From Clostridia bacterium (GTDB lineage Bacteria > Bacillota > Clostridia > Oscillospirales > CAG-272), in the NCBI GenBank assembly GCA_017407225.1, contig JAFQWY010000044.1, positions 25-64,024 on the forward strand: a stretch of DNA of 64,000 nucleotides, given 5' to 3'. Positions within the stretch are counted from its first letter, which is position 1, and every line of letters starts with the position of its first letter. Positions 1-64,000 of the stretch are shown one piece after another. The notes below the pieces were generated by a model that was not told the origin of the DNA, made no database searches, and saw only the letters and a list, made by a program, of their open reading frames with translations. The position numbers and the translations under genes are program-made.

Positions 1-782
1 ATTTTGTAGAATCTGTAGTCCGGGAGGGCTTTTCTGTAAACGGAGAGGTATTTTTCGTAGGGATTTGCCCACACCACGGCGTTTTTCTTCACGATGTCGC
101 GGATGTCCTTCCCGTTCCATGCGAATTCCCGGCGGATGATGGTGAAGACCGCGCGCTCGAAATCCCCCAGCATGGCGGCGTGCTTCCGGCACTGTTCCTC
201 GTTCCGTCCCATCATGCAGAAGAAGAAAATCCCGATGTTGTTGGGCTGAATGTCAAGCTCGCAGGGGTAGGACTGTTTGAGAAACGTGATCCGGTCGCTG
301 CGGGTGAACTGCTGGAATTTCCAGTTGACGTAGTTCACATCCGCTTCAAAGCCGTCGAAGCTGTCGAAAATCATGGGATCCACTCCCGTGTAGGTCATGT
401 CGTTCACCGTTGTCAGCAGAAATGCCTGCAGCTCCTGACCGCATCCGATGTCGTAGATGTTGGAAATTTCCAGATCGCGGCACAGCCGGAACAGGCAGGA
501 ATAGCGGTACACGGCGTCCCCCATGACTGCATCCCCGCGCACGGCACGCTTGAAGAGGTGCAGATCCGTTTCGTCCCCGCTGATGCCGTCGGGATGGGCG
601 CCCTCCTTGAAATCGTGGAAGGCCGCATATCCGGCATTGATGCAGGATCCCCGGAACAGCTCCCGGAGCTTCAGAAATTCCTCATCGTTCAGTTTGTCCA
701 CCTCGCGTTCGGGGAGACAGCGGTAAATCTCTTCGTTTTCGTGATTTTTCGGTGAGCGGTCGATGCCGGTGTTCTTCTCCAT
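1..782 (-). CDS. Hypothetical protein; the 3' end runs off the left window edge
   Basis: Hand translation from ATG (complement of 780-782) gives MEKNTGIDRSPKNHENEEIYRCLPEREVDKLNDEEF... with no stop down to position 1. GGAGG (complement of 790-794) lies 7 nt upstream. It is absent from the ORF track because there is no in-window stop. Track ORF 180..755(+) is its antisense shadow. Confidence 0.7.
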   Translation of the reverse strand, partial: MEKNTGIDRSPKNHENEEIYRCLPEREVDKLNDEEFLKLRELFRGSCINAGYAAFHDFKEGAHPDGISGDETDLHLFKRAVRGDAVMGDAVYRYSCLFRLCRDLEISNIYDIGCGQELQAFLLTTVNDMTYTGVDPMIFDSFDGFEADVNYVNWKFQQFTRSDRITFLKQSYPCELDIQPNNIGIFFFCMMGRNEEQCRKHAAMLGDFERAVFTIIRREFAWNGKDIRDIVKKNAVVWANPYEKYLSVYRKALPDYRFYK

Positions 783-883
783 GGCAAGTCCTCCTTCGGG
801 CTTTTTGATTTCAGTATACCATGGGACGGGACGGATGTCAATCAACTGATCGGTGAGTCGGGTTCCGCAGCAGATGAGAAAAC

Positions 884-908
884 AAAAAAAGGAAGACGGA
901 TGCCTTCC
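884..908 (-). terminator. Intrinsic terminator downstream of the RAYT gene
   Basis: Hairpin GGAAG-loop-CTTCC (891-908) lies immediately after the stop at 912-914. A 7-nt A run on + (884-890) gives a U run on the minus transcript. Confidence 0.55.
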
Positions 909-911
909 CTG

Positions 912-1694
912 TTACCGATCTGCCGCAGAATTCCTGTGAAGCCAGCGTGCAGGATTTTCATGGATATATTTTTTCCGGATCAGATAGTCTTCCTTGTCCC
1001 GGATGATATGTTCGATATAGGATCGCTGAAAGAGATCACACCCGATTTCCCGATTGCAGAACCGCTTGAAAGCCCGGATTACTTCCGGCAGCTTTTCGTT
1101 GGCACGGCGATTTCCGGAGCTTTCATCATCGTTTTGGCAAATTCCGCTGCCCTTTACGCAGTCGATTCCACCTTCGGTAGGGGACGGCGCCCCCGACGTC
1201 CCGGAACCAATACATACGGTAGGGGACGGCGCCCCCGACGTCCCGGAACAAATACATACGGTAGGGGACGGCGCCCCCGACGTCCCGGAACAATCCCTTC
1301 CCGATGTTCCGGCAGACCCTGTAAGTATTACAATCACATGGATATGATCCGGCATGATTACATATTGATCGATCAATACACCGGTGATTTTTTCACTGGC
1401 AAGCAGATGCTTTTCAATGATTTTTCCCGTTTCAGTCAGTTGTACCAGCGGTTTGCCGTAATGCGGGACGTCGAGGGCGCCGTGATTCGGGACGTCGGGG
1501 GCGCCGTAATGTGGGACGTCGAGGGCGCCGTCCCCTACCGAAGTTAACGCGATTGAGGGGGAGGAGGGGAGTTTGATTTCGGACAACCGGATGGCATGAT
1601 TTTTGATGCGTATGGTAACAAAATATGCGCCGGCGGAGCTGTAGTTGTAATGCTCCAGACGCAGTTTTTTTCGCTCGGGAAAGTCTTGTTTCAT
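912..1694 (-). CDS. REP-associated tyrosine transposase (RAYT, IS200/Y1 HUH family) with internal REP-derived tandem insertions
   Basis: The layout matches E. coli RayT/YafM-type proteins: N-terminal YSSAGAYFVTIRIKN, HUH motif VIMPDHIHVIVIL, and C-terminal FQRSYIEHIIRDKEDYLIRKKYIHENPARW carrying the catalytic Tyr. The 260-aa ORF is longer than my recollection of typical RAYTs because of the two repeat arrays. Confidence 0.85.
   Translation of the reverse strand: MKQDFPERKKLRLEHYNYSSAGAYFVTIRIKNHAIRLSEIKLPSSPSIALTSVGDGALDVPHYGAPDVPNHGALDVPHYGKPLVQLTETGKIIEKHLLASEKITGVLIDQYVIMPDHIHVIVILTGSAGTSGRDCSGTSGAPSPTVCICSGTSGAPSPTVCIGSGTSGAPSPTEGGIDCVKGSGICQNDDESSGNRRANEKLPEVIRAFKRFCNREIGCDLFQRSYIEHIIRDKEDYLIRKKYIHENPARWLHRNSAADR
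1177..1302 (-). repeat. Three tandem 42-bp units, each containing the REP core GTAGGGGACGGCGCCCCCGACGTCCC (+ strand), in frame inside the RAYT ORF
   Basis: REP cores lie at 1177-1202, 1219-1244 and 1261-1286. The period is exactly 42 nt (14 codons). On the coding strand they translate as 3 x SGTSGAPSPT(VCI). Confidence 0.95.
1465..1538 (-). repeat. Three tandem 24-bp units of the reverse-complement REP (GGGACGTCGRGGGCGCCGT..), in frame inside the RAYT ORF
   Basis: Units start at 1465, 1489 and 1513, a period of 24 nt (8 codons). Only the third carries the full ...CCCCTAC end. They translate as VGDGALDVPHYGAPDVPNHGALDVPHYG. Confidence 0.95.
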
Positions 1695-1711
1695 GTGGGG
1701 TACCTCATCAA

Positions 1712-1762
1712 TTGAAAAGGGGCTGTAGCACTAAGGAGAAAAACTCCGAAATGCAACAGCCC
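1712..1762 (-). terminator. Long imperfect hairpin downstream of the cysK-like gene
   Basis: GGGCTGTAGCA (1720-1730) pairs with TGCAACAGCCC (1752-1762) with one mismatch. An inner GGAG/CTCC helix is also present. The hairpin is followed on the minus strand by CTTTTC. Confidence 0.5.
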
Positions 1763-1770
1763 GCCATTGT

Positions 1771-2697
1771 TTACTCAAACAGCGGAGTGGAGAAATACCG
1801 TTCCGCGGTGTCGGGGAGAACGGTGACCACGGTTTTGCCCCTGCCCAGCTTCTTCGCCAGACGGATGGCCGCCGCTACGTTGGTGCCGCTGGAAATACCG
1901 CACATGATGCCTTCCTTCGACGCCAGTTCCTTGGAAATGCGGATGGCTTCCTCATCGCTGATGATGCAGGTGTCGTCGAAGATGTTCAGATTCAGAATTT
2001 CCGGGATCACGCCGTCGCCGATGCCCATCTGAAGGTGGGTGCCGATGGATCCGCCGGAGAGAATCGCCGCGTGTTCCGGTTCCACTGCCCAGATGGTCAT
2101 ATCGGGATTTGCCGCCTTGAGGGTTTCGCCGATGCCGGTGATGGTGCCGCCGGTGCCGATGCCGGAGCAGAAGCCGTGAATGGGCCCGTTTACGTCGTCC
2201 AGGATTTCACGTGCGGTCTGGTCGCGCTGGATGGCGGGATTCGCCGGATTTTCAAACTGCTGGGGCACGAAGACACGGGGATCCTCTTCCTTCATTTTCA
2301 GCGCCAGTGCAAGGCATTCCTCGATGCACAGACCGATGTTGCCGGCGTCGTGCACCAGAATCACCTCCGCGCCGTAGTGCTCAACCAGCTTGCGGCGTTC
2401 TTCGGACACGGAGTCGGGCATGATGATTTTTACCTTGTAGCCGCGGACAGCGCCCACGAGGGACAGACCGATGCCCTGATTGCCGCTGGTGGGCTCCACG
2501 ATGATGGTGTCTTCGTGGATGAGACCCTTTTCCTCGGCATCGCGGATCATGTTGTACGCGGTACGGGTCTTGATGGAGCCGCCCACGTTGAGACCTTCAA
2601 ATTTCACGAGGATCTGTGCGCCGTCCTCGGGTGCGATATGCTGAAGCCGGATGATGGGGGTGTGCCCCATGGCTTCCAGGATGTTGTTGCAGATCAT
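1771..2697 (-). CDS. cysK: Cysteine synthase / PLP-dependent beta-substituting enzyme (CysK/CysM family)
   Basis: 308 aa with N-terminal ILEAMGHTPIIRL, the lysine-containing GGSIKTRTA motif, TSGNQGIGLS, and the GIGTGGTITG glycine loop typical of PALP-fold cysteine synthases. Confidence 0.8.
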   Translation of the reverse strand: MICNNILEAMGHTPIIRLQHIAPEDGAQILVKFEGLNVGGSIKTRTAYNMIRDAEEKGLIHEDTIIVEPTSGNQGIGLSLVGAVRGYKVKIIMPDSVSEERRKLVEHYGAEVILVHDAGNIGLCIEECLALALKMKEEDPRVFVPQQFENPANPAIQRDQTAREILDDVNGPIHGFCSGIGTGGTITGIGETLKAANPDMTIWAVEPEHAAILSGGSIGTHLQMGIGDGVIPEILNLNIFDDTCIISDEEAIRISKELASKEGIMCGISSGTNVAAAIRLAKKLGRGKTVVTVLPDTAERYFSTPLFE

Positions 2698-2757
2698 AGG
2701 ATGGTTACGCTTTCTGTATAATATGGTGATGATTTACATTTTATGCATGAATGATTC

Positions 2758-2786
2758 ATTATAGCACAGATTCCGCAGAAATGCAA
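2758..2786 (-). promoter_or_regulatory. Sigma-A promoter for the cysK-like gene
   Basis: The minus strand reads TTGCAT-17 nt-TATAAT with TGc immediately upstream of the -10 element. It lies about 60 nt upstream of the start at 2697. Confidence 0.6.
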
Positions 2787-2839
2787 GGGCTTGACGGCAT
2801 TGAATGTGATCCGTCCGGATTTATTTCACGCCAAAAAAG

Positions 2840-2854
2840 ACACAGCGGCGTGCC
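2840..2854 (+). repeat. Left copy of the 15-bp perfect direct repeat ACACAGCGGCGTGCC
   Basis: Identical 15-mer at 4359-4373. The flanking bases differ on both sides. The two copies bracket the visibly AT-rich segment. Confidence 0.9.
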
Positions 2855-2972
2855 CAATGTCATTTATTAAACCCAAATAAGTTTAAATAAACCCAAACAT
2901 GAAAGATTCCTCGGTTATTTCATATTCATAATTAAGAGGGGCTTTTTATTTCGTCCAAAATCATGCTAAAAC

Positions 2973-3001
2973 TTGCGAAATTCTTCAATGTGTGGTATAA
3001 T
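2973..3001 (+). promoter_or_regulatory. Sigma-A promoter of the cassette lipoprotein gene
   Basis: TTGCGA (2973-2978), 17 nt, TATAAT (2996-3001), with a TGg extended -10. Confidence 0.6.
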
Positions 3002-3006
3002 ATTTG

Positions 3007-3133
3007 TGCGACACAATTTCATAGTTTTGATTCTATTGAGGGAAAATACCTCGGTAAAAGGTGTTTTCCCTATTTACCCATCCCTAAATGGAATCGAGAT
3101 TGTGTCGCAACAATGTGGGAACTCACTTTTCCG
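3007..3133 (+). promoter_or_regulatory. Structured 5' leader (candidate riboswitch or attenuator aptamer, class not recognised)
   Basis: An 11-bp closing helix pairs TGCGACACAAT (3007-3017) with ATTGTGTCGCA (3099-3109). A 13-bp inner helix pairs 3039-3051 with 3059-3071 and includes one G-U. A small hairpin CCAT..ATGG is at 3078-3091. Confidence 0.45.
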
Positions 3134-3161
3134 GTGCGTTCTTTCGGGAGCGCACTTTTTT
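3134..3161 (+). terminator. Intrinsic terminator inside the leader, 25 nt upstream of the lipoprotein start
   Basis: GTGCGTTC (3134-3141) pairs with GAGCGCAC (3148-3155) and is followed by TTTTTT (3156-3161). No upstream + strand gene exists for it to terminate, so it is likely an attenuator. Confidence 0.6.
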
Positions 3162-3185
3162 ATAAGTATTATGGGGAGAATAACA

Positions 3186-4064
3186 ATGAAACGAATTATT
3201 TTGAGCTTTAGTATTATTTTGCTTCTTCTCATCTGCCTTTCTGGCTGTTTTGGCGAGAATTATTATGAAAAAACAGGGGATTATACACCGCATAATTCTC
3301 CAGTTAATGTTGTTCGTAAAGGTAGTTTGTCTGATTATGAAGTTGAAGAAATAGCGCAAAATATCCTTGTTTCAAGTAACTATTGCAGTACATTTATTGT
3401 AGGTTCTTTGGGAGACTATAAGATAATCGATATATCTTATGATTGGGATGAATATGAGCGGTATATTGTTACTGTTGATTTGAAAGCAAGTAATGGTGAA
3501 GAATATGAAAATCATTCGGTAAAAATGTATTTCAGATATAACTCTACAATTCAAAACTATTGGTGGAATCAATCAATGGTTTTTGAAGACGAATATTCAA
3601 TAGATGATTTCAAAACAGCTATCAATTGGGGTAAAGAAACAACAAGAGAAGCAGATGAAAATTCGTTTGATGAATTTAAAGATAACCTGGAAAAACAAGA
3701 AGCTTATAAAAACTATATATCTAAGTTAGCTGGAACATGGTGGGATACCGATAGTATGAGATGTTTCATGATAATAGAAAAAATTTCTGATACTACATAT
3801 AATGTCGAGGTTAATTGGTCAAGCAGTGCATGGGAAAATACTCAATGGATAATGCAAATCCATTATGATCCCGATAAAAGTGCTTTTTGCTACACAAACG
3901 GCATACAACAGAATGTTGCATATAGTGAAGATGGTAATGAGACGATTGATATAATTTATAATAACGGAAGCGGCAGATTATTTATTGAAAAAGATCATTT
4001 ATTTTGGGTTGATGATATCGAATCTGTACGGAATGGATGTCCATTTGAAAAATCAGAATATTGA
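3186..4064 (+). CDS. Lipoprotein of unknown function
   Basis: An internal start of track ORF 2973..4064 gives MKRIILSFSIILLLLICLSGCFGE, a lipobox L-S-G-C. GGGGAG RBS lies upstream. Codon usage is AT-rich, unlike the neighbours. Confidence 0.8.
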   Translation: MKRIILSFSIILLLLICLSGCFGENYYEKTGDYTPHNSPVNVVRKGSLSDYEVEEIAQNILVSSNYCSTFIVGSLGDYKIIDISYDWDEYERYIVTVDLKASNGEEYENHSVKMYFRYNSTIQNYWWNQSMVFEDEYSIDDFKTAINWGKETTREADENSFDEFKDNLEKQEAYKNYISKLAGTWWDTDSMRCFMIIEKISDTTYNVEVNWSSSAWENTQWIMQIHYDPDKSAFCYTNGIQQNVAYSEDGNETIDIIYNNGSGRLFIEKDHLFWVDDIESVRNGCPFEKSEY

Positions 4065-4271
4065 GGTCTAAAGATATGCAGGGTAAAAATTAAGTGGATT
4101 TATATTTAGAACATCACGAAAATCTTATGAGCCGATGGATAACGAAGCCTTATGGCGCTGACGGAGTTAAAAAGTTTCGCCAAAGACGGGAATAATTCCG
4201 CTAGAATTATGGTTTTTATTTGAACGCAATCAACATAACCTTGCAAAAATAAAGATTTTATGGAAACAAAC

Positions 4272-4312
4272 AAAACGAGAAAACATCGCTGTAGCGGCGG
4301 TTTTCTCGTTTT
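4272..4312. terminator. Bidirectional intrinsic terminator
   Basis: A 13-bp perfect stem pairs AAAACGAGAAAAC (4272-4284) with GTTTTCTCGTTTT (4300-4312). The loop is 15 nt and both sides are U-rich. Confidence 0.7.
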
Positions 4313-4358
4313 CACTTCTTTATGTTTTGTGTTGTTCCTTGATATGAGGTCGATATAT

Positions 4359-4373
4359 ACACAGCGGCGTGCC
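4359..4373 (+). repeat. Right copy of the 15-bp direct repeat ACACAGCGGCGTGCC
   Basis: Identical to 2840-2854. Confidence 0.9.
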
Positions 4374-4389
4374 GTGCCTTTTTTTCGGT

Positions 4390-4806
4390 TCAATGCAGAT
4401 CGCTGTCCCCGTCGTCGTCTTCGCCCATGTATTCCCGGACGCCGACGTAGCGTTCGCTTCGTTCCTCCTCCACTTTGTCGGACAGGAGTGTGCGTACCTC
4501 GCGGGGATTCTTGATCCGTGCGATGTCAATCTCGGGCGTGGATTTGTCGGCGGTGCACAGGTGAATGGTGCCCAGACCGAAGATGCGTTCCTCAAAAGAC
4601 CGTTTCAGCGTGATGTCAAGGATGCGGTAGAGGCGGATTTCCTCTTCGCTGATATTGAAAATACCTTTTTTGATGATCAGGCGCGTATCGGTGAGGGTGT
4701 AGGTGGTAAAGCTCCACGGCAGACCGAAGAGGGTACGTTTCCGTTCGCGCCACAGGGAGGATTCGGACATGGTTTGATTTACTCCTTGGTAATAGTTTTG
4801 ATTCAT
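4390..4806 (-). CDS. Bacterial PH-domain (bPH_2/DUF304-like) protein
   Basis: SLWRERKRTLFGLPWSFTTYTLTDTRLIIKKGIFNISEEEIRLYRILDITLKRS matches the YdbS/YdbT-type PH-domain pattern. An alternative start at 4770 (MSESS) has an AAGGAG 11 nt upstream. Confidence 0.7.
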   Translation of the reverse strand: MNQNYYQGVNQTMSESSLWRERKRTLFGLPWSFTTYTLTDTRLIIKKGIFNISEEEIRLYRILDITLKRSFEERIFGLGTIHLCTADKSTPEIDIARIKNPREVRTLLSDKVEEERSERYVGVREYMGEDDDGDSDLH

Positions 4807-4928
4807 CCGTCGGACTGTGCGTTATCGATGGCAATATAGGCCAGCAGACCGCCCCAGTGGTAAAATTTGTCGCTGCTGCCCGAGCTGCATCCCGCATTCG
4901 TCCGCAGCTTCAGCTGTTTATAATCCAT
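4803..4928 (-). CDS. Possible 41-aa small ORF (MDYKQLKLRTNAGCSSGSSDKFYHWGGLLAYIAIDNAQSDG)
   Basis: GGGGAG lies 7 nt upstream of the ATG at 4928. Its stop overlaps the 4806 ATG as ATGA. Codon usage is host-like. It is too short for the ORF track and I recognise no homology. Confidence 0.3.
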   Translation of the reverse strand: MDYKQLKLRTNAGCSSGSSDKFYHWGGLLAYIAIDNAQSDG

Positions 4929-4965
4929 AGTTATCTCCCCATAAAATAAGGAAGGATATTTTCGT

Positions 4966-6330
4966 TTATTTCGTCTTGAAGTATTTTGCCCACATCTTTG
5001 CGGACTTTGCGGTGGTGTGCTTCATTTCTTCGGCATCTGCATCGCCGGTGAGGTACTGACGCATGATTTCGCCGTCTACAGCGGTCTGACGGTCGTGAAC
5101 GGGATAGAAGTTTTCCATCAGGAAGCATGCATACTTCTGGAAGCGGTGCTCGCCCACCAGACGGAATTCCGCGGAAATGGAGTCAACGGCAACGCTGTAT
5201 CTGTCCTTGACGGACTGGATGATATCGCCGCGCTCGTTCTTGTGGGCGAATACGATGGTGGAGCAGATATCCGAGTTGCGGTTGTGCTCGGTGGAGCCGT
5301 GGCTGTCCGTGGAGCCTACGATGGGATGAACCCGTCCCTGACGGTATTCGTCGTAGTACAGCGCGGTCTGGAAGCCGTTGTGTTCGTAGTAGTTTTCGCC
5401 GCCCAGAACTTCAAAGGCATCAAAGGGATGCTTTGCCAGCATATACTTGGTGAAGGGTTCGGGAATCTGCCACATATCGGACAGCCAGTAGGGATGTGCA
5501 AACACGCCCAGACCGCCTGCCTGACGGATCTTTTCAAACGCCCATACGCATACCGCGTACCAGCGGCTGTTTACATTGGAAGGGCAATCGGTCAGGTTCT
5601 TTTCGATTTCGTCCACCTCCGCGTTGTACTGCTCCATGGATACGATATCGGGGCAGTCAACGGTTTCGTCGAAGCGGCGCTTGTCGAGCTCCCCGTCGGT
5701 TTCCTTATAGTTCGCAAGATTTTCCAGCAGACCGTTGACGGAGAACAGACCGCCCGCGTTGACGATGTGCACATCGGTCTGGGGCAGGTGAACTTCTTCG
5801 CCGGGGAGGATGTTCAGGGGAATTTCGGTATCGGCGTATGCGTTCATGGCTTCCAGGGAAGGATAATACCGTCCGTGGTCGGTGACAACGATGAAGTCAT
5901 AGCCTCTCTTGCGGTAGTTGGCGCATACCACTGCGGGAGCTTCCCGACCGTCGGAGCGGCAGGTGTGCATATGGAGGTCGCCGCGGAGAGGGATACGGCA
6001 CGCCATATCGTCGGCGAGAGCGTACAGGGAAAGCTGCAGAACGCGGGAGTCGCCCCTGAACACGCGGACGATCAGCTCGGTTTCCGCCTCAGCGGTATAG
6101 GTGAAGCGCAGGCATCCGTCCTCTTCGGGGGAGAGCTCGTAATCGGTGCGGTTCCAGGAGGAGAAATCCTGACGGGGAGAACCGGAATCCACGCGCATCA
6201 CGGACACGCGGTAGCTGCCGGAGAACGCTGCGTGCGCGCCCTGGGGCTTGATGGTGATTTCGGTGGGATCGTTCACGGGGAACACCATGGGGAAGATGTC
6301 GTAATCGTAGAGAACCTGCTTCATTTTCAT
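4966..6330 (-). CDS. PHP-domain metal-dependent phosphoesterase with an N-terminal beta-rich extension
   Basis: GDLHMHTCRSDGREAP...GYDFIVVTDH...VHIVN...GSTDSHG are the His/Asp clusters typical of the PHP (polymerase and histidinol phosphatase) fold. GGAGGT RBS is present. Confidence 0.75.
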   Translation of the reverse strand: MKMKQVLYDYDIFPMVFPVNDPTEITIKPQGAHAAFSGSYRVSVMRVDSGSPRQDFSSWNRTDYELSPEEDGCLRFTYTAEAETELIVRVFRGDSRVLQLSLYALADDMACRIPLRGDLHMHTCRSDGREAPAVVCANYRKRGYDFIVVTDHGRYYPSLEAMNAYADTEIPLNILPGEEVHLPQTDVHIVNAGGLFSVNGLLENLANYKETDGELDKRRFDETVDCPDIVSMEQYNAEVDEIEKNLTDCPSNVNSRWYAVCVWAFEKIRQAGGLGVFAHPYWLSDMWQIPEPFTKYMLAKHPFDAFEVLGGENYYEHNGFQTALYYDEYRQGRVHPIVGSTDSHGSTEHNRNSDICSTIVFAHKNERGDIIQSVKDRYSVAVDSISAEFRLVGEHRFQKYACFLMENFYPVHDRQTAVDGEIMRQYLTGDADAEEMKHTTAKSAKMWAKYFKTK

Positions 6331-6435
6331 GGGAATGTACCTCCGGTGTGGGATTATTTTTATTTTTTCTTTGAGTTTTTTAGTTTGTCTGCTGCTTTTT
6401 TATTCTGGTTTGAGTTATTGTTTTTTACTATAATG

Positions 6436-7012
6436 TTGAAGAAAAGACTGGCGTCTTTTCGATTTTTATTTTCTCTCCTGCGCGGAGGGCGGACAAGAGG
6501 ACTTATCGAAGCCCTCTTGTCAATCACCACGACCCGAGGGTTTTCCACCCTCAGGACTCCCTCCGCCGCGGGCGCGTACCCGTGTAGCTGAAATTTTATA
6601 GCGATCTCCCGTCAGGGATGGGGCTCGAAGATTTCCCCGTTCTGTTCAGTCACTTTCTGCGAAAGTGGGCGGGCTGGCGAGACATAACTACTGCGGGCAC
6701 TGAAAGCCGTGAAGCGCACTTGCGCGGTTTGGAAACTTAAACAAAGCTTAACGGCTGTATGTTTGGCATAAATCCCAGCTGATATCACGCCCCCGGCGTC
6801 GTCAGTTGAAATCCAGCCCCAAAAATACGCACTGTCCGTGCACAATCCTCCAAAACTGCAGCAGCGTACCAAGACGCGGAACCCAATAAGGGAGAAGCCG
6901 AAGAACCGTAGGTTCGCGGGGCCGGGATCGTTAAGGTCGCGGCCTGAGCGATCTTAACCGCCCCACGCGCAGTGGAGAAATAAAATCGAAAAGACGCCAG
7001 TCTTTTCTTCAA
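6436..7012. repeat. 577-bp element made of two inverted copies of a roughly 270-300-nt structured repeat (family copies A-left and A-right)
   Basis: Terminal inverted repeats TTGAAGAAAAGACTGGCGTCTTTTCGATTTT.. lie at 6436-6490 and 6958-7012 (complement). Homologous copies are at 16853-17115 and 24330-24619. I see no credible ORF inside. Confidence 0.85.
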
Positions 7013-7195
7013 TATATTCCCTCAGCTTACCCCAAGCTGACAATACAGCCGTACGCCAGTACATCCATTATACCACGCTCCACCCGTTTTTGCAACCTTT
7101 TATCGAAAAAGGCGATGCCCCGCTGCAGGCTGAATCTTTATTCACAAAAAAACCGTCTGCGTAAGGCAAATACTCAACATTCTGCATCAAAACCG

Positions 7196-7224
7196 TTGAC
7201 ATCCTTCATGGACTGTGCTATAAT
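7196..7224 (+). promoter_or_regulatory. Consensus sigma-A promoter
   Basis: TTGACA (7196-7201), 17 nt, TATAAT (7219-7224), with a TGc extended -10. It lies about 50 nt upstream of the 7278 ORF. Confidence 0.7.
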
Positions 7225-7277
7225 ATTGGCATTAACCCGAGAATCCCCGGTTTTTCTGAAAGTCAGGTTCAATTATT

Positions 7278-8714
7278 ATGCAAAAAGATGAAATGAAATC
7301 ATATACATCCCGCGTGAATAGCGAAACCCGCGAGCATGAAACAAAAGTGGAATATTCCGACTCCACGCACCTTATCGAGCAGTCCGCGTACCGGTACTCC
7401 CTGCAGGAGAGAGCCGATCCCAACCTGTACCGCCTCCTCTTCGACTACGAATCCGTGCCGAAGGTTTCCTTCAACCACCGCTTCGTACCCATCGGCATGC
7501 CGGAGCATATCTGGATCACCGACACCACCTTCCGCGACGGTCAGCAGGCACAGGAACCCTTTACCGTGAAGCAGATCACCGACCTGTACCGCATGATGCA
7601 CCGTCTGGGCGGCCCCAGGGGTCTGATCCGCCAGTGCGAATTCTTCGTCTATACGGAAAAGGACCGTGAGGCACTGCAGGAATGCCAGGCTCTGGGCTAC
7701 GAATTCCCCGAATGCACCACGTGGATCCGTGCGGCAACCAAGGACTTCCAGCTGGTAAAGTCCCTGGGCATCCGGGAAACCGGCGTGCTGGTATCCTGCT
7801 CCGACTACCATATCTACAACAAGATGGGGCTGACCCGCGCATCCGCTCTGGATAAGTACCTGGGCGTCATCAAGGAAGTGCTTGACATGGGTATGTCGCC
7901 CCGCTGCCACTTCGAGGACATCACCCGTGCCGATTTCTACGGCTTTGTGGTTCCCTTCGCGGAAGCTCTGCAGGTTCTCTCCGAGCAGTACGGGATTCCG
8001 GTGAAGATTCGCGCCTGCGACACCATGGGCTACGGAGTTTCCTATCCCGGCGCCGCCCTCCCCAGATCCGTACCGGGCATCATCTACGGTCTGACCCACT
8101 ATGCCGGCGTTCCCTCCGAGATGCTGGAATGGCACGGCCACAACGACTTCTACAAGGCAGTCACCAACAGCGCCACCGCATGGCTTTACGGCTGCTCCTC
8201 CGTCAACTGCACCCTGATGGGCATCGGCGAACGGTGCGGCAACACGCCTCTGGAAGCCATGATCATGGAATACGCCTCCCTCCGCGGCACCACCGACGGC
8301 ATGGACACCACGGTCATCACCGAGATCGGCGAATACTTCCGCAACGAGATGGGCTACGACATTCCCCCGAAGACTCCCTTTGTGGGACGTGACTTCAACG
8401 TGACCAAGGCCGGCATCCACGCGGACGGTCTGATGAAGGACGAGGAGATTTACAACATCTTCAACACGGAAAAGCTCCTGAACCGCCCGGCACAGGTGGC
8501 CATCGACTCCCACAGCGGTCTGGCAGGACTGGCGTACTGGATCAAGAACCGGTGCCCCGACAAGCATTCCCAGACTGTTGACAAGCGTTCCCCCGTTGTG
8601 CAGAACATGAAGGAACTGATCGACTACGAATACGCCAGCGGACGCACCACGACGATGAGCGACAGCGAGCTTCTGATCCTCTACCGCGCCGCCAAGGAAA
8701 TGTGCGAAGAATAA
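7278..8714 (+). CDS. HMGL-like aldolase-type synthase (2-isopropylmalate / homocitrate / Re-citrate synthase family)
   Basis: ITDTTFRDGQQA, CHFEDITRAD, EWHGHNDFYKAVTNS and GIGERCGNTPLE are hallmark motifs of the DRE-TIM HMGL family. The length and N-terminal extension resemble clostridial Re-citrate synthase. The exact start is uncertain. Confidence 0.8.
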   Translation: MQKDEMKSYTSRVNSETREHETKVEYSDSTHLIEQSAYRYSLQERADPNLYRLLFDYESVPKVSFNHRFVPIGMPEHIWITDTTFRDGQQAQEPFTVKQITDLYRMMHRLGGPRGLIRQCEFFVYTEKDREALQECQALGYEFPECTTWIRAATKDFQLVKSLGIRETGVLVSCSDYHIYNKMGLTRASALDKYLGVIKEVLDMGMSPRCHFEDITRADFYGFVVPFAEALQVLSEQYGIPVKIRACDTMGYGVSYPGAALPRSVPGIIYGLTHYAGVPSEMLEWHGHNDFYKAVTNSATAWLYGCSSVNCTLMGIGERCGNTPLEAMIMEYASLRGTTDGMDTTVITEIGEYFRNEMGYDIPPKTPFVGRDFNVTKAGIHADGLMKDEEIYNIFNTEKLLNRPAQVAIDSHSGLAGLAYWIKNRCPDKHSQTVDKRSPVVQNMKELIDYEYASGRTTTMSDSELLILYRAAKEMCEE

Positions 8715-8729
8715 ACAGAACAGACACAA

Positions 8730-8768
8730 AAATCCCGACGGATCCTGAGATTCGCCGGGATTTGTTTT
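8730..8768. terminator. Bidirectional terminator between convergent genes
   Basis: AAATCCCG (8730-8737) pairs with CGGGATTT (8756-8763). It is followed by GTTTTGG on + and preceded by an A run. Confidence 0.55.
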
Positions 8769-8770
8769 GG

Positions 8771-9019
8771 TCAGAACAGCTTCTTCAGAACGCCGCCGAG
8801 AGTATCGCCCAGCTTGCCGTCCAGGGCGTCGTCCAGCTTGTCGAAGCTGAGCTTTGCCTTTACGCCGTCAACGACTGCTTCCAGCTTTTCGTCGGGAAGG
8901 TCGATGCCGATGAGCTTTTCCACAACTTTGATGGGGTTCTTCTTGAAATCGTCCAGCAGATCCTTGTTTTCGGTCAGCTTTTTCACGATCTCCTCAATTT
9001 TATCCTTCAGTTCTTCCAT
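8771..9019 (-). CDS. Small acidic helical protein, unknown function (82 aa)
   Basis: An internal start of track ORF 8771..9088 gives MEELKDKIEEIVKKL..., with GGAGAGG RBS 6 nt upstream. Confidence 0.65.
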   Translation of the reverse strand: MEELKDKIEEIVKKLTENKDLLDDFKKNPIKVVEKLIGIDLPDEKLEAVVDGVKAKLSFDKLDDALDGKLGDTLGGVLKKLF

Positions 9020-9121
9020 GAGTTCCTCTCCTTTTTGTGATTGGTATGGTTCCCGTTTATTATACCATAATTCTGCACTGTTCCGCAAGAGGGGAAATGT
9101 GATCGTTTGCGGAAAATTGAT

Positions 9122-9475
9122 TCAGGGGAGTGGCGGAACTGTCTGCGGGATTTTGTACACGAGTATGGGGATATTTCTTTTTTTGCAGGCTTCAATCACA
9201 AATCCGGTTCCTTTGGATTTCCCGTCCCAGAATGCCAGAACCATATCGGCATATTCTATGATGGACAGATTTCGCTTCAGGGGTGCCCCTCTTCCGTAAC
9301 GGCTGTACTCCGGTCTGAACTCTGTCAGCGGAATTCCGTGTGCAAGCGCGTACTCTTTCGCACAGGTATCCACTCCCTTTGCGCCGCCCGACACAATTTC
9401 GGTTGTATCCTGCGGCAGATAGTCCTGCAGGTTCTCGATTCTGATCTCTCTGGATCCTATTACGGCTACTTTCAT
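9122..9475 (-). CDS. DUF2493 / SLOG-superfamily (DprA/LOG-like) protein
   Basis: The internal start MKVAVIGSR has an AAGGAGG RBS. IVSGGAKGVDTCAKEYA, RYGRGAPLKRN and VLAFWDGKSKGT match the DUF2493 pattern, which is common on phages and plasmids. Confidence 0.7.
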   Translation of the reverse strand: MKVAVIGSREIRIENLQDYLPQDTTEIVSGGAKGVDTCAKEYALAHGIPLTEFRPEYSRYGRGAPLKRNLSIIEYADMVLAFWDGKSKGTGFVIEACKKRNIPILVYKIPQTVPPLP

Positions 9476-9583
9476 GCTGCCCTCCTTAAAAATAAACTGG
9501 ATATACCGTATATCCATATGCAACATTATACCACAAAACGGATATAAAATAAACATACAATATATCTGTTATGGGAGGATGTT

Positions 9584-9787
9584 ATGGCGATCAAGAGTGT
9601 TTCCATCCGGATTGAAGAAGAGATGCTGGAAAAGCTGGGGTTTGTTTCGGATTACGAAGGGCGGTCGGTGAACAGCCACATTCTGGTGCTGATCCGCGAG
9701 AATATACGGAAGTTCGAAGAAGAACACGGAAAAATCGAAGGAAAAATCAGCCCGGACGTGAATGTGAAGCCCGCGCGGAAAAACTGA
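9584..9787 (+). CDS. Ribbon-helix-helix (Arc/CopG-type) DNA-binding protein
   Basis: A 67-aa ORF. MAIKSVSIRIEEEMLEKL.. gives the beta-strand followed by two helices typical of RHH proteins. GGGAGG RBS is present. Confidence 0.7.
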   Translation: MAIKSVSIRIEEEMLEKLGFVSDYEGRSVNSHILVLIRENIRKFEEEHGKIEGKISPDVNVKPARKN

Positions 9788-9796
9788 ATACAGGCT

Positions 9797-9823
9797 GCTG
9801 TACCATTTCGGTACGGCTTTTTT
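9797..9823 (+). terminator. Intrinsic terminator after the RHH gene
   Basis: GCTGTACC (9797-9804) pairs with GGTACGGC (9810-9817) with one G-U, followed by TTTTTT. Confidence 0.7.
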
Positions 9824-9856
9824 CTCCTCTGCCGGCGGCACAATACCGGTTTGTCC

Positions 9857-9885
9857 TTGACTTTTCCGCCTCCATCGTTTACAAT
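9857..9885 (+). promoter_or_regulatory. Sigma-A promoter of the glycyl-radical enzyme gene
   Basis: TTGACT (9857-9862), 17 nt, TACAAT (9880-9885). Confidence 0.6.
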
Positions 9886-9936
9886 AGATTTATCAATCCA
9901 ATGATTTTCCACCCCGGATTCCGGAAAGGAGATGCC

Positions 9937-11907
9937 ATGAATTCTGCTGCCGAATTGTTTTACGAAATCGGTGAACCCTATGCCGCCGGTTTGTTTGAAG
10001 AGCCGGAAAGGGATTATTTCTGCCGCCACGCCATTGCCAATGCGCGGTACCTGGAGTACGTGAAGCCTGCCCTTTACGACGAGGGAGAACTGCTGTACCC
10101 TGCCAAAACCAAGTACGCGCAGTCCGGGTACGCGGTCACGCCCCAGTTTGCCCACACCTACCAGATCGACTGGGGGAAGCTGGAGGCAAAGAGCAAAGAG
10201 GCCGCCGCTCTCATGCGGGAGTTCCATGCACTGAGCCGCAGCCCCGGAGGATGGACCCACGCGGCGCCCAACTACAAACGGATCATCCGTGAGGGGCTGG
10301 ATTCCTATCGTGAGCGGATTCTGGCACAGCCCGAGGGGGACTTCCGGGACGGTCTGCTGGCTCTCGTGGACGGTATGAAGAGCTACATCACCCGGAGCGC
10401 GGAATATCTGAAGTCCGTTGGTGCACCCGGGGAGCTGATCGCGGCTCTCGAAAAGGTGCCCTTCCGCCCGGCTGAGACCTACTACGAAGGGCTTGTGGCG
10501 TGGAACGTGATCTTCTACTTCGACGGCGCGGACAATCTGGGCTCCCTCGACGACGGGCTTGCCCACCTGTACAGAGGCGAGGACTACACCCACATCATCG
10601 GTCAGCTGTTCGACAACATCGATGCGGTTGGCACATGGTCCTGCACGGTGGGACACGTTTACAACGAAATCACCGAACAGGCGCTCCGTGCCATCAAAAA
10701 CCGCCGCAGACCCATGCTGGAGCTGGTGGTGCGGGAGGATATGCCGGAGAAGCTGTGGAAAATCGCCGTGGAAAATATCCGGTGCGGCTCCTGCAATCCG
10801 TCCTTCTACAACGACCGGGGCATCCACGCCATGCTGAAAGACCGGTTTGCCCACATCCCGGACAGCGAACTGGATCTGTTCTGCGGATGCGGATGTACGG
10901 AAACCAATCTGCAGGGACTGACCCGTGCGGGCGGAACCGACGACAACATTCCGCTGGCGCTGATTTTCGAGCGGTATATGCACGCCCACCTGAGAGAAGC
11001 TAAGACGTTTGAAGAATTCTACGAAGGACTGTGCCGCGAGACGGAAAAGGAAATCGACGTCCAGCTGGATGCCATCGTGGAGCGGTACGAGTACATGGCA
11101 AAATACCTGCCCAACCCCATCCGGACCCTGTTCACCGATGACTGCATCGAAAACGGGAAGGACTTCAACGCGGGCGGCGCACGGTACACGTGGACACAGT
11201 CCTCCGACAGCGGGCTGATCAACACCGTTGACTCCCTTCTTGCCATCCGCGAGCTGATCTTTGAGAAAAAGATGTTCACGGCGGATGAATTCCTCGCAAA
11301 GCTGACGGCGGAGGACGAAGCGTTCTACCTTCTCCTGAAGCAGTGCCCCTGCTTCGGTACGGACAACGAGGAGGCCGATGCCCTCGCCGCCGATTATGCC
11401 GGTCGTGTCTACAGCGTGTACCGGAACAAGCCCCCGAAGAGCTTCATTGACGCCTACATCCTCACGGAGCACCAGTTCCTGCGGTACGAAGGTGAGGGCA
11501 GACGGGTTGGCGCAACTCCCGACGGACGGAAGAAAGGCGAGCCCACCTGCGACTCCATTGCCGCCATCCGGGGAAAAGCCGTGGACGGGCCCACCGCGAT
11601 GCTGAAAAGTGCGGCGAGACTGCCCCAGCATCTGGCGGACGGCATCTCCGTGCTGAATCTGACGCTGGCGAAGAATTTTGTGGGAGAAACCCTGTGCTCC
11701 CTGGTGAAATCCTACTTTGCCATGGGCGGCATTCAGGTGCAGGTGACCTGTACTTCCGTTGAGGAGCTGAAGGATGCCATGGTGAACCCCGACAAGCACC
11801 GGGATCTCATCGTCCGGGTGGGCGGATATTCCGATTACTTCGTGAATCTAACCCCGGCGCTCAGACAGACCGTGCTTGAGAGAAATATCCACGAGCTGGG
11901 CGGCTGA
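9937..11907 (+). CDS. Glycyl-radical enzyme (PFL2 / glycerol-dehydratase-like family), short form of about 656 aa
   Basis: The C-terminal glycyl-radical motif LIVRVGGYSDYF, the GATPDGRKKGEP motif and a mid-protein Cys loop FCGCGCTETN (G-C-x-E) are present. The start at 9937 has an AGGAG RBS; the track ORF opens at 9901. Confidence 0.85.
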   Translation: MNSAAELFYEIGEPYAAGLFEEPERDYFCRHAIANARYLEYVKPALYDEGELLYPAKTKYAQSGYAVTPQFAHTYQIDWGKLEAKSKEAAALMREFHALSRSPGGWTHAAPNYKRIIREGLDSYRERILAQPEGDFRDGLLALVDGMKSYITRSAEYLKSVGAPGELIAALEKVPFRPAETYYEGLVAWNVIFYFDGADNLGSLDDGLAHLYRGEDYTHIIGQLFDNIDAVGTWSCTVGHVYNEITEQALRAIKNRRRPMLELVVREDMPEKLWKIAVENIRCGSCNPSFYNDRGIHAMLKDRFAHIPDSELDLFCGCGCTETNLQGLTRAGGTDDNIPLALIFERYMHAHLREAKTFEEFYEGLCRETEKEIDVQLDAIVERYEYMAKYLPNPIRTLFTDDCIENGKDFNAGGARYTWTQSSDSGLINTVDSLLAIRELIFEKKMFTADEFLAKLTAEDEAFYLLLKQCPCFGTDNEEADALAADYAGRVYSVYRNKPPKSFIDAYILTEHQFLRYEGEGRRVGATPDGRKKGEPTCDSIAAIRGKAVDGPTAMLKSAARLPQHLADGISVLNLTLAKNFVGETLCSLVKSYFAMGGIQVQVTCTSVEELKDAMVNPDKHRDLIVRVGGYSDYFVNLTPALRQTVLERNIHELGG

Positions 11908-12013
11908 GCTGCAGTCCGGCAGGAGAAGATCATTCCCTGATTATGAAAGACCTGTTATGAAAATGACGGGTCTTTTTCTTAGAAATTTTTACACAAATCC
12001 TCCAAAATTGTTC

Positions 12014-12042
12014 TTGTACAATCCAATTCTTTGTGATATAAT
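12014..12042 (+). promoter_or_regulatory. Sigma-A promoter
   Basis: TTGTAC (12014-12019), 17 nt, TATAAT (12037-12042), with a TGa extended -10. Confidence 0.55.
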
Positions 12043-12088
12043 GAAAATAACTATTTCATAGAACACAAAACAGACAAGGAGCAAACAT

Positions 12089-13558
12089 ATGAAACAGATT
12101 CTGAAACGTACCACTGCGGTTTTCCTGCTTCTCTCCCTGCTTCTCTCCGCCGCTGCCTGCTCGGAAAATTCCGGCAACGCGGACGATACCCAGGCGGATG
12201 CCGCCGATCCCGCTGTTACCGAAACCGAGTTCCAGCTGATCGAAGAAGACGGCACCACCCACTATGCCGACCTGATCGAAGCCGTTGACTACGAAGGCTG
12301 GACCATGCACATCGCAAACGACGGTCTCAGCTCCGACTACTTCAGCGCGTTTACCGTGGAAGAGCTGACCGGCGACGACTTCAACGATGCCATCTTCAAC
12401 CGCAACGAACGCATCATGGACAAGTTCAATATCGAGATCACGGAAACCTATGACGGCTCCGTCAGCGCCCTCAAGAACGACGTTACCGCAGGCACCGGCG
12501 AAGTGGCCTTCGGTCAGGTTCTGTTCCGCAGCTGCATGGGGCTGATCCTGCAGGACTATATCCGTCCCATGTCCTCCCTCCCCGGAATCGACCTCACCAA
12601 GCCCTACTGGGATAAAGGTTCCGTGGAAACCCTTACCTTCAACGGCAACTACTATTTCGCACACGGCGACCTTGGATGGGACCACTACGAAGGTATGGCG
12701 GTTCTCTTCTACAACGGTGAACTTCTCTCCGACAACAATATCACCGAAACCCCCTACGATCTCTACATGGATGACCGCTGGACTCTCGATAATATGCACG
12801 AGATGATGAATATCGTTTCCCGGGACACCAACGGCGACGGCAAGATGGATATCAAGTATGACGTCTTCGGCTTCACCGGACGTGACTTTGAATTCCTCCC
12901 TTCCCTCCATTCTTCCAATACCCAGCTTGTGACCTATGACAAGGATGCGGAAGATTTTGTGCTGAACTATACCGATGAAACCGTTATGGCGGTGGGAGAC
13001 AAGCTCAACGCCATGCTGAATGACGCAAACATTTCCCATCCCGCATGGGACAGCGAATCCAGAAATGTATTCAAGGAAGGCCGCGTTCTGTTCTACAGCC
13101 GTCTGCTCGGTGACTTCCGCAATCTCCGCGACAAGGAAGACGACTACGGCATCGTAAGCTTCCCCACCCTGAACGAAAACGAACCCGGCAGGGTTTACAT
13201 CCAGAACTGCTTCACCAACCTGGTTCCCGTAAGCTGTGAGGATCCGGCAAGACTGGGCACCCTGATCGAAGCCATGTCCGCGGATACCCACGACAACGTA
13301 CTGAACGTGTACATCAACAAGGCCGTCATCGGCAAGGGCGTCCGCGATGAACAGAGCGCAGAGCTGATGCGGATCATGATGACCAGACGTTCCTATGACC
13401 TTTGCTATGCATTCGGTCTCAACTCCGTTATCTCCAACTTCGGCGCAGCGCTGAAGAAGGGACAGTATTCCTCCGCAGCAAGCCGTCTGAAGAATGTCTT
13501 CAAGAAGGATATGGGCAAGAATATCGAAAAGCTCACCGAAGAATGGGTCTACGATTAA
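12089..13558 (+). CDS. Large extracellular solute-binding-type lipoprotein (orphan, no adjacent permease)
   Basis: Lipobox LSAAACS. The roughly 490-aa size and composition resemble family-1 sugar SBPs. It is a paralogue of 59381..60886, sharing EEL.G...NDAIFNRN. Confidence 0.6.
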   Translation: MKQILKRTTAVFLLLSLLLSAAACSENSGNADDTQADAADPAVTETEFQLIEEDGTTHYADLIEAVDYEGWTMHIANDGLSSDYFSAFTVEELTGDDFNDAIFNRNERIMDKFNIEITETYDGSVSALKNDVTAGTGEVAFGQVLFRSCMGLILQDYIRPMSSLPGIDLTKPYWDKGSVETLTFNGNYYFAHGDLGWDHYEGMAVLFYNGELLSDNNITETPYDLYMDDRWTLDNMHEMMNIVSRDTNGDGKMDIKYDVFGFTGRDFEFLPSLHSSNTQLVTYDKDAEDFVLNYTDETVMAVGDKLNAMLNDANISHPAWDSESRNVFKEGRVLFYSRLLGDFRNLRDKEDDYGIVSFPTLNENEPGRVYIQNCFTNLVPVSCEDPARLGTLIEAMSADTHDNVLNVYINKAVIGKGVRDEQSAELMRIMMTRRSYDLCYAFGLNSVISNFGAALKKGQYSSAASRLKNVFKKDMGKNIEKLTEEWVYD

Positions 13559-13582
13559 TCCCGCACAGCGAAAGGAAAACCC

Positions 13583-15433
13583 ATGAAACACAGCAATCAG
13601 AGAATCACCGCAGGTCTTCTCGCAGCCGCAGCGGCTCTGGGAACTCTCACCTCCTGCGGCAGTGACGGCAATTGGATCGAAACCGACGGAGAACCCGCAT
13701 CCATCGTCCACGAAGGGGAAACCGCATCGGAAACCCGGGAGGCTGATATGGAAAACACTGCTCCTGCCGCGGATTTCCCGTGGGAAGAAAGCAAGCACAG
13801 GCTGCAGTTTGACGAAAACGGCGAATTCAAAATTCTGGTACTCTCCGATATCCACATAAACGGCACCATGTCCTCTCTGGCAGAGCAGAACATGAAGGTC
13901 CTTGTGGAGCGGGAACAGCCGGATCTGGTCATGTTCGACGGCGACAACACCTGGGGACTGACCACGGAAGCGGCCGTGAAGAAGGCGGTGGAATCCATGG
14001 TGGATCTTCTGGAAGAAAAGAAGATTCCGTGGGGACACGTATACGGCAACCACGACTGCGAAGGAAGCAATCTGAAAAAGGAAAAACAGCAGAAAATCTA
14101 CGAATCCTTTGACTACTGCGTTTCCCGGGCAGGTCCCGAAGAGCTGTACGGTCAGGGCAATTACGTTCTGCCGGTTTACGGCTCCGACGGCGATAAGGTT
14201 CTCTTCAACGTGTGGGCACTGGACTCCGGCGAGTACCTGACCTCAGCGGAAAAGGCGGCATACCTCCCCATCGGCGGTACCTTCCAGGGATATACGAACA
14301 GCTCCTACGCCTACATTCAGCCCAGCCAGATCCGGTGGTACATGGATACCTCCGAGAAAATGGAGGCGTACAACGGGGATGTGGTGCCCGGCGTCATGTT
14401 CTTCCACATTCCCCTGCAGGAATTCTACAATGCATGGGTGAACCGGGACGCACTGAACTATACCGGTGAAAGACGGGAAGTGGTATGCGCGTCCGAAGTC
14501 AACTCCGGGCTGTACACCGCGATGGTGGAACGGGGCGACATCAAGGCTGTCACCAGCGGACACGACCACCGCAACGACTACATGGTGGAATACGGCGGCA
14601 TCAAGCTCTGCTACTGCTCCACCATCAGCGAAACCGGCTACTGCGACTACGATATGTTCGGCGGACGGGTATTCGTTGTCAAAGAAAGCGATCCCTCCGA
14701 CGTTCAGACCTATATGAGCTACGTGGATGAAGCAAAAATGGGCATGGAAAAGGCTGTCATTGATGCGGATCCCATTCCCGAAGGCGTGGTTCTGAATTTC
14801 GATTCCTATACGCCCGGGTTTGAGAAGACCGGGTGGCCCAACGATACCTCCGCGGCCGCTCAGGTGGATCAGATCATCGCGGAAATCGCCGAAGACCGCG
14901 GTCTTGACGGTACAAAGGCTCTCGCCGTATCCCGGAAGAATTTCGGCTCCGGCAACAACGCAAACAACACGGAAATCCGGATCACGCTGGAAACTCCCGG
15001 TCTGCTGGGGGACAACAAGTACATCCGCCTGTGGATGGATCTGACGGGCGACAGCACTGCGGTTGACTTCCGGAAAGCGTGCTTCGGGCTGATTGAAAAC
15101 AACAACACCGCTCTGCACTACAGCACCGACGAAAAAGACACACCTACTCCCTTCTGGTACCTCCCGGACGGGGAAACCGAATGGAAGAAGATGAGCCACG
15201 GCGGCGACGGATGCTTCGGCGAACAGCAGGACTCCTCTGTGAAGGGGCTGAAGGGCTGGTTCGCGTTCCCCGTTGAAAATATGCTGAAGTACGGTGCCCT
15301 GACAGAGCTGGATGAAAACTCCTATATCACCCATGTGTATATGTACTACTGCCTTGCATCCGCGAACATGAAGAACAACCGCGTCTACATCGACGATATC
15401 TCGCTGGTGAAGGACTACAAGGTGTTTGACTGA
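13583..15433 (+). CDS. Calcineurin-like metallophosphoesterase lipoprotein with a C-terminal extension
   Basis: Lipobox LTSCGS. The motifs LSDIHING, FDGDN, GNHD, FFHIPL and GHDHRND are the canonical metallophosphoesterase signature. Confidence 0.8.
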   Translation: MKHSNQRITAGLLAAAAALGTLTSCGSDGNWIETDGEPASIVHEGETASETREADMENTAPAADFPWEESKHRLQFDENGEFKILVLSDIHINGTMSSLAEQNMKVLVEREQPDLVMFDGDNTWGLTTEAAVKKAVESMVDLLEEKKIPWGHVYGNHDCEGSNLKKEKQQKIYESFDYCVSRAGPEELYGQGNYVLPVYGSDGDKVLFNVWALDSGEYLTSAEKAAYLPIGGTFQGYTNSSYAYIQPSQIRWYMDTSEKMEAYNGDVVPGVMFFHIPLQEFYNAWVNRDALNYTGERREVVCASEVNSGLYTAMVERGDIKAVTSGHDHRNDYMVEYGGIKLCYCSTISETGYCDYDMFGGRVFVVKESDPSDVQTYMSYVDEAKMGMEKAVIDADPIPEGVVLNFDSYTPGFEKTGWPNDTSAAAQVDQIIAEIAEDRGLDGTKALAVSRKNFGSGNNANNTEIRITLETPGLLGDNKYIRLWMDLTGDSTAVDFRKACFGLIENNNTALHYSTDEKDTPTPFWYLPDGETEWKKMSHGGDGCFGEQQDSSVKGLKGWFAFPVENMLKYGALTELDENSYITHVYMYYCLASANMKNNRVYIDDISLVKDYKVFD

Positions 15434-15460
15434 GCGGAACTGTGTAAATAACAGCAGCAG

Positions 15461-15498
15461 AAAACCTCCTCTGCATGATGAGTGCGGCAGGAGGTTTT
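15461..15498. terminator. Hairpin between convergent genes
   Basis: AAAACCTCCT (15461-15470) pairs with AGGAGGTTTT (15489-15498), with an 18-nt loop. Confidence 0.5.
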
Positions 15499-15520
15499 GT
15501 CGTGTTATGGGGGGGAGGGT

Positions 15521-16768
15521 TCAGTCCGCGGTGTTTCCGTTTGCGTCAACCCACTTCTTATTTGCCGGATCCACGCAGATCAGGAGCTTGTTCATGTCGG
15601 TGTCGAAGACCTGCTGCATATAGGTGGGGTAATAGCTGAGTCGTTCTTTGGTACCGCAGGCGGGCTTGTGAGTCAGATTCCGGGTACGGATTCCCACGCC
15701 GGATCCGTCGTTTTCCCAGAGCTGCGCCGTGGGATCGTTGAGGTGATGCCATGCAGGCTGGAGGGTGAAGTCAATGTTTCCGCGCCATGTGCCGGGATGA
15801 ACCTCACGCATACAGTCGCCGAGCACGCCGCCGGGGGACTGTTCCGCGATCCGCTCCATGTTGAAGCTGATCATGGTGACTTCCTGCATCCCCTGCATTC
15901 TCGTGTTCGTTCCCTTGATGCTGTCGCCGCAGCTGTTGAAGAGGGGGAGGCACACATTGCGCTCGTCCATGCAGTTGATGAGGGTGATTGGGTGATTTGC
16001 ACCGCAGCTGATGCCGTAGTTGCCGAAGGTGTATCCGTAGTAGCACATGACGGCGTTGCAGTTGATGAGAACCACATGCTCGCCGCTGATCTGGATGCCC
16101 TCGTAGAAGCCGCAGGCACCCACGTCTGTGAAGTTGGCGTAGCTGTTGTTGCTTCCGTCGGTGGCGGTGAGACCGATGCATCCTTTGGCGGGGATGGTCG
16201 GCGGTTTGCCGAAGCCTGCGTTCATTTCGCGGATGGCGCTGAGCTTGAAGTTTTTCACCTCGATGCGGTCACAGCGGCGCAGATCCACGCAGCGGATGGG
16301 CTTTTTGTTGTGGGAGAGTGAGATGCGGATGTTTTCCAGCACCAGTGCGGATCCGGCGGAAATGCCCTTCGGGAGCCATGTGGTACGGATCACGTCCGGG
16401 GGATTTTTTGAGGGATCGTTTGCGTTGGCGTCGTATTCCCGGTCTTCGATGGTGTCGAGAGCGGCGCGGCTGACGTAGAACTGAACGCTGTCGGAACCGC
16501 TGTATGCGGAATTCTGCCCCTTGAAGATGTACTCCCGGCGGTTATTGGGGAAGCACAGTGCGGCAAGGGGGCCTCCGTCGCCGAAATCGTGGAATCCGTC
16601 GATGCGGTAGATGCCGTTTGCGAGGAGGATGTTTTTGTTCTCTTTGGCGGCTTTGTCGATGGCCTGCTGGATGGTGATTTCGTCGTGGCTGCCGGTGCAG
16701 ATGAAATCCGCGGCGTATCTGAGTTCGTCCGATGCCGTGGACGGGACTACGAAGATGTCGGTAAGCAT
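15521..16768 (-). CDS. Right-handed beta-helix (pectate-lyase-superfamily-like) protein, no signal peptide
   Basis: The N-terminal DEITIQQAIDKAAKENKNILLANGIYRI resembles the Pectate_lyase_3 entry motif. Repetitive Cys/Asn-rich turns follow. The product call is tentative. Confidence 0.55.
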   Translation of the reverse strand: MLTDIFVVPSTASDELRYAADFICTGSHDEITIQQAIDKAAKENKNILLANGIYRIDGFHDFGDGGPLAALCFPNNRREYIFKGQNSAYSGSDSVQFYVSRAALDTIEDREYDANANDPSKNPPDVIRTTWLPKGISAGSALVLENIRISLSHNKKPIRCVDLRRCDRIEVKNFKLSAIREMNAGFGKPPTIPAKGCIGLTATDGSNNSYANFTDVGACGFYEGIQISGEHVVLINCNAVMCYYGYTFGNYGISCGANHPITLINCMDERNVCLPLFNSCGDSIKGTNTRMQGMQEVTMISFNMERIAEQSPGGVLGDCMREVHPGTWRGNIDFTLQPAWHHLNDPTAQLWENDGSGVGIRTRNLTHKPACGTKERLSYYPTYMQQVFDTDMNKLLICVDPANKKWVDANGNTAD

Positions 16769-16852
16769 GGTGGGCGGTGTCCTTTCTTTTGTTTTTTTGT
16801 CAGCGGGCTGACGGGGAGTTTTTGCTGAACTTCCCGTTCGAGGGATATTGTA

Positions 16853-17115
16853 GAAAATGCATTCGCATTTTCAGATTTTATTACTCCACTGCGCGTGGGG
16901 CGCACAAAGGATCTCCGTTGCCGATCCTTTGTGAATTCCTGCAACTCAAACGAACCTGCGGTTCTTTTGAGAATTTCTCCCTTTGCCTGCGGCGCGTACC
17001 GCTGCGGCTTTGAATTATGCTGAACGCAATACGGTTCGGATAGGCTGTGATTCCTCTTAGGTTTCAGCCTGCGGCGGCGAGACGAAGTCGTTTCGGGCAC
17101 TGACAGCGGGACGTA
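16853..17115 (+). repeat. Copy B of the structured intergenic repeat family
   Basis: It aligns by hand to the reverse complement of 6860-7012 and to 6436-6720. It has hairpins GAAAATGC/GCATTTTC (16853-16872) and CACAAAGGATC/GATCCTTTGTG (16903-16933), and the conserved CTCCACTGCGCGTGGGGCG. Confidence 0.8.
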
Positions 17116-17124
17116 CAGTTCAGA

Positions 17125-17159
17125 TATTATCTATTCTCTATTCTTTCTTATCTCTTATC
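17125..17159 (-). repeat. Purine-rich heptad array (GATAAGA GATAAGA AAGAATA GAGAATA GATAATA on the minus strand)
   Basis: Five contiguous 7-nt units. Near-identical arrays lie at 61843-61877 and 55934-55968, and a degenerate one at 24664-24705. Confidence 0.85.
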
Positions 17160-17178
17160 GCAGGCGAAGCCGCTTCGT

Positions 17179-18228
17179 TTACTCACACTTTTCACGGAAC
17201 GCTGTCCATGCGTCAAGGTGCGCCTGATCCGCTTCTGCGGTGATGTTGCCGATCATTTCCATGCGGTCGGAGGTGAATTCGGTGGGCAGGGTGAGGAAGG
17301 GGCGGTATTCTTCGCTGATATAGGGTTCGGATGCGCTGGCGGTGCAGTAGTAGCCGAGATATTCGTAGCATTTTGCTCCGCGCTGGGGATCCAGGATGAA
17401 TTCGATGAACTTATGGGCCGCATCCGCATTGGGGGCTTTCGAGGGGATGAACATTCCCATGATGCCGAAGCCGATGCCTTCTTCAGGGAACACCACTTCA
17501 AGGGAGGGATCGGTCATCTTCGCCATGGTCACCTGGGAGGTATAGATCACGGCGGCGTCGATTTCTCCGGCAAGGAGGTCGTCCTGGGTATTGTCGTCCT
17601 TGATGAGACGGATATTGGGAGCCAGAGCGGTCAGATGTTCGCCGGCAGCTTTGATGGTGTCCACATCGGTGGTGTTGTAGCTTTCGCCCATGACCTTCAG
17701 TGCCATGCCGTTGATCACACGGTAGTTGGAGATGATGCCAACCTTGTCAGCCAGAGCGGGATTCCACAGGTCTGCGTAGCCGTTAATTTCAATGTCAATC
17801 TTTGCGGGGTTGTACACAATGGTCTGAACGCCCGCGCCGTAGGGGATGGTGTATTCGTCGGTGGGATCGAAGAACTGACCCTGATACAGGGGATTCACGT
17901 TGCCGTGGGAGGGGATTTTCGCCTTGTCCAGCTTCTGTGCCAGACCTTCGGCGATAACGGTTTCGATGATGTAGTCGTCGGCGATGATGAGGTCATAGGT
18001 GCCGCCTTCTTCCGCCTGCAGCTTGGCAAGCATGGTTTCGCCGTAGTCGTAGTTGACGTAATTGATGCGGATGCCGGTTTCGGCTTCAAAATCGGCGAGG
18101 ACTTCGTCGGGGAACATTCCCGCCCATGTGTAGAGGTTGAGTACCTCACCGGATCCGGATGTGCAGGACACCAGTGCGGGCAGGATGAGGATGAGCGCGA
18201 GAACGAGGGTGAAAATACGCTTTTTCAT
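17179..18228 (-). CDS. potD: Spermidine/putrescine ABC transporter substrate-binding lipoprotein
   Basis: Lipobox LVSCTS. LNLYTWAGMFPDEVLADFEAETGIRINY is typical of PotD/PotF. It is the last gene of a potABCD-ordered operon. Confidence 0.85.
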   Translation of the reverse strand: MKKRIFTLVLALILILPALVSCTSGSGEVLNLYTWAGMFPDEVLADFEAETGIRINYVNYDYGETMLAKLQAEEGGTYDLIIADDYIIETVIAEGLAQKLDKAKIPSHGNVNPLYQGQFFDPTDEYTIPYGAGVQTIVYNPAKIDIEINGYADLWNPALADKVGIISNYRVINGMALKVMGESYNTTDVDTIKAAGEHLTALAPNIRLIKDDNTQDDLLAGEIDAAVIYTSQVTMAKMTDPSLEVVFPEEGIGFGIMGMFIPSKAPNADAAHKFIEFILDPQRGAKCYEYLGYYCTASASEPYISEEYRPFLTLPTEFTSDRMEMIGNITAEADQAHLDAWTAFREKCE

Positions 18229-18263
18229 GTGGTTTTGCCTCCTTTGGGATTATGGTGAAGATT

Positions 18264-19034
18264 TTATTTTCTTTTTGAAAGACTCCGCGCCAGTGCGGCG
18301 AGAAGGTAGCACAGGACCGTCACAGCCAGCATCACGGTGCAGAGGGCGTTGATTTCCGGTGTGACCCCGGTTTTCAGTGCGGTGTACACCCGGATGGGGA
18401 GGGTATTGACGGACACGCCGGTGACGAAAATGGAGATGATTACGTCGTCGAAGCTCATGGCGAAGGAGAGGAACATCCCGGACAGAATCGCCGGTGCGAG
18501 GAGGGGGAGGGTCACTGTGAAGAACGCCTGGGGACCGTTTGCTCCCAGATCCCGCGCCGCTTCGGTGAAGCCTTCCTCAAGAACCGCCAGCCGCGCCTTC
18601 ACCTGCATATAAATGTACGGTACGCAGAAGGCGGTGTGGGCGATGACGAGGGTTACCATGCCGAAGGGGAGTCCCAGCAGGGAGAAAAACGACAGAAATA
18701 CCATGCCCAGCACGATCTCCGGGATGATGAGGGGAGCCAGCGCCACTTTTTCGGCGGCATTTTTCAGAGGGAGTGAGGCTTTTTTCATGCCCAGTGCCGC
18801 GGATGTTGCCAGGACTGCCGCGAAAATGGAGGACAGGGCACCGAGAATCAGGGAGTTGACGAGGGCGTTCATGATGTCCCGGTCGCGGGCAAGCTCACGG
18901 TACCATTTCAGGGAGAATCCGCCCCACTGGGAGGACAGCCGGCTTTCGTTGAAGGAGTAAATCACCACCACCGCGATGGGAAGGTAGGTGAGAATCGTCA
19001 TGATAAGAGGATAAACGCGAAATTTCCGTTTCAT
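18264..19034 (-). CDS. potC: Spermidine/putrescine ABC transporter permease
   Basis: A 256-aa multi-pass membrane protein with an EAA-like loop (EAARDLGANGPQAFFTVTLPL) and the expected operon position. Confidence 0.85.
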   Translation of the reverse strand: MKRKFRVYPLIMTILTYLPIAVVVIYSFNESRLSSQWGGFSLKWYRELARDRDIMNALVNSLILGALSSIFAAVLATSAALGMKKASLPLKNAAEKVALAPLIIPEIVLGMVFLSFFSLLGLPFGMVTLVIAHTAFCVPYIYMQVKARLAVLEEGFTEAARDLGANGPQAFFTVTLPLLAPAILSGMFLSFAMSFDDVIISIFVTGVSVNTLPIRVYTALKTGVTPEINALCTVMLAVTVLCYLLAALARSLSKRK

Positions 19035-19074
19035 ATCAGCTCAGTTTATTATGCATAAATTATACATTCCGTAT

Positions 19075-19914
19075 TCATCTTTCGTGCTTCGCTTTCTTCA
19101 TCAGAATCAGGCATACCGCGCCGGTGAGAAGCATCAGAACCACCGACAGAGCCGCCGCCATGGGCTGATTGTGGGCCTTCATCAGCAGCTCTTCGATGAG
19201 GGATCCCACAAGGACGATCTTGCTGCCGCCCAGAATCTGCGCGATGAAGAACAGCCCCATGGACGGGATGAAGGTGAGGATCACGCCGGTTTTCAGACCC
19301 GGTGCGGTCAGGGGAAGGATCACGGTAAAGAAGGCTTTCAGATGGGAAGCACCCAGATCCCGCGCCGCCTCCACGAGGGAGAGATCCAGCTTTTCGGACA
19401 CCTGATAAACAGAGGTGAACATGAAGGGCAGAAGGACATACACCATGCCCACCACCACGGCGGGATAAGTATAGAGGAGCTTCAGCGGCTCTTCCGTGAT
19501 GCCGAGCCCCATGAGAACCTTGTCCAGAAGCCCGTTTGCCCGGAAAATGATGATCCAGCCGTAGAGCCTCAGCAGGGAGTTGACCCAGTAGGGGATCATC
19601 TGGGCGGACACATAGAACCGGCGGAATTTATCGGGGGAAAGTGCCGCCGTCAGCCCGAAGGGGTAGCCCAGCAGGATCACCAGTGCCGTAGACAGACCGG
19701 CAAGTCCCAGGGAGGTTTTGAATACGTTCCAGTACTGCTCCGTGAACAGGGCGGCGTAGTTCTCCCAGGTGAAGGAGAAGGCGTATCCCCATCCGTCCTG
19801 CGTGAGGAAGGATAGAAGGAGCATCATGATAAGGGGGCCGCCCACGAATACCAGCGTGAACAGGTACATGGGCAGGAGTGCGGCGGTGGAGAAAATGCGG
19901 TTTCGTTTCTGCAT
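19075..19914 (-). CDS. potB: Spermidine/putrescine ABC transporter permease
   Basis: A 279-aa protein with the EAA loop EAARDLGASHLKAFFTVILPL and the expected operon position. Confidence 0.85.
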   Translation of the reverse strand: MQKRNRIFSTAALLPMYLFTLVFVGGPLIMMLLLSFLTQDGWGYAFSFTWENYAALFTEQYWNVFKTSLGLAGLSTALVILLGYPFGLTAALSPDKFRRFYVSAQMIPYWVNSLLRLYGWIIIFRANGLLDKVLMGLGITEEPLKLLYTYPAVVVGMVYVLLPFMFTSVYQVSEKLDLSLVEAARDLGASHLKAFFTVILPLTAPGLKTGVILTFIPSMGLFFIAQILGGSKIVLVGSLIEELLMKAHNQPMAAALSVVLMLLTGAVCLILMKKAKHER

Positions 19915-19959
19915 AAACAGCTCCGGTTCCTGTAAGATTATGCGGTAAATGCTGAAAAT

Positions 19960-21009
19960 TTATGCGCGGCAGAGGATCCCGGCCAGTTCGGGAATCACGA
20001 TCGGGACGGTGCCGCCGGTTTTTACCGAGGTGTCCAGACCGTAGCGGAGTGCGGTGAGGGTGGTGCCCTCGTGTTCCGCCGTGATCCGCATGATGCCGCC
20101 GGCGAAGTTCACGTCCGTGATCCGGCAGGGGATGCCTCCCTCCGCAATGGCGAGCTTTTCGCCCCGTACAGCGGCTGTGACACTGTCTCCCGGATTGTAC
20201 TCCGCTTTGCCCGGGCGCATAGTCAGTTCCCGTCCGGCGAAGGAAACCACGGCACCGTCACCCGCATACCGCAGGAAGGTGCAGGGCAGGATGTTGGCGC
20301 CGCCCACGAATTTCGCGGTGTAGACCGATTCCGGTTCGTCGTAGATTTCGGCGGGAGACCCCATCTGCAGGAATTTCCCGTCCTTCATGACAGCCACCCG
20401 GTCGGACATATTCAGGGCTTCCTCCTGATCGTGGGTGATGTACACGAAGGTGATGCCCAGCTGCTGCTGGATCCGCTTCAGCTCCGTCTGCATGGCGCGG
20501 CGCAGATTCAGATCCAGTGCCCCCAGCGGCTCATCCAGAAGAAGCACCTCCGGCTGACCCACCACGGCACGGGCAATGGCGATTCTCTGACGCTGACCGC
20601 CTGAGAGGGCGTGGGGATAGCGGGAGCCGTAGCCTTCCATCTGCACCAGGGAGAGAGCGTCGTCCACACGTTTTTTTACTTCATCTTTCGGAACCCCGGC
20701 AATTTTCAGGGGATAGGCGATATTTGCGGCCGCGTTCATGTGAGGAAAGAGGGCGTAATTCTGGAAAACGGTGTTGACGGAGCGCAGATTGGGCGGCAGA
20801 GCGGTCACATCCTTCCCGTTCAGATGAACAACGCCTTCGTCAGGATCCTCCAGACCGCTGATGATCCGCAGAAGGGTGGTTTTGCCGCATCCGGACGAGC
20901 CGAGAATGGTGAGAAATTCCCCCTTTGCAACGGTGAAGGAAAGGTTCCGGATGACGGAGGTTTCGCCGAATGATTTGGATATATTTTCAAGGTTAAGGAT
21001 ATCTGACAC
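19960..21009 (-). CDS. potA: Spermidine/putrescine ABC transporter ATP-binding protein
   Basis: Walker A GSSGCGKTT, signature LSGGQRQR and Walker B LLLDEP are present, plus a C-terminal TOBE-like domain. The start is GTG. Confidence 0.9.
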   Translation of the reverse strand: MSDILNLENISKSFGETSVIRNLSFTVAKGEFLTILGSSGCGKTTLLRIISGLEDPDEGVVHLNGKDVTALPPNLRSVNTVFQNYALFPHMNAAANIAYPLKIAGVPKDEVKKRVDDALSLVQMEGYGSRYPHALSGGQRQRIAIARAVVGQPEVLLLDEPLGALDLNLRRAMQTELKRIQQQLGITFVYITHDQEEALNMSDRVAVMKDGKFLQMGSPAEIYDEPESVYTAKFVGGANILPCTFLRYAGDGAVVSFAGRELTMRPGKAEYNPGDSVTAAVRGEKLAIAEGGIPCRITDVNFAGGIMRITAEHEGTTLTALRYGLDTSVKTGGTVPIVIPELAGILCRA

Positions 21010-21050
21010 GGTAGACTCCGGGTAATATTAAAATTCTTTCTGATAATTTT

Positions 21051-21079
21051 ATAATATCATAGCGGATATAAGATGTCAA
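21051..21079 (-). promoter_or_regulatory. Sigma-A promoter of the pot operon
   Basis: The minus strand reads TTGACA-17 nt-TATTAT with a TGa extended -10. Confidence 0.6.
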
Positions 21080-21203
21080 GTGGATTTTGTCTGAATTTTC
21101 CTGCCCGGAGAACGGTTTTGTACGGATCGGATCCGCCGCCCGGAAAAACTACGCACCACGAAGAATAAATTAACATTTATCATCCTTTGTTCATAAAATC
21201 CCT

Positions 21204-21232
21204 TTGACTTTTCCGGTGAGATGCGATATGAT
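21204..21232 (+). promoter_or_regulatory. Sigma-A promoter of the activase gene
   Basis: TTGACT (21204-21209), 17 nt, TATGAT (21227-21232). Confidence 0.55.
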
Positions 21233-21297
21233 ATAATGTAGCGCAATATGTTGTATCCGCGCGAATTTTGAATTTTTTCCACGGGAGGTCACGAATT

Positions 21298-24288
21298 TTG
21301 ACTGTCCTTACTGAACATATCAGAAATATTGCCGGGAAAATCGCACTCGGCATTGACGTCGGCTCCACGACCGCGAAAATTGCGGTGGTAAAGAACGGCG
21401 AAATCATCCGCCAGACCTACGAACGCCACTTTTCCCGGATCCGTGAGACTCTGGTGAAGATGCTCCGGGATACTGCGGAGCTGCTGGGAGACTCCCCTTT
21501 TACCGCGGCCATCTCCGGTTCCGCCGGACTTGGGCTGGCTCAGGCAACCGATGTTCCCTTCGTGCAGGAGGTGTGGGCAACCAGTCAGGTGATCCAGACC
21601 ATGGATCCCGATGTGTCCACGGTCATCGAGCTGGGCGGAGAGGATGCGAAGATCATCTTCTTCCAGGGCGGCACCGATGAGAGAATGAACGGTACCTGTG
21701 CAGGCGGCACGGGCGCGTTCATTGACCAGATGGCATCCCTCCTTGACGTAACTCCCGACGAGCTGGACGAGCTGGCACTGCAGCATAAGAAGCTGTACCC
21801 CATTGCATCCCGGTGCGGGGTTTTTGCAAAGACCGACGTGCAGCCCCTTCTCAATCAGGGTGCATCCAAAGCGGACGTTGCCGCATCCATCTATCAGGCC
21901 GTGGTGAACCAGACCATTGCCGGATTGGCGCAGGGACGGAAAATCGAGGGCAGAGTCATGTTCCTCGGCGGCCCTCTCTATTTCTGCAAAGGTCTGAGAG
22001 AGCGGTTCACCGATACCCTGAAGCTGACACCCGAGAACGCGGTGTTCCCGGATTATGCGAGAAACGCCGTATCTCTCGGTGCGGCGCTGTACTCCGAAAC
22101 CGCCTGCGGGAGGACCTACACCATTGACGGGCTGATTTCACTGGTGGAAAACGCAAAGATCCGATCCACCTCCACCAGAATGCCGCCCCTGTTTGAAAGC
22201 CAGTACGAATACGACCGGTTTGCCGAGAGACATTCCCGGGCATCCGTCATCGAGAAGCCCATCGAATCCTACTCCGGGAACGCGTGGCTGGGCATCGACT
22301 GCGGCTCCACCACCACGAAGCTGACCCTGATCGGTGAGGACTGCGAGATTCTCTATACTTACTACGACTCCAACCGGGGCAATCCCGTTGCCATCGTGCG
22401 CCATGAGCTGGAAACCATCTACGATAAATGCGGAAGCCGGATCACGGTCTGCGGCGCGGCTGTCACCGGCTACGGCGAAGACCTGATCAGGAACGCATTC
22501 GGCGTGGATCACGGCATCGTGGAAACCATCGCGCACTATACTGCCGCAAAATACTTCCGCCCCGACGTGGATTTCATCCTCGACATCGGCGGACAGGATA
22601 TCAAGTGCTTCAAGATCCGGAACGGAGCCGTTGACCGCATCATGCTCAACGAGGCCTGCTCCTCCGGATGCGGCTCCTTCATCGAAACCTTCGCCCGCTC
22701 CATGCACCTGACTGCGGAACAGTTTGCCAGAAAGGCGCTGTTTGCAGAGTCCCCGGTGAATCTGGGCAGCCGGTGCACGGTGTTCATGAATTCCCAGGTC
22801 AAGCAGTCCCAGAAGGACGGCGCAACCGTGGAGGATATCTCCGCCGGTCTGTCCGTATCCGTGGTGAAGAACGCGATCTATAAAGTAATCCGCGCACATT
22901 CCCCCGATGAGCTGGGTCAGCATATCGTGGTGCAGGGCGGTACCTTCTACAACGATGCGGTTCTCCGCGCCTTCGAGCGTGAAATCGGCGGCGAGGTCAT
23001 CCGTCCCACCATTGCGGGGCTGATGGGTGCCTACGGTGCCGCGCTCTACTCCAAAGACAAATCCGAAACCGAAAAGAACTATAAATCCTCCATTCTTTCT
23101 CCGGCGGAGCTGAAGAATTTCGTCCACACCTCCCGTACCATGACCTGTAAGGGATGCACCAACAACTGCCTGCTGACCGTCAATCAGTTCTCCGGTCACA
23201 GCAGCGGCAGCGCACGGTTCATCTCCGGCAACAAGTGCGAAAAGGGCGCGGGTCTGGCTCATACCACGGAGGATATGCCCAATCTCCACCAGTTCAAGCG
23301 GGATGCACTCCTTGCCGCCTGCCCCTCCGAAAAACCGGAAACTATCGCAAAGCGCGGCATGATCGGGCTGCCCCTGTGCCTCGGAATGTTCGAGCTTCTT
23401 CCCCTGTGGGCGGGCATCTTCGAGACTCTCGGCTTTACCCCCGTTTCCTCCGGGATGTCTTCCCGTGCCACCTACGAAAAGGGTCAGTTCTCCATTCCCT
23501 CCGATACCGCCTGCTACCCGGCAAAGATCATGCACGGACACATCGAAACTCTCGCCGAGATGGGATGCAGAACCATCTTCTATCCCCGTCTCACATGGAA
23601 CGTGAACGAGCATGAAAGCGACAATCACTACAACTGCCCGGTGGTGGCATACTACAGTGAGCTTCTCCGCGGCAATATGGATACCCTCCGGGGCAAGCGG
23701 TTCCTGTACCCCTATCTGGATGTGAATAACCCGAAGGAGCTGGCAAACGGGCTGTTCAGATCCCTGTCAAAGCACTGGCCGGATATGAAAAAGTCCGAGG
23801 TGAAGAAGGCCGTGGACGAAGGATACCGCCGCCTCAACGGGTACATGAAATCCGTCCGGGATGAGGGCGAGAGAGCCGTACAGTGGGCGAGGGATAACGG
23901 AAAGCCCATCATGATTCTGGCCGGCCGTCCCTATCACGCAGACCCCGAAATCGGCCACGGCATCGATAAGCTGGCGCTGTCCCTGGGGTTCGTCGTGGTC
24001 TCCGAAGACGCCGTGTACCATCTGGCGCATACCCCCAAGGTTCAGGTGCTCAATCAGTGGACGTACCACAGCCGCCTGTACCGTGCCGCCGTCTATGCCA
24101 CCCAGAACAGGGACGTTCAGCTGGTTCAGCTGGTCTCCTTCGGATGCGGCGTGGATGCCATCACCACCGACGAAGTCAAGCGCATTCTGGAGGCCGACGG
24201 CAAATACTACACCCAGATCAAGATCGACGAAATCACCAACCTCGGCGCCGTGAAGATCCGCCTCCGCAGCCTTGCAGCGGTAATCTGA
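21298..24288 (+). CDS. CoA-substrate-specific enzyme activase: two BcrAD/BadFG ATPase domains plus a 2-hydroxyacyl-CoA-dehydratase-like (DUF2229) domain
   Basis: Two ASKHA phosphate-1 motifs are present, GIDVGSTTAKIAVV and GIDCGSTTTKLTLI. Then come a Cys-rich linker and the CYPAKIMHGH dehydratase-like region. The likely start is TTG at 21298, 9 nt after GGGAGG; the track opens at TTG 21268. Confidence 0.8.
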   Translation: MTVLTEHIRNIAGKIALGIDVGSTTAKIAVVKNGEIIRQTYERHFSRIRETLVKMLRDTAELLGDSPFTAAISGSAGLGLAQATDVPFVQEVWATSQVIQTMDPDVSTVIELGGEDAKIIFFQGGTDERMNGTCAGGTGAFIDQMASLLDVTPDELDELALQHKKLYPIASRCGVFAKTDVQPLLNQGASKADVAASIYQAVVNQTIAGLAQGRKIEGRVMFLGGPLYFCKGLRERFTDTLKLTPENAVFPDYARNAVSLGAALYSETACGRTYTIDGLISLVENAKIRSTSTRMPPLFESQYEYDRFAERHSRASVIEKPIESYSGNAWLGIDCGSTTTKLTLIGEDCEILYTYYDSNRGNPVAIVRHELETIYDKCGSRITVCGAAVTGYGEDLIRNAFGVDHGIVETIAHYTAAKYFRPDVDFILDIGGQDIKCFKIRNGAVDRIMLNEACSSGCGSFIETFARSMHLTAEQFARKALFAESPVNLGSRCTVFMNSQVKQSQKDGATVEDISAGLSVSVVKNAIYKVIRAHSPDELGQHIVVQGGTFYNDAVLRAFEREIGGEVIRPTIAGLMGAYGAALYSKDKSETEKNYKSSILSPAELKNFVHTSRTMTCKGCTNNCLLTVNQFSGHSSGSARFISGNKCEKGAGLAHTTEDMPNLHQFKRDALLAACPSEKPETIAKRGMIGLPLCLGMFELLPLWAGIFETLGFTPVSSGMSSRATYEKGQFSIPSDTACYPAKIMHGHIETLAEMGCRTIFYPRLTWNVNEHESDNHYNCPVVAYYSELLRGNMDTLRGKRFLYPYLDVNNPKELANGLFRSLSKHWPDMKKSEVKKAVDEGYRRLNGYMKSVRDEGERAVQWARDNGKPIMILAGRPYHADPEIGHGIDKLALSLGFVVVSEDAVYHLAHTPKVQVLNQWTYHSRLYRAAVYATQNRDVQLVQLVSFGCGVDAITTDEVKRILEADGKYYTQIKIDEITNLGAVKIRLRSLAAVI

Positions 24289-24293
24289 TTTCC

Positions 24294-24319
24294 GGGACGT
24301 CGGGGGCGCCGTCCCCTAC
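24294..24319 (-). repeat. Solo REP (GGGACGTCGGGGGCGCCGTCCCCTAC)
   Basis: On the + strand it reads identically to the 1177-1302 units as read on the RAYT coding strand (i.e. their reverse complement), and it matches the third unit of the 1465-1538 array except at one position. It starts 6 nt after the activase stop. Confidence 0.9.
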
Positions 24320-24329
24320 CGTGATTGAA

Positions 24330-24619
24330 AATTATCCTGCCCTCTGTAAATCTACGGCAACAATTCCCGCCTCGCGCAAAGCGCGTTCCCTTAGGGAAGC
24401 AGTTCAGTGATGCTATACGGTCGAAGATAGAGTAATGCTTTAAGCCAAACGAGCGAACGAGCACTGTTCACCTTCGGTGAAAGTGGAGCGAACTGAAAAG
24501 GGAGAAGCCGAAGAACCGCAGGTTCGCGGGGCCATGGTTCATAGGATCTGCGGCCTGAGCGATCCTATGCGCCCTCCGCGCAGGAGAGAAAAATCCAATC
24601 GAAAATGCGGAGCATTTTC
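24330..24619 (-). repeat. Copy C of the structured intergenic repeat family
   Basis: GGGAGAAGCCGAAGAACCGCAGGTTCGCGGGGCC is nearly identical to 6890-6923. It has hairpins CATAGGATC/GATCCTATG (24540-24569) and GAAAATGC/GCATTTTC (24601-24619). Confidence 0.8.
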
Positions 24620-24663
24620 AACAACATTCCCCAACCGTGAAGTCTGCACGGATTCACTGCTGA

Positions 24664-24705
24664 AAGAATAAAGAAGATAGAACAAATCATAAAGAATAAA
24701 GCAAA
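24664..24705 (+). repeat. Degenerate purine-rich heptad array (AAGAATA AAGAAGA TAGAACA AATCATA AAGAATA AAGCAAA)
   Basis: It has 7-nt periodicity and lies immediately upstream of the 24717 start. Confidence 0.6.
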
Positions 24706-24716
24706 GGAAACCGCCC

Positions 24717-25967
24717 ATGCCTTACGTTCCTTTCACAAAGGAGATGAAGGAAACCCACACCATCCTCATCCCCAATATGCTGCCCATCCACTTCAAGCTG
24801 GTCAGCCGTATTTTGAATAACTTCGGATACAAAACCGAACTTCTCACCACCACCAATGCATCCATCGCGGAAACCGGACTGAAATACGTCCATAACGATA
24901 CCTGCTATCCCGCCATCCTCGTTATCGGACAGATGCTGGAAGCGCTCATGTCCGGGAAATACGATACCAAAAAGTGCGCGCTGATGCTGTTCCAGACCGG
25001 CGGCGGATGCCGTGCTTCCAATTACGTCTCCCTCATGCGGAAGGCTCTGGAAAACGCCGGGATGCCATACGTTCCCGTGCTTCCTCTGGGTCTGGCGGGC
25101 ATCGAAAAGCACCCCGGATTCGAAAACTCCATCCCCATGTACCACCGCATGGTCTATGCCGTTCTCTACGGAGATCTGCTCATGTCCCTTGCCCATCAGG
25201 TGCGCCCCTACGAAATCACAAAGGGAGACGCCGATGCCCTGTGCGACAGGTGGGTGGACCGTCTTGACAGGGAGCTGCAGCATAAGACCATCAATTACGC
25301 GAAAATCAAAAAGAACTACGACGAGATCATCCGGGACTTTGCCGCCGTGCCCAGAGAAAAGCGGGAAGCTGTCAGAGTCGGCATCGTCGGCGAGATTTAT
25401 GTGAAATTCTCCCCCCTCGGCAACAACAATCTGGAAAAATTCCTGGTCAGCGAGGGCGCGGAAGTGGTTCTCCCCGGTCTGGCGGACTTCTTCAACTACT
25501 GCCTGTACAACGGCGTCGTGGACTACCAGCTCTACGGCAAGGGCAAGTTCAGCCATGTGCTGAATCAGATCGGCTTCGACTTCATCTGCGGAAAGCAGAA
25601 GGACCAGATCGCCGCCATCGAAAAGGAAGGTACCTTCCGTGCCATGACTCCCTTCTCCCATACCGTGGAGCTTGCCAAGGGCTATATCGGTTACGGCACC
25701 AAGATGGGCGAAGGATGGCTCCTGACTGCGGAGATGATCGAGCTTGCCGAATCCGGCGTGAAGAACATTGTCTGCACCCAGCCCTTCGGATGCCTGCCCA
25801 ACCACATCTGCGGCAAGGGCATGATGAAGCCCATCAAGGAAAAAATCCCCGGGGTCAACATCGTCGCCATCGACTACGACGCAGGCGCATCTGCGGTCAA
25901 TCAGGAAAACCGCCTGAAGCTGATGCTGGCCGCCGCACGAAGAAACCTGGAACTGTCTGCGGAATAA
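24717..25967 (+). CDS. 2-hydroxyacyl-CoA dehydratase-family / activase-associated (DUF2229-like) protein
   Basis: HNDTCYPAILVIGQMLEAL, FQTGGGCRASNY and QPFGCLPNH are motifs typical of this family. It lies directly after the activase gene. Confidence 0.75.
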   Translation: MPYVPFTKEMKETHTILIPNMLPIHFKLVSRILNNFGYKTELLTTTNASIAETGLKYVHNDTCYPAILVIGQMLEALMSGKYDTKKCALMLFQTGGGCRASNYVSLMRKALENAGMPYVPVLPLGLAGIEKHPGFENSIPMYHRMVYAVLYGDLLMSLAHQVRPYEITKGDADALCDRWVDRLDRELQHKTINYAKIKKNYDEIIRDFAAVPREKREAVRVGIVGEIYVKFSPLGNNNLEKFLVSEGAEVVLPGLADFFNYCLYNGVVDYQLYGKGKFSHVLNQIGFDFICGKQKDQIAAIEKEGTFRAMTPFSHTVELAKGYIGYGTKMGEGWLLTAEMIELAESGVKNIVCTQPFGCLPNHICGKGMMKPIKEKIPGVNIVAIDYDAGASAVNQENRLKLMLAAARRNLELSAE

Positions 25968-25976
25968 GGAGGCATT

Positions 25977-26939
25977 ATGTCCATCGGATCATTGATCTCC
26001 ACCATTGCCACCCTCGCCATGCTCCTCGTCATCGGCTACGGTGCAGGCAAGCTGAAATACGTGGACGAAGTCTCCACCGAGCGGCTGTCCACGCTGATTG
26101 TGAAAATCGGTCAGCCCTTCCTCATCATCAACGGGCTCATCAGTCAGGAGTATTCGAGAGAAAACCTCATGACCGGGCTGAAAATTCTCCTTCTCGGTCT
26201 GTGCATGCACGCCTTCATGGCGCTGATTGCCTGGCTGTGCGCCCGTCCCATCAAGCCCTTCGATGAGAGAAAGCTGTCGGAATACTCCATGTTCCTCGCC
26301 AACTGCGGATTCATCGGATTCCCCATCGTGGAAACCCTGTTCGGGAAGGAGGGGCTGTTCTACGGCGCCTTCTACATCGTCAGCTTCCATCTGTTCGTGT
26401 GGACATGGGGCGTGATGATCCTTGCACGGAAGCGGGAGGACATCAAACTGACTCCGAAGAAGATCATCTTCAATTTCGGCACCATGCCCTGCCTCATCGG
26501 ATTTGTGCTGTATGCTGCCAATATCCCCCTGCCGGATTTCGGCTATCAGCTGGCGTCCTATCTTGCGGCAATCTGCACACCCATCTCCATCATCATCAGC
26601 GGTGCCAATATCGCGCGCCGGAGCCTGAAGACGATGCTCACCAATAAGAACGTGTACGCGGTGAATCTGGTGAAGCTCCTCGTCATGCCCCTGTGCGTGT
26701 CCGTGCTGCTGTGGGCGCTGGGGCTGCCGGATTACATGATCGTGTTTGCGGCGGTAATGGCTGCCATGCCATGCCCTGCGGTTGTCACCATGTTCGGCGA
26801 GCTGTACCGGATCACTCCCGGATACGCCGCGGAGCTTGTGGGATCGTCCACGATTTTCTGCACCTTCACGATCCTGCCCGCGGTCACTTTTGCCCAGTTC
26901 CTCGCCGCACATCCGCTGGCGGTGCTGATAGCACACTGA
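25977..26939 (+). CDS. AEC (auxin efflux carrier) family transporter
   Basis: A 320-aa protein with about 10 hydrophobic segments. The N-terminus LLVIGYGAGKLKYVDEVSTERLSTLIVKIGQPFLI is typical of the Mem_trans family. Confidence 0.75.
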   Translation: MSIGSLISTIATLAMLLVIGYGAGKLKYVDEVSTERLSTLIVKIGQPFLIINGLISQEYSRENLMTGLKILLLGLCMHAFMALIAWLCARPIKPFDERKLSEYSMFLANCGFIGFPIVETLFGKEGLFYGAFYIVSFHLFVWTWGVMILARKREDIKLTPKKIIFNFGTMPCLIGFVLYAANIPLPDFGYQLASYLAAICTPISIIISGANIARRSLKTMLTNKNVYAVNLVKLLVMPLCVSVLLWALGLPDYMIVFAAVMAAMPCPAVVTMFGELYRITPGYAAELVGSSTIFCTFTILPAVTFAQFLAAHPLAVLIAH

Positions 26940-27084
26940 TCGGATAAATACCAGAAACTGTCTCGGTTCATTCGGAATCGGGACAGTTTTTTTGTGCAGA
27001 TTTTTGGATTTCTTTGGATTTCCGTTGCAATTTTCGTGAGAATCCGCTATAATGGAATCACCAAAACAGAACGGAGGACTGCTT

Positions 27085-27822
27085 ATGCAGGGAGAGAGCT
27101 ACATCACCATCGCCGGGGACTGCATCCGGAAGGCGTGGGATTCCCAGCGGGATACTATCGCAGAGGCCGCCGGATGGATCGCGGAAACCATCGGGCAGAA
27201 AAACAACGTGTTCGTGTTCGGATGCTCCCATGCCGGCATCATTGCGGAGGAGGTATTCTACCGCACCGGAGGACTGGCGGTCATCAACCCCATTTTCTTC
27301 CCCGGATTCATGCTCAACACCCGCCCCATCACCATGACCAGTTCGCTGGAGAGAGTGTCCGGGATCGGCAAGACCCTCCTCAGCCAGAATCATGTGAGTG
27401 AGGGCGACCTCCTCATCGTGCATTCGGTATCGGGACGGAATACGGTGCCGGTGGAAATGGCGGAGGAAGCGAAAAAACTGGGGGCGCGGACGGTGTGCAT
27501 CACCAATCTCAACTACTCCCGGGCAGTCAGCTCCCGTCATCCGTCGGGGAAAAGACTGTTCGAGGTGTCGGATCTTGTGATTGACAACTGCGGCGACTTC
27601 GGGGATGCGGCGGTTCAGCTGGACGGACTTCCCGAAAAGATCGGTGCAACCTCTACCGTAGTGGGCGCGGCGCTGATCAACGCCATCGTCATCGACGCGG
27701 TGGAGAAAATGATCGCCGACGGCATTGTTCCGCCGGTGTTCATGAGCGCCAACATCGACGGCGGCGACGAACACAACGCAAAAATTTTTGAAGAATACCG
27801 GGACAATATTTTCTATATGTAA
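27085..27822 (+). CDS. SIS-domain protein (UPF0309-like)
   Basis: The start MQGESY has GGAGG 7 nt upstream. VFVFGCSHAGIIAEEVFYRTGGLAVINPI and LIVHSVSGRNTVPVEMA match the UPF0309/SIS pattern. Confidence 0.75.
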   Translation: MQGESYITIAGDCIRKAWDSQRDTIAEAAGWIAETIGQKNNVFVFGCSHAGIIAEEVFYRTGGLAVINPIFFPGFMLNTRPITMTSSLERVSGIGKTLLSQNHVSEGDLLIVHSVSGRNTVPVEMAEEAKKLGARTVCITNLNYSRAVSSRHPSGKRLFEVSDLVIDNCGDFGDAAVQLDGLPEKIGATSTVVGAALINAIVIDAVEKMIADGIVPPVFMSANIDGGDEHNAKIFEEYRDNIFYM

Positions 27823-27903
27823 TGTGTGAATGATACCGTGCATCGGTCAGGATGTGCGGCTGCATTCACACCCAAAATATATCTGGAAAAGGAGGTACTT
27901 CCA

Positions 27904-28896
27904 ATGGAAAAATACCATCTTGCGTTTGACTCCGGCGGTTCCAAGGTGCTGGGCATCTTATATAATGAAGAGTTTCAGCCAATCCGCGCCGTGAGAACGG
28001 GAAGCCTCAGATCCAACACAACAACGGAAGACAGAATCCGGACGAATATCGCCGATATCATCGATACTCTTGAGCTGCCCGGAATGCACATCGGCAGAGT
28101 CTCCGGCATCGTGGACTGCGGTCTGCTCCATGAGGAAATCCGGAAAGTCTGCACCGTGGACGAGACCGTGGGATGCGGCGAATTTGCGGCAGGAATGTGG
28201 GCGGCGGAGATTTTCGGCGACGGAATCCTTGCCCTGTCCGGGACGGGTGCCACTTTGTTTGCGCGGCACAACGGACGGGGATACGGCACCGGCGGCTACG
28301 GTGCGGCGGTTTCCGATGAAGGAAGCGGCTACTGGGTGGCACGGGAGGCGTTCAATGCGGCGATTCTGGACGATCAGGAACGGGGTGAGCGAACCCTCCT
28401 GACCGATCTGATCGCGGAGCACTTCGGACTGACCCGCCCGGACTTCCACGATGCGGTGTTCCGGGTTTATTATCAGGAGCGGCTGTCCCCGGTGGCGTGC
28501 GTTGCCTCCTGTGCCCCTCTGGTTTCCCGTGCGGCGGAAGCAGGGGACGGAATTGCCATGGACATTCTCGGACGAGCCGGACGGGGGCTTGCCGAGCAGG
28601 TACTGTATCTTGTCCGGAAGAACGATCTGCCGAAGGATCTGCCGGTTGCGATATCCGGGAGCGTGTGGAGATCCCACCGGATTCTGTATGATACCTTCCG
28701 GGGGATCCTCCGGGACGGCGGCATGACCGCGAAGGTGAAAATCCCCCTGTTCGAGCCCATCGTGGGCGTCATCATCGGACACCGGATCGCGGAAAACGGC
28801 ACCTTCGGCGAAAAAGAACGAAAGGAATTCACAGACCGGTTTTCTGAATACCGGTTTGCAATACAACAGGAACAAAAGGAGAGTTTCCCATGTTAA
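27904..28896 (+). CDS. BadF/BadG/BcrA/BcrD-type ATPase (N-acetylglucosamine-kinase-like sugar kinase)
   Basis: The start MEKYHLAFDSGGSKV is an ASKHA phosphate-1 motif, with an AAGGAGG RBS. LSGTGATLFA and SDEGSGYWVAREA are typical of this family. Confidence 0.75.
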   Translation: MEKYHLAFDSGGSKVLGILYNEEFQPIRAVRTGSLRSNTTTEDRIRTNIADIIDTLELPGMHIGRVSGIVDCGLLHEEIRKVCTVDETVGCGEFAAGMWAAEIFGDGILALSGTGATLFARHNGRGYGTGGYGAAVSDEGSGYWVAREAFNAAILDDQERGERTLLTDLIAEHFGLTRPDFHDAVFRVYYQERLSPVACVASCAPLVSRAAEAGDGIAMDILGRAGRGLAEQVLYLVRKNDLPKDLPVAISGSVWRSHRILYDTFRGILRDGGMTAKVKIPLFEPIVGVIIGHRIAENGTFGEKERKEFTDRFSEYRFAIQQEQKESFPC

Positions 28897-29624
28897 TGCA
28901 TCGTTATCAGCAGGCAGTGGACGAGCTGCTGGCAAAAGTGCGCGAAACCCAGACCGAAAACATCATCAAAGCCGGAAAGCTCATCGCGGACACCGTGGCA
29001 TCGAAGCACAAAATCTGGCTGGGCAGCATCTGCCACAGCATCGAGCAGGATCTTCTGACACGCGGCGGCGGACCCCTGTTCTACCGTCCCTTCAGCTACA
29101 ACAGCGCACAGCCCGCAGGAACGGACGCGGATACATCCGCCGACGAATCCGTGGAACCGAATGTGCGCGCGGCGAGAAATGCTCTCATCAACGGCGGCGT
29201 GAAGCCCGGGGATCTTCTGGTGCTCAGCTCCGTGTCCGGCAGAACCCGTCATGTGGTGGATCTTGCGTGGGAAGCCATGGCGCAGGGTGTTACCGTCATC
29301 GCGTTCACAAGCATGAGCTACGCGAAAGAGGTGGATCCCGTCCATCCCTCTGGCAAAAAGCTGTACGAATTCGTCACCATGGCGGTGGACAACTGCGCAC
29401 CTGCAGCGGAAGCCATGCTGGAAGTGGAAGGCATCGAAGCCAGATTCGCGGCGGCATCGGGGATTGCATCCGACTACATCATGTGGAACATCACATCCTG
29501 TGCCGTGGAAGAGCTGCTGGCAAGAGGCATCACCCCCGGCATCTACAAGAGCGCCAACTATCCCGGCGGCGCGGACTACAACAACAATATCCTCACCCCC
29601 AACTACGAAAAGAACGGTTGGTAA
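28890..29624 (+). CDS. Divergent SIS-domain protein (second UPF0309-like paralogue)
   Basis: LVLSSVSGRTRHVVDLA and HPSGKKLYEF parallel the motifs HSVSGRNTVPVEMA and HPSGKRLFEV of 27085..27822. It overlaps the kinase stop by 7 nt. Confidence 0.7.
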   Translation: MLMHRYQQAVDELLAKVRETQTENIIKAGKLIADTVASKHKIWLGSICHSIEQDLLTRGGGPLFYRPFSYNSAQPAGTDADTSADESVEPNVRAARNALINGGVKPGDLLVLSSVSGRTRHVVDLAWEAMAQGVTVIAFTSMSYAKEVDPVHPSGKKLYEFVTMAVDNCAPAAEAMLEVEGIEARFAAASGIASDYIMWNITSCAVEELLARGITPGIYKSANYPGGADYNNNILTPNYEKNGW

Positions 29625-29691
29625 CTGAATCAGAAGGGGCATTGTAAGCAGAAATTTTCTCGGCAAAATGCAAACGAAGATAAACAAAATT

Positions 29692-29788
29692 GTAGGGGAC
29701 GGCGCCCACGACGTCCCGTTGCGTTGAATTAAGATGTGTTATATATCTGTAATTCTTCGTTTCGGGACGTCGGGGCGCCGTCCCCTAC
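29692..29788. repeat. REPIN-like doublet: forward REP (29692-29717), 46-nt spacer, inverted REP (29764-29788)
   Basis: GTAGGGGACGGCGCCCACGACGTCCC ... GGGACGTCGGGGCGCCGTCCCCTAC. This is the same core as inside the RAYT gene. Confidence 0.9.
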
Positions 29789-29944
29789 CCTTATTTTATG
29801 CATTTTCGCCTTAATGCGACACGCCCTTTTTCCGTTTCCATGATTTTTAAGAAAAATTTCTGCGCCCCGGTCAGATCTGTCACAAAAGCCCCGTTTTTTC
29901 CGTCTAAGGGGTGAAGATCTTCAAATCATAAAGGAGCCGAGACC

Positions 29945-30433
29945 ATGTTTGATGCACAAGCCCTGCTGAGCGGTGACGAAAACGCTCTCGCCGGTGCCGT
30001 GGATGCCCTGTCTCCGGAGCTGTACCGGTATGCGGCGGGGATTCTGCTGAACCGCCACGATGCGGAGGATGCGGTGCAGTGCGCGTTCGCTTCCCTGTGG
30101 CAGCACCGGGAATCCGTGAAAAATCCCGATGCCGTCCGGGCGTATCTCTACCGGTGTACCTACCGGGCCGCGGTGGATATCATCCGGAAAAACCGTCTGT
30201 ATATTCCCGTTCTCAGGCAGGAGGAAAAAGCGCCCCTGTCGGAGGAAATGTGCGCCGCGCTCTCGAAGCTGTCCCCGGTTGAGAGGGCAATCGTTTATGA
30301 GCGCGCCGTGACGGAAACACCCTACGGGGAACTGGCGGAGCATCTGGGACTGAGAGAGGACAACGTGCGGAAGAAATACGAGCGTGCAAGGAAGAAACTG
30401 GCCGCGGCTCTGAAAAAAGGAGGCGAAATCTGA
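29945..30433 (+). CDS. ECF-type RNA polymerase sigma-70 family factor
   Basis: A 162-aa protein. Region 2 is HDAEDAVQCAFASLWQH and region 4 is LSPVERAIVYERAVTETPYGELAEHLGLREDNVRKKYERARKKL. Confidence 0.85.
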   Translation: MFDAQALLSGDENALAGAVDALSPELYRYAAGILLNRHDAEDAVQCAFASLWQHRESVKNPDAVRAYLYRCTYRAAVDIIRKNRLYIPVLRQEEKAPLSEEMCAALSKLSPVERAIVYERAVTETPYGELAEHLGLREDNVRKKYERARKKLAAALKKGGEI

Positions 30434-31200
30434 TGGAAAACAGACTGAAGGAAGAGTTTCTGAAGATGGAGATCCCTGATATGAAGGAGGATATCATGAA
30501 AAACGTGAAAAAAGAAAACGCCCCCCGTGAGAGAAGACGGATCCGCCCCGCTGCCGTGATCGTGATGGCGGCGCTGGTTGTGGTGCTTGCCGTGACGGTC
30601 GGCGCCGCGGCAGGAGGAATGCTGAAGCTGAACCGGGGCGGGAAGATTCTTCTGAATGTGAACGGGGTGGTTGTAAATCCCACCGGTTTTCATCTGGAAG
30701 GAGATGTGAATGTTCCCCTGAGCGAAAAAGCACTGGAAAATATCCGTTCCTATGTTTCTTCAGCCAGACCGGGAGAAGTGAGCAGAAATTTTGAGACGGA
30801 CGACCGTTCCGTGATGGAAGATTTTCTCGATATGCCGCTGGTTCTGCCCCGGAGTCTTGCAGATGAAGCGAATCTGTACCGGCTGTGGGCGAGCGGGGAG
30901 AACGGAGAAGCGGTGTCCATCAGCGTACAGATCGGTACGCCGGGCGATGCGGATGTGATGACGGTTTATCTGAGGGACTTCCCCCGCGTGGTCGGAACCG
31001 CGAGTGAGCCGGATATGGAACAGGCATCCCTCCCCGACGGAACACCCGTGAGCATTGCGGTGGCCGAGAGCAGAAAAGGCGGACTGGTTGCCCATGCGCT
31101 TTACCGGAAAAACGAAGCCGTGTATCACCTGACTGTGACCGGAGAGAACAAAAAGGATCTTCTTGCCGATGTCCGTGCGGTGCTGAGTACGGTGGAATAA
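30433..31200 (+). CDS. Putative single-pass anti-sigma factor or membrane protein
   Basis: The start overlaps the sigma stop (TGATG). One TM segment (AAVIVMAALVVVLAVTVGAAA) follows a charged N-terminal region. Confidence 0.6.
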   Translation: MENRLKEEFLKMEIPDMKEDIMKNVKKENAPRERRRIRPAAVIVMAALVVVLAVTVGAAAGGMLKLNRGGKILLNVNGVVVNPTGFHLEGDVNVPLSEKALENIRSYVSSARPGEVSRNFETDDRSVMEDFLDMPLVLPRSLADEANLYRLWASGENGEAVSISVQIGTPGDADVMTVYLRDFPRVVGTASEPDMEQASLPDGTPVSIAVAESRKGGLVAHALYRKNEAVYHLTVTGENKKDLLADVRAVLSTVE

Positions 31201-31258
31201 TCCGCGGAATAACAAAAATCGGACTGTTGCACTAAGGAGAAAAATGCACAGAAAATTG

Positions 31259-31355
31259 GTAGGGGACGGCGCCCCGACGTCCCGAAACAAAGGATTACAG
31301 ACACAAAATACGTCTTAATCCAATGTCTCGGGACGTCGAGGGCGCCGTCCCCTAC
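31259..31355. repeat. REPIN-like doublet: REP (31259-31283), 46-nt spacer, inverted REP (31330-31355)
   Basis: The spacer is the reverse complement of the 29718-29763 spacer at 34 of 46 positions by hand alignment. The whole element is therefore inverted relative to 29692-29788. Confidence 0.9.
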
Positions 31356-31399
31356 CGTTGTTTGGACTTCAGTTGGTTTTCAGGGCAGCCCCGTTTTCT

Positions 31400-33238
31400 C
31401 TATTTCTTCAGTTTCGTCCGGGTGGGGACGGCATCTTCATCCCCGTCAACCATGGCAAAATCATGCTTCCGGTTTCTGGTTTTGTGGGAGCGGTACAGAA
31501 TCACGCCCACGGCGACAAACTGCAGGAGGATGATGGCGATGATGGCCACGGCAACGGGATTGGAGAAAATCCCGGTCAGGGATCGGCGCTCGGGTTCCTT
31601 CGTGATCTCATCCCCGCAGACGGTGCAGACATGATGCTCCAGCCCGTCCTTTACTTCCTTAAATATATAAGTGTGTCCGAGGGCGGGGGTGGTGCTGTTC
31701 TTCGTTTCGCCGCAGACGGAGCATTTTTCTTTCTTATACCCGTCGGTTCCGCAGGTGGCGCCCGTGCTCATCTGGGTGACCCATGTGTGACCGGGAGCTT
31801 TCAGCACCTCCGTCTTTCCATAACCGCACAGGGAGCAGACGGATTCCCGTTTGCCGTCGGTTTCGCAGGTCGCGGGCGTTTCCGTCACCGTAAACTGATG
31901 CTGGCAGCGGTGGATTTCCTCCGTCATCTCTTCCCCGCAGACCGTGCACCGGGATTTGATATATCCGTCCTTGTCGGGGGTGGCGTCAACGGATGCGGTC
32001 ACTTCCCATGTGTGCCCGGGAGCGGCTTCGGTTTCCGTGTAGCTGTCGGAACAGCGGGTGCAGGTGTAGGTCACACCGCCGTCTTCGGTGCAGGTGGCTG
32101 CGGCGGTGGCGGAGATTTCGTATGTATGGGGCTCGCCGGGGCGGATTTCCTCGATTTCGTCCCCGCAGTTCGCACATCTCTGCAGAAAGCGTCCGTCATG
32201 GCCGTGGGATGCCGGAGTATCCTCGATGATCTGGTAATTGTGCCCTTTGGCGGCGAGGGTTTCCGTGTATTTGTGAACGTCGCAGGCGTATCCCTTGTCG
32301 TTCAGGTTGTAGGAAATCTGGCAGATGTACTCAATGAACCCGTCCGTGGTGCAGGTCGCCGCTGCGGATGCGGTCTGACGCCAGAAGTGCCCGTCCGGAT
32401 TTGCGGCCAGTGCGGTGGTTCCCGTCCGGAGTCCGCAGATGGTACACCGGGAGGACTGCCTGCCGGTCAAGGTACAGCTGGAGGGATAGTCCGTGGTGAC
32501 GGCGGCAAAGCTGTGGGTGTGGCCGTAATAATAGCCGATGATTGCCTCAGCTTCCGCCTTTGCCATGGCGCGGAGGTTTTCATCCTTGTCGATGAGGGCG
32601 GCGTCGGAGGGATTGGAAAGATATCCGTGCTCCACGATAATGGAGGGGATTCCGAACTTGGATGCCCATGTGTTGACGGAATAATAGTCGCTCTTTTTGC
32701 CGTATTTCCATGCGCCGGGCATATCCCACTGCCGCTGGCTGTCCCAGTAGTAGATGCCCAGGGAGTCGCCGGTGTCCTCGCGGGTTTCCACCTTGCCCCG
32801 CTTGATTCCCGTGGATGCCGTGATCCCGTCAAGGAGACGGCCTGCCAGATCCCACGCCGCATAGTCCTCGATGACGGTGACATAGGCCATGTTCCCGTTG
32901 GGGGAGGATTCCGGATTGCTGTTGCAGTGCAGGGACAGGAACAGATCCGCGTCGGTGTTCAGCCCGGTCAGCACCCGGGGAAGGTATTTCAGATAGGTGT
33001 CGTCGGTGCGGGTCATGTACACGTCAAACCGCCCGTCCGCACTCAGCTCGTCGTACAGGTACTGCGCCAGGAGAAGATTGTATTCCTTTTCCGTGCGGAT
33101 TCCCTGTGCGGTGCCGCCGTCGTAGCCCCCGTGCCCGGCGTCAATGACGATGACGGGATTCTCGGCGGATACGGACGCGCAGAGGAGAAATGCCGCTATT
33201 ATAATAAGGAAGAAAAAAACTGCTGTCTTACGGGTCAT
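31400..33238 (-). CDS. N-acetylmuramoyl-L-alanine amidase (Amidase_3) with Cys-rich repeat region and C-terminal membrane anchor
   Basis: A signal peptide is followed by VIVIDAGHGGYDGG ... LFLSLHCNS. Then come repeated ATC.TDG.....C..CG....GH.W modules, and a TM segment AVAIIAIILLQFVAVGVILY with a basic tail. Confidence 0.85.
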   Translation of the reverse strand: MTRKTAVFFFLIIIAAFLLCASVSAENPVIVIDAGHGGYDGGTAQGIRTEKEYNLLLAQYLYDELSADGRFDVYMTRTDDTYLKYLPRVLTGLNTDADLFLSLHCNSNPESSPNGNMAYVTVIEDYAAWDLAGRLLDGITASTGIKRGKVETREDTGDSLGIYYWDSQRQWDMPGAWKYGKKSDYYSVNTWASKFGIPSIIVEHGYLSNPSDAALIDKDENLRAMAKAEAEAIIGYYYGHTHSFAAVTTDYPSSCTLTGRQSSRCTICGLRTGTTALAANPDGHFWRQTASAAATCTTDGFIEYICQISYNLNDKGYACDVHKYTETLAAKGHNYQIIEDTPASHGHDGRFLQRCANCGDEIEEIRPGEPHTYEISATAAATCTEDGGVTYTCTRCSDSYTETEAAPGHTWEVTASVDATPDKDGYIKSRCTVCGEEMTEEIHRCQHQFTVTETPATCETDGKRESVCSLCGYGKTEVLKAPGHTWVTQMSTGATCGTDGYKKEKCSVCGETKNSTTPALGHTYIFKEVKDGLEHHVCTVCGDEITKEPERRSLTGIFSNPVAVAIIAIILLQFVAVGVILYRSHKTRNRKHDFAMVDGDEDAVPTRTKLKK

Positions 33239-33300
33239 TTTTCACCTGTGGTACTTTTGAATTTAACAATCACGGATATTATACGCTATTTTTACGGAAA

Positions 33301-33329
33301 TTGCAACACTTTATTTCACGGGTTAATAT
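33301..33329 (+). promoter_or_regulatory. Candidate distal sigma-A promoter of the S-layer gene
   Basis: TTGCAA (33301-33306), 17 nt, TAATAT (33324-33329). Confidence 0.45.
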
Positions 33330-33376
33330 TAAAGAGAGCTTAATATTTCACTTATATTACATGTGATCCGGAAGTA

Positions 33377-33405
33377 TTGCAAAAAAATTCTGGTTATGGT
33401 AAGAT
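33377..33405 (+). promoter_or_regulatory. Candidate proximal sigma-A promoter of the S-layer gene
   Basis: TTGCAA (33377-33382), 17 nt, TAAGAT (33400-33405), with a TGg extended -10. It would give an approximately 85-nt leader. Confidence 0.5.
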
Positions 33406-33492
33406 ATGTGCACAGGGTCGGAGAGGCGAATCGGCGTCTTTCTCTGCCCCGAATAAACATCATCACATATTTTATAAGGAGCTACAGAAAAG

Positions 33493-36400
33493 ATGAAGAA
33501 GACTCTTTCTCTGATTCTGGCCCTTCTGATGTCCGTTTCTACCGCAGTTGTTGCATTTGCAGAAGAACCTGCAATTGACGATACTGTTGAAGAAGTAGTG
33601 ACTGAAGAAGTTGTTGCTGGCCCTTACGATGACGCGATCAAGTATCTTGGTCACTACGGCATCTACAAGGGCGTTTCTGCTGACGACCTTGCTGCTGAAG
33701 ACGATGTAAACCGTTATCAGATGGCTCTGTTCGCAGCACGTCTCTCTACCGGTTGGGTAGAAGATGAAAAGTGGGAAGACGGTCCCCAGAATTCTTCCGA
33801 ATTCACTGACCTCGCTGGCACCCCCGCAGAAAACTACTACGGCGCACTCTCCTACGTAAACCAGATGGGCATCATCGAAGGTTACGGCGACGGTACTTAT
33901 GGTCCTCTCAACGGCATCAAGTATCAGGACGCTCTCACCATCGTTACCCGTACCCTCGGCTACAAGAACCTGGAATACCCCTGGGGTTACATCCAGAAGG
34001 CTGTTGAACTCGGCCTCACCGAAGGTGTTGTTGACGTAGCTTACACTGACGCTCTCACCCGCGGTGAAGTAGCTCAGATCATCTACAACGCACTGTTCGC
34101 AGAAACCAAGAACGGTTCCACCCTCGGCCTCGATTCCTTCGGCATCGAATTCGCATGGGAAAACGTTATCATCACCGCTTCCGATAAGGACGTATTCGGT
34201 GTTAACGACAAGGCTCCCGCTGGCTTCGTTGGCTTCCAGCTGATCGAAGATGGCGAACTTGACGATACCGTTTGGTACGCAAAGGCTTCCGACTTCAACC
34301 TCGAAGGCCACGACGACGAACTCGCAGTTGGCGCATCCTGCAAGGTATTCTTTGAAAAGGACGCTGATTCCGAACTCGTTAAGATCATCGACTACAAGAC
34401 CAACTTCGTTGAAACCATTTGGAACGAAGGCAAGACCGATGACGAAGGCGTTGCTGTAGAAGCTTACGCTATCGACACCGCTCTCTCCACCGAATACTCC
34501 CTCGTTACCAAGTACTCCAAGACCTATCTTGGCGGCGCTTCCAACGCAGTTCGCGATGAAATCATCGTTGTTGACGCTCTCGGCGGTATCGCTGAACTGA
34601 CCTATGTTGGCTCCAACTACGGCGTTGACATGGAAACCGGCGACATCGTTATCTACGAAACCGACGAAGACGGTGTTACCACCGTTAAGGAAATCGTTTG
34701 GTACTACAACGCTCTTCTCGAATCCTACTACAAGATCATTCTTGACAAGGACAACGACGAAATCGGCGTTAAGTACATGGACGAAAAGGCTGAAGCTGAA
34801 CTGCTGAAGGCTATCGAAGATGCAGCTTACGAATACGTTGTAACCTACAACAAGGGCTTTGCTACTGCTGTTGGTTCCGTTGACGCTAAGTCCGCATACG
34901 CTTCCCTCTCTGTTTACAATGTAAACGGCAAGGCATACGGCATCTACGAAGAATACAAGTTCGGTTACTTCGCTAACGGCAAGACCGACAGATGCTCCTG
35001 CGATGGCAACCCCACCAGAGCTACCTACACCATCTCTTCCAGATTCAACTACAACGTTGCTAAGGAAGTAGAAGTTACCACTCCTGCATCCTTCGACCAG
35101 ATCGTTGAAGGCGAATGCAAGCACGGTACTGCTTGGATCAACCCCGACTTCGCTGCTAACCTCCAGGAAGACGGCACCTACGCTAACGGCTACGTAATCT
35201 ACTCTGCTGACGCTCAGACCGGCGAAATCAAGATCGTTAAGTACATCAACGATTGCGAAGACGTTGACACCTACGTTGGCAAGGGCACCATCAAGTCCTT
35301 CTCTGTTAACGACGAATACGTTGTAATCAACGGCGAAAAGCTCACCTTCAACTATGACAACCTCGAAGGCGCTGGCGTTGTTAACGTAAACAAGAACTCC
35401 ACCACCAAGGCTAACTACTCCGATCTCCTCCGTGACTACTTCAACCAGTATGTTGAATACGTTGTTGTAGACGGCGAAATCGTTTACATGACCATTCTCG
35501 GTGGTTCCACCACCAACCTGTTCGTTGTTGAAAAGTACGCTGGTATCTCTTCTGACGGTTACATCGTAGTTGACGGTTACTACACCGCTGCTGCTACCGA
35601 ACTCACCAGAATCCGCGTTGCTTCCTACAACAACAACTACACTGGCGATCCCTTCTACTACATGAACCCCGATAAGGCTGCTGCTGCATTCACCAAGGGT
35701 GCTATCTACGCAGTATCCTCCACTGAAGAAGACGGTTCCGTTAACGTTCAGCTTGCTGGTAAGTTTGGTGACAATGGTGACTACACCATCGTTAACAAGC
35801 AGTACGTAGCTCTCGGCGATGCTATCAAGATCACCACCGAAAACGCTAAGGACGGCTACCTCACCGTTAACTCCAAGGTTGTTCGCGACAAGGCTTACAC
35901 CTACATCCTCATCGGCGCTGAAGACAGAAATGGCTTCGCTCCCATCGCAGTTTACTCCGGTAAGGTTTCCGCTACCGACTGGTGGCTGGAAGGTACCCTT
36001 ATCAACGACGGCAATGACAGCGTATACCTCGTTGTTAACGCTGACTGGGCAGGCTTCGGCCGCGACATGGGCACCACTGGTCTCGTAGCTCTCCTCGGCG
36101 ACTTCTACTGGACTGCTGACTTCGACGGCACCACCGCTGAAGACTGGTACCTCCTCGGCGCAGCTGAATACGAAGTTGAAGTATTCGACTTCTACACTGC
36201 TTCCAACATCCTCGTTTCCGCTACCAACCTCGACCTCGAAGACGGCTACCTGTACAGAACCATCGACAATACTCTTGTATATGACGATGAAATCTCTGCT
36301 ACCAAGCTTTACGACGAACTCGTTGAAGGTTACCTCGACACCGACGCTGGTTCCGCAGACTACCTGTTCGACGAACTCGAACTGACCGCTGCTAACATCG

Positions 36401-37227
36401 GCGCTGTTGAAACCGCTATCTCCAAGTCCGTTTCCAACAAGATCTTCGGTAAGGATTCCTACACCGACCTCGTTGGCGACGTTAAGGCTATCAAGCTCGT
36501 TACCGTTAAGGGCGACAAGATCGTTTCCATCACCAACCTCGACAAGGCTGCTCTTGAAGACATGGCTGAAGACGCTGGTGTTGACACTGTAACTGTAGAA
36601 GGCTTCTACATTTACAACAACAAGACCACTCATGCATATGTATATGCATTTGCTGGTATCGCTGGTTCCACCGGTTCCGCTACCAAGGAAGGCGTAGGCT
36701 CTCTGAACGTTGCTGAAATCGGCACCAACGCTTACATCGGCGCTACCGCTGACGTTAAGGAATCCTATGTTGACGGCAAGCTCACCGCTGCTACCATCAC
36801 CTCCATCTCTCTCGAATACATTGGCAAGGCTGCTACCGAAACTCACGCATCCGTTGAATTCGACGGTCGTTACTTCGGCAACGCTGGCGAATGCGAATTC
36901 GAAGACTGGAACACCACCATCAACGGTGTTGAAGTTTACGGTTCCATCGAAAACGGCATGTACGACAACCACGAAGACGAAGATATCTGCAACCTCATCA
37001 AGAAGGTTACCATCGACGGCATCAACGCTACCGTTAAGGCTGGCGAACCCGCAACCTTCACTGTAACCTTCGTTGCTACCAAGGGTGCTGAAAGAGTTGC
37101 TTACGATATCGACTTCGTAGCTCTCATCCAGGATGGCAAGCTCGTATTCGACTTCGCTGCTGGTTGCGAAGCTGGTATCCCTGCATTCGTTAAGTGGACC
37201 CTCCGCACTGCAGCTGTTCTCAAGTAA
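33493..37227 (+). CDS. S-layer protein with three N-terminal SLH domains
   Basis: A signal peptide ends AFAEEP. Three SLH-like segments follow: AIKYLGHYGIYKG, ALSYVNQMGIIEGYGDGTYGP and IQKAVELGLTEG. The protein has 1244 aa and extreme codon bias typical of very highly expressed genes. Confidence 0.85.
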   Translation: MKKTLSLILALLMSVSTAVVAFAEEPAIDDTVEEVVTEEVVAGPYDDAIKYLGHYGIYKGVSADDLAAEDDVNRYQMALFAARLSTGWVEDEKWEDGPQNSSEFTDLAGTPAENYYGALSYVNQMGIIEGYGDGTYGPLNGIKYQDALTIVTRTLGYKNLEYPWGYIQKAVELGLTEGVVDVAYTDALTRGEVAQIIYNALFAETKNGSTLGLDSFGIEFAWENVIITASDKDVFGVNDKAPAGFVGFQLIEDGELDDTVWYAKASDFNLEGHDDELAVGASCKVFFEKDADSELVKIIDYKTNFVETIWNEGKTDDEGVAVEAYAIDTALSTEYSLVTKYSKTYLGGASNAVRDEIIVVDALGGIAELTYVGSNYGVDMETGDIVIYETDEDGVTTVKEIVWYYNALLESYYKIILDKDNDEIGVKYMDEKAEAELLKAIEDAAYEYVVTYNKGFATAVGSVDAKSAYASLSVYNVNGKAYGIYEEYKFGYFANGKTDRCSCDGNPTRATYTISSRFNYNVAKEVEVTTPASFDQIVEGECKHGTAWINPDFAANLQEDGTYANGYVIYSADAQTGEIKIVKYINDCEDVDTYVGKGTIKSFSVNDEYVVINGEKLTFNYDNLEGAGVVNVNKNSTTKANYSDLLRDYFNQYVEYVVVDGEIVYMTILGGSTTNLFVVEKYAGISSDGYIVVDGYYTAAATELTRIRVASYNNNYTGDPFYYMNPDKAAAAFTKGAIYAVSSTEEDGSVNVQLAGKFGDNGDYTIVNKQYVALGDAIKITTENAKDGYLTVNSKVVRDKAYTYILIGAEDRNGFAPIAVYSGKVSATDWWLEGTLINDGNDSVYLVVNADWAGFGRDMGTTGLVALLGDFYWTADFDGTTAEDWYLLGAAEYEVEVFDFYTASNILVSATNLDLEDGYLYRTIDNTLVYDDEISATKLYDELVEGYLDTDAGSADYLFDELELTAANIGAVETAISKSVSNKIFGKDSYTDLVGDVKAIKLVTVKGDKIVSITNLDKAALEDMAEDAGVDTVTVEGFYIYNNKTTHAYVYAFAGIAGSTGSATKEGVGSLNVAEIGTNAYIGATADVKESYVDGKLTAATITSISLEYIGKAATETHASVEFDGRYFGNAGECEFEDWNTTINGVEVYGSIENGMYDNHEDEDICNLIKKVTIDGINATVKAGEPATFTVTFVATKGAERVAYDIDFVALIQDGKLVFDFAAGCEAGIPAFVKWTLRTAAVLK

Positions 37228-37263
37228 TTCTCCATCTTTCAAGTCCTTATAACTTAAAGATAC

Positions 37264-37302
37264 AAAGACCCATGGGCCGATTACCATGGGTCTTTTCCTT
37301 TT
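37264..37302 (+). terminator. Strong intrinsic terminator after the S-layer gene
   Basis: A 12-bp perfect stem pairs AAAGACCCATGG (37264-37275) with CCATGGGTCTTT (37284-37295), followed by TCCTTTT. Confidence 0.85.
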
Positions 37303-37426
37303 GCCGCAATTGTGTGCCGTATGTCACCGAATTGTGAATAATGTTGAACATGATAAAATTCCGTTGACTTCATTTGGCAGTTATGATATAATAAATACTG
37401 TATAGAATTCTTTTGGAGTTTGCTTC

Positions 37427-39157
37427 ATGACGAATAAATCAAACTTTTTCAAGGATAATCCCGGATGGATGGCGGTTTTCGCCGTCTGCATCGTGATTCT
37501 TATCGTTTACGGCTGCTGGTACGCCGGTCATCCGCGCCTTTCCTTTGATTCCATGGGCGGTCCCGAGGTGGAAACCCAGATTGTTCCCAAGGGTGAGAAG
37601 ACCCTGCCGCCTCTTGCAAGCGAGCTGTCCTATGAGGGGTTTTTCCTGGAAGGCTGGTACACCGACGAAACCTTCACCAACCGCTACGACGGTGAACCTC
37701 TGGAACAGAGCATGACCGTGTACGCAAACTGGGTTCCTTCCCGGCATACCGTCACCTTCCATACACCCCAGGGCAAGCTCACCGGAGATACCGTGTTCAC
37801 GGTAAATTACGGCGAGGCGCTGGACGATCTGCCGGGCATCCGACACGAAACCTATCAGCTTGAAGGCTGGTATCTGGACGAAGCCTGCACGATCGCCTAT
37901 CACCCCGGCGTGACAGAGATCACAAACGACACGGACGTGTACGCCAATATGGTGCTCCCCACTTCCATGGAAGATGACCTGGTCGCTCCCGTGATCTACA
38001 TTGACGCCAAGGGCAAGGGCGTTGACAAGCACGAATACGTGAAGTGCACCGTCAACATTGATTCCGACAACGAAAAATTCGCGAAAACCAATCTGAAGGC
38101 ACAGATCCGCGGACGGGGCAACTCCACGTGGGGTTACTACGAAAAGAAGCCGTACCGCCTGAAGTTCGATGACAAAATCGACCTGTTCGGCATGGGCAAA
38201 GCCCGCGACTGGATCCTGCTGGCCAATACCGTTGACATGGCGATGCTCCGCAACCTGACCGTGTACCGCATGGCGCAGCAGTTTGAAGGATGCCGCTACA
38301 CCACCGACTGCGAATTCGTCCACGTCTATCTGAACGATGAGTACCTCGGCCTGTATCTGGCTGTGGAACAGGTGGAAGAGGGCAAGAACCGCGTGGAAAT
38401 CGGCGACGGTACCGACGGAAACGGCAATGCTGCGGCTCCGGAAGACACCGGATTCCTCCTTGAAGTGGGCGGTGCCGGAAGCTGGGGTGACTGGGGATTC
38501 CAGCCCAAGTCCTACAAGCGGATTTCCGCCCCCTACACCATCATCAAGAGCCCCGAATCCGACGTGATGACCTTCGAGCAGTTCCAGTACATCGAAAATT
38601 ACTTCGATCAGGTGCAGAAGGCCATCTCCAAGGACGATTTCGATACCCTCTGCGAGCTGGTTGACATCCAGTCCTTCGTGGATTCCTTTATCTGCACCCA
38701 GTACATCCTTGCCGGCGACATGGGCTACTGCTACTTCGCCTACAAGGAGCCGGGCGGCAAGCTGTTCCTCGGCCCCCTCTGGGACTATGACCAGGCGGCA
38801 GGATGTTCCGAGCACGGCGGCAGCAACTACGAAGGCTACGCGGCGGCATCTCCCCACTCCTGGTACCAGAAGCTGATCGTCAACGACCAGTTCCGCGCAC
38901 TGGTGGTGGAAAGCTGGATGGAACACTACGACTACATCCACGGTATCCCGGATATGCTCCGTGAAATCGCGGCAACCTATCGGGCGGATATCGACCTGAA
39001 CTACGAGCGCTGGGAAGGCTTCCTCGGCTCCTATCAGTGGAGAAGCATTGAACCCCTGATCGGAATGACCGAATACGACGACCACGTTGACTATCTGATC
39101 ACATGGCTGGACAACCGTGTGGACTGGATGGAACGGAATTTGGGAATCAAAGAATAA
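37427..39157 (+). CDS. CotH-family protein with N-terminal membrane anchor and Listeria-Bacteroides-type repeats
   Basis: The TM segment is WMAVFAVCIVILIVYGCWYA. Two repeats of the form F.GWYTDE....Y......VYANW follow. The CotH core is IRGRGNSTWGYYEKKPYRLKFD ... LGPLWDYDQA. Confidence 0.75.
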   Translation: MTNKSNFFKDNPGWMAVFAVCIVILIVYGCWYAGHPRLSFDSMGGPEVETQIVPKGEKTLPPLASELSYEGFFLEGWYTDETFTNRYDGEPLEQSMTVYANWVPSRHTVTFHTPQGKLTGDTVFTVNYGEALDDLPGIRHETYQLEGWYLDEACTIAYHPGVTEITNDTDVYANMVLPTSMEDDLVAPVIYIDAKGKGVDKHEYVKCTVNIDSDNEKFAKTNLKAQIRGRGNSTWGYYEKKPYRLKFDDKIDLFGMGKARDWILLANTVDMAMLRNLTVYRMAQQFEGCRYTTDCEFVHVYLNDEYLGLYLAVEQVEEGKNRVEIGDGTDGNGNAAAPEDTGFLLEVGGAGSWGDWGFQPKSYKRISAPYTIIKSPESDVMTFEQFQYIENYFDQVQKAISKDDFDTLCELVDIQSFVDSFICTQYILAGDMGYCYFAYKEPGGKLFLGPLWDYDQAAGCSEHGGSNYEGYAAASPHSWYQKLIVNDQFRALVVESWMEHYDYIHGIPDMLREIAATYRADIDLNYERWEGFLGSYQWRSIEPLIGMTEYDDHVDYLITWLDNRVDWMERNLGIKE

Positions 39158-39225
39158 ATGACACGCCGTGGGATCCAGTCATGCACTGCTCACGGCGTTG
39201 ATTTTGTATGAAAAGGAATGAATTT

Positions 39226-41256
39226 ATGAATACAACAGGATTTCTCCCGGTGACCCCCGAAGAACTGAACGGTCAGCCGGATTTTGTGTACGTCAACGGC
39301 GATGCCTATGTGGATCATCCCTCATTCGGCGCCGCCATCATCAGCCGCGTGCTGGAAGATAAGGGATTCACCGTCGCCATGCTCTGCCAGCCCGACTGGA
39401 GAACCACCGACGATTTCAAGAAATTCGGGCGCCCCAGACTGGGATTCCTGGTTTCCGCCGGCAATATCGACTCCATGGTGGCTCACTACACCGCCGCCAA
39501 GAAGCGCAGAAGCGAGGACTACTACAGCCCCGGATGCAAGGCAGGACTGCGCCCCGACCGCGCTGTGATCACCTACTGCAACAAGATCCGGCAGGCGTAC
39601 GGCGACGTGCCGATTCTGGTGGGCGGTCTGGAGGCCAGCCTGAGACGGTTTGCCCACTACGACTACTGGGACGACAAGGTGCGCCGCTCCATTCTGGTGG
39701 ACTGCCGTGCCGATATCCTCATGTACGGCATGGGCGAGCGGACTGTGGCGCGTCTGGCGGAACTGCTGGACAAGGGCGTTCCCGTGAAGAAGATCCGCGA
39801 CGTGCGGGGTACGGCATACCTGGCCAAGCCCGGCGACAGGATCGCATTTGACTGCGCCGACGGTTTTGACGAATACGAACAGCCCAACGGCTACACCTAC
39901 GATGAGCTGAAAGAAGATAAAAACACCTACGCAAAAGCGTTCAAGACCCAGTATTGGAACAATGACGGCATATCCGGCAAGGCGATTGTGGAATACTACG
40001 ATGACCGGATGCTGGTGGTGAATCCGCCCCAGCCGCCGCTGGAACAGGAGGAGCTGGATCACGTCTACGCTCTCCCCTATATGCGCACCTACCATCCCAT
40101 GTATGAGGAGATGGGCGGTGTTCCTGCCATCACGGAAGTGAAATTCTCCATTACCCACAACCGGGGCTGCTTCGGCGGATGCAATTTCTGCGCGCTGGCA
40201 TTCCATCAGGGGCGTGCGGTACGTTCGCGGAGCATCGAATCCTGCGTGAAGGAAGCGGAAATCATCGCGAAAATGCCCGATTTCAAGGGATACATCCACG
40301 ATGTGGGAGGCCCTACCGCCAATTTCCGGAAGCCCGCCTGCGATAAACAGATCGAGAAGGGCGTGTGTCCCGGCAAGCGGTGCCTGTTCCCCAAACCCTG
40401 TCCCAATCTGAAAGCAGATCACAGCGAGTATATCCAGCTGCTGAAGCAGATCGAAGCGGTGCCCAAGGTGAAGAAGGTCTTCATCCGCTCCGGCATCCGG
40501 TTCGACTATATGCTGGCGGACAAGAACGATGCCTTCTTCAAAAAGCTGGTGCAGGATCACGTCAGCGGTCAGCTGAAGGTGGCGCCCGAGCATTGTTCAC
40601 AGGGTGTGCTGTCCCACATGGGTAAGCCCAATATCGAAGTTTACGATAAATTCCGGGAAAAGTACATGAATCTGTCGGCGGCCTGCGGGAAGGAGCAGTA
40701 TCTGGTGACCTATCTCATGTCCAGCCATCCCGGAAGCACCATGGATGACGCGGCGCGTCTGGCACTGTACACCAAGAAAATCGGTCTTGCTCCCGAGCAG
40801 GTGCAGGACTTCTATCCCACTCCCGGCACCGCATCCACGGTCATGTATTATACCGGCATCGATCCGTTCACGGGAAAGAAGGTCTACACTGCCACCGATT
40901 ACCACGAAAAGCAGCTGCAGAGAGCGCTTCTCCAGTGGCGGAAACCGGAAAACCGCCGGAAGATCTACGAAGCCATGAACTACTGCTCCGAGGAAGGTCA
41001 GGCGGATCTGAGAGAGCTTCTGGGAATGCCGAGAAATGCCGCTCCGAAGAAGGAAGAAAAGCTGCCGAAGCCCCAGCTGAACAGCAAAAACAGCGGCGCA
41101 AAGCAGAATCCGGGCAAACCCCATCCCAAAACGGGAGGGTACCCGGCGAAGAATTCCGGTAAACCCTACGGAAAGAACAATCACGGCGGCGGACACAACG
41201 GAGGAAACAAGTCCTTCAGCAGCCGCAAACCCAAGACAAACCGGAATAAAACCTGA
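39226..41256 (+). CDS. ygiQ: YgiQ-family (UPF0313) radical SAM protein
   Basis: GDAYVDHPSFGAAIISRVLE, a radical-SAM Cys cluster CFGGCNFCAL and a Lys/Gly/Asn-rich basic tail are present. The start at 39226 has AAAGGAA 7 nt upstream; the track ORF opens at 39208. Confidence 0.8.
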   Translation: MNTTGFLPVTPEELNGQPDFVYVNGDAYVDHPSFGAAIISRVLEDKGFTVAMLCQPDWRTTDDFKKFGRPRLGFLVSAGNIDSMVAHYTAAKKRRSEDYYSPGCKAGLRPDRAVITYCNKIRQAYGDVPILVGGLEASLRRFAHYDYWDDKVRRSILVDCRADILMYGMGERTVARLAELLDKGVPVKKIRDVRGTAYLAKPGDRIAFDCADGFDEYEQPNGYTYDELKEDKNTYAKAFKTQYWNNDGISGKAIVEYYDDRMLVVNPPQPPLEQEELDHVYALPYMRTYHPMYEEMGGVPAITEVKFSITHNRGCFGGCNFCALAFHQGRAVRSRSIESCVKEAEIIAKMPDFKGYIHDVGGPTANFRKPACDKQIEKGVCPGKRCLFPKPCPNLKADHSEYIQLLKQIEAVPKVKKVFIRSGIRFDYMLADKNDAFFKKLVQDHVSGQLKVAPEHCSQGVLSHMGKPNIEVYDKFREKYMNLSAACGKEQYLVTYLMSSHPGSTMDDAARLALYTKKIGLAPEQVQDFYPTPGTASTVMYYTGIDPFTGKKVYTATDYHEKQLQRALLQWRKPENRRKIYEAMNYCSEEGQADLRELLGMPRNAAPKKEEKLPKPQLNSKNSGAKQNPGKPHPKTGGYPAKNSGKPYGKNNHGGGHNGGNKSFSSRKPKTNRNKT

Positions 41257-41285
41257 GATTTTTGATAAAGAGGAGCCAACCACCC

Positions 41286-43562
41286 ATGAAAATCCTGATG
41301 GTCACCATGTCCATGAACATCGGCGGCGCGGAAACCCACATCCTTGAGCTGTGCCGGGAACTGCGGCAGATGAATCACCATGTCACACTCGCATCCTTCG
41401 GCGGCGTCTACGCGGAGGAAGCGGCACAGTGCGGTGTCGTGAATGTACAGCTGCCCCTCCATACCAAGAAGCCCGGCGCCGTTCTGGAGGCATACCGGGG
41501 ACTGGAAAAGCTGATCCGGGTGGGGAATTTCGATCTGGTTCACGCCCACGCCAGAATCCCCGCGTTCATCACGGGACTTCTGTGGGACCGCATGAAGCTG
41601 GAGGACGGCAGAAAATTCCGGTTCGTCACCACGGCGCACCTGAATTTCTCCGTGAATCCTCTGTGGCGGAAGATCTCCCGATGGGGCGAGCGTGTCATGT
41701 GCGTGTCCGAGGACATCGGCGAGTATCTGGTCAGCGAGTACGGCTTTCCCCGAGACCGGATCCACTATACCATCAACGGCGTGGACTGCGTGAAATTCTC
41801 TCCCGATGTGTCTCCCGCACCGGTGCTGGAGCAGTGGGGGCTGGATCCCTCACGCCGCAGAATCGTGTACATGAGCCGTCTGGATGCCGACCGTGCCGAT
41901 CCTGCCTACCGGCTTCTGGGCATTGCACCTGAACTTGCGGAAAAATATCCAGATACCGATCTCATCATCGTGGGCGGCGGCACCGAGCTGGAAGCAATAC
42001 AGGCCAAAGCCGGCGAAGTGAACAAAAAACTGGGTCGGAATACCGTCATTGTGACGGGAGCGGTGTCCAATACCAACGAATACTGCGCCGCGGCGGATGT
42101 ATTTGTGGGCGTGTCCCGGTCACTGCTGGAAGCCATGGCGGCGGAAAAGCCCGTCATCGCGGCAGGCAATCAGGGCTCCCTCGGCATTTTTGATGAAAGC
42201 AAGATCGCCGACGGCGTGAACACCAATTTCTGCTGCAGAGGCTTCCCTCAGGCCACGGAAGACGACCTGATGCGGGATCTGTCGGCGCTTCTTGACGCCG
42301 ATCCGGAAAAGCTTTGCGAAATGGGACGGTTCAACCGGGCGTTCATTGAAGAAAACTACACGGCGGCGCGGATGGCGAGGGATTACACAGCCATGTACGA
42401 ACAGCTGCTGGCATCTCCGGTGCCGTTCCGCGGTGACCCCGACGTGGTGGTCAGCGGATACTACGGATTCGGCAATCTGGGCGACGAGAGTCTGCTGGAT
42501 GTGATCTCGTCTTCTCTGGCGAAGGAAGTCCCCGGCGTGAAAATAGCAGCGCTGACGAAGAAGCCGAAGGCGGATGCGCCCCGTACCGGTCTGATGTGCG
42601 TGAGCCGGTTCCGCTTTCCGAAAGTATGGCGGATCATCGGCAAGTCAAAGCTGCTGATCTCCGGCGGCGGCAGTCTCCTGCAGGATATCACCAGCAAACG
42701 GAGCCTCACCTATTACGCATGGGTCATCCGGGCTGCGGAACGGCAGAAGACCAGGGTAGCGGTGCTTGCAAACGGCATCGGACCCATCACTTACCCCTCC
42801 AATGAAAAGCTGACCGCGAAGGTGATTTCCGCAGCGGATGAGGTTTCCGTCCGTGACTGCGATTCCGGGACCGAGCTGATCCGCATCGGGGTGGATCCCG
42901 GAAAAATCCGCATCAGTGCCGATCCAGCGTTCCTGATCCGTCCGGCGGATGAGGATGCGGTGGCAAAAACCATGGCGGCTCTGGGTGTAAAAGGCGGATT
43001 CTTTGCGGTTTCCGTCCGTCCCCTCGGCAAACCGGATGAGGACGCGGCGGAGAATCAGCAGGTGATCCGTGAAACTGCCTCTGCCTGCGGTGCTCTTGCG
43101 GAGCGGTACGGCCTGACACCGGTGATTATTCCCATGCAGGAGGTGCAGGACGGCAGAATCTGCGAGAGCCTGTGCGATATGCTGAAGGATCACGGAGCGG
43201 TGATCTATCGTCCCGGAAACGCTTCTCTCCTGATCGGAGTCCTCGCCCATGCACAGATGGTCATGGGGATGCGCCTGCATCTGGTGATTTTCGCGTCGTC
43301 CGCAGGCGTGCCGGTGATCGGTCTGTCCTACGACCCCAAGGTGAATTCCATGCTCCGTCAGCTGGGGCAGGAGCACTGTGTGGATCTGGTGGGCCGGAAG
43401 AAGCGGAAGGATTTTGCCGGACTGGCTGAGGAAATCGTGAACCACGCCGACAGTGTGATGGCTGACCGGGATGCAATCGGGAAACTGCTGGCAGCAAAAG
43501 CGGAAGAGATGCGGACAAGGTGCCGCGAAGACTTTGCCCGGATCCGGGAAATGATCAAATAA
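41286..43562 (+). CDS. csaB: Fusion protein: GT4 glycosyltransferase (N-terminal) plus polysaccharide pyruvyl transferase CsaB (C-terminal)
   Basis: The N-terminus MKILMVTMSMNIGGAETHILEL is GT4-like. From about aa 385, VVVSGYYGFGNLGDESLL ... LLISGGGSLLQDITS ... ANGIGP are CsaB/PS_pyruv_trans motifs. Confidence 0.75.
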   Translation: MKILMVTMSMNIGGAETHILELCRELRQMNHHVTLASFGGVYAEEAAQCGVVNVQLPLHTKKPGAVLEAYRGLEKLIRVGNFDLVHAHARIPAFITGLLWDRMKLEDGRKFRFVTTAHLNFSVNPLWRKISRWGERVMCVSEDIGEYLVSEYGFPRDRIHYTINGVDCVKFSPDVSPAPVLEQWGLDPSRRRIVYMSRLDADRADPAYRLLGIAPELAEKYPDTDLIIVGGGTELEAIQAKAGEVNKKLGRNTVIVTGAVSNTNEYCAAADVFVGVSRSLLEAMAAEKPVIAAGNQGSLGIFDESKIADGVNTNFCCRGFPQATEDDLMRDLSALLDADPEKLCEMGRFNRAFIEENYTAARMARDYTAMYEQLLASPVPFRGDPDVVVSGYYGFGNLGDESLLDVISSSLAKEVPGVKIAALTKKPKADAPRTGLMCVSRFRFPKVWRIIGKSKLLISGGGSLLQDITSKRSLTYYAWVIRAAERQKTRVAVLANGIGPITYPSNEKLTAKVISAADEVSVRDCDSGTELIRIGVDPGKIRISADPAFLIRPADEDAVAKTMAALGVKGGFFAVSVRPLGKPDEDAAENQQVIRETASACGALAERYGLTPVIIPMQEVQDGRICESLCDMLKDHGAVIYRPGNASLLIGVLAHAQMVMGMRLHLVIFASSAGVPVIGLSYDPKVNSMLRQLGQEHCVDLVGRKKRKDFAGLAEEIVNHADSVMADRDAIGKLLAAKAEEMRTRCREDFARIREMIK

Positions 43563-43568
43563 CAGAAA

Positions 43569-43619
43569 AAATCCCCCTCACGGGATCATGGCAGTCATGA
43601 TAACCGAAGAGGGGGATTT
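43569..43619. terminator. Long hairpin between convergent genes
   Basis: AAATCCCCCTC pairs with GAGGGGGATTT, with an inner ATCATG/CATGAT helix. It is followed by GTGTTTG. Confidence 0.5.
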
Positions 43620-43647
43620 GTGTTTGATATCGGAATTGGTACGCGGC

Positions 43648-44640
43648 TTACCGTTCTTCGCGGAAGTACGCCAGACCGAGGGATGCCGGAGGCTGGGATT
43701 CACGCTTGCGGCGGAGGCTGACCGCAACCAGAACGAAGATGGTTACCAGATAGGGAATCATCTGGTACAGGCTGGAGGTACGTTCCACGTTGGTCATGCC
43801 GAGAAGCTTGGGAAGGAAGTTGTACAGCCAGTAGAGGGCACCGAAGAGGTATGCACCCCAGATGGCATTGAGAGGACGCCATGTGGTGAAGATAACCAGT
43901 GCGACCGCCAGCCAGCCCAGCGCTTCCACCTGACCGGAGGTTGCCCAGATGCCGTTGTTGTAGTCCACGACGTAGTACAGACCGCCGATGCCGGAGATGC
44001 CTGCACCGATGGTGGTGGCAAGGTACTTGTACTTGGTTACGTTGATGCCGGCTGCGTCCGCGGTTGCCGGGTTTTCACCGACGGCGCGGAGATTCAGACC
44101 GGATCTGGTCTTGTTCAGGAAGAAGTGGAGAATCACTGCCAGAACGATTGCGAAATACGCCAGGAAGCCGTAGGAGAAGAGTGCCTCGCCCACCACGGGA
44201 ATTGCGGACAGACCGGGGATCTTCGCGGTGAAGGCGGCGTTGGTCACGGGAGCGGCGGTGTAAACCTCACCCTTCAGCATCAGAGCGCCGAAGAAGTTGG
44301 CAACGCCCATACCGAAGGTGGTCAGGGCAAGACCGGTTACGTTCTGGTTGGCGCGGAGGGTAATGGTCAGGAAGCTGTAGATCAGACCGCCCAGAGCCGC
44401 TGCCGCGAATGCTGCGATCATGGCAAGAAGGATGCATACAAAGCCGGAGGGATTTGCAGCCATGTTTTCGTAGGTGTAGGCGGAGGCAAATCCGGCGAAG
44501 CTGCCCAGATACATGATGCCCGGTACGCCCAGATTCAGGTTGCCGGATTTTTCCGTCAGGATTTCACCCATGGAGCCGAACATGATGATGGTGCCGAACT
44601 GAACCGCACGAAGAATCCATGCAATAATACTTGCTGTCAT
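43648..44640 (-). CDS. ABC transporter permease (BMP/nucleoside-type, NupQ/RnsD-like)
   Basis: A 330-aa polytopic protein. GEILTEKSGNLNLGVPGIM is typical of BPD_transp_2 permeases. It is the last gene of the operon. Confidence 0.8.
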   Translation of the reverse strand: MTASIIAWILRAVQFGTIIMFGSMGEILTEKSGNLNLGVPGIMYLGSFAGFASAYTYENMAANPSGFVCILLAMIAAFAAAALGGLIYSFLTITLRANQNVTGLALTTFGMGVANFFGALMLKGEVYTAAPVTNAAFTAKIPGLSAIPVVGEALFSYGFLAYFAIVLAVILHFFLNKTRSGLNLRAVGENPATADAAGINVTKYKYLATTIGAGISGIGGLYYVVDYNNGIWATSGQVEALGWLAVALVIFTTWRPLNAIWGAYLFGALYWLYNFLPKLLGMTNVERTSSLYQMIPYLVTIFVLVAVSLRRKRESQPPASLGLAYFREER

Positions 44641-45770
44641 GCTGCCTTTCCTCCTTCGTTTTCAGTCTTTTTGGATCGGAAAATCATTTTGTAGTTGATG
44701 AAGAATTCACTGCCGAGAATGCAGAAGAGAATGATGCCGGAGATGATATCCGCGATGTATTCGTTCAGACCGTAGGTGGAAGCGATCTGACCCGCGCCCT
44801 TTTCCAGGAATACCAGCAGGAAGGAGATCAGCGCCATGGTGAAGGTGTTGAACTTGGCCAGCCATGCGACGATGATGGCGGTGAAGCCGTTTCCGGCAGC
44901 GGTGTTGGTGGAGATGGTGTGCTGGTTGCCGGCTACGGTGATGAAGCCGCAGAGGCCGCAGATGGCACCGCTGATCAGCATGGTGCGGATGGTCACTTTT
45001 CTGACGTCGATCCCTGCGTAGCGGGCGGTCTTTTCGGATTCGCCCACAACGGAAATTTCGTAGCCGTGCTTGGTGTATTTCAGGTAAACATACATCAGCA
45101 CCGTGAGAATCACGACGATGATGATGTTCAGGGTGAAGTCGTAGCCGAAGATCCGGGGGAACCAGCCGATTCGGGTACCCATGTTGATGGTTCCCAGAGA
45201 GGACTGCTGACCGCGGAGAATGTTGGTGGTGAATGCGACAAGCTGGATGGCAACATAGTTCATCATCAGGGTGAACAGGGTTTCGTTGGTGTTCCAGTTT
45301 GCCTTGAAGAATGCCGGGAAGAAGCTCCACAGCGCACCTGCCAGAATGGAGGTGAGGAGCATTACGGCGAAGAGGAGAACGGTGGGCAGCTTCTGACCCA
45401 GGAACAGCATACACATAGCCGTTGCAAAGCCGCCCATGAGCACCTGACCTTCCGCGCCGATGTTCCAGAAACGCATTTTGAATGCCGGTGCCAGCGCGAT
45501 GCCGATGCACAGCAGGGATACCAGGTCACGGAGCGTCCACATGAAACGCATGGGAGTCAGGAAGGTGGCAAGGAAAATTTCACCGTACACTTCCAGAGGA
45601 TTCAGCCCCGTTACCAGAACGATGAAGAGCGCGTCAATGATGAGAGCCGCCAGAATCGCTCCGGAGTAGACCATGACCTTCTTTTTCAGAGGAACCGCGT
45701 CCCGCTTGGCAAGACGGATCAGAGGTTCCGCGTGGGTTCTTACGTTTTCCGCCTTATTCATGAGCCGCAC
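44637..45770 (-). CDS. ABC transporter permease (NupP/RnsC-like)
   Basis: A 377-aa polytopic protein. FWNIGAEGQ is typical of BPD_transp_2. Its stop overlaps the next start by 4 nt. Confidence 0.8.
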   Translation of the reverse strand: MRLMNKAENVRTHAEPLIRLAKRDAVPLKKKVMVYSGAILAALIIDALFIVLVTGLNPLEVYGEIFLATFLTPMRFMWTLRDLVSLLCIGIALAPAFKMRFWNIGAEGQVLMGGFATAMCMLFLGQKLPTVLLFAVMLLTSILAGALWSFFPAFFKANWNTNETLFTLMMNYVAIQLVAFTTNILRGQQSSLGTINMGTRIGWFPRIFGYDFTLNIIIVVILTVLMYVYLKYTKHGYEISVVGESEKTARYAGIDVRKVTIRTMLISGAICGLCGFITVAGNQHTISTNTAAGNGFTAIIVAWLAKFNTFTMALISFLLVFLEKGAGQIASTYGLNEYIADIISGIILFCILGSEFFINYKMIFRSKKTENEGGKAA

Positions 45771-47292
45771 CTCCGTTGTTTGTTTTGGTCATCAGCAGAC
45801 CGATGCTTTCCTTGGTGGCAGTCCGGCCGTCCACGATGCCGGTGACTTCGCCTGCGCAGAGAACCATGATCCGGTCGCACAGGTCAATGAGAACGTCAAG
45901 GTCTTCGCCGACGTAGATGACGGCAACGCCCTTTGCCTTCTGTTCGTTCAGAAGATGATAGATCTGATAGGATGTACCGATGTCAAGACCGCGTACCGCG
46001 TATGCTGTCATGAGCACTGCGGGAGCCGCTGCAATTTCGCGTCCCACCAGAACCTTCTGCACGTTGCCGCCGGAAAGTCTGCGGACGGGGGTGTTGATGG
46101 AGGGCGTCACAACCGCAAGGTCGTCCTTGATGTTGTCTGCCAGATCCTTGGGGGCTTTCCGTTCCACGAAGAAGGAATTGCCGTCCTCGTAGGACTTGAG
46201 CATCATGTTGTCGGTCATGCCCATGGAAGCGACCAGACCCATGCCCAGACGGTCTTCGGGAACGAAGGACAGGTGAATGCCCAGCTCCTTGATCTGACGG
46301 GGGGTAAGACCGATGAGCTTCTTCGGCTGATTGTTGTCGTCGGGGTCGTAGTATTCGATATCCGCATCGGCACCGGTTATCTGCAGACCGGCGATGGCTT
46401 CCAGAAGTTCCTTCTGACCGCAGCCGGAGATGCCCGCGATGCCGAGGATTTCGCCGCCGTAGAGGTCGAAGGAGACATTCTTCAGCACGGGAACATCTTC
46501 CGCACCGAGAACGGACAGATTGTTGACGCTGAGACGCTTGACGGGGTTGACGGGCAGGGGACGGTCGATGTTGAGGGTGACCTTCTTGCCCACCATCATT
46601 TCGGTGAGGGAAAGCTCGGTGGAGTCCCTGGTTTCCACGGTGCCGATGTATTCGCCCTTGCGGAGGATGGAGACACGGTCGGAAACGTCAAGCACTTCGT
46701 GGAGCTTGTGGGTGATGATGACAACGGCTTTTCCGTCCTTTTTCATTTCCCGCATGACCTGGAACAGCTTCTGGGTTTCCTGCGGGGTGAGAACGGCGGT
46801 GGGCTCGTCCAGGATGAGGATATCCGCGCCGCGGTAGAGAACCTTCACGATTTCCAGAGTCTGCTTCTGGGAGACGGACATCTCGTAGACCTTCTGTTCG
46901 GGGGTGATATCGAAGCCGTAGCGGTCGCAGATTTCCCGGACCTTGTCGGATACGGATTTCATATCCAGCTTGCCCTTGCCGGGGAGACCGAGGATGATGT
47001 TTTCCGCAGCGGTGAACACGTCGACCAGCTTGAAGTGCTGATGGATCATACCGATGCCGAGAGCGAAGGCGTCGCCGGGGGAGGAGATGGTGACTTCTCT
47101 GCCGCCCACGAAGACCTGACCGCCGTCGGGGTAATAGATGCCGGAGAGGATGTTCATCAGGGTGGTTTTGCCGCTGCCGTTTTCGCCCAGCAGGGAGAGA
47201 ATCTCGCCGTAGCGGATGGAGAGATTCACATTTCTATTCGCCACAACCTCGCCGAACGTCTTTGTGATATTCACAAGTTTGATTGCGTCCAT
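45754..47292 (-). CDS. ABC transporter ATP-binding protein with duplicated ATPase domains (NupO/RnsB-like)
   Basis: Walker A GENGSGKTT, LSVSQKQ, Walker B ILILDEPT and a second cassette with LSGGNVQK are present. Confidence 0.85.
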   Translation of the reverse strand: MDAIKLVNITKTFGEVVANRNVNLSIRYGEILSLLGENGSGKTTLMNILSGIYYPDGGQVFVGGREVTISSPGDAFALGIGMIHQHFKLVDVFTAAENIILGLPGKGKLDMKSVSDKVREICDRYGFDITPEQKVYEMSVSQKQTLEIVKVLYRGADILILDEPTAVLTPQETQKLFQVMREMKKDGKAVVIITHKLHEVLDVSDRVSILRKGEYIGTVETRDSTELSLTEMMVGKKVTLNIDRPLPVNPVKRLSVNNLSVLGAEDVPVLKNVSFDLYGGEILGIAGISGCGQKELLEAIAGLQITGADADIEYYDPDDNNQPKKLIGLTPRQIKELGIHLSFVPEDRLGMGLVASMGMTDNMMLKSYEDGNSFFVERKAPKDLADNIKDDLAVVTPSINTPVRRLSGGNVQKVLVGREIAAAPAVLMTAYAVRGLDIGTSYQIYHLLNEQKAKGVAVIYVGEDLDVLIDLCDRIMVLCAGEVTGIVDGRTATKESIGLLMTKTNNGGAAHE

Positions 47293-47380
47293 GGATGATT
47301 TGGTACTCCTTATTGTATATAAAAGACGGAATTGTTTTCGGAATTATAAAAAACGGAAGAAACAGAGGGGGAATAAAATC

Positions 47381-47419
47381 CAAAACAAGGGAAAGCCATA
47401 ATTTATACAGCCTTCCCTT
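47381..47419 (-). terminator. Intra-operon hairpin after the SBP gene (partial terminator)
   Basis: On the minus-strand RNA, AAGGGAAGGC pairs with GCTTTCCCTT; the single non-Watson-Crick pair is G-U only on this strand. GUUUUG follows. Confidence 0.5.
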
Positions 47420-47452
47420 CGTTTTCGGAGTTACGCAGAACGCGCAGCTTTA

Positions 47453-48742
47453 TTACTTTTCAAGAATACCGTCGATTCTGATGGAGAAGTAAGGTGCACT
47501 TCTGAAGGTGGATTCAACAAATGCGCCGTCCTTGATGCATTCAACAACTTCGCCCTGATATACAACGGTACCGGTACCGAAGTCGATGAAGGAGGTGTCA
47601 ACCTTGCAGGAGGTTACGTGGCCTTCAGCGTCGGTTTCAACGGTGCAGAAGCCCTGATCAGCGGATACGGTGAACTTGGAGGTATCGAATACCTTGATGG
47701 AGCCGTCCTTGATGCCTGCGATAACTTCTTCAACCTTTTCAGCGGTGCCGGGAGCGCAGGAAGAACCGAGAGCGGTGATGGAAACACCGTCATCAGCGTA
47801 GCCCATTGCCAGGTCTGCAGGGAAGTCGGTACCGTCCATGACGGACTTGAAGAGCTGAGCGTAGAACTTGGACCAGGTGTTGGTGGGGGAAGTGAGAGCC
47901 GCGGTGGGAGCGGTTGCCAGCATATCGATGTTGTAGCCTACGGAGTAGCAGATTCTGCCGGAATCCAGCAGCTTCTGGGTAGCGGAGGGAGCGCCGGTGG
48001 AGTCTGCATGCTGACCGATGATAACGCAGCCGTTAGCGATGAGAGCTTCAGCGGCAGCAGCTTCCTTGTCGATATCGAACCAGGAGCTGGTGTAGTTGAC
48101 TTCCATTACAACATTGGGAACGATGGAACGAACGCCGAGGAAGAATGCGGTGTAGCCGGAAACAACTTCTGCGTAGTTGAAAGCGCCTACATAACCGATC
48201 TTGACGTTGCCGTCAGCGTCGAAGGAGTCGGGCTGGGTATCCTTGGTGAGGGTGCCGTCGGAGAGGAGCTGCTGGAGCTTCAGACCTGCAACAACGCCGG
48301 ATACGTAACGTGCTTCGTAAACCTTGGTGAAGCCGTTCTTGAAGTTGTCAAGACCGGAAATTGCAGCGAAGTCACCGGTCATGGATACGAAGGTTACGTC
48401 GGGGTGGGATTCTGCAGCCTGTACCATGTAGGACTGGTGGCCGTAGGAGTTGGAGATGATGAGGGAGCAGCCCTGACCGACAAGGTCGGTTGCAGCGTCG
48501 AGACATGCGGAAGTTTCGGAGATGGTGTACTTCCAGATGATCTGGCTGTCAGCGATGCCCATTTCCTTTGCGGCACCGGAAATACCATCCATGTGAGCCT
48601 TGGTGTAGCCTTCGGTTTCGTCACCGACCAGGATAACACCGATCTTCAGATCGCCTGCAGCGGATGTGCAGGAAGTGAAAGCACCCGCAACGGTAACGAG
48701 CATCAGCATAGCCATTACCAGTGCGGCAATTTTCTTGAACAT
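47453..48742 (-). CDS. BMP-family (PnrA/Med-like) ABC transporter substrate-binding lipoprotein
   Basis: Lipobox FTSCTS. KIGVILVGDETEGYTKAHMDGI is typical of the Bmp family. AGGAGG RBS is present. Confidence 0.8.
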   Translation of the reverse strand: MFKKIAALVMAMLMLVTVAGAFTSCTSAAGDLKIGVILVGDETEGYTKAHMDGISGAAKEMGIADSQIIWKYTISETSACLDAATDLVGQGCSLIISNSYGHQSYMVQAAESHPDVTFVSMTGDFAAISGLDNFKNGFTKVYEARYVSGVVAGLKLQQLLSDGTLTKDTQPDSFDADGNVKIGYVGAFNYAEVVSGYTAFFLGVRSIVPNVVMEVNYTSSWFDIDKEAAAAEALIANGCVIIGQHADSTGAPSATQKLLDSGRICYSVGYNIDMLATAPTAALTSPTNTWSKFYAQLFKSVMDGTDFPADLAMGYADDGVSITALGSSCAPGTAEKVEEVIAGIKDGSIKVFDTSKFTVSADQGFCTVETDAEGHVTSCKVDTSFIDFGTGTVVYQGEVVECIKDGAFVESTFRSAPYFSIRIDGILEK

Positions 48743-48839
48743 TTTTCTGTTCCTCCTGAATTTTTTTGTTTTTATCTTGATCCCAGCTGAGTGGGTTCAG
48801 ATCGATTTTTGCGGGGGGATTACGCGGCTATAATGAATC

Positions 48840-48947
48840 GATTTCCGCAAGGAAATCAACCTTAACTGCCGCAGGCAATTTCACTTTCCGCAGGAAAATT
48901 TCACGCTGCGAAGCAGTATTTCACTCACCGCAGGTGAATTTCACTCT
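48840..48947 (-). repeat. Palindrome plus four 20-bp-period direct repeats (minus-strand unit GTGAAATTnnCCTGCGG)
   Basis: ATTTCAC recurs at 48878, 48898, 48918 and 48938, exactly 20 nt apart. CCGCAGG-like cores lie at 48845, 48869, 48888, 48908 and 48928. The palindrome GATTTCC-GCAA-GGAAATC is at 48840-48857. Confidence 0.85.
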
Positions 48948-48959
48948 CTCCTCCGGGGG

Positions 48960-49538
48960 TTACTCTTCTTCTACAAACTTCACGCCGTTCTCGTCCATGG
49001 AGGCGATTCTGGCGAGGGATTCCACGCGGATGCCCTGACCTCTGACGATATCGCCGCCGGACTGGTAGGCCTTCTCGATGACGATGCCGGCACCTGCCAC
49101 TTCCGCACCGGCGTCACGAACCAGCTTCAGAAGAGCGAGGAGCGCGCTGCCCTTGGCGAGGAAGTCGTCGATGATGAGCACCTTGTCATCCGCGGTGAGA
49201 AATTCCTTGGACAGGCGGATGGTGTAGGTGGTTTCGTGGGTATAGCTGTACACCTCGGAGGTATACACGTCGCCGGAGATGTTGTTGGTGGGTGTTTTCT
49301 TGGCAAAAACAACGGGGACGCCGAAATAGGCCGCGGTCAGGCAGGCAATTCCGATGCCGGATGCTTCTATGGTGAGGATTTTTGTGATTCCTTCGTTCTT
49401 GTAGAGGCGGTAGAATTCTTCGCCCAGTCTGGAGATAAAGGGGACATCGATCTGGTGATTGACAAAGCTGTCCACTTTAAGCACATTGCCTGCGCCGATT
49501 TTGCCGTCCCTGAGGATGCGTTCTTCCAGAAGTTTCAT
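48960..49538 (-). CDS. xpt: Xanthine phosphoribosyltransferase
   Basis: A 192-aa protein. MKLLEERILRDGKI..NVLKVDSFVNHQID and the PRPP loop VLIIDDFLAKGSA are characteristic of Xpt. Confidence 0.9.
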   Translation of the reverse strand: MKLLEERILRDGKIGAGNVLKVDSFVNHQIDVPFISRLGEEFYRLYKNEGITKILTIEASGIGIACLTAAYFGVPVVFAKKTPTNNISGDVYTSEVYSYTHETTYTIRLSKEFLTADDKVLIIDDFLAKGSALLALLKLVRDAGAEVAGAGIVIEKAYQSGGDIVRGQGIRVESLARIASMDENGVKFVEEE

Positions 49539-49606
49539 ATGGCATTTCCCCCGATGTTGGATTGTATTTTATGAGAATCCGGGATTGTCAGTTAACAATT
49601 ATATAC

Positions 49607-49635
49607 ATTATACATAATAATTCGTGAATAATCAA
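49607..49635 (-). promoter_or_regulatory. Consensus-like sigma-A promoter of xpt
   Basis: The minus strand reads TTGATT-17 nt-TATAAT. The leader is only about 60 nt. Confidence 0.65.
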
Positions 49636-49841
49636 TTAACGGAGGGTATAAAAATCGTGGAGTGTTAAATGTCCGATTTGGGTATAATAACAAGAGAATC
49701 CGGACGGAAGAAGAATTATTTCACTGTCTTTGAGAATACTGCGGATTTTTGGTATCCCGGACAGAAAATCCCCCTGCGTTTTTGGGCAGAAGAGGCAGCC
49801 GCAGAGGGAAAATCCGTTGCGGGACATACGGAAGACGGTTC

Positions 49842-51086
49842 TCAGAACTGAACGTCGCCTTCGTAAACGCTTTCGTCCACTTCGGAGAGGGAGAAGATGG
49901 ACTTGGGGCCGGGTTCCCGCTTGAGCCACATACCGTCGGTGAAGTCGGGAATGGCAACGGGGGCGGAACCGAGGGAGATGGATTCTTCGGAGAGAATGCC
50001 GACTGCCATCATGGTCGCGGAGTCGTAAACGTCGATGGGAGTCTGGATTCTGCGGCGAACCGCTTCCAGGAAGGCGCGCATAACCAGCCAGTCCATGCCG
50101 CCGTGACCGCCCGTGTATTCTACAGCCTTGGTCTTCTTCCACAGCGGATGCTCGAATTCTTCCCAGTATTCGCTCATGGGCTGCCAGGATTCACCGCTGG
50201 ATCTGCCTTCGATGTGGAGCGCGCGCAGGTCTTCCATCCAGATACCACGGGTTCCCTGTACTCGTCCGCCGCGGGAGTAGGGTCTCGGGGAGCTGGTGTC
50301 ATGGGTCAGAACGATGGTTTCGCCGTTGGAGCAGCGGATGGTCGTGGTAACAATGTCGCCCAGCTTGAAATCCGCATCCGCGAGGGGATGTCCGTCCGGG
50401 AAACGATCCTTCAGGTACTTGTTCAGACCCCGGGACTTGGTTGCCATGGAGTTGAGCGCCATGAGGCGGTTGCCGCGGTTGATGTCCAGATAGGTCATGA
50501 TGGGACCCAGCTCGTGGGTGGGGTAGATTTCCGCATTGCGGTGCAGATAGTGCCATGCACGTTCGTGGTCCCGCGCCATACCGTTGGCAACGGAACGCAG
50601 GTCATGCTGGTAACCGCCCTGGCAGTGGAGAACTTCGCCGAACAGACCCTTCTTGATCATGTTCAGCACGGTCATTTCCTCACGTCCGTAGCAGCAGTTT
50701 TCCAGAAGCATGCAGGGAACGCCGGTTTCTTCGTAGGTGCGCACCAGATCCCAGCACTGCTGAATGGACTGCGCGGGGCCTACTTCAAATGCGGCGTAGC
50801 GTCCCTTCTTCATGGCGGCGATGGCGATCTTCACATGGTCGTTCCAGTAGGTGGCGATCATGACCGCTTCGCTGCCGTCGTCCTGCGCGATGACTTCCTT
50901 CCAGTCGGTGGAGCCGAAGACTTCGCGTCCGTACTTGTCGAAGCACATTTTTCTGCCCCGCTCCATGCGGTCTTCGTGGATGTCGCAGACGGCGGTGATT
51001 TCCACGTCTTCCATTTTCAGAAGCTCGCCGAGCCACCAGGTTCCGCGGCCGCCCAGACCGATGAACTGCATCTTGATGGTTTTCAT
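49842..51086 (-). CDS. Gfo/Idh/MocA-family NAD-dependent oxidoreductase (GH109-like size)
   Basis: The N-terminal Rossmann motif is FIGLGGRGTWW. EKP-like and MLLENCCYGREE segments are also present. The protein has 414 aa. Confidence 0.7.
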   Translation of the reverse strand: MKTIKMQFIGLGGRGTWWLGELLKMEDVEITAVCDIHEDRMERGRKMCFDKYGREVFGSTDWKEVIAQDDGSEAVMIATYWNDHVKIAIAAMKKGRYAAFEVGPAQSIQQCWDLVRTYEETGVPCMLLENCCYGREEMTVLNMIKKGLFGEVLHCQGGYQHDLRSVANGMARDHERAWHYLHRNAEIYPTHELGPIMTYLDINRGNRLMALNSMATKSRGLNKYLKDRFPDGHPLADADFKLGDIVTTTIRCSNGETIVLTHDTSSPRPYSRGGRVQGTRGIWMEDLRALHIEGRSSGESWQPMSEYWEEFEHPLWKKTKAVEYTGGHGGMDWLVMRAFLEAVRRRIQTPIDVYDSATMMAVGILSEESISLGSAPVAIPDFTDGMWLKREPGPKSIFSLSEVDESVYEGDVQF

Positions 51087-51135
51087 GATTTATTCCTCCT
51101 TGGGGGATATATTTTTGATTTTCTGATTGAATGTC

Positions 51136-52431
51136 TTAACCGATGGGGAGATCCTCTTCGGGACGGGATACATCGGGGTGTTTTTCGGTTTTCCACAGGG
51201 TGGCAATGGTGAGGGGGCCGAGACGTCCTGCGTACATGGTGAGGATGAGGATCAGCTTGGAGGGGATGCTGAGGGTGGGAGTAATTCCCGTGCTCAGACC
51301 GGTGGTGGAGAATCCGGACACCATCTCGAACAGGAGGTCGCGGAGGGGAATATCCGGGTCAAACAGCGACAGGAGCGTGGTCTGGATCAGGATCCATGCA
51401 AAGGCGAGGGAGATGATGATGAACGCCCGGTGCATGGTGTCGTCCTTCAGCTTGCGTCCGAAGGAGCGTGCTTCCCGTCCGGTTGCGGTGGAGATCAGGG
51501 ATTTGACAAGGGCATAGAACGTGGTGGTCTTCACGCCGCCGCCGGTGGATCCGGGAGATGCGCCGACGAACATGAAGAGGCACATGACGATGATGCCCGC
51601 ATTGGAAAATCCGCTCAGGGGATAGGTGGCAAATCCTGCGGTTCTGGCGGTCACGGAGGCAAAGAACGCACCCAGCCATGTGATGCCGCTGCCCTCGGTG
51701 AGCTTGATGATTACGGTGCCGCCGAGAAGGAAGCCGATGGTGAGCATGAGGACGACCTTGGTGTGGAGGGTGAACCGCTCGCCGCGCTTATGCTGCAGAA
51801 GCTCGCGCATGACGAAGAAGCCCAGACCGCCCAGGATGATGAGGGCGCAGGTGACCAGATTGAAGTACACGTTATGGGTATACACGCCCACGCTGTCGCC
51901 CCGCCCCAGCACATCGAATCCGCCGTTGTTGAATGCGGCGATGGAGTGGAACACGGAGAACCACAGTGCCTTCGGGAAGGGATAGTCCCGGATGAAGACG
52001 AAGAAGGACAGCAGGGCTCCGATGGCTTCAATGGTGAAGTCCAGCAGAACCACGGCGCGGATCAGGGGCTTGACCCCGTCCCATGTGGGGTAATTGAGAG
52101 CTTCCCTGACCAGGTTGTTTTCCCGCTGGTTGAGCCGTCCGCCCATGAGTGCGATGAGCCCGGCGCCGAGGGTGGTGATCCCCAGCCCGCCGATCTGGAG
52201 AAGAACTGCGATGACAATCTGCCCGAACAGGGAGTAGGCGGCTCCCGTGTCCACGGTGATCAGCCCGGTGACGCAGACGGCGCTGGTTGCGGAGAACAGG
52301 GCGTCAAGAGGCGTGACCGTGACATTTCCGCTGTGGGCGATGGGGAGGGACAGCAGCACGGCTCCGGTGAGAATCACGGAGAGGAAGCCGAGGGCGATAA
52401 CCCTGCCGGGTGAAAAGCGTTTCTGTTTCAT
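51136..52431 (-). CDS. ktrB: TrkH/KtrB-family potassium uptake membrane protein
   Basis: FSATSAVCVTGL, AAFNNGGF, ARTAGF and TTGLSTGIT are the four selectivity-filter-like repeats of Trk/Ktr/HKT proteins. Confidence 0.8.
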   Translation of the reverse strand: MKQKRFSPGRVIALGFLSVILTGAVLLSLPIAHSGNVTVTPLDALFSATSAVCVTGLITVDTGAAYSLFGQIVIAVLLQIGGLGITTLGAGLIALMGGRLNQRENNLVREALNYPTWDGVKPLIRAVVLLDFTIEAIGALLSFFVFIRDYPFPKALWFSVFHSIAAFNNGGFDVLGRGDSVGVYTHNVYFNLVTCALIILGGLGFFVMRELLQHKRGERFTLHTKVVLMLTIGFLLGGTVIIKLTEGSGITWLGAFFASVTARTAGFATYPLSGFSNAGIIVMCLFMFVGASPGSTGGGVKTTTFYALVKSLISTATGREARSFGRKLKDDTMHRAFIIISLAFAWILIQTTLLSLFDPDIPLRDLLFEMVSGFSTTGLSTGITPTLSIPSKLILILTMYAGRLGPLTIATLWKTEKHPDVSRPEEDLPIG

Positions 52432-52493
52432 ATAATACTTTCAGGCAATACGGTTTCGTTTGTTTTCGGGCGGATCCGATGTTCGGTGATACC

Positions 52494-52521
52494 AAAAAAC
52501 GGCATGACAAAAATCATGCCG
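52494..52521 (-). terminator. Intrinsic terminator after the OadG-like gene
   Basis: On the minus strand, CGGCATGA-TTTTG-TCATGCCG is followed by TTTTTTGG. Confidence 0.75.
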
Positions 52522-52532
52522 CTTCTGTTGTA

Positions 52533-52781
52533 TTATTCCGCGTCTTCGGATTTCTTTGCGGAGGTCAGCTTCTCGAGAGCCATGACAACCCCGATGATGA
52601 CCGCGATTACGATGAAAATGCAGAGCATTCCCAGTCCCATGTACTTGAGGTTTTCGATGAACATACCGGGATGGAACGCAAATCCGCCTGCAGCCGCTTC
52701 AGCAGCCGCGGATTCCACAGCGGTTTCAGCGGATTCGACGATTTCGGCAGCGTCAGCCGTAAGAAAAGATTTCAGCAGCAT
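52533..52781 (-). CDS. Small membrane protein, OadG-like (sodium-pump decarboxylase gamma subunit)
   Basis: An 82-aa protein with one TM segment (GLGMLCIFIVIAVIIGVVMAL). It lies directly downstream of the beta subunit. The assignment rests mainly on context. Confidence 0.45.
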   Translation of the reverse strand: MLLKSFLTADAAEIVESAETAVESAAAEAAAGGFAFHPGMFIENLKYMGLGMLCIFIVIAVIIGVVMALEKLTSAKKSEDAE

Positions 52782-52799
52782 TGTTTGCTCCTCCTTAAA

Positions 52800-53963
52800 T
52801 TACATAAAGAAGCTCAGAATCAGACCGCCGGCGATAACGGACGCGATCTGACCGGATACGTTTACGCCGATGGAGTGCATCAGCAGGAAGTTCTGGGGGT
52901 CTTCCTTCAGACCCATCTTGTGGACGATACGTCCGGACATGGGGAATGCGGAGATACCTGCCGCACCGATCATGGGGTTGATCTTCTTCTTCAGGAACAG
53001 GTTCAGGAGCTTTGCGAACAGTACGCCGCCCGCGGTGTCGAAGATGAATGCGAACAGACCCAGACCCATGATGAGGAGGGTTTCAAACTTCAGGAACTGT
53101 TCCGCGTGCATCTGGGAGGCGATGGTGATGCCGAGGAAGATGGTGATGAGATTTGCGAGAACCTTCTGCGCGGTTTCGGAGAGGGAGTTGAGCACGCCGC
53201 ATTCACGCATCAGGTTGCCGAACATGAGGAAGCCGACCAGGGCAACGGATGCGGGAGCAACAAGACCTGCAACCACGGTGATGATGATGGGGAAGAGGAT
53301 CTTGGTGGTCTGGGAGACCTGCTTGCCGGTGGAGTTGTCCATACGGATGAGACGTTCCTTCTTGGTGGTCAGGAGCTTGATAACCGGGGGCTGGATGATG
53401 GGAACCAGCGCCATGTAGGAGTATGCGGCCACCATGATGGGTGCCAGATAGGTGGACTTGAGCTTGTTTGCAACGACGATGGCGGTGGGACCGTCTGCGG
53501 CGCCGATGATGGCAATGGATGCCGCGTCGTTCTGTTCAAAGAAGATGGATGCCAGGCACAGGGTGAAGAAGATACCGAACTGAGCCGCCGCACCGAAGAT
53601 CATCAGCTTGGGGTTGGAGAGCAGAGGACCGAAGTCGATCATGGCGCCGATGCCGATGAAGAGGATGAGGGGGAAGAGTTCGTTGGAGATGCCGGCATTG
53701 AACAGCGTGGTCAGGGGACCTGCTTCGATTTCGCCGCTTTCAAGCATCTGGTTGATTGCGCCGGAGTGGGGGAGGTTGACGAGAATGGCGCCGAAGCCCA
53801 TGGGGAGAAGAAGGGTGGGCTCCATGTCCTTCTTGATTGCGAGGTAGATGAGAATCCCGCCGATGATCCACATGATGACGTATCCGAGGTTCATGTCCAG
53901 GATGTTTTCGTAAAGAATTTCCACGTCTGAGGTTCCTTTCGCGTGAATTTTTGAATTGCACAT
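52800..53963 (-). CDS. Sodium ion-translocating decarboxylase beta subunit (OadB/GcdB/MmdB family)
   Basis: LIYLAIKKDMEPTLLLPMGFGAILVNLP, GAADGPTAI and AAGISAFPMSGR are typical OAD_beta motifs. The true start may be the GTG (VEILYEN) downstream of GAAAGGAA. Confidence 0.8.
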   Translation of the reverse strand: MCNSKIHAKGTSDVEILYENILDMNLGYVIMWIIGGILIYLAIKKDMEPTLLLPMGFGAILVNLPHSGAINQMLESGEIEAGPLTTLFNAGISNELFPLILFIGIGAMIDFGPLLSNPKLMIFGAAAQFGIFFTLCLASIFFEQNDAASIAIIGAADGPTAIVVANKLKSTYLAPIMVAAYSYMALVPIIQPPVIKLLTTKKERLIRMDNSTGKQVSQTTKILFPIIITVVAGLVAPASVALVGFLMFGNLMRECGVLNSLSETAQKVLANLITIFLGITIASQMHAEQFLKFETLLIMGLGLFAFIFDTAGGVLFAKLLNLFLKKKINPMIGAAGISAFPMSGRIVHKMGLKEDPQNFLLMHSIGVNVSGQIASVIAGGLILSFFM

Positions 53964-54222
53964 AAGTGCATGATTAAGAATATTTTACTGCATTTCGGGA
54001 AAAAAGTCAACGGATAAGCCGTCTTTCCCCTGCTTTTGGGTGATTTGCACAAAGAATCCGGCGGTATGAACGACTACAGAAATAAATATTTCGGATTCTG
54101 TTTCATATTTCCCTGACATGAGAGGCAAGATGCACAAACATGAAAGCGGAAGAGCCGGAAATGCCGGCAGCGGAGGCGGATTGGCACAGCCACTTTCTTT
54201 CGTGAATTTTCCCAAAATTCCG

Positions 54223-54251
54223 TTGATTTTCCCGGTGTTATGGTATATAAT
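54223..54251 (+). promoter_or_regulatory. Sigma-A promoter of the activase gene
   Basis: TTGATT (54223-54228), 17 nt, TATAAT (54246-54251). Confidence 0.6.
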
Positions 54252-54290
54252 ATATCTGTATAAATTTCCCTGAAAAGGAATCATTGATCC

Positions 54291-54854
54291 ATGGCTTTAC
54301 ATCGTCCTGCGCGCCGGTTCGGTGCACCGCAGATTTCCGTGAAAAAAATACCCGTCCGCCTGTTCGGAACCGTATCCGAATCCATCGTGGACGGACCCGG
54401 CATCCGTTTTGTGATTTTTGTACAGGGATGTCCCCATCACTGTCCCGGATGCCACAATCCCGGCTCCCACGATCCCGAAGGCGGCACACTGACCGATACG
54501 TCCGCACTCTGGGACACCATACTGAAGTATCCCCACATAGACGGGATCACATTCTCCGGCGGCGAACCCTTCACCCATGCCGCAGCTCTGGCGGAACTTG
54601 GGAAAGCTGCCCGGGAAAAGGGTCTGAACGTGATGACCTACTCCGGGTACACCTACGGGCGGCTTCTTGAGATGGCAGAGACCGATTCTGCCGTGCATGA
54701 GCTGCTGACGGTGACCAATTATCTCGTGGACGGGCCCTTTATTCTCGCCGAGCGGGATCTGACCCTGAAATACCGGGGCAGCCGGAATCAGCGGATTCTG
54801 GATGTGACCTGCTATCCCAATTCCGCAGATGCCGCAGAGGCGGATTTTGCGTGA
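54291..54854 (+). CDS. nrdG: Small glycyl-radical-enzyme activating radical SAM protein (NrdG-type)
   Basis: SIVDGPGIRFVIFVQGCPHHCPGCHNP contains the CxxxCxxC cluster. GITFSGGEP is present. The 187-aa size is typical of anaerobic RNR activases. No nrdD is adjacent. Confidence 0.75.
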   Translation: MALHRPARRFGAPQISVKKIPVRLFGTVSESIVDGPGIRFVIFVQGCPHHCPGCHNPGSHDPEGGTLTDTSALWDTILKYPHIDGITFSGGEPFTHAAALAELGKAAREKGLNVMTYSGYTYGRLLEMAETDSAVHELLTVTNYLVDGPFILAERDLTLKYRGSRNQRILDVTCYPNSADAAEADFA

Positions 54855-54927
54855 GAGAAGGGCTGCGCGGCGAATAAATATATTGATAAAAAACAACCAC
54901 CATACTATATTCGGAGGTATCACATAC

Positions 54928-55920
54928 ATGAGCAAGCAGAGAATCCTTGTTATATCCAGTGCGAATATTGATTTTGTTCAGCGGATGCGGCGGATGCCCT
55001 ATTCCGGCGAGACCGTGATCGAGAATGAGCTGATGTATTCGTACATCCCCGGCGGCAAGGGAGCGAACAGTGCCATTGCCTTTGCGCGGTTCGGTGCGGA
55101 CACGGTATTTGCCTGCAAGCTGGGGCATGATGCGAACGGCAAGCGGCTCAGAGCCATCTACGACCGGGAAGGCATCGACACCCGGTACATCTACGAGGAC
55201 GAAGAGACCCCCACGGGGCTGGCTTCCATTCTGGTGGAGGACAACGGCAAGAACCGGATCATTGTGTACCCCGGTGCCAACATGACGCTCAGTGCGGACG
55301 ATATCGAGGACAGCTTCACGTGCTACCCCGATGCGGTGTATATGCAGCTGGAAATTCCCGATGAGGCCGTTATCGAAGCCGCACGCCGCGCCAACGAAGC
55401 CGGAATTCCTCTCTTTATCGATGCAGGGCCGGCGAGACTGGATTTCCCCCTGGATAAGCTGGGAAAGATCGAGATTTTCTCTCCCAACGAAAGCGAATGC
55501 CGCATTTTCACCGGAGTTACTCCCAACACCGAAGAAAACTGCCTCCGCGCCGCCATCCGTCTTTCCTCCCTCGTGGAAGCGAAATACATTGTCATCAAGC
55601 TGGGTGACAAGGGCGCGTTCATTTACGACGTGGGCAAGCGGGAATACTTCACCGTTCCCAGTGAAAAGGTCGAGGCCGTGGATACCACTGCTGCCGGAGA
55701 CATCTTCACCGCTGTCATGACCTACGTTTATCTGCAGAACAAGGACATCGTGTCCGCGGTCAAGTACGCCACCTGCGCGGCTGCGACCTCCGTCACCAGA
55801 GAGGGTGCATCCACGTCCATTCCCACCCGTGCGGAAGTCATCGCATACGCGAAGGCGAAGGTTGCGGCGGACAACGACAAGGACAACGCCGATGCGGTTG
55901 TTGCCGAAGGAGATGAATAA
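54928..55920 (+). CDS. rbsK: Ribokinase (PfkB family)
   Basis: The start MSKQRILVISSANIDF has GGAGGT upstream. GGKGANSAIA, the NESE motif SPNESE and DTTAAGD are canonical ribokinase motifs. Confidence 0.8.
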   Translation: MSKQRILVISSANIDFVQRMRRMPYSGETVIENELMYSYIPGGKGANSAIAFARFGADTVFACKLGHDANGKRLRAIYDREGIDTRYIYEDEETPTGLASILVEDNGKNRIIVYPGANMTLSADDIEDSFTCYPDAVYMQLEIPDEAVIEAARRANEAGIPLFIDAGPARLDFPLDKLGKIEIFSPNESECRIFTGVTPNTEENCLRAAIRLSSLVEAKYIVIKLGDKGAFIYDVGKREYFTVPSEKVEAVDTTAAGDIFTAVMTYVYLQNKDIVSAVKYATCAAATSVTREGASTSIPTRAEVIAYAKAKVAADNDKDNADAVVAEGDE

Positions 55921-55933
55921 GCGCCTCCGGCTA

Positions 55934-55968
55934 AGATAAGAGAGAATATTGAATAGATAATAGATAAG
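55934..55968 (+). repeat. Purine-rich heptad array (AGATAAG AGAGAAT ATTGAAT AGATAAT AGATAAG)
   Basis: Five 7-nt units lie between rbsK and ruvX. Confidence 0.8.
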
Positions 55969-56014
55969 AATCCGCCCGTACTTTTGCGGAAGCGGATGAG
56001 TCGGAGTACAGTTT

Positions 56015-56440
56015 ATGATTATTGTAGGACTTGATTTCGGCGATGCCAGAACCGGGGTTGCCGTGTGCGATAAATATGAAATGATGGCCACCGACGCGGG
56101 ATGCGTGGCTGCGGACAGCTATAAGAAGGCTCTCGCCGCCGTTGCGGAACGGGTGAAGGAGCTGAAGGCGGAGCTGATCGTGGTGGGAAACCCCATCAAC
56201 ATGGACGGCTCCCAGGGATTCCGCAGTGAAAAGTGCAAAGCTTTCGCAAGGGAGCTGTCGGAGCTGACCGGAATTCCCGCGGAAATGTACGACGAGCGGC
56301 TGACCACGGTTTCCGCTCACAAGATTCTGAATGACAACAACGTACGGGGCAAGAAGCGCAAGGCGACGGTGGATACCCTGTCCGCGCGTCTGATTCTGGA
56401 GGACTACCTGACCGTACGGAAGAACAGAGGTACGGTATGA
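56015..56440 (+). CDS. ruvX: Holliday junction resolvase-like nuclease RuvX/YqgF
   Basis: MIIVGLDFGDARTGVAV... ELIVVGNPINMDGS ... DERLTTV are canonical YqgF motifs. Confidence 0.9.
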   Translation: MIIVGLDFGDARTGVAVCDKYEMMATDAGCVAADSYKKALAAVAERVKELKAELIVVGNPINMDGSQGFRSEKCKAFARELSELTGIPAEMYDERLTTVSAHKILNDNNVRGKKRKATVDTLSARLILEDYLTVRKNRGTV

Positions 56441-57978
56441 CACTGACCGAAAAAATGTCCCGCACCCTCGTGGACGGATTCCTGACGGCGAAAGACGGAC
56501 GGATGTTCAACGGGCGTGGGGAAGAGATTCTCCTCTGCGGCATGGGACTGGGAAACTGGCTTCTGCCGGAGGGCTATATGTGGCGTTTTTCCGGCAGATA
56601 CGACCGCCCGAGAACCATCGAAGCCCTTGTCCGGGAGCTGTGCGGCAGTGCGTTTGCGGAGTCCTTCTGGAAAAGATTCCGGGAGAACTACATCACCGAA
56701 GCGGATGTGCGCGCCATGGCGGAAAACGGATTCAACTCCGTGCGCCTTCCCGTGAACTGGCGTGTGGTCATGGAGGACGAGCCGGGCATCACATGGAAAG
56801 AGGACGGATTTGCCCTCATTGACAGGTTCCTCGGCTGGTGTGAGAAGTACAGGCTGTATGTCTGTCTGGATCTGCACGGCGCACCCGGCGGACAGACCGG
56901 ACACAACATTGACGACTCCGCTGACGATATTCCGCGCCTGCTGACCGATACACAGTCCGACAGCCGGGAAAAGACCCTGGCGCTGTGGTGCGAATTCGCA
57001 CGGCGGTACCGGAACCGGTGGATTGTGGGAATGTACGATCTTCTCAACGAGCCGGCGCGTTCTCCCAAGCCGGGGACACCGGAGCTGGATCATGCCGCGC
57101 TGCGGGAAAGCCTGAAGCGGTTCTACCGGGACTGCATTCGTGAAATCCGGAAGATTGACCCCGTGCACATGATTTCCGTGGAGAGCGACGTGTGGGCAAG
57201 CCGGGCGGATTTCTTCACCGAGAAGTTTGACGACAATCTGTGCGCCCATTTCCACTGCTACTGGTGTCCGCCCCGCCGGGAGAAGTATCTTGACTTCCTC
57301 GCCGTCCGGGAGAATCTGGATGTGCCCCTGTATCTGGGGGAATCCGGGGAGAACACCATGCTGTGGTTCTGCGCCATGTATCCTCTCGCCCTTGAGCATG
57401 ACGTGGGCATCAACATCTGGCCGTGGAAGAAGATGGACACCGATTCCTCCCCCTGTTCCGTGAAAAAGCCCGCGCTGTGGCATAGGATTCAGGAATACAC
57501 AAAGGGCGGCGACCGTCCGTCCTACAGCGATGCACAGGCGGCCTTTGAAGAATATCTCGACAACATCCGTTATGAAAACTGCGGCTGGGTGGAAAACGTG
57601 ATTCCCTCGATTTTCCGGCGTCCGGGGTCGGCGTTCCGTGCCTGCGATTTCGTCCGATGCGGCGGAGATGTGCGCCGGGTGGATGAAAACGGTATCGAAA
57701 CCGATCAGTGGGAGAAGACTCTCACCGAGTTCACGGCAGGATGCTCTGCGGAATACACCCTTTACTCCGCAGGTGAGCCGGGTGTGATCCGGTTTGCATC
57801 GGAGTTTGAGAATGCCGTGATTGAAGTATCCGCGGACGGCGAAACCCTGCTCCGCACCACGGCATCGGGAAAACGGGAGATTGCAGTTCCCGTGCCCGGC
57901 GGACATGACTGCGTGCTGAAAATCGCCTGCATGAAAGGCAGATTCACGCTGGATGTGATTGAGTGGCGGAAGGCGTAA
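56437..57978 (+). CDS. Glycoside hydrolase family 5 (cellulase-like), apparently cytoplasmic
   Basis: GFNSVRLPV, LDLHGAPGGQ and the catalytic-acid motif LLNEP are present. There is no signal peptide. The start overlaps the ruvX stop (ATGA). Confidence 0.75.
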   Translation: MTLTEKMSRTLVDGFLTAKDGRMFNGRGEEILLCGMGLGNWLLPEGYMWRFSGRYDRPRTIEALVRELCGSAFAESFWKRFRENYITEADVRAMAENGFNSVRLPVNWRVVMEDEPGITWKEDGFALIDRFLGWCEKYRLYVCLDLHGAPGGQTGHNIDDSADDIPRLLTDTQSDSREKTLALWCEFARRYRNRWIVGMYDLLNEPARSPKPGTPELDHAALRESLKRFYRDCIREIRKIDPVHMISVESDVWASRADFFTEKFDDNLCAHFHCYWCPPRREKYLDFLAVRENLDVPLYLGESGENTMLWFCAMYPLALEHDVGINIWPWKKMDTDSSPCSVKKPALWHRIQEYTKGGDRPSYSDAQAAFEEYLDNIRYENCGWVENVIPSIFRRPGSAFRACDFVRCGGDVRRVDENGIETDQWEKTLTEFTAGCSAEYTLYSAGEPGVIRFASEFENAVIEVSADGETLLRTTASGKREIAVPVPGGHDCVLKIACMKGRFTLDVIEWRKA

Positions 57979-58024
57979 ATTCACATAAAACAGACCACAT
58001 TTTTCCAAGGAAAGGAATACCGAT

Positions 58025-59359
58025 ATGAAAAACCCCATTACCCCCGCAGATCTCGCGAAATACACGGCTTATCATGAAGCGGACGCCGTTCGTCAGGCTA
58101 TGACCTCCGTTTTCGCGAAAACCAACATGAACGACATGGCATTCGTCACCAAGAAGGCGAAGACCATGCAGTTCTTCTTCAATCATGACATCAAGACCAT
58201 GGGCGCCACCAACCAGCAGGGAAGCGGCCGCTGCTGGCTCTTTGCCGCTACCAATGTGCTCCGCGAAATCATCGCGAAGAAGCTGAACGTGGAAAACTTC
58301 GAGCTGTCCCAGTCCTATCTCGCGTTCTGGGATAAGTTCGAGAGAGTCAACTACTACATAGAATCCATTATTGACACCGCAGGAGAAGCGTACAACTCCC
58401 GTCTGGTTGACAATATCGTTGCCACCGGTGTACACGACGGCGGTCAGTGGGATATGTTCGTGAATATTGTGAAGAAGTACGGTATTCTCCCGAAGGTATG
58501 CTATCCCGAAACTGCTCAGTCCTCCGGCACCGGCAACCTGAACAAGCACATCAACCTGTACCTGCGGGCAAAGACTCCCCTTCTCCGCAAGTACGCGAAC
58601 GAAGGCGACACCGCAGCTCTGGATGCCCTGCGCACCGAGATGCTGGAAAAGGTTTACTCCTTCCTCTGCGCCTGCTACGATGTTCCCCCCACCGAATTCG
58701 ACTTTGAATACCAGGACAAGGACAAGAAGGTCATCGTGGAAAAGGGTCTGACTCCCCTCTCCTTCTTTGAAAAGTACATCGGCGACTATCTGGACGACTA
58801 TGTTTCCATCATCCACGCTCCCACCGAAGACAAGCCCTTCGGCAGGACCTACACCGTCAAGTTCCTCGGCAACGTGGTGGGCGGCGGCAAGGTTCTGTAC
58901 CTGAATGTACCCATGGACGACTTCAAGAAGATGGTCATCGACCAGATCAAGGACGGCGAAATCGTATGGTTCGGCTCCGACTGCGGCAAGTACAACGACG
59001 GCTCCAAGGCGTGCTGGGACATCGAACAGTACAATGAAGCTGCCGTCACCGGTCTGGATATCGGCATGACCAAGGAAGATATGCTGAACTACCACGTAAG
59101 CCAGATGAACCACGCAATGTGCCTCACCGGCGTGAACATTGACGAGGAAACCGGCAGATCCAACCGCTGGAAGATCGAAAACAGCTGGGGTACCGGCGGT
59201 GCTCACGCGGGCTACCACATGGCATCCGACGCATGGTTCGATTACTATGTATATCAGGCAGTGGTCAACAAGAAGTATCTCGGCGGCTACGCGGCTGCCC
59301 TTGAGGGCGATCCCATCGAGCTGGAACCCTGGGATCCCATGGGAAGTCTTGCGGACTGA
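58025..59359 (+). CDS. pepC: Aminopeptidase C (bleomycin hydrolase-type C1 cysteine peptidase)
   Basis: NQQGSGRCWLFAATN carries the catalytic Cys, and HAMCLTGV carries the His. The 444-aa size and the ENSWG motif also fit. Confidence 0.9.
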   Translation: MKNPITPADLAKYTAYHEADAVRQAMTSVFAKTNMNDMAFVTKKAKTMQFFFNHDIKTMGATNQQGSGRCWLFAATNVLREIIAKKLNVENFELSQSYLAFWDKFERVNYYIESIIDTAGEAYNSRLVDNIVATGVHDGGQWDMFVNIVKKYGILPKVCYPETAQSSGTGNLNKHINLYLRAKTPLLRKYANEGDTAALDALRTEMLEKVYSFLCACYDVPPTEFDFEYQDKDKKVIVEKGLTPLSFFEKYIGDYLDDYVSIIHAPTEDKPFGRTYTVKFLGNVVGGGKVLYLNVPMDDFKKMVIDQIKDGEIVWFGSDCGKYNDGSKACWDIEQYNEAAVTGLDIGMTKEDMLNYHVSQMNHAMCLTGVNIDEETGRSNRWKIENSWGTGGAHAGYHMASDAWFDYYVYQAVVNKKYLGGYAAALEGDPIELEPWDPMGSLAD

Positions 59360-59380
59360 AGATGATAGGGAGAACACACT

Positions 59381-60886
59381 GTGAAAAGAACTTTTACATT
59401 CCTGCTGGCTCTGCTTCTTCTCCTGCAGACAACTGCCTGTGCATCCGAAAATCCTGAAACACCCGAAACAGATGCTCCGGCAGCGGAAACAGGCGTTACC
59501 GCTTCGGATGAAACAGTAACGGAAGAAACCGAAGCAGGACTTGTGAAGGATGATCTTCCGGAGGATCTTGATTTTGATGGCGAGACCGTTACCATTCACA
59601 TCCGCAACGGGGACCAGGGAGATCCGGAAGGAAACTGCATCATGGAAATGACGGTCGAAGAGCTTAACGGCGAGATCCTGAATGATGCAATTTTCAACCG
59701 CAACATTGCGGTCAACGAGCGTCTCGATGTCAGGATCACTCCTTATGTCAGTTATGACTGGACCGGATATCAAGAAGCGCTGAACGAAATCCGGACAAGC
59801 GTCAATGCCGGTGAGGATGCTTACGATATTATCGCAGGATGGTGCAACAGTGATCTGGTTTCCCTTGCGGCGGACGGCTGCTTCCTTGATCTTGCCGGTG
59901 CGCCGTATCTTGACCCGGGAAAGCCCTGGTGGAATCAGTCGCTGGGATCCCAGAACATTTTCGGCGGTCAGAAATACTTTATGACGGGGGAAGCCAATAT
60001 TCTCACTTCTCTCGGCTGCGCCATGGGTGTATTTGTAAATGAAAAGATTGCCTCCGATTATCAGCTCGGAAATTTTGCGGATTATGTCCTCGAAGGAACA
60101 TGGACCATTGACAGGATGAGTGAAATCACGGAGATGGTATTCGAAGATCTCAACGGAAACAATACCAAGGATGCGGCTGACCGTGTCGGCAGTGTTCTCA
60201 CCGACTATCTGGCGGCTGATGCTTTCTACACTTCTTTTGATATGCATCAGATTAAGATTGACAATGACGGCAATGTGGCCTACGAACCCGATATGGAACG
60301 GATCCATGATGCGGTTACAAAGATCAACGATCTTCACTGGAATAATCCCGGCGGTCTCGGCGGGGTGAGCAACACCGCTTTCAGAAAGATTTTTCTCGAG
60401 GGCAGAGCTCTGATGTCAATCGATTTTATTGAAGCTTCCCGCGAGGAGCTCAGATTGATGGAAGATACCTACTACATCATTCCGACTCCCAAATTCGATG
60501 AAAAGCAGGATCGGTACTATACCTATTTCTTCAACGATATGACGGTTCTTTCCGTACCTGTAACCAATCTGCAGGAAGAGGCGGCTTATGCAACCATGGA
60601 AGCCCTTTCTTCGGAGAGTTATTTCCGTGTAACGCCGGTATTCTTCGAAGATTGTATGCAGAGCAAATATGCGCGCACCGAAGTCACACGGCAGATGCTG
60701 GAGCTTATCCGGGAAACCTGCTACGTTGACTATGAGTATGTGTACGGAAGACTGTTCAACACACCCGCATTCATTTTCCGGAATCTGGTAATGGGCGGCA
60801 GCAATGATTCCGCCTCCATGATTGCAAGAAACAGTAAACTGGTTGAGAAGCTGATTCAGAGAGCCTACGACAGTTTCGCGGACTGA
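59381..60886 (+). CDS. Large extracellular solute-binding-type lipoprotein (paralogue of 12089..13558)
   Basis: Lipobox QTTACAS. The shared block is EELNGEILNDAIFNRNIAVNERLDV versus EELTGDDFNDAIFNRNERIMDKFNI. Confidence 0.6.
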   Translation: MKRTFTFLLALLLLLQTTACASENPETPETDAPAAETGVTASDETVTEETEAGLVKDDLPEDLDFDGETVTIHIRNGDQGDPEGNCIMEMTVEELNGEILNDAIFNRNIAVNERLDVRITPYVSYDWTGYQEALNEIRTSVNAGEDAYDIIAGWCNSDLVSLAADGCFLDLAGAPYLDPGKPWWNQSLGSQNIFGGQKYFMTGEANILTSLGCAMGVFVNEKIASDYQLGNFADYVLEGTWTIDRMSEITEMVFEDLNGNNTKDAADRVGSVLTDYLAADAFYTSFDMHQIKIDNDGNVAYEPDMERIHDAVTKINDLHWNNPGGLGGVSNTAFRKIFLEGRALMSIDFIEASREELRLMEDTYYIIPTPKFDEKQDRYYTYFFNDMTVLSVPVTNLQEEAAYATMEALSSESYFRVTPVFFEDCMQSKYARTEVTRQMLELIRETCYVDYEYVYGRLFNTPAFIFRNLVMGGSNDSASMIARNSKLVEKLIQRAYDSFAD

Positions 60887-60918
60887 TGATATTCGACATC
60901 CGATTAAGAGGTGATATT

Positions 60919-61791
60919 ATGAAAGACACAAAGCTTTGCGGCATCATGCCTGCGCTGATGACCGCGTTCAATGATTACGGTGTGGATACCCAGAAGGTGG
61001 CGGCTCACTCCAAGTGGCTGGCTGACAGCGGTGTGCACGGTCTTTATGTGGGCGGATCTTCCGGTGAAATGATCCTCATGACCGAGGACGAACGGAAGTG
61101 CCTGCTGGAAACCGTTGTAGGCGCAGTCGGCGACAGACTGACCATCATCGCGCACGTGGGCACCACATCCACCAGAGGAACTCTGGAGCTGGCACGCCAT
61201 GCTGCAAAATGCGGCGCACACGCTCTCTCCTCCGTGACTCCCCTGTACTACAAGTACAGCTATAAGGAAGTCAAGCACTACTACGAACAGATTGCGGCGG
61301 AAACCGATCTGCCCGTGATCATCTACAACATCCCCGCGCTGACCGGAACCACGCTGAACTACGATCAGCTGTGTGAAATTCTGTCCATCCCCGGTGTGGG
61401 CGGCATGAAGTTCACCTCCTCCGACTTCTTCCAGCTGGAAAGAATCCGCGCGGCGTTCCCGGACAAGGTATTCTACAACGGCTCCGACGAAATGCTCCTC
61501 TCCGGTCTTGCGGCAGGAGCTGACGGCGGCATCGGCACCACCTACAACTATCAGCCCTCCCGGATTCTGGGCGTGTACAACGAATTCCATAAGGGCAACA
61601 TGGCAAAGGCTCTGGAATATCAGGCAAAGGCAAACGAAACCATCGCGAAGATTCTGAAGTACGGTGTGCTTCCTTCCTGCAAGATGATCATGAAGCTCAA
61701 CGGCATGGACTACGGTACCTGCCGCGAACCCTTCATGCCTCTGGACGAAGCGGCCATTGAAGATCTGAAGACCGTGACTCTCGCGGACTGA
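60919..61791 (+). CDS. nanA: N-acetylneuraminate lyase / DHDPS-family aldolase
   Basis: The start MKDTKLCGIMPALMTAF has AAGAGG upstream. GLYVGGSSGE, IIYNIP and the Schiff-base lysine context GGMKFTSSD resemble NanA more than DapA. Confidence 0.7.
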   Translation: MKDTKLCGIMPALMTAFNDYGVDTQKVAAHSKWLADSGVHGLYVGGSSGEMILMTEDERKCLLETVVGAVGDRLTIIAHVGTTSTRGTLELARHAAKCGAHALSSVTPLYYKYSYKEVKHYYEQIAAETDLPVIIYNIPALTGTTLNYDQLCEILSIPGVGGMKFTSSDFFQLERIRAAFPDKVFYNGSDEMLLSGLAAGADGGIGTTYNYQPSRILGVYNEFHKGNMAKALEYQAKANETIAKILKYGVLPSCKMIMKLNGMDYGTCREPFMPLDEAAIEDLKTVTLAD

Positions 61792-61807
61792 CATCAATCA
61801 AGCAAAA

Positions 61808-61837
61808 CGGTATCTCCTTCCCGGGGATGCCGTTTTT
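61808..61837 (+). terminator. Intrinsic terminator after the nanA-like gene
   Basis: CGGTATCTCC (61808-61817) pairs with GGGGATGCCG (61823-61832) with two G-U pairs, followed by TTTTT. Confidence 0.7.
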
Positions 61838-61842
61838 GCTTG

Positions 61843-61877
61843 GATAAGAGATAAGAGAGAATAGATAATAGATAATA
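61843..61877 (+). repeat. Purine-rich heptad array (GATAAGA GATAAGA GAGAATA GATAATA GATAATA)
   Basis: Five perfect-period 7-nt units are followed by AATCTGA. This is the best-preserved copy of the family. Confidence 0.9.
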
Positions 61878-61963
61878 AATCTGATTTGTTCATTCTGCGT
61901 TCATATCGGCGTGGTACAATAAACTTTAATGCATTCATACAAAATACAATATCGGAGGTATTT

Positions 61964-62173
61964 ATGGGACGTATCTGGCCTTATGCGTGGGCGTTTGCCA
62001 TTATGTGCTTCATCTACGCGGGATGCAAAATCGCCGGTCTGGAATGGGCGGCGGAAAGAAGCTGGACGGAAGTGATTTTCTTCGTCTGCGTATCCGTTGT
62101 CATCATTGTCTGCTTCTTCCTGCGGCACAGGATCGCGGCTCTTTACGCAAAAATCAAGGACAAAATGTCATAA
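61964..62173 (+). CDS. Small two-TM membrane protein (69 aa)
   Basis: The internal start MGRIWPYAWAFAIMCFIYAG has GGAGGT 6 nt upstream. A second TM segment is VIFFVCVSVVIIVCFFL. Confidence 0.55.
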   Translation: MGRIWPYAWAFAIMCFIYAGCKIAGLEWAAERSWTEVIFFVCVSVVIIVCFFLRHRIAALYAKIKDKMS

Positions 62174-62197
62174 GCGTACTGCAGAGAGGTTTTTATC

Positions 62198-63079
62198 ATG
62201 TACATTGACAACAGGAACCGGAAATGGTTCAAGGGCAACCTGCACACCCACACCAACCGCTCCGACGGACGGCTTTCTCCCGAGGAATCCGTCGCCCTTT
62301 ACCGGGAGCACGGCTACGACTTCATGGCACTCACCGATCACTGGAAGCTGTCCGGGAATGCCGTTCACGAAAACGGAATGCTTCTGCTGTCCGGGTGCGA
62401 ATACGACTTCGGTCAGAACGTCCGGGACGGCATTTTCCACATCGTCGCCGTCGGATGCGGAACCGAACCTGCGCTGACCCGTCAGAACACCCCCAAAGAA
62501 GCCATTGACGAAATCCACCGCTGCGGCGGCGTGGCGAATCTGGCGCATCCCTGCTGGTCCATGAACACCCTTGACCAGCTGATGCCCCTTGCGGATGATG
62601 TGGATTTCACCGAAATTTTCAATTCCGTATCCGATCTGCCCAGAAACTGCCGTCCCTATTCCGGCGACATCGTGGACAAGCTGGCGGCACGGGGCGTTTA
62701 CTGGGGCATTGCGGCCACTGACGACACCCACTGGTACGGGGATACCGATACCTGCCGCAGCTTCATCTGGGTGAACGCGGAGGAATGCACCAGGGAAGCA
62801 ATTCTCGACGCCATCCGGGCGAAGAATTACTATGCATCCCAGGGTCCCCGCATGGAAGTGACCTTTGACGGGAAGAAGCTGCGCGTGACCTGCCTCCCCG
62901 AGGATCACATCACCTCCGTCATGTACTACACCGACTGGGTATGGGAAAATCACCGGGGCGACGTGGGCACCGACCTCACCGGATCCGAATATGAATTCAC
63001 CCCGAAGGACTCCGTGGCACGGGTGGAAATCACCGACGCCGAGGGCAGACGGGCCTGGTCCCAGGTTTATCATATCTGA
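62198..63079 (+). CDS. PHP-domain metal-dependent phosphoesterase
   Basis: GNLHTHTNRSDGRLSPEE..GYDFMALTDH .. FHIVAVG .. ATDDTH. It is a paralogue of the catalytic part of 4966..6330. Confidence 0.75.
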   Translation: MYIDNRNRKWFKGNLHTHTNRSDGRLSPEESVALYREHGYDFMALTDHWKLSGNAVHENGMLLLSGCEYDFGQNVRDGIFHIVAVGCGTEPALTRQNTPKEAIDEIHRCGGVANLAHPCWSMNTLDQLMPLADDVDFTEIFNSVSDLPRNCRPYSGDIVDKLAARGVYWGIAATDDTHWYGDTDTCRSFIWVNAEECTREAILDAIRAKNYYASQGPRMEVTFDGKKLRVTCLPEDHITSVMYYTDWVWENHRGDVGTDLTGSEYEFTPKDSVARVEITDAEGRRAWSQVYHI

Positions 63080-63193
63080 CTGTTCCGGGCGGATCTGAGT
63101 CACATATTTTGGAACTTATTGCCCGTTGACAAATCACCAAAACCATGGTATACTTGTCTGGATTGATAAGTCAACATCAAGGAAGGTGATCCG

Positions 63194-63661
63194 ATGCCGG
63201 AATTCATGAATGTGAACGACCGTTTCATGCGGTTTTCCATCGCTATGGAAACGATCTCGAAAAATGTGCAGAAATACAAGAATGAGCAGCTTTTTCCCTT
63301 CGGGCTGAAGAGTATGCATCTGATGTTCCTGTACTGTCTGGGACAGGCCGGGGATGGTCTGACCGCAACCGAGCTTTCAAAGAGCTGCGGGGTTGACAAG
63401 GCATTCATTTCCCGGATGGCGACGGATCTCCGCTCCATGGGCTACATCGGCTGCGCGGATCAGGAAGGCGGACACTACAAGAAACGACTGGAACTGACCG
63501 AAAGCGGACGCGAAATCATCAGAGAGATCAGCGAACGGATCGATGCGGCAGTGGAAAAGGTGACAGCGAACATACCCCGGGAGCATCTGGAGGTATTCTA
63601 CTCGGTTCTGGAACAGATGAACGGGAATATCAGCGGACTTCTGGAAAACCAGGCGGAATAA
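63194..63661 (+). CDS. MarR-family transcriptional regulator
   Basis: A 155-aa protein with a winged-helix segment LTATELSKSCGVDKAFISRMATDLRSMGYI. Confidence 0.8.
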   Translation: MPEFMNVNDRFMRFSIAMETISKNVQKYKNEQLFPFGLKSMHLMFLYCLGQAGDGLTATELSKSCGVDKAFISRMATDLRSMGYIGCADQEGGHYKKRLELTESGREIIREISERIDAAVEKVTANIPREHLEVFYSVLEQMNGNISGLLENQAE

Positions 63662-63718
63662 GATCAGCCCGCGGCACTTGCGCAATAACAAAATTTTGAA
63701 TTAACGGTGAGCAGAATT

Positions 63719-64000
63719 ATGAAAGAATTAAAGAAGCAGTACAAGATCCCCAGCAAGAAAAAATTCGACCATCCCTATCACGAAGTTGCGAACGTAGCGG
63801 AACACATCGAGGTGCTGGCGAACCACGGCGACCGCATTTTATACGCATGGCCCGAAAAGGATGAGGTCCGCGAACTCACTTATGCGGACTTCGCTCAGAC
63901 CGTAAAGGATCTGACCATGGGTCTGGCTGAAATCTACGGTCAGGGCGCGGGCAGAAAGATCACCATCATCGGTGAAACCGCGGCGCGCTGGGTTGCGGCT
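63719..64000 (+). CDS. Probable AMP-dependent synthetase/ligase (long-chain acyl-CoA synthetase-like), N-terminal fragment
   Basis: The ATG at 63719 follows GGTGAG and the frame is open to the window edge. ...LTYADFAQTVKDLTMGLAEIYG...ITIIGETAARWVA resembles the N-terminus of FadD-like ligases. The call is weak because only 94 codons are visible. Confidence 0.45.
   Translation, partial: MKELKKQYKIPSKKKFDHPYHEVANVAEHIEVLANHGDRILYAWPEKDEVRELTYADFAQTVKDLTMGLAEIYGQGAGRKITIIGETAARWVAA

Follow-up and report, generated by a model that had tools for sequence, protein, structure and literature searches.

A RAYT-like gene of a gut Clostridia genome carries REP hairpins of both orientations within its own coding sequence, an arrangement found across its family

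The REP family served by a given RAYT is usually inferred only from the repeats that adjoin the gene. In the window (the whole 64,000-nt stretch of Clostridia DNA analysed here), the original prediction placed the REP sequence inside the ORF of a RAYT-like gene, in both orientations and in frame. This locus therefore raises the question of whether such embedded repeats are a peculiarity of one gene copy or a feature of its family, and of whether they have been kept as peptide, as long-range duplex, as local DNA hairpin or for no reason at all.

The gene lies directly downstream of a cysK-like (PALP) gene, and the gene order is the same in the orthologs L201 and L202. Its reading frame was said to have survived the repeats, and we found the ORF open, with both array periods multiples of 3 and with PDHIHVIV and YIHENP kept. 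H117 and H119 are invariant in an alignment of 107 homologues; Y243 is invariant in a 28-homologue alignment and nearly so in the larger one, and N247 is invariant in both. Asn rather than Gln at Y+4, followed by Pro (YxxxNP), is a signature of TnpA_REP (PMC6006769) and is present in YIHENP. The HUH motif sits on strand 117-124 of the AF2 model with pLDDT >90. When the 260-aa protein was compared by Foldseek, E. coli TnpA_REP (4er8_A) ranked first (E 2.3e-5, TM-score normalised to the target 0.57) and ranks 2-30 were IS200/IS605 TnpAs. The protein scored 15.5 bits against Pfam PF01797, under the cutoff of 23, and 47.7 bits against NCBIfam NF047646 (REP_Tyr_transpos), under the cutoff of 80, and phmmer against 4ER8 was marginal (E = 0.23). 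The modelled fold and the motifs together indicate a Y1/HUH enzyme nearest to TnpA_REP, as the RAYT-like assignment had proposed. A precomputed Pfam domain is absent from nearly all homologues.

The 26-mer GTAGGGGACGGCGCCCYCGACGTCCC has seven matches at ≤3 mismatches in the window, compared to none expected from shuffles. Exact copies begin on the plus strand at 1177, 1219 and 1261, antisense to the gene, and these make up the 3' array; the REP sense occupies plus-strand positions 1177-1202, 1219-1244 and 1261-1286, and each copy is read by the gene as GTSGAPSPT. TRF delimited this 42-nt array at 1175-1293, with 2.8 copies and 98% matches; three 42-nt units, each with an exact REP in reverse orientation, are present as described. 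The 5' array, described as three forward units of 24 nt, is indeed forward and in frame, but only its first unit is a complete REP. TRF placed the 24-nt array at 1455-1531 (3.2 copies, 86% matches), and units 2 and 3 (1489-1505 and 1465-1481) are 17-nt 3' portions of the REP, GGCGCCCNCGACGTCCC; the GTAG head and the left half of the stem occur in the first unit only. When arm 1, the complete copy, was folded as ssDNA, GTAG stayed unpaired ahead of a stem of 6 bp, beyond which came a G.A mismatch, 2 further base pairs and a loop of 4 nt. The 26-mer matches on both strands thus uphold the central claim that the REP lies within the gene's own ORF, in frame and in both orientations, and the 162 nt between the arrays do encode PDHIHVIV. 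Here the AF2 model shows strands 83-86, 106-113 and 117-124 and helix 88-102, all with pLDDT >90. Over residues 42-82, the 5' array peptide, pLDDT falls to 47-60, and over residues 125-197, the 3' array peptide between strand 117-124 and helix 198-217, it is ~38, suggesting that the peptides encoded by the REPs are disordered loops.

Table 1. Features of the RAYT-like gene and of the extragenic REPs in the window
Feature	Coordinates	Strand	Basis or position
Intact RAYT/TnpA_REP-like Y1 HUH ORF, 260 aa	912..1694	-	ORF listing
Tyr motif YIHENP, catalytic Y243, N247 at Y+4	951..968	-	Homologue alignments
3' tandem array, 42-nt units, three exact reverse REPs	1175..1293	-	26-mer matches, TRF
Segment between arrays, 162 nt, encoding predicted beta strand, helix A, strand and HUH strand	1303..1464	-	AF2
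HUH motif PDHIHVIV	1329..1352	-	H117 and H119 invariant in family
5' tandem array, 24-nt units, encoding VGDGALDVPHYGAPDVPNHGALDVPHYG	1455..1538	-	TRF, partial-core matches
Arm 1, complete forward REP GTAGGGGACGGCGCCCTCGACGTCCC, read as VGDGALDVP	1513..1538	-	26-mer match, ssDNA fold
Single REP, exact copy	24294..24319	-	6 nt past stop codon of 1006-aa ORF
REPIN-like inverted REP doublet, ~98 nt, intergenic	29692..29788	.	GTAG ends outward, palindromic spacer
REPIN-like doublet, homologous to the 29692 doublet, intergenic between convergent ORFs	31259..31355	.	Homology over ~98 nt

Copies had also been reported at 24294, 29692/29764 and 31259/31330, and all of these are intergenic. The five extragenic copies in the window lie 6-70 nt 3' of stop codons. 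Four of them form two doublets: one joins a copy at 29692 (plus strand, one mismatch) to one at 29764 (minus strand, 1-nt loop deletion), and the other joins copies at 31330 (minus strand) and 31259 (plus strand, 1-nt loop deletion). The doublets are homologous over ~98 nt, palindromic spacer included. They are inverted REP pairs with a short spacer that form one long hairpin and are repeated in the genome, as a REPIN is. No REP was present outside the ORF between 1 and 24293, so the gene lacks the flanking repeats of a REPtron. In public metagenomes, 122 of 128 REP copies lay away from any RAYT, and ORFs spanned only 15 of 106 copies, compared to 1870 of 2400 random positions (78%), consistent with the intergenic enrichment that the original prediction implied. 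The repeat, a hairpin with GTAG at its 5' end, is genuinely dispersed and extragenic, as are the 5' GT[AG]G palindromes with which TnpA_REP genes are associated. The REPIN spacer resembles the 42-nt in-ORF unit only in short AACAAA-like stretches, too weakly to relate the two, and we discounted as chance a weak tblastn match at 5408-5533, where the REP is absent. No known RNA family in Rfam covers either the REP or the gene.

Among GTDB species genomes we found at least 558 relatives and kept 80 loci, all from Clostridia MAGs. About 70 of 84 ORFs carry a near-perfect inverted repeat of 26-33 nt, starting with GTAGGG, on either side of the HUH motif; inverted-repeat scores were 20-31, compared to 7-13 for a direct-orientation control. 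The arms sit in two surface loops. Arm 1 is forward, in that of a beta-hairpin ahead of helix A, and arm 2 is reversed, in the one that joins the HUH strand to helix C, each with its GTAG end outward. In the 74 ORFs compared, the arms are 134-308 nt apart, 73 have arm 1 in frame 0 and all 74 share one frame for arm 2, a perfect 6-bp stem is kept in 65-69 of 74 arms, and the two arms agree even at the unpaired positions 11, 14 and 15. The two in-ORF REPs are therefore a feature of the family rather than a peculiarity of the window copy. They are not indispensable, because two loci without them (L044 and L020, where REPs lie just past the stop codon) have ORFs that look intact, and in two others (L065 and L075) the arms have decayed while the ORFs are open. 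A REP within 300 nt of the ORF was found at few homologous loci (L017, L034, L046 and L055).

A point that the original prediction overlooked is that the paired in-ORF REPs covary across the family. Hairpin cells are paired in 98.8% of cases, and cells changed on both sides number 80, compared to 19 in shuffles, none of 500 of which reached 80 (these counts are blind to kinship). Three base pairs of the 6-bp stem, positions 7-9 with 22-24, are variable and covary, positions 8:23 show all four Watson-Crick pair types, and G.U pairs account for only one of 520 cells. Codon usage within the REPs is close to fixed (Val GTA 68/68, Gly GGG 67/68, Pro CCG 60/68), while conserved Gly, Pro and Val residues of the core motifs outside the REPs use every synonymous codon. 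We conclude that the in-ORF REPs are selected as nucleotides rather than as protein. The converse reading, in which VG.G..D.P and G.S..P.PT are kept for their amino acids and the extragenic repeats are gene fragments or by-products, draws on the near-universal presence of both motifs in the family alignment. We rejected it as scarcely credible because codon usage and stem covariation contradict it: the residues that vary are exactly those encoded by the covarying stem bases. Both motifs also fall within low-confidence loops of the model, and the extragenic copies share the hairpin only, without the adjoining coding sequence of the gene.

The arms could instead have been selected for pairing with each other, as a long-range RNA or ssDNA duplex across the HUH segment that throttles translation, invites RNase III cleavage or extrudes a cruciform. 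The original prediction included such a structure, and for the window copy it is indeed predicted: a 411-nt mRNA segment folds into three nested duplexes at -220.4 kcal/mol (z = -10.7 vs shuffles), and the near-perfect match between arms in many homologues would also permit it. Its conservation is another matter. Compensated stem changes set the two arms apart at 12 loci and leave each arm with a 6/6 stem, giving 2-4 arm-to-arm mismatches while the hairpins are kept, and loop position 17 disagrees between arms in 33 of 74 ORFs. For these two reasons we rejected the duplex as a conserved feature; the near absence of G.U pairs and the unequal numbers of units that orthologs have in their two arrays (3 and 2, or 4 and 1) also speak against it, and we consider it improbable that it is what selection has maintained. 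The conserved unit is the local hairpin.

The original prediction that clostridial homologues carry VGDGA.DVP and GTS.APSPT once each proved sound: both motifs are single in 86 of the 120 closest homologues, and at least one of them is repeated in 30, with differing unit lengths. The 3' array has three units in the window, two in L201 and one in L202; length differences between orthologs are in frame and correspond to entire units of 42 nt and 24 nt. Both motifs have thus undergone tandem expansion in the window copy, as had been proposed. Repeats of this kind are hard to assemble with short reads, and some homologues are damaged (L025, L050 and L027 are frameshifted within the REP arrays and L011 has a premature stop), which would suit the view that the tandem units are assembly errors or that the gene is decaying. 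We hold this to be very unlikely for the window copy, in which the ORF is intact and the catalytic residues are all conserved. An independent ENA assembly holds the identical 260-aa protein (P0001), and neither the whole-unit differences between orthologs nor the expansions with other unit lengths fit an artefact.

The match to extragenic REPs is specific to the paralog. REPs differ between the members of two same-MAG pairs (L011/L025 and L043/L061), each corresponding to a distinct extragenic family, and it is the other paralog that the extragenic doublets match; REPIN-like doublets were also found at L011, L043, L058 and L061. Cognate REPs occurred in the flanks at 0.28 per 10 kb, compared to 0.02 for non-cognate ones. 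Only 14 of 72 loci had a cognate extragenic REP within ±10 kb, so that the extragenic pool could be absent from most genomes. L064 and L079 share 86% identity in the protein core and differ at three base pairs of the stem in both arms, suggesting that the stems switch fast and with full compensation.

A simpler account would be that the REPs were inserted once into two permissive loops, did no harm and were homogenised with the genome's REP family by ordinary gene conversion, without any role. In-frame REPs are indeed known from numerous unrelated genes (PMC3733652) as well as from tnpA_REP genes of subclass 2.4 (PMC6006769), the structure models make disordered loops of the encoded peptides, and the ORFs whose arms are missing or decayed are still open. 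Against such passengers stand a position and frame that hold in 73-74 of 74 ORFs despite family-level divergence, stems kept perfect though extragenic copies within 20 kb are missing from most loci, and the agreement of the arms at unpaired positions. Neutral intergenic REPs are seldom conserved at orthologous sites over such distances. We regard this account as rather unlikely.

The explanation that we favor, and judge reasonably probable, is that the window gene is an intact member of a Clostridia-wide RAYT/TnpA_REP-like clade whose two own cognate REPs are kept as local DNA hairpins. The hairpin is probably the substrate of the enzyme whose gene carries it. By analogy with E. coli TnpA_REP, the enzyme would bind REP hairpins in ssDNA and cleave or rejoin them. 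We propose that, acting in cis, it would find its nearest substrate in its own gene, so that the REP/REPIN family would overwrite the two in-ORF slots again and again, and these slots could in turn act as donors that seed the dispersed copies. Enzyme and substrate would then be inherited together and change specificity together. Tandem arrays might arise by slippage or by strand transfer between neighbouring REPs; in this genome both slots have been amplified by whole units, with the translated peptides tolerated as disordered linkers. We also considered that the HUH segment itself is mobilised as a REPIN and set this aside: a search of ~2 Mb of loci gave full-length paralogs only, with no orphan HUH segments flanked by REPs.

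A stronger version, which we offer tentatively as the less probable one, is that the embedded pair is a functional self-recognition module, which would make the RAYT gene a self-sufficient unit of enzyme and substrate, and that its in-ORF hairpins are permanent master copies that seed and reset the REP/REPIN population. If so, the enzyme may bind its own gene or transcript and limit its own expression, the in-ORF REPs then serving as regulators. The three variable stem pairs would be a specificity code, readable for hundreds of natural pairs, that switches by wholesale replacement of the REP.

The best-known relative is the TnpA_REP/REP-BIME system of E. coli (4ER8; PMC2817692; Ton-Hoang 2012 as cited in PMC6006769), which has the same Y1 HUH fold, the HUH motif and a Tyr with Asn at Y+4 and then Pro. 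Its REP, too, folds into an imperfect GC-rich hairpin headed by GTAG at the 5' end; the copies are scattered outside genes, mostly on their 3' side, and there are likewise one or two gene copies per genome. The E. coli enzyme has a WQ/WE motif whereas the Clostridia clade has FQ, and sequence similarity is marginal. The window REPs, moreover, are embedded at two loops of the ORF rather than flanking the gene, and the clade belongs to gut Clostridia rather than to Proteobacteria.

REPs within a tnpA_REP gene are already known, so that the arrangement is not unprecedented. In subclass 2.4 (Bertels Group 4), from Cyanobacteria, Bacteroidetes and "various phyla", REPs are inserted in frame between HuH and Y and also flank the gene (Quentin et al. 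2018, PMC6006769). As in our clade, these in-frame REPs occupy the loop that connects the HuH strand with helix C, where the 3' array of the window gene also falls (residues 125-197); in both, short repeats make this loop vary in length and the insertion is considered peripheral to the active site (PMC6006769). The signatures of subclass 2.4 are NH[IFV]H, WQ and YIxNNP (PMC6006769, Table 1). Compared by published signatures, the clade differs, with DHIH (consensus PDHIH), FQ (FQR) and YIxENP. It also has a second, opposite REP upstream of the HUH motif, a fixed position and frame, covarying arms and, usually, no flanking REPs. Of the original claim that the arrangement is unusual, the presence of REPs in both orientations in their own ORF therefore stands, while REPs inside the coding sequence have a precedent. 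Clostridia are not mentioned in the supplementary files of Quentin et al. 2018, our literature search found no published description of the clade, and for Clostridia or Firmicutes it found no earlier descriptions beyond PMC6006769, PMC3733652 and PMC5581495.

The REPIN-RAYT systems of Pseudomonas and Enterobacteria (Bertels and Rainey; PMC5581495, PMC8049555) form inverted doublets that fold into a long hairpin, and the window has two such doublets of ~98 nt. There, too, the RAYT is a single-copy gene that is inherited vertically and has a REP family of its own; in our case gene order is conserved in three relatives. The link between RAYT and repeat in those systems was inferred from flanking REPINs, whereas here the coding sequence itself contains the cognate REP. 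IS200/IS605 TnpAs (IS608, ISDra2) share the fold and the logic of recognising subterminal ssDNA hairpins, but those elements move as a whole and have ends of like orientation on either side of the gene, whereas our hairpins are inverted and inside the ORF; those enzymes use Y...Q and the clade Y...N, with no sign of gene mobility. Translated palindromes are likewise tolerated by host proteins in the case of intragenic REPs and Rickettsia palindromic elements (Di Nocera 2013, PMC3733652). Those insertions are sporadic, in unrelated genes and unconserved across species, whereas here the host gene encodes the repeat's own enzyme and the insertions are conserved and covary across related genes.

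Since a cognate hairpin lies inside each coding sequence, DNA sequence alone is enough to read off hundreds of enzyme-substrate pairs of gut Clostridia. Among them are paralogs of one genome whose hairpins differ and close relatives, 86% identical in the core, whose stems have fully switched. Such a set could be used to learn how HUH/Y1 enzymes recognise DNA hairpins, to ask whether REP-RAYT systems are co-inherited partners and to design programmable ssDNA tools. It also extends REP/RAYT biology, known mainly from Proteobacteria and Cyanobacteria, to uncultured gut Firmicutes. The in-ORF REPs account for the peptide motifs VGDGALDVP and GTSRAPSPT and for the length variation of the proteins that contain them, most of which carry no functional annotation.

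The RAYT ORF is open and encodes a 260-residue product. We searched the window for the REP 26-mer GTAGGGGACGGCGCCCYCGACGTCCC and obtained seven matches at ≤3 mismatches, compared to none in 100 shuffles. Within the ORF, Tandem Repeats Finder reported two arrays, one with 2.8 copies of a 42-nt unit and one with 3.2 copies of a 24-nt unit, so the original prediction that a RAYT gene here carries REPs in frame and in both orientations is borne out by the ORF, the 26-mer search and the arrays. In the 5′ array (24-nt units), only unit 1 contains a complete REP, the remaining two units being 17-nt 3′ portions. Adjoining the 3′ array (42-nt units) we noticed GGAACATCGGGAAGGGATTGTTCC, itself a small palindrome encoding GTSGRDCS, which looks like a degenerate additional REP-like unit. 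The extragenic REPs of the window are intergenic and lie 6–70 nt past stop codons. The two doublets among them are mutually homologous palindromic elements of ~98 nt and are REPIN-like. In the antisense ORF, which overlaps the RAYT gene over most of its length, the REPs read as GRGRRPRRP. As REPs are open in several frames, this ORF is probably a by-product, and gene callers could miscall it as a gene.

Positions and strands of REP copies and other features in the window
Feature	Position	Strand	Remark
RAYT ORF	912-1694	-	
REP, three exact copies	starts 1177, 1219, 1261	+	antisense to RAYT gene
REP	1513-1538	-	coding strand of RAYT gene; 26-mer search
Extragenic REPs	24294, 29692, 31330		26-mer search
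REPs with one-base loop deletion	29764, 31259		complete two inverted doublets
Putative degenerate REP-like unit	1303-1330	-	immediately 5′ of 3′ array
Antisense ORF	900-1547	+	215 aa
Gut-1 RNA (Rfam RF01706)	48873-48946	-	

Sequence models recognized the 260-residue protein only weakly: Pfam Y1_Tnp gave 15.5 of the 23 bits required and NCBIfam REP_Tyr_transpos 47.7 of 80, and phmmer against 4ER8 gave E = 0.23. An AlphaFold2 model resting on 107 homologues had a confident core (pLDDT >90 at residues 22-41, 83-124 and 198-259), and its best PDB match was 4ER8, the E. coli REP-associated tyrosine transposase (E 2.3e-5), with IS200/IS605 transposases next. This match, together with the dispersed and extragenic occurrence of the repeat, supports the predicted assignment to a RAYT-type enzyme with a genuine REP. 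All 107 homologues share H117, H119 and N247, and nearly all share Y243, which is invariant in a 28-sequence alignment; the signature of TnpA_REP is an Asn four residues past the Tyr (PMC6006769). Residues 42-82 and 125-197, which the REPs encode, were modeled at pLDDT 38-60. In the predicted structure of a minimal 169-residue relative, both single motifs fall in loops, and the motif after the HUH strand has pLDDT <50.

The closest 120 homologues, 169 to 324 residues long, come from Clostridia metagenome assemblies. Their alignment revealed VGDGALDVP and GTSRAPSPT as single-copy family motifs with independent expansions in many members, in agreement with the earlier suggestion that homologues carry single motifs which are expanded here. 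The motifs co-vary as reverse-complement pairs: VGDGALDVP with GTSRAPSPT, VGDGAPDVP with GTSGAPSPT, VGDGAFDVP with GTSKAPSPT, and VGVGALDDP with GSSRAPTPT. A GTDB scan with one genome per species found at least 558 relatives, from which we kept 80 loci (L numbers below), all in Clostridia MAGs. In ~70 of 84 ORFs, the DNA 5′ of the HUH motif matched the reverse complement of the 3′ DNA near-perfectly over 26-33 nt starting with GTAGGG; these inverted matches scored 20-31 vs. 7-13 in a direct-orientation control. Arm 1, the forward REP upstream of HUH, was in frame 0 in 73/74 ORFs, and arm 2, the reversed downstream REP, was in one single frame in 74/74, with 134-308 nt (median 155) between them. 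Because frames and positions are constant and the match is family-wide, we conclude that the two in-ORF REPs are ancestral and fixed in the gene architecture rather than repeated random insertions. Two loci, L044 (9949-10821) and L020 (5713-6565), are without in-ORF REPs; instead, a REP doublet (at one locus) or a tandem array of REPs (at the other) follows just past the stop codon, a REPtron-like arrangement that may be the ancestral or a reverted state. At three further loci (L060, 9979-10495; L048, 8546-9134; L014, 5868-6258), both slots are occupied by REPs of different design, including GTAGGGGAGGGGCTTGCTCCTCCC (L060; peptide VGEGLAPPA) and GTAGGGGCGTGCATTGCACGTCC, which suggests that the ORF slots can exchange one entire REP type for another.

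All REP variants share one fold: the GTAG is free, a G.A mismatch separates a 6-bp stem from a 2-bp stem, and the loop has 4 nt. Across 65 distinct arms, stem pairing held in 98.8% of cells and was lost when the partner was slid. Both sides had changed in 80 cells vs. 19 in shuffles, with none of 500 shuffles reaching 80; positions 8:23 showed all four Watson-Crick pair types, and G.U was seen only once. Within REPs, Val was encoded by GTA (68/68), Gly by GGG (67/68) and Pro by CCG (60/68), while conserved Gly, Pro and Val of the core motifs outside REPs used all synonymous codons, and selection therefore acts at the nucleotide level. The Trp-encoding base was never present at position 17 of arm 2 (74 ORFs), suggesting that the REP peptides are translated and mildly constrained. 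A long-range inverted-repeat structure, as originally proposed, is indeed predicted for the window copy (-220 kcal/mol, z = -10.7) and is physically plausible, but comparison across relatives gave no support for it as a selected feature: at 12 loci the arms differ by compensated stem changes that keep 6/6 pairs per arm but introduce mismatches into the arm-to-arm duplex. The arms also disagree at loop position 17 in 33/74 ORFs. The conserved unit is the local hairpin.

Over 1.1 Mb of flanking DNA, cognate REPs (extragenic repeats matching the in-ORF arms) occurred at 0.28 per 10 kb vs. 0.02 for non-cognate cores; only 14/72 loci had one within 10 kb. Among the metagenome matches listed, 122/128 copies of the window REP were not near a RAYT gene, and 15/106 lay inside an ORF of at least 100 aa vs. 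1870/2400 random positions. Being mostly away from RAYT genes and rarely spanned by ORFs, the window REP is a true dispersed extragenic REP. Several MAGs hold two RAYT paralogs with differing in-ORF REP stems (L011/L025 in JAZNBA01, L043/L061 in JAZRRX01, L001/L005 in JAZNNG01, and L076), and in the first two pairs the REP of a given paralog is matched by extragenic doublets next to its partner. REP type can switch quickly despite tracking protein relatedness (Spearman 0.42). Loci L064 and L079, whose protein cores are 86% identical, differ at three base pairs of the stem, with full compensation in each arm, which argues for whole-REP replacement over stepwise mutation. The GTAG ends of extragenic doublets point inward in L058 (2280-2397 and 13320-13436), L027 (18203-18331) and L076 (5653-5722) and outward in the window, L011, L043 and L061; two dimer geometries thus exist in the REP family.

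The orthologous locus sits downstream of a PALP gene in 3/3 genomes (the window and orthologs L201 and L202), with 3, 2 and 1 units in the 3′ array and 3, 3 and 4 in the 5′ array, respectively. These differences are whole-unit steps that keep the frame, and an identical protein is present in an independent assembly. Frameshifts in or beside the arrays, or premature stops, were found in L025 (10000-10650, with a repeated 58-nt unit that is not a multiple of 3), L050 (6000-6574), L027 (9846-10363) and L011 (10000-10528). Provided that these lesions are not assembly errors, array changes can thus also render the gene inactive.

While the comparisons establish the anatomy of the in-ORF REPs and their evolutionary maintenance, recognition of these hairpins by the enzyme is something we infer by analogy with E. 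coli TnpA_REP. The two slots would be the enzyme's nearest substrates; the dispersed REP family may repeatedly overwrite them and could in turn be seeded from them, which would keep enzyme and substrate co-inherited. Overwriting and seeding of this kind would agree with the switches, which are wholesale and compensated, and with REPs having been amplified locally into arrays. The main alternative, which we consider less likely, is that in-ORF REPs are harmless passengers homogenized with the REP pool.

In-ORF REPs, although observed here as predicted, are not unprecedented, which tempers the claim of novelty: REPs have been reported in frame within tnpA_REP genes of subclass 2.4, as a rule in a peripheral loop that varies and lies between HuH and Y (Quentin, Siguier, Chandler and Fichant 2018; PMC6006769). 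The present clade has the motif signatures DHIH, FQ and YIxENP, unlike those given for subclass 2.4. Intragenic REPs in general have been catalogued (Di Nocera et al. 2013; PMC3733652). Our literature search turned up no account of this clade in Clostridia, of an additional, inverted REP located upstream of HUH, or of covariation across the family. The family adds a natural catalogue of enzyme-hairpin pairs. Elsewhere in the window, the Gut-1 RNA (75.6 bits vs. a gathering score of 50) fits a gut-metagenome origin and has no relation to the RAYT/REP finding.

Follow-up and report, generated by a model that had tools for sequence, protein, structure and literature searches.

The 1504 bp between positions 2855 and 4358 of the window, by which we mean the whole stretch of 64,000 nucleotides that was analysed, is DNA of foreign origin that has entered the terminator hairpin of a bPH_2 (bacterial PH domain) gene at its loop. 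We consider it probable, though well short of certain, that this DNA was acquired horizontally, that it carries the left end module of a family of cassettes of the mobile insertion cassette (MIC) type, and that it is a one-ended derivative of that family. This reading builds on the foreign composition of the insert, the unique repeat around it, a terminator as its target, an end that it shares with the family, the target duplications of that family, and a contig without mobility genes.

The insert is bounded by perfect copies of the 15-mer ACACAGCGGCGTGCC, which lie on the plus strand at 2840-2854 and 4359-4373 and are flanked by differing bases, just as an earlier note on this DNA had described. 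To the left lies a gene for a cysK-type PLP enzyme (1771-2697, minus strand; Pfam PF00291, E = 8e-71), and to the right the bPH_2 gene (4390-4806, minus strand; Pfam PF03703, E = 2.9e-19), the terminator of which is split. The left copy of the repeat spans that terminator hairpin from the 5' arm through the loop to the third nucleotide of the 3' arm; together with the first insert base it still gives, on the minus strand, a terminator-like hairpin of 7 bp followed by a T-run. The right copy runs on into GTGCC plus T7, which is the remainder of the native terminator. If the insert and one copy of the repeat are removed in silico, the bPH_2 gene regains a clean intrinsic terminator, which reads AAAAAAA-GGCACGGC-ACGCC-GCTGTGTC-TTTTTT on the minus strand (-20.4 kcal/mol). 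Immediately behind the bPH_2 stop, an A-tract is followed by an 8-bp stem with a 5-nt loop and by a T-tract. It is this rebuilding that places the insertion in the terminator loop. Reads from an uninterrupted site, if it were empty, would be expected to contain the junction ...CCAAAAAAGACACAGCGGCGTGCCGTGCCTTTTTTTCGG.... The cysK promoter region (2698-2839) lies outside the insert, as had been proposed, and the promoter itself (2758-2786, minus strand; TTGCAT-17-TATAAT) can be made out in the sequence, although a consensus scan did not call it.

That the segment is AT-rich in GC-rich surroundings had originally been judged by eye, and computation bears this out. The GC content of the insert is 0.332 against 0.527 for the genome; 1.5-kb genome windows have a mean of 0.529 (sd 0.033), which gives z = -5.9, and only 0.014% of such windows have so low a value. 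In tetranucleotide distance the insert lies beyond every one of 1500 random windows, and GC3 is 0.24 in its lipoprotein gene versus 0.68-0.78 in the cysK, bPH_2, and PHP genes. A 15-bp direct repeat alone is not rare in the window, where there are 36 maximal direct-repeat pairs of at least 15 bp (four of them spaced 0.5-3 kb). The pair discussed here belongs to no repeat family and coincides exactly with both compositional borders, and a search of the entire 3.96-Mb MAG, allowing one mismatch, returned these two copies of the 15-mer and no other. An independent assembly (L055, matching window 2471-4527) contains both insert junctions at 100% identity, which rules out that the arrangement is an artefact of the source MAG.

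Looking for the empty site in related genomes, as the earlier note had suggested, yielded none. Conspecific contigs with any portion of the insert number five, and over that portion each of them agrees with the window. Exact-protein look-ups with the bPH_2 protein, the lipoprotein, cysK, and PHP led either to insert-covering contigs, all of which match the window there, or to no record; protein clusters held no members other than the window's own, and the junction pattern had no match in JGI metagenome contigs. In other species of the genus the cysK and bPH_2 genes are unlinked and the synteny is absent, so that there is no orthologous site in these relatives.

The insert begins with the 38-bp terminal inverted repeat CAATGTCATTTATTAAACCCAAATAAGTTTAAATAAAC (2855-2892, plus strand), and ends like it are found at G036:C60, G008:C115/C78/C252/C275, G018:C36, and G032:C253, as well as in 19 stretches of GTDB representative genomes, two of JGI metagenomes, and one of IMG/VR. 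Within its own MAG it is the sole such end. It matches the family pattern CAATGTCATTT-N-GTTTARATAA (a 38-bp end with two TTTARATAA motifs), deviates from the family consensus at positions 13-18 of the inverted repeat, and aligns with the other family ends over the 38 bp plus a sub-terminal hairpin; identity to the end at G036:C60 is 83% across 62 nt. The sub-terminal end module (2893-2954, plus strand) consists of the GAAAGATTCCTCGG hairpin plus a T-run, a motif that stands at one end of family members and that, in L068, L071, and L079, likewise comes after the inverted repeat. This hairpin plus T-run is likely to be an insulating terminator. In a metagenome variant, B, the sequence is the same as far as 2921, the hairpin loop (2922-2942) is different, and beyond 2954 there is no similarity. 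Its interpretation as the same end with other cargo was withdrawn in view of the contig borders (left contigs stop at 2921-2924, right contigs begin at 2977); a haplotype difference confined to the stretch between end module and promoter fits better.

The family, as assembled here, contains 15 complete elements of 1.4-2.1 kb, low in GC and devoid of a transposase, plus one 161-bp MITE form, in Oscillospiraceae-type gut MAGs. We define its ends as CAATGTCATTTAGATAAG...AAGTTTAGATAAG, with inverted repeats at both ends in the 15 relatives. Target duplications are perfect and 9-10 bp long in 10 of the 15, and imperfect (7-9 bp) in four more; the duplicated sequences are mutually unrelated and have no common core site. 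Rebuilt sites fold at -10 kcal/mol or lower in 12 of 15 cases, usually into a hairpin with an A-run on one side and a T-run on the other. The element at G036:C60 is located in a dispersed REP-like palindrome, and its rebuilt site is 95% identical across the junction to uninterrupted paralogous palindromes. Family cargo consists mostly of regulators (XRE-TPR, with HTH_3 and TPR, AraC, or sigma-70), with GNAT genes besides, and contains no transposase or recombinase domain.

On our preferred reading, the left 100 bp of the insert is the family end module (the 38-bp terminal inverted repeat together with its small hairpin), and the family is probably moved in trans by a candidate IS4-type DDE transposase. 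Its cassettes insert into terminator loops, normally with a 9-10-bp duplication. Here, the 15-bp direct repeat would be the duplicated target, and the left junction has the family geometry, leaving the hairpin after 3 nt of its 3' arm. The right inverted repeat has been lost and the right junction lies 5 nt further out than expected, producing the 15-bp repeat, and we infer a secondary rearrangement at this junction. What occupies the cargo bay would then be a promoter, a structured leader RNA with its terminator, the surface lipoprotein gene, and a two-way terminator.

The right end of the window copy is atypical. Its tail (4313-4358, plus strand) lacks the inverted repeat; local alignment to the family inverted repeat does no better than shuffles, and a second copy is absent from both the window and the MAG. 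Searches for relatives of the 3' region (4065-4358) in 301 genomes of the order gave chance-level matches only. The extra ACACA in the 15-bp repeat is not producible by simple deletion of the right end, and the cargo, an RNA-led lipoprotein, is unlike the regulators in other members. On our reading, the window copy is a decayed derivative of the family, one-ended and hence presumably immobile. Please note that the bPH_2 terminator loop as target, the single transposon end, and a repeat 5-6 bp longer than the 9-10-bp family duplication all go beyond what the earlier note had described.

It is worthwhile comparing the family with known systems. The mobile insertion cassette is defined in PMC6199540, with a size range of 0.7-3 kb; according to the account given there of Chen et al. 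1999 and De Palmenaer et al. 2004, MIC231 of the Bacillus cereus group is moved in trans by the transposase of IS231A. Members of our family resemble MICs in falling within this size range, in being bounded by inverted repeats, in lacking a transposase, and in carrying one passenger gene that varies by copy, and they also have a conserved region adjoining one inverted repeat and a target duplication of about one helical turn. They differ in their hosts, which are uncultured Oscillospiraceae-type gut bacteria, in their unrelated ends, in targeting the loops of terminator hairpins, and in a cargo dominated by transcription regulators. The window copy has a passenger gene and no transposase gene, but with one inverted repeat and a 15-bp repeat it falls outside the definition of a MIC.

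For the IS4 family, Table 1 of PMC2266710 lists the end signatures -AATR--------WTW (IS4) and CA------T (IS4Sa) with duplications of 8-10 and 10-13 bp, and the same source describes long, variable-length duplications for the relatives IS1549 and IS1634. Our family agrees with this in its 9-10-bp duplication and in its end consensus CAATGTCATTTAGATAAG, which fits both the IS4 and the IS4Sa signatures at their mere 6-7 defined positions; the window's own end fits AATR, not WTW. It differs in that no DDE transposase was found together with the family ends. There is no such gene (YREK motif) in or near any family element, and no autonomous element with these ends in GTDB representatives, JGI metagenomes, IMG/VR, the genus, or 400 genomes of the order, where short cassettes only were encountered. 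DDE_Tnp_1 (PF01609) genes do occur in eight host genomes, including G000, G008, and G018, with ends that differ from those of the family. MAGs are usually without assembled IS copies. Palindrome-targeting IS, for example those that enter REP/BIME palindromes, are autonomous and insert at the tip of an extragenic palindrome. The cassettes share this type of insertion point, but the duplication lengths of such IS are other, and the cassettes carry cargo and no transposase.

Inside the insert, the self-contained expression unit that had been proposed is indeed present. The cargo module opens with a promoter (2973-3001, plus strand; TTGCGA-17-TATAAT with an extended -10 TG), a layout that is kept upstream of every relative of the leader RNA. 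The structured leader itself (3006-3162, plus strand) has a fold of -64.4 kcal/mol (z = -5.7 versus shuffles), in which a closing helix (3008-3020/3096-3108) and a hairpin (3040-3050/3060-3070) are followed by a linker (3110-3132) and by a terminator plus U-tract (3133-3156) identified by a terminator scan; alternatively, 3052-3071 can form a long-range helix with 3116-3132. Each of 18 copies has this long-range helix, with cognate pairings at -17.3 versus non-cognate at -11.9 kcal/mol, and 0 of 10000 permutations reach the cognate mean. Compensatory changes affect 11 of the 38 leader pairs (six sequences), and the leader model R1 finds one to four copies in each of 13 of the 53 genomes of the genus. 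Rfam covariance models gave no match at E<=1 on either strand of 2600-4500. The leader is a conserved regulatory element and a candidate new class of riboregulator ahead of accessory envelope genes, and we infer attenuator-type control of the lipoprotein. It resembles transcription attenuators and riboswitch expression platforms in combining a promoter, a multi-helix RNA, a mutually exclusive or pseudoknotted long-range helix, and an intrinsic terminator about 25 nt upstream of the start codon. It differs in lying outside Rfam, in an alternative helix that adjoins the terminator without overlap, with no evident switching logic, and in the heterogeneity of the genes downstream of its family.

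The cargo gene (3186-4064, plus strand) encodes a 292-aa lipoprotein with the lipobox LSGC (Cys21) and two uncharacterised extracytoplasmic domains. It is the one ORF taken as a gene, the other ORFs of at least 50 aa in the insert overlapping either it or the leader, and the segment holds no integrase or transposase, as the earlier note had reported. The N-terminal domain (about 45-172) has a few relatives, at around 50% identity. For the C-terminal domain (about 175-292) there are 855 at E<=1e-3, in proteins anchored by SLH, dockerin, YARHG, or Zn-ribbon domains. The lipoprotein matches no Pfam family, profile searches of Pfam and PDB were also without a match, a word-index homologue search returned one weak match, and a single-sequence AlphaFold2 model (pLDDT 38) was too poor for fold comparison. 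The module closes with a strong two-way terminator (4272-4312), with an inner stem (4285-4301) taken from the scan and an outer stem, AACGAGAAAAC/GTTTTCTCGTT, visible in the sequence.

This module could itself be the unit that spreads, an explanation that we regard as doubtful. Promoter, leader RNA, gene, and terminator would enter by or in terminators through recombination or replication slippage that duplicates variable terminator lengths, and the inverted repeat at 2855 would be a passenger or a relic of some earlier occupant. Terminator-containing direct repeats flank other members with the leader RNA, one perfect and 52 bp long (L043, 1289/1956) and one imperfect and about 60 bp long (L029), and lengths of 15, 52, and 60 bp are easier to explain by a process without a transposase than by a fixed stagger. 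In two independent assemblies the lipoprotein-side contig begins exactly at 2977, and homology to the module in G018 begins at about 2963-2978, so that the module has a left border of its own. Against this, what exactly adjoins the left copy of the 15-bp repeat is the transposon end rather than the RNA module. The gene upstream in L043 is paralogous to the module ORF, so that a tandem duplication may account for the repeat there; the one in L029 resembles a dispersed hairpin element, and about 15 of the 20 RNA-led modules are without a flanking repeat.

A perfect 15-bp direct repeat around foreign DNA is also the classical footprint of site-specific integration, and the earlier note had raised this option. 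A circular cassette with the 15-mer would have recombined with a chromosomal 15-mer acting as att core, possibly in integron-like fashion, by means of a tyrosine or serine recombinase supplied in trans; 8 Phage_integrase and 16 Resolvase-domain genes are indeed present on other contigs of the genome. We nevertheless find this improbable. The 64-kb contig (C169) is without a tyrosine or serine recombinase (PF00589, PF00239), the 15-mer occurs nowhere else in the genome, and both an attC-like R-box and a cassette array are absent. The insert starts with a transposon-type inverted repeat, which splits the terminator hairpin to which the 15-bp repeat belongs, and its relatives are found at unrelated target sequences, which are duplicated over 9-10 bp and have no core in common. 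Insertion of foreign DNA with target duplication is supported, and the att reading is not; among the mechanisms listed in the earlier note, a remnant, a MITE-like insertion, or a cassette moved in trans comes closest, the left end being that of a transposase-less family, and an integron-like insertion is likewise unsupported. Hardly credible at all is an ancestral or long-resident AT-rich gene next to a chance or terminator-derived repeat with no insertion, which would suit the failure to find an empty site and the 36 repeat pairs in the window, but not the composition (GC z = -5.9, GC3 of 0.24 versus about 0.7, and no control with as large a tetranucleotide distance), a repeat that coincides with the compositional borders on both sides and restores a perfect terminator, the mobile-element end at the junction, or the unlinked cysK and bPH_2 genes in other species of the genus. 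A chance repeat, an ancestral gene, and an integron cassette were all rejected.

With the decayed family derivative as our preferred reading, the cassettes show how uncultured gut Clostridia acquire accessory genes one at a time, with no phage, plasmid, or integrase involved. The terminator loop is a landing place where neither neighbouring gene is harmed and where transcriptional insulation comes ready-made. Only tentatively would we go further and propose that gut Oscillospiraceae host transposase-less transposons that home to terminator loops, that their cargo bay takes interchangeable, self-insulated modules, one type of which is led by an undescribed attenuator- or riboswitch-like RNA travelling with accessory surface and small membrane proteins, and that the 15-bp repeat records an in-place swap of such a module. 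On its own, the decayed copy in the window is mainly a well-documented example; given its transposase, the family could become a natural safe-harbour insertion system.

The AT-rich segment at 2855-4358 (the insert) is a real insertion, a decayed member of a family of elements that resembles mobile insertion cassettes (MICs) and homes to terminators. The 15-mer ACACAGCGGCGTGCC occurs at 2840-2854 and again at 4359-4373 with different bases flanking the two copies, as the earlier note had reported; a search of the 3.96-Mb, 375-contig MAG for this 15-mer returned only these two, with no third copy when one mismatch was allowed. The 1504 bp between the copies are single-copy in the MAG and foreign in composition. 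Their GC is 0.332, where the genome as a whole has 0.527 (z = -5.9 relative to the full set of 1.5-kb genome windows, only 0.014% of which are as low), their tetranucleotide distance exceeds that of all 1500 random windows, and GC3 is 0.24 in the lipoprotein gene versus 0.68-0.78 in neighbouring genes, so that a compositional break first judged by eye is borne out by computation. Because the window holds 36 maximal direct-repeat pairs of at least 15 bp, a 15-bp repeat is by itself unremarkable; the ACACAGCGGCGTGCC pair stands out in being unique and in lying at both compositional borders. Both junctions are real, since an independent metagenome contig (L055) matches window 2471-4527 at 100% identity. 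The parts of the expression unit described earlier are likewise all present: a promoter at 2973-3001 (consensus scan and sequence), a structured leader RNA (-64.4 kcal/mol, z = -5.7), a lipoprotein ORF with a lipobox at 3186-4064 (read as an ORF), and the terminators.

Two minus-strand genes flank the insert, a cysK-type PLP enzyme gene (1771-2697) on one side and a bPH_2 gene (4390-4806) on the other. Taking out the insert together with one copy of the repeat rebuilds the empty site, which begins 6 nt past the bPH_2 stop and reads, on that gene's strand, AAAAAAA-GGCACGGC-ACGCC-GCTGTGTC-TTTTTT, an 8-bp stem and 5-nt loop with an A-run on one side and a T-run on the other (-20.4 kcal/mol). Because this removal restores the A-run, stem-loop and T-run, the 15-bp repeat makes up the greater part of a terminator hairpin, the loop region of which received the insertion. 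Partial terminator character survives in both copies, in the left on the minus strand and in the right on the plus strand.

When the whole region was searched against relatives, the first 62 nt of the insert matched contig C60 of genome G036, where a 1.63-kb low-GC element carrying one XRE-TPR gene ends in inverted copies of CAATGTCATTTAGATAAG...AAGTTTAGATAA. A pattern search placed these ends in 5 of the 53 genomes of the genus (G000 among them), 19 stretches of GTDB representative genomes, two JGI metagenome contigs and one IMG/VR contig; 400 genomes sampled from the order's other genera yielded none. The GTDB MAGs are labelled Oscillospiraceae, Candidatus Flemingiibacterium, Clostridia or Eubacteriales, with one Lachnospiraceae contig; where a host animal is named, the source is roe deer or goat gut. 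Complete elements (n=15) measure 1.4-2.1 kb, and a cargo-less MITE form of 161 bp has the same inverted ends (L081 7517-7677; G032:C253). Target duplications are perfect over 9-10 bp in 10 of the 15 and imperfect over 7-9 bp in four more, and 12 of the 15 rebuilt empty sites fold at -10 kcal/mol or below, in most cases into a hairpin flanked by A- and T-runs. The rebuilt G036:C60 site is 95% identical, across the junction, to a dispersed palindrome that stands uninterrupted in other genomes, a paralogous empty site. This target (L079 about 1755-1815) is a REP-like palindrome, GGGGGAGGAACTTTTTTGGAAAAAAGCTCCTCCCCC..., which recurs across the genus in many genomes, with 83-95% identity (e.g., G022:C204:23542-23601). 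Most elements carry HTH_3+TPR regulators, others an AraC-type regulator, sigma-70 fusions or GNAT, and a domain scan of the cargo detected no transposase or recombinase domain in any of them. Upstream of the element in G018:C36 (L070 about 11230-11396), a ~60-bp stretch comprising a tRNA 3' end and terminator is doubled, one duplicate being whole and the other split by the element; the arrangement resembles an older duplication of att type, located behind a tRNA gene.

MICs are defined by two inverted repeats, no transposase, passenger genes and a size of 0.7-3 kb, together with a conserved region beside one end and movement in trans (PMC6199540); the family elements fit this definition in structure and are probably moved in trans. 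Their end consensus also fits the end signatures of both IS4 and IS4Sa, with a ~10-bp duplication (table in PMC2266710); the IS4-related IS1549 and IS1634 make long duplications of variable length (PMC2266710). An autonomous partner with family ends was not found, the DDE_Tnp_1 genes in the host genomes having other ends, and this carries little weight because IS copies rarely assemble in MAGs.

The main rival is that the spreading unit is the RNA-led module, through duplication of terminators. In its favour, two other such modules, each with a small gene, lie between long direct repeats containing a terminator: 52 bp and perfect in L043 (G067:C202; 1289-1340 and 1956-2007), where the gene upstream is paralogous to the ORF of the module, and ~60 bp and imperfect in L029 (G054:C10; about 2915-2975 and 3665-3725). 

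No Rfam family matches the leader at E<=1. A similarity search gave six relatives, which conserve the promoter, a 13-bp closing helix, the linker and the terminator, share the inner-hairpin motif GGUAAAAGGUGUU, and show compensatory changes in 11 of 38 pairs. A covariance model finds the leader in 13 of the 53 genus genomes, at 1-4 copies each, ahead of varied small genes (lipoproteins, small membrane proteins, Zn-ribbon/SHOCT proteins and an ABC transporter); in G049:C20 the module stands in two tandem copies (L027 2806-2954 and 3059-3209). In 18 of 18 good copies the part of the linker that immediately precedes the terminator can also pair, over 13-18 bp, with the 3' strand of the inner hairpin; this long-range helix (3052-3071/3116-3132) covaries across the copies (-17.3 kcal/mol for cognate versus -11.9 for non-cognate pairings; 0 of 10000 permutations reach the cognate mean). 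It would either compete with the hairpin or span the closing helix as a pseudoknot. The arrangement points to a candidate attenuator, one with no evident switching logic, since there is no overlap between the alternative helix and the terminator.

Conspecific contigs covering part of the insert (L051-L055) all match the window there. Another contig, L101, is identical to window 593-2921 except for one SNP, left repeat and left inverted repeat (2855-2892) included; it then diverges in the hairpin loop of the end module (2922-2942), has no similarity past 2954, and continues for 83 nt (L101 1-83) that match nothing. Lipoprotein-side contigs in two samples start exactly at 2977. The simplest reading would be two co-occurring haplotypes that differ only between end module and promoter (2922-2976), the stretch where the end module and the RNA-led module would be joined; homology to G018:C34, the closest leader relative, likewise starts at about 2963-2978. 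In two samples the metagenome assemblies are interrupted at 2921-2924 and at 2977 (L101; L051, L054, L102). L052 (ENA ERZ28654211) departs from the window within cysK at 2634, where it may be a chimera or a rearrangement, and has a 13-bp deletion in the cassette terminator (window 4303-4315).

The cargo lipoprotein has two uncharacterised domains, of which the C-terminal one (~115 aa; residues 170-292; window 3693-4061) has 855 relatives at E<=1e-3, a consensus that includes GxWxD...SQRC...WSSSA...W...F, and no match in Pfam or PDB. Of the full-length relatives scanned, some have SLH, dockerin, YARHG, SH3 or Zn-ribbon domains, which makes the C-terminal domain an extracytoplasmic module; proteins anchored by SLH, dockerin, YARHG or Zn-ribbon contain 1-4 copies of it. 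The single-sequence model of the lipoprotein is unusable (pLDDT 38). Beyond cysK, 1.1 kb from the cassette, lies a RAYT-like gene with in-frame REP arrays (912-1694); it had no Pfam hit, and no connection to the cassette ends was seen.

ALTERNATIVES

Site-specific integration of the att or integron type, which the earlier note had entertained, is disfavoured: the window's contig holds no recombinase, the core 15-mer is unique, relatives share no common core, and a transposon-type end stands at the junction. The remnant or MITE-like option raised alongside it fares better, the left end being that of a transposase-less family and the only end present, hence a decayed member. An ancestral gene beside a chance repeat is contradicted by the foreign composition of the insert and by the exact rebuilding of the terminator on its removal.

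As a decayed family member, the insert keeps the family geometry on its left side, where the junction falls 3 nt inside the hairpin's 3' arm, and a hypothetical 10-bp duplication, GCGGCGTGCC, would centre on the loop, as it does in the relatives. On the other side the junction is displaced outward by 5 nt (…GATATAT|ACACA-GCGGCGTGCC), giving a repeat of 15 bp versus 9-10 bp in the family. Only the left inverted repeat is present, with no second one in the window or the MAG, and the insert's final 100 nt are no closer to the family end than shuffled sequence is. A plain right-end deletion was rejected as the cause of the 15-bp repeat, since it cannot yield the five extra bases; the stagger may have been atypical, or the right junction may have undergone a secondary event. 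The cargo, too, is an RNA-led lipoprotein module and not a regulator. Because solitary ends also stand beside retained genes in G077:C2/C14 and G008:C252, one-ended, immobilised copies seem to be a regular fate of this family.

Follow-up and report, generated by a model that had tools for sequence, protein, structure and literature searches.

A family of intergenic repeats 270–310 nt long is present in four copies in the window, a 64,000-nt stretch of DNA from a Clostridia bacterium, as had been observed earlier. The copies are best explained as members of an uncatalogued family of the BOX/ERIC/bcr kind, whose structured RNA repeats are dispersed, recombine with one another and are co-transcribed within the mRNAs of unrelated genes; we hold this reading with middling confidence. 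The distribution of the family is best explained by specificity to an uncultured gut Clostridia lineage related to Oscillospiraceae.

Copy A occupies positions 6436–6745 (-), copy B 6745–7030 (+), copy C 16835–17125 (-) and copy D 24325–24640 (+); all four were found by the HMM and the covariance model where the initial annotation had placed them. An HMM of the 135-nt core returned exactly these copies from the window, with E-values from 5e-36 to 2e-30 (3.6e-34 for A and 5.1e-36 for B). The covariance model, run with filters off, gave each copy 111–120 bits, namely 116.9 bits for A at 6434–6572 (-), 110.8 bits for B at 6882–7014 (+), 119.6 bits for C at 16846–16989 (-) and 120.1 bits for D at 24492–24626 (+); the best other match in the window scored 11 bits. 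The degenerate core pattern CTCNNCTGCGCGNNGGGCG has four exact matches in the window, against 0.17 expected by chance. The mean column identity of the core is 63–64% in the alignments, and the unpaired blocks are better conserved across copies than the stems. On inspection alone, the element does not look coding, as had been proposed. The 577-bp inverted pair described for copies A and B is real, with arms of 41 nt that are 90% complementary; it is not a single unit, since the related locus L107 has a copy at the A position alone. The inverted symmetry is that of two whole copies arranged tail to tail.

A search of the whole window against Rfam 15 at gathering level yielded only Gut-1 at 48873–48946, and a search of three element loci in E-value mode gave nothing below E = 2. 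The element matches no Rfam family on either strand, in agreement with the earlier failure to name an ncRNA class for it. It has no match in the phage or plasmid collections and is not a fragment of any sequence in them. A contig scan with the pattern AGGGAG-N50-80-CGCCCNNCGCGCAGNNGAG returned at least 80 loci, which are chance matches in high-GC genomes; the HMM recognised no true member among these pattern loci as listed. A stricter two-gap pattern gave one chance match, in a coding region, in the JGI metagenomes and none in viral contigs. A similar layout is seen at locus L042 and at loci L049 and L059 of Cephaloticoccus, where the weak covariance-model E-values (2e-4 and 1e-3) were obtained after pattern preselection and homology is not claimed.

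Fold and covariation

The fold consists of four hairpins, P1–P4, linked by conserved unpaired blocks. To judge from the sequence, the element folds on the strand that runs in the same direction as the downstream gene, opposite to the orientation given in the initial annotation. On this strand the order is tail, P4, P3, P2 and P1, the last lying toward the downstream gene. Every helix listed earlier (helices 1, 2 and 3 and the CGCGTA-loop helix) is present as written.

P1, formerly helix 1, is located at 6441–6460 in A, 6988–7007 in B, 16853–16872 in C and 24601–24619 in D. It has a 7–8-bp A-U-rich stem with only three G-C pairs and a 3–4-nt loop; the stem in A is GAAAAGAC/GTCTTTTC. In the 12 copies having P1, 100% of cells are paired, in five stem variants, and every pair is Watson–Crick. 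P1 is separated from P2 by an A/U-rich unpaired linker of 10–14 nt with an AAUC end on the folded strand (A 6461–6474 (-), B 6976–6987, C 16873–16885, D 24587–24600). P2 is a 4-bp hairpin (A 6475–6487 (-), B 6963–6975, C 16886–16898, D 24574–24586) with a conserved CGCC ahead of it and a G-N-G-N-A pentaloop, GCGCA on the folded strand. This region had been taken for single-stranded and is actually a fourth covarying hairpin: the stem is CTCC/GGAG in A and D versus CCAC/GTGG in B and C, with a TGCGC loop in each. Six stem variants were found overall (CUCC/GGAG, CCAC/GUGG, GCCC/GGGC, GCAC/GUGC, GUCC/GGAC and GCCU/GGGC). An alternative 3-bp CGC/GCG stem across the P2 region shows a single covarying change, in L081.

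The long variable hairpin P3 (helix 2 in the earlier numbering; A 6492–6521 (-), B 6930–6958, C 16903–16933, D 24540–24569) has 9–13 bp. Among 13 distinct copies, both sides change in 10 of its 11 pairs, and 95% of cells are paired. Loop motifs are conserved in P2 (GNGNA) and in P3 (GGC..GA). P4, formerly helix 3, lies at 6533–6555 (-) in A, 6898–6919 in B, 16945–16971 in C and 24508–24529 in D; ahead of it on the folded strand is a conserved purine block, AAGGGAGAA, or GGCGGAGGGAG in A-type copies (6556–6567, 6885–6897, 16972–16987 and 24495–24507).

The 5′ tail is more variable. An extra hairpin, the CGCGTA-loop helix, occurs in some copies only, as CGGG-UACGCG-CCCG in A (6569–6582 (-)) and GCGG-UACGCG-CCGC in C (16989–17002). 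A tail module, UCAGUGCCCG...GUCUCGCC, is located at 6676–6703 (-) in A and 17076–17103 in C, and also in the copies of L094, L095 and L107; the tails of B and D are of a different type. The block GGCGAGAC...CGGGCACTGA, previously counted as conserved, is indeed present in A (6676–6703) and C (17076–17103) and in no other copy of the window. Covariation was not detectable in the 5′ tail, where RNAalifold gave invariant candidate pairs alone. Three further structures or reading frames were considered and rejected: a closing helix of AAGGGAG with a 3′ UCCCU has 4–6 bp at most and is missing in some copies; a pseudoknot of the P3 loop with the tail is present in L087 only; and a small ORF behind the Shine–Dalgarno-like AAGGGAG block has no start codon at a suitable distance in the copies inspected.

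That the hairpins are kept by compensatory change, as first suggested for the four window copies, is borne out by a set of 13 distinct copies from the window and its relatives, several of which are linked by descent or gene conversion. In this set 91.4% of cells are paired, compared with 70.9 ± 1.5% in shuffles, and two-sided changes are found in 23 of the 30 pairs. The covariation score is 0.532 versus 0.187 in shuffles, a value reached by none of 500 shuffles. When the partners are slid by one column, pairing falls to 52–56%. RNAalifold, applied to a structure-blind MAFFT alignment, independently recovered P1, the inner part of P4 and part of P3; the same run paired the P2 region as a different 3-bp stem, and with the four window copies alone P2 was recovered too.

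The wobble pairs bear on the question of strand. Of 12 distinct copies, 8 have one G-U in P3 on the folded strand, 3–4 bp below the loop. This wobble spans at least four different stem sequences, with no A-C at that position on the gene-sense strand, and wherever it is present the sense fold of P3 is more stable by 3–5 kcal/mol. A G-U kept at one position across differing stems points to selection on the wobble pair. Wobbles in P4 (A type and L094) and in P2 (the D copy of L095) likewise occur on the gene-sense strand only. The summed hairpin energies are -494 kcal/mol for sense and -445 kcal/mol for antisense, and over the whole core the sense strand is better folded in 10 of 11 copies. Against a sense RNA counts the outer part of P2, where an invariant U-G exists on the antisense strand only and renders P2 about 1.5 kcal/mol better on that strand. 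The earlier statement that the G-T pair at 6930–6958 is a G-U on the noted strand contradicts itself, as the wobble exists on the plus strand only, whereas copy B, oriented like the others with helix 1 in front, had been called minus.

Gene context and variation among relatives

Eight of the nine copies with a clear context (A, B, C, D, L081, L095up, L107 and L087b) point at the downstream gene, the single exception being L087a. The sites are 5′ leaders or spacers between operon genes; C, D and L081 are situated between co-directional genes. Copy A faces a PHP-domain gene at 4966–6330 (-), with 106 nt between its P1 end and the start codon; across the copies, this distance is 85–266 nt. Copy B faces an isopropylmalate-synthase-like gene at 7278–8714 (+) and is located upstream of the predicted promoter of that gene (7196–7224). 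Copy C lies between a solute-binding-protein gene, 17179–18228 (-), and a gene for a 415-aa protein, 15521–16768 (-), and copy D between an acyl-CoA dehydratase activase gene, 21268–24288 (+), and its DUF2229-like partner, 24717–25967 (+); each is co-directional with both neighbours. No functional theme was found among the downstream genes, which encode a PHP-domain hydrolase, an isopropylmalate-synthase-like protein, an unknown 415-aa protein, a DUF2229 dehydratase-like protein with a Mem_trans carrier, accC and an activase.

A predicted promoter at 7067–7095 (-), TTGCAA-17-TATAAT with a TG, reads toward B, A and the PHP-domain gene. Its equivalent in L107, an 11/12 promoter with a TG at 9390–9418, reads via a REP and the sense-oriented element into the PHP-domain gene. 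At L095, a conserved distal promoter is predicted upstream of an extra copy. In all the copies scanned, P1 and its T-run are scored as an intrinsic terminator when read on the strand opposite to the folded one. An outward promoter in the P1 end (-35 TCGAAA, -10 TACAAT) was considered as a conserved function and rejected; the hexamers fit C and L094 and do not fit A, D, L081 and L095.

Presence and absence vary between relatives, as had been anticipated. The window, L090, L094 and L095 carry a copy at the D site; in the more distant relatives L099 and L100 the site is a spacer of about 65 nt without the element. These two empty sites are too diverged for the insertion point to be located; the L100 genome carries the family elsewhere, at L081. 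The extra copy at L095 stands where the window has 105 unrelated bases, and copy B is missing from L107. Different subtypes are combined in mosaic fashion in copies that share a locus, and the 5′ parts are homogenised within one genome; homologous exchange among the copies is evident. Four contigs end inside an element, as assemblies do at repeats. Inverted doublets recur, in A/B, in L087 and perhaps in L049 of Cephaloticoccus.

Interpretation and competing explanations

What was found agrees with repeats of the BOX/ERIC/bcr kind: dispersed, non-coding intergenic copies, a structure supported by covariation and positions that vary between relatives. Under this preferred reading, each copy is most likely transcribed within the mRNA of the gene at which it points, as part of a long 5′ leader or an operon spacer; the position of C, D and L081 in operons and the predicted promoters of L107 and L095 suggest this. 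In the mRNA sense, the transcript would comprise a variable 5′ tail, AAGGGAGAA, P4, P3 with its conserved G-U, CGCC and P2 with the GNGNA loop, followed by the A/U-rich linker, the A-U-rich P1 and then UWCAAYAU..UCCC. Two arrangements count against transcription in the mRNA. Good promoters are predicted for the genes of copy B and of the extra L095 copy, and in both cases the element stands upstream of the promoter, so that it would be in the mRNA only via a more distal promoter or read-through. Copy B is also antisense in the leader that starts at the 7095–7067 promoter, and its terminator-like P1 would end that transcript after about 80 nt.

The element is probably a cis-acting RNA module that acts on mRNA processing or stability. 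Its most likely mode of action, which is suggested by the anatomy of the element and by analogy with mRNA decay in Firmicutes, is that of an RNase cutting site combined with stabilisers. An A/U-rich linker ahead of a hairpin is the kind of site that may be cut by an endoribonuclease such as RNase Y. Such a cut would leave the downstream message with P1 as a cap at its 5′ end, and the upstream message with P4-P3-P2 as a cap at its 3′ end; the stabilities of neighbouring cistrons would thereby be uncoupled. A reversed insertion presents an intrinsic terminator and would cut off the downstream gene, which alone would enforce the observed orientation.

Considerably less probable, yet of some real weight, is a selfish non-autonomous mobile DNA of the MITE/REPIN/PATE kind, the hairpins of which are needed at the DNA level, for instance because a transposase provided in trans uses them as single-stranded substrates, with no role for the RNA. 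The compensatory changes would then come from palindrome correction or gene conversion, and the orientation would be set by selection against the terminator orientation. The gain and loss of copies between relatives, their mosaic structure with homogenised 5′ parts and the recurrent inverted doublets suit such DNA, as does P1, which is all Watson–Crick, so that either strand folds equally well. Suggestive too is a 13-nt direct repeat, 12/13 identical, at the two ends of D (TCCCCTACCGTGA at 24312–24324 (+) and TCCCCAACCGTGA at 24628–24640), which is also found in L090; it is a possible target-site duplication, to go by its sequence, and on the left it runs into the head of a REP-like palindrome. 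Four copies have GTAG-headed REPs as neighbours; the window has genuine REPs of this type, one of them directly beside D, and the flank on the P1 side has a REP-head-like motif, GTNGGGGA. The REP-like palindromes may mean that these loci are simply permissive dumping grounds for selfish repeats, which counts against the RNA reading.

Other features do not suit mobile DNA. Single copies lack terminal inverted repeats (none in C; in D only a 13-nt, 85% match between the 5′ end and the P1 arm), and no target duplication of constant length was found: the flanking repeat of L095up is 12–14 nt with an indel, at different distances, and those at other loci are 6–10 nt or weaker, at varying distances. 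No autonomous, transposase-bearing relative was found in phage or plasmid collections or in about 400 kb of related loci. The genome's true REPs are a family separate from the element, which at 270–310 nt, with four hairpins and 63–64% core identity, is not a REP or REPIN by definition. In PATEs of the IS200/IS605 type, the folded strand is kept on one replication strand. Here it alternates (-, +, -, + for A, B, C and D) within 20 kb and so follows the local direction of transcription; this speaks against transposition into one replication strand, and the earlier suggestion of ssDNA used for mobilisation fits poorly. Palindrome correction would remove a wobble, whereas the G-U of P3 is kept across stems; the higher conservation of the unpaired blocks relative to the stems is opposite to the pattern of young transposon copies.

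A bolder form of the co-transcribed repeat, which we rate as unlikely, is a mobile RNA cassette, that is, a structured module that moves or recombines among the 5′ leaders and the spacers of operons in gut Oscillospiraceae, bringing along an activity at the RNA level. This activity could be that of a defined site of processing and stabilisation, of a platform bound by a global RNA-binding protein or of a fold that cleaves itself. The one-sided terminator would also insulate the locus from transcription of the opposite strand, and the elements in 'Clostridiaceae bacterium strain 9' and in the verrucomicrobium Cephaloticoccus primus that share its layout (P2-GGGCGG, then variable hairpins, then CTCCCT) would be distant relatives within a family that is widespread and so far overlooked.

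It is doubtful that the copies are independent small-RNA genes read with P1 first, in which the block UUCUCCCUU would be a trans-acting anti-Shine–Dalgarno seed like those of C-rich sRNAs of Firmicutes. On the P1-first strand, this block and the CUCC motifs are unpaired, terminator-like hairpins are present in the tail (6844–6826, 16987–17007 and 24472–24452) and the outer U-G of P2 exists on that strand only; the predicted promoter at 7095–7067 faces B, and a -10-like TATAAT stands at 6429–6434 just ahead of A. Such a transcript would, however, begin with P1 and its U-run and be terminated after about 30 nt, and P3, as well as P4 in two sequence types, would have A-C mismatches in most copies. 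No promoter is conserved ahead of P1 across the copies, and C, D and L081 would be antisense inserts within operons.

A cis-regulator of the regulon type, either a riboswitch or a site for one RNA-binding protein that gives unrelated genes a common signal, is similarly improbable. The conserved unpaired blocks between covarying helices, the conserved G-U and the loop motifs are typical of RNAs that bind a ligand or a protein, and the position, always upstream of and co-directional with a gene, counts in favour. Against it, the downstream genes have no common function and two copies stand upstream of the gene's own promoter. An expression platform is lacking: P1 is no terminator on the sense strand, lies 85–266 nt from the start codon, and no Shine–Dalgarno-sequestering helix was found by the start codon. 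The occupancy of loci is not kept beyond close relatives.

An invertible switch at A/B, in which 41-nt inverted repeats (6433–6473 and 6975–7015) flip about 500 bp and alter two divergent genes, is very improbable. In its favour, the arms are 90% identical, and in L089, a strain about 90% identical, the B flank is joined to an inverted body 87.5% identical to that of A, the expected product of one inversion, with the contig breaking inside the segment; yet mosaic replacement, as at other loci, explains L089 without inversion, no promoter is predicted inside the segment, either orientation leaves a copy facing each gene, so that a flip changes little, and the A/B orientation of the window is also that of L105 and L106, which are independent assemblies of the same strain (99.8–99.9% identical).

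If the co-transcribed RNA repeat is the correct reading, abundant uncultured gut Clostridia carry structured RNA modules, four in 64 kb here and possibly dozens or more per genome, which are inserted in and exchanged among the leaders and spacers of unrelated operons. For annotation, such elements would matter as they break assemblies and can pass for sRNA genes or terminators. In operon expression, the transcript would acquire a one-way terminator and a group of stable hairpins with each insertion. The fold is well supported, has a conserved wobble and conserved loops and is absent from Rfam, which makes it a concrete candidate for biochemistry, and mosaic copies at fixed loci offer a natural system for the study of structured repeats under gene conversion. 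No new principle is involved, as structured interspersed repeats are already known in pneumococci, enterobacteria, Neisseria and Bacillus.

Comparison with known repeat families

The closest known systems are BOX of Streptococcus pneumoniae (boxA-boxB-boxC) and the enterobacterial ERIC/IRU sequences. These are dispersed, intergenic, non-coding and modular repeats of 100–300 nt; they are co-transcribed with their neighbours, have predicted stem–loops and no transposase of their own, and their positions vary between strains. The element is like them in its dispersed, modular and non-coding structure and has no sequence similarity to them. It differs in having four defined hairpins, whose stems diverge while the unpaired joints stay conserved, as well as in its one-sided terminator, its strict orientation rule and its uncultured Oscillospiraceae-like host.

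The bcr1–bcr18 families of the Bacillus cereus group pose the same question of mobile DNA or structured RNA, being repeats of Firmicutes in a similar size range. Some of these families show compensatory changes and may act as RNA; others are MITE-like. Mobile elements of the bcr1 type are bounded by terminal inverted repeats and flanked by a target duplication of fixed length; single copies of the element lack the former, and the latter was not found for them; the likeness is one of description, and homology is not expected.

REP, BIME and REPIN sequences, associated with RAYT transposases, resemble the element in being intergenic, palindromic and often arranged as inverted doublets; REPs are transcribed within operons and can stabilise the upstream mRNA. 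A REP, however, is a single GC-rich hairpin of 20–40 nt with a GTAG head, near-identical within a genome, whereas the element is about ten times longer and has four hairpins with divergent stems, and its P1 is not GC-rich. Correia elements (CREE) of Neisseria and other MITEs are likewise small, non-autonomous, intergenic and variable in presence between strains; they can be co-transcribed and affect their neighbours via promoters, terminators and RNase sites. The definition of a MITE calls for terminal inverted repeats and target-site duplications; the former are missing from single copies of the element, and a convincing flanking repeat is found at one locus only.

On the opposite strand, P1 is similar to an intrinsic (Rho-independent) terminator, with a 7–8-bp stem, a 3–4-nt loop and a T-run. 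Unlike a typical terminator, it is A-U-rich and faces transcription from the side of the downstream gene, where nothing obvious needs termination; it is just one module of a far larger conserved element.

Architecture and covariation of the element

An HMM of the 135-nt core of the repeat gives exactly four matches in the window (E 5e-36 to 2e-30), and a covariance model run with filters off scores them at 111–120 bits, with the rest of the window at or below 11 bits. The four copies claimed in the initial annotation are, thus, genuine: A (6436–6745, −), B (6745–7030, +), C (16835–17125, −) and D (24325–24640, +). In the orientation first used to describe them, every window copy starts with TTGWWG, followed by P1, an 8-bp A-T-rich hairpin; a T-rich linker of 10–14 nt; P2, a 4-bp hairpin with a TGCGC loop; the block GGGCG; P3, a variable long hairpin; a short joint; hairpin P4 and the block TTCTCCCTT. 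The remaining tail of 130–170 nt exists in at least two types; copies A and C share one, GGCGAGAC...CGGGCACTGA, and copies B and D have another. All the helices originally listed were found as given, but the block CTCC.CTGCGCG.GGGG, described as single-stranded, is actually the covarying hairpin P2.

The same annotation held that the hairpins are kept by compensatory changes, and this is borne out by 13 distinct copies, some related by descent, in an alignment fitted to the covariance model. Paired cells make up 91.4%, against 70.9 ± 1.5% with shuffled partners, and 23 of 30 pairs have changed on both sides; the covariation score of 0.532 (0.187 in shuffles) was reached by none of 500 shuffles. 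If the partners are slid by one column, pairing falls to 52–56%. RNAalifold recovers P1, the inner P4 and part of P3 from a structure-blind MAFFT alignment, and P2 as well from the four window copies alone. Across copies, P1 has five stem variants (GAAAAGAC, GAAAATGC, GAAAAGGC, GAAAAGC and CAAAATGC), P2 six and P4 at least five; P3 has ten distinct stem sequences in twelve distinct copies.

Folded strand and gene context

Every hairpin was folded separately on each strand. In 8 of 12 distinct copies, P3 contains exactly one G-U pair, positioned 3–4 bp below the loop; the stems that carry it have at least four unrelated sequences, and it always lies on the strand that reads tail, P4, P3, P2, P1. 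On the opposite strand, the one first used to describe the copies, these P3 positions are A-C mismatches and the hairpin is 3–5 kcal/mol weaker. Further wobbles on the folded strand comprise one in the A-type P4, two in P4 of the L094 copy and one in P2 of the L095 copy at the D locus (both from relatives); the sole wobble favouring the other strand is an invariant U-G able to extend P2. The summed energy of distinct hairpins is −494 kcal/mol for the sense strand versus −445 kcal/mol for the antisense strand, and whole-core folds are more stable in the sense orientation in 10 of 11 copies. P1 is entirely Watson–Crick in the twelve copies having it (100% of scorable cells) and is, therefore, strand-neutral; it is not recognisable in locus L087. 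Since the folded strand alternates ('−' for A and C, '+' for B and D), it goes with the neighbouring gene and is not tied to a single chromosomal strand. This alternation and the conserved wobble argue against the main rival explanation, according to which the hairpins serve mobility at the DNA level.

On the folded strand, a gene starts 85–266 nt past P1 in each window copy: a PHP-domain gene (4966–6330, −) for A, an isopropylmalate-synthase-like gene (7278–8714, +) for B, a 415-aa gene (15521–16768, −) for C and a DUF2229 gene (24717–25967, +) for D. Copies C and D, and also the L081 copy (fabZ/accC), lie between co-directional genes. The orientation with P1 towards the downstream gene holds for eight of nine copies of clear context; the exception is L087a, in which P1 lies directly against the upstream gene's stop codon. 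On the strand opposite to the folded one, all scanned copies had P1 and its T-run called as an intrinsic terminator, so a reversed insertion would terminate the transcript of the following gene; this effect is enough to account for the orientation rule.

In L107, a relative's A locus, a near-consensus predicted promoter (TTGAAA-17-TATAAT with TG, 9390–9418), back to back with that of the synthase-like gene, is directed into the PHP-domain gene across a purine-rich stretch, a REP-like palindrome and the sense element, with a predicted leader of about 575 nt. An extra copy in L095 lies downstream of a conserved distal predicted promoter. Two observations are hard to square with a simple leader model: strong promoters are predicted between copy B and its gene and between the extra L095 copy and its gene, and copy B is antisense in the leader from a conserved promoter at 7095–7067 of the window. 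A transcript from this promoter should stop at P1 of copy B after about 80 nt unless the terminator is read through. The window (7067–7095, −; 7196–7224, +) and L107 (9264–9292, −; 9390–9418, +) share conserved back-to-back near-consensus promoters for the synthase-like and PHP-domain genes; the terminator-like P1 of B lies about 50 nt beyond the window promoter facing the PHP-domain gene.

Distribution, turnover and neighbouring repeats

For proteins encoded next to the copies, the top matches come from MAGs whose only label is 'Clostridia bacterium'; among the more distant ones are 'Ruminococcaceae', 'Butyricicoccus' and 'Candidatus Merdivicinus' (Oscillospiraceae). Two ENA contigs are 99.8–99.9% identical to the window over the whole A/B region. 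Loci fetched around homologues of three flanking proteins yielded copies at the B locus (L089, ~90% nucleotide identity), the C and D loci (L090, syntenic with window 15545–35663 at 82–96% identity, ~93% around C and D), the D locus (L094, 91%; L095, ~85%, with its extra copy) and the A locus (L107, ~85%). A species with ~83% protein identity has a copy between fabZ and accC (L081/L082), and L087 holds a diverged inverted pair.

The element has no match in Rfam 15 on either strand, in line with the initial failure to place it in a known ncRNA family, and none in plasmid and phage collections; specific patterns gave no true copy in JGI metagenomes and viral contigs, and a pattern scan of genome contigs was swamped by chance matches. 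The only window match to Rfam above the gathering threshold is Gut-1 RNA (RF01706; 48873–48946, −; 75.6 bits, E 2.4e-13). Cephaloticoccus primus (L049 355–676, an inverted pair of ~320 bp, and L059 4845–4960) has CTCCACTGCGCGTGGGGCGG, then variable hairpins and CTCCCT; Clostridiaceae bacterium strain 9 (L042 6207–6310) has the same layout with CGCC/GGCG instead of CTCCACTGCGCGTGGGGCGG. These lookalikes, at loci preselected by the search pattern, reach covariance-model E-values no better than 1e-3 and 2e-4; distant relatedness and convergence are both possible.

Occupancy varies between genomes, as a presence/absence comparison shows. The window, L090, L094 and L095 all have a copy at the D site, whereas L099 and L100, with a DUF2229 protein 75–78% identical, have a 65-nt spacer there; the MAG behind L100 has the family elsewhere (L081). 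The extra L095 copy lies upstream of an activase gene; in its place the window has 105 unrelated bases. The B position is empty in L107, so the 577-bp inverted pair consists of two separate copies set tail to tail and is not a single unit. A ~3-kb stretch (26947–29894; SIS_2, BcrAD_BadFG and SIS_2 family genes) is found in the window and L090 and is absent from the 91%-identical L094, in which the Mem_trans gene is directly followed by the sigma factor gene.

Copies at the same locus are mosaics. The L090 D-locus copy combines P3 and P4 of copy B with the tail of D, and the L090 C-locus copy has a D-type tail; the 48-nt P1-to-P2 part is identical in both. The L094 D-locus copy has a C-type tail. 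The body of the L089 B-locus copy is 87.5% identical to copy A in inverted orientation. The mosaics show frequent gene conversion or allelic replacement among family members; for L089, one inversion between 41-nt inverted repeats could equally be responsible. Four contigs (L083, L084, L089 and L092) end within the element; assemblies typically break at repeats.

A REP-like family, GTAGGGGACGGCGCCCCCGACGTCCC, has a GTAG head, typical of RAYT-associated REPs, and occurs seven times in the window (0 expected by chance): as three tandem 42-nt units at 1177–1286 (+) and at 1513–1538 (−), 24294–24319 (−), 29692–29717 (+) and 31330–31355 (−). One of these REPs directly adjoins copy D, and related REPs ending in CCCTACGG adjoin the element in L094, L095 and L107. 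Inverted arms of 115 nt (29692–29806/31241–31355; 84% complementary, REP-like start) enclose 1434 nt with an ECF-type sigma factor gene and its neighbour, assigned by synteny with L090; the segment could be REP-flanked or invertible. Purine-rich runs such as GAAAGAATAAAGAAGATAGAA recur at 24659–24701 (+), just upstream of a start codon, 17125–17176 (−), 55930–55970 and 61826–61878, and at L107 9426–9465, following the predicted promoter; they may represent a leader or translation-initiation feature specific to this lineage. In the L081 species, a further repeat, GCACGAGCGTAGCTRTACTTAAATTTTGCAATTA, occurs two or three times beside the element (L081 13700–14000), and contigs break at the palindrome CATTTGAATWWATTCAAATG in the tail of the element (L083/L084 ends).

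Turnover between genomes, inverted doublets and the REP neighbourhood are what speaks for DNA-level mobility. Against it, single copies lack terminal inverted repeats and the unpaired blocks are more conserved than the stems. A direct repeat lies exactly at both ends of copy D only; it is 13 nt long with 12 identical positions and overlaps the adjacent REP's head; the extra L095 copy has a 12–14-nt flanking repeat at other distances and the remaining loci only shorter matches.

Proposed role and related elements

The data fit best with a new family of structured repeats that are dispersed, recombine and are co-transcribed with their neighbours. The fold, its covariation, the strand carrying the wobbles, the orientation rule and the turnover between genomes are shown by the present analysis; a role at the RNA level is inferred. 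With low confidence, the anatomy suggests a mechanism based on the sense-strand order of three stable hairpins, a G-poor, A/U-rich single strand and another hairpin. An endonuclease would cut in the A/U-rich linker, the flanking hairpins would guard both cleavage products and the terminator on the opposite strand would arise as a by-product that constrains orientation. An sRNA on the strand opposite to the folded one, a regulon-type riboregulator and an invertible switch are possible, less well supported explanations. BOX, ERIC and bcr are elements of the same kind in other bacteria; co-transcribed structured repeats of this sort are what the present family, dispersed and probably co-transcribed as well, resembles.
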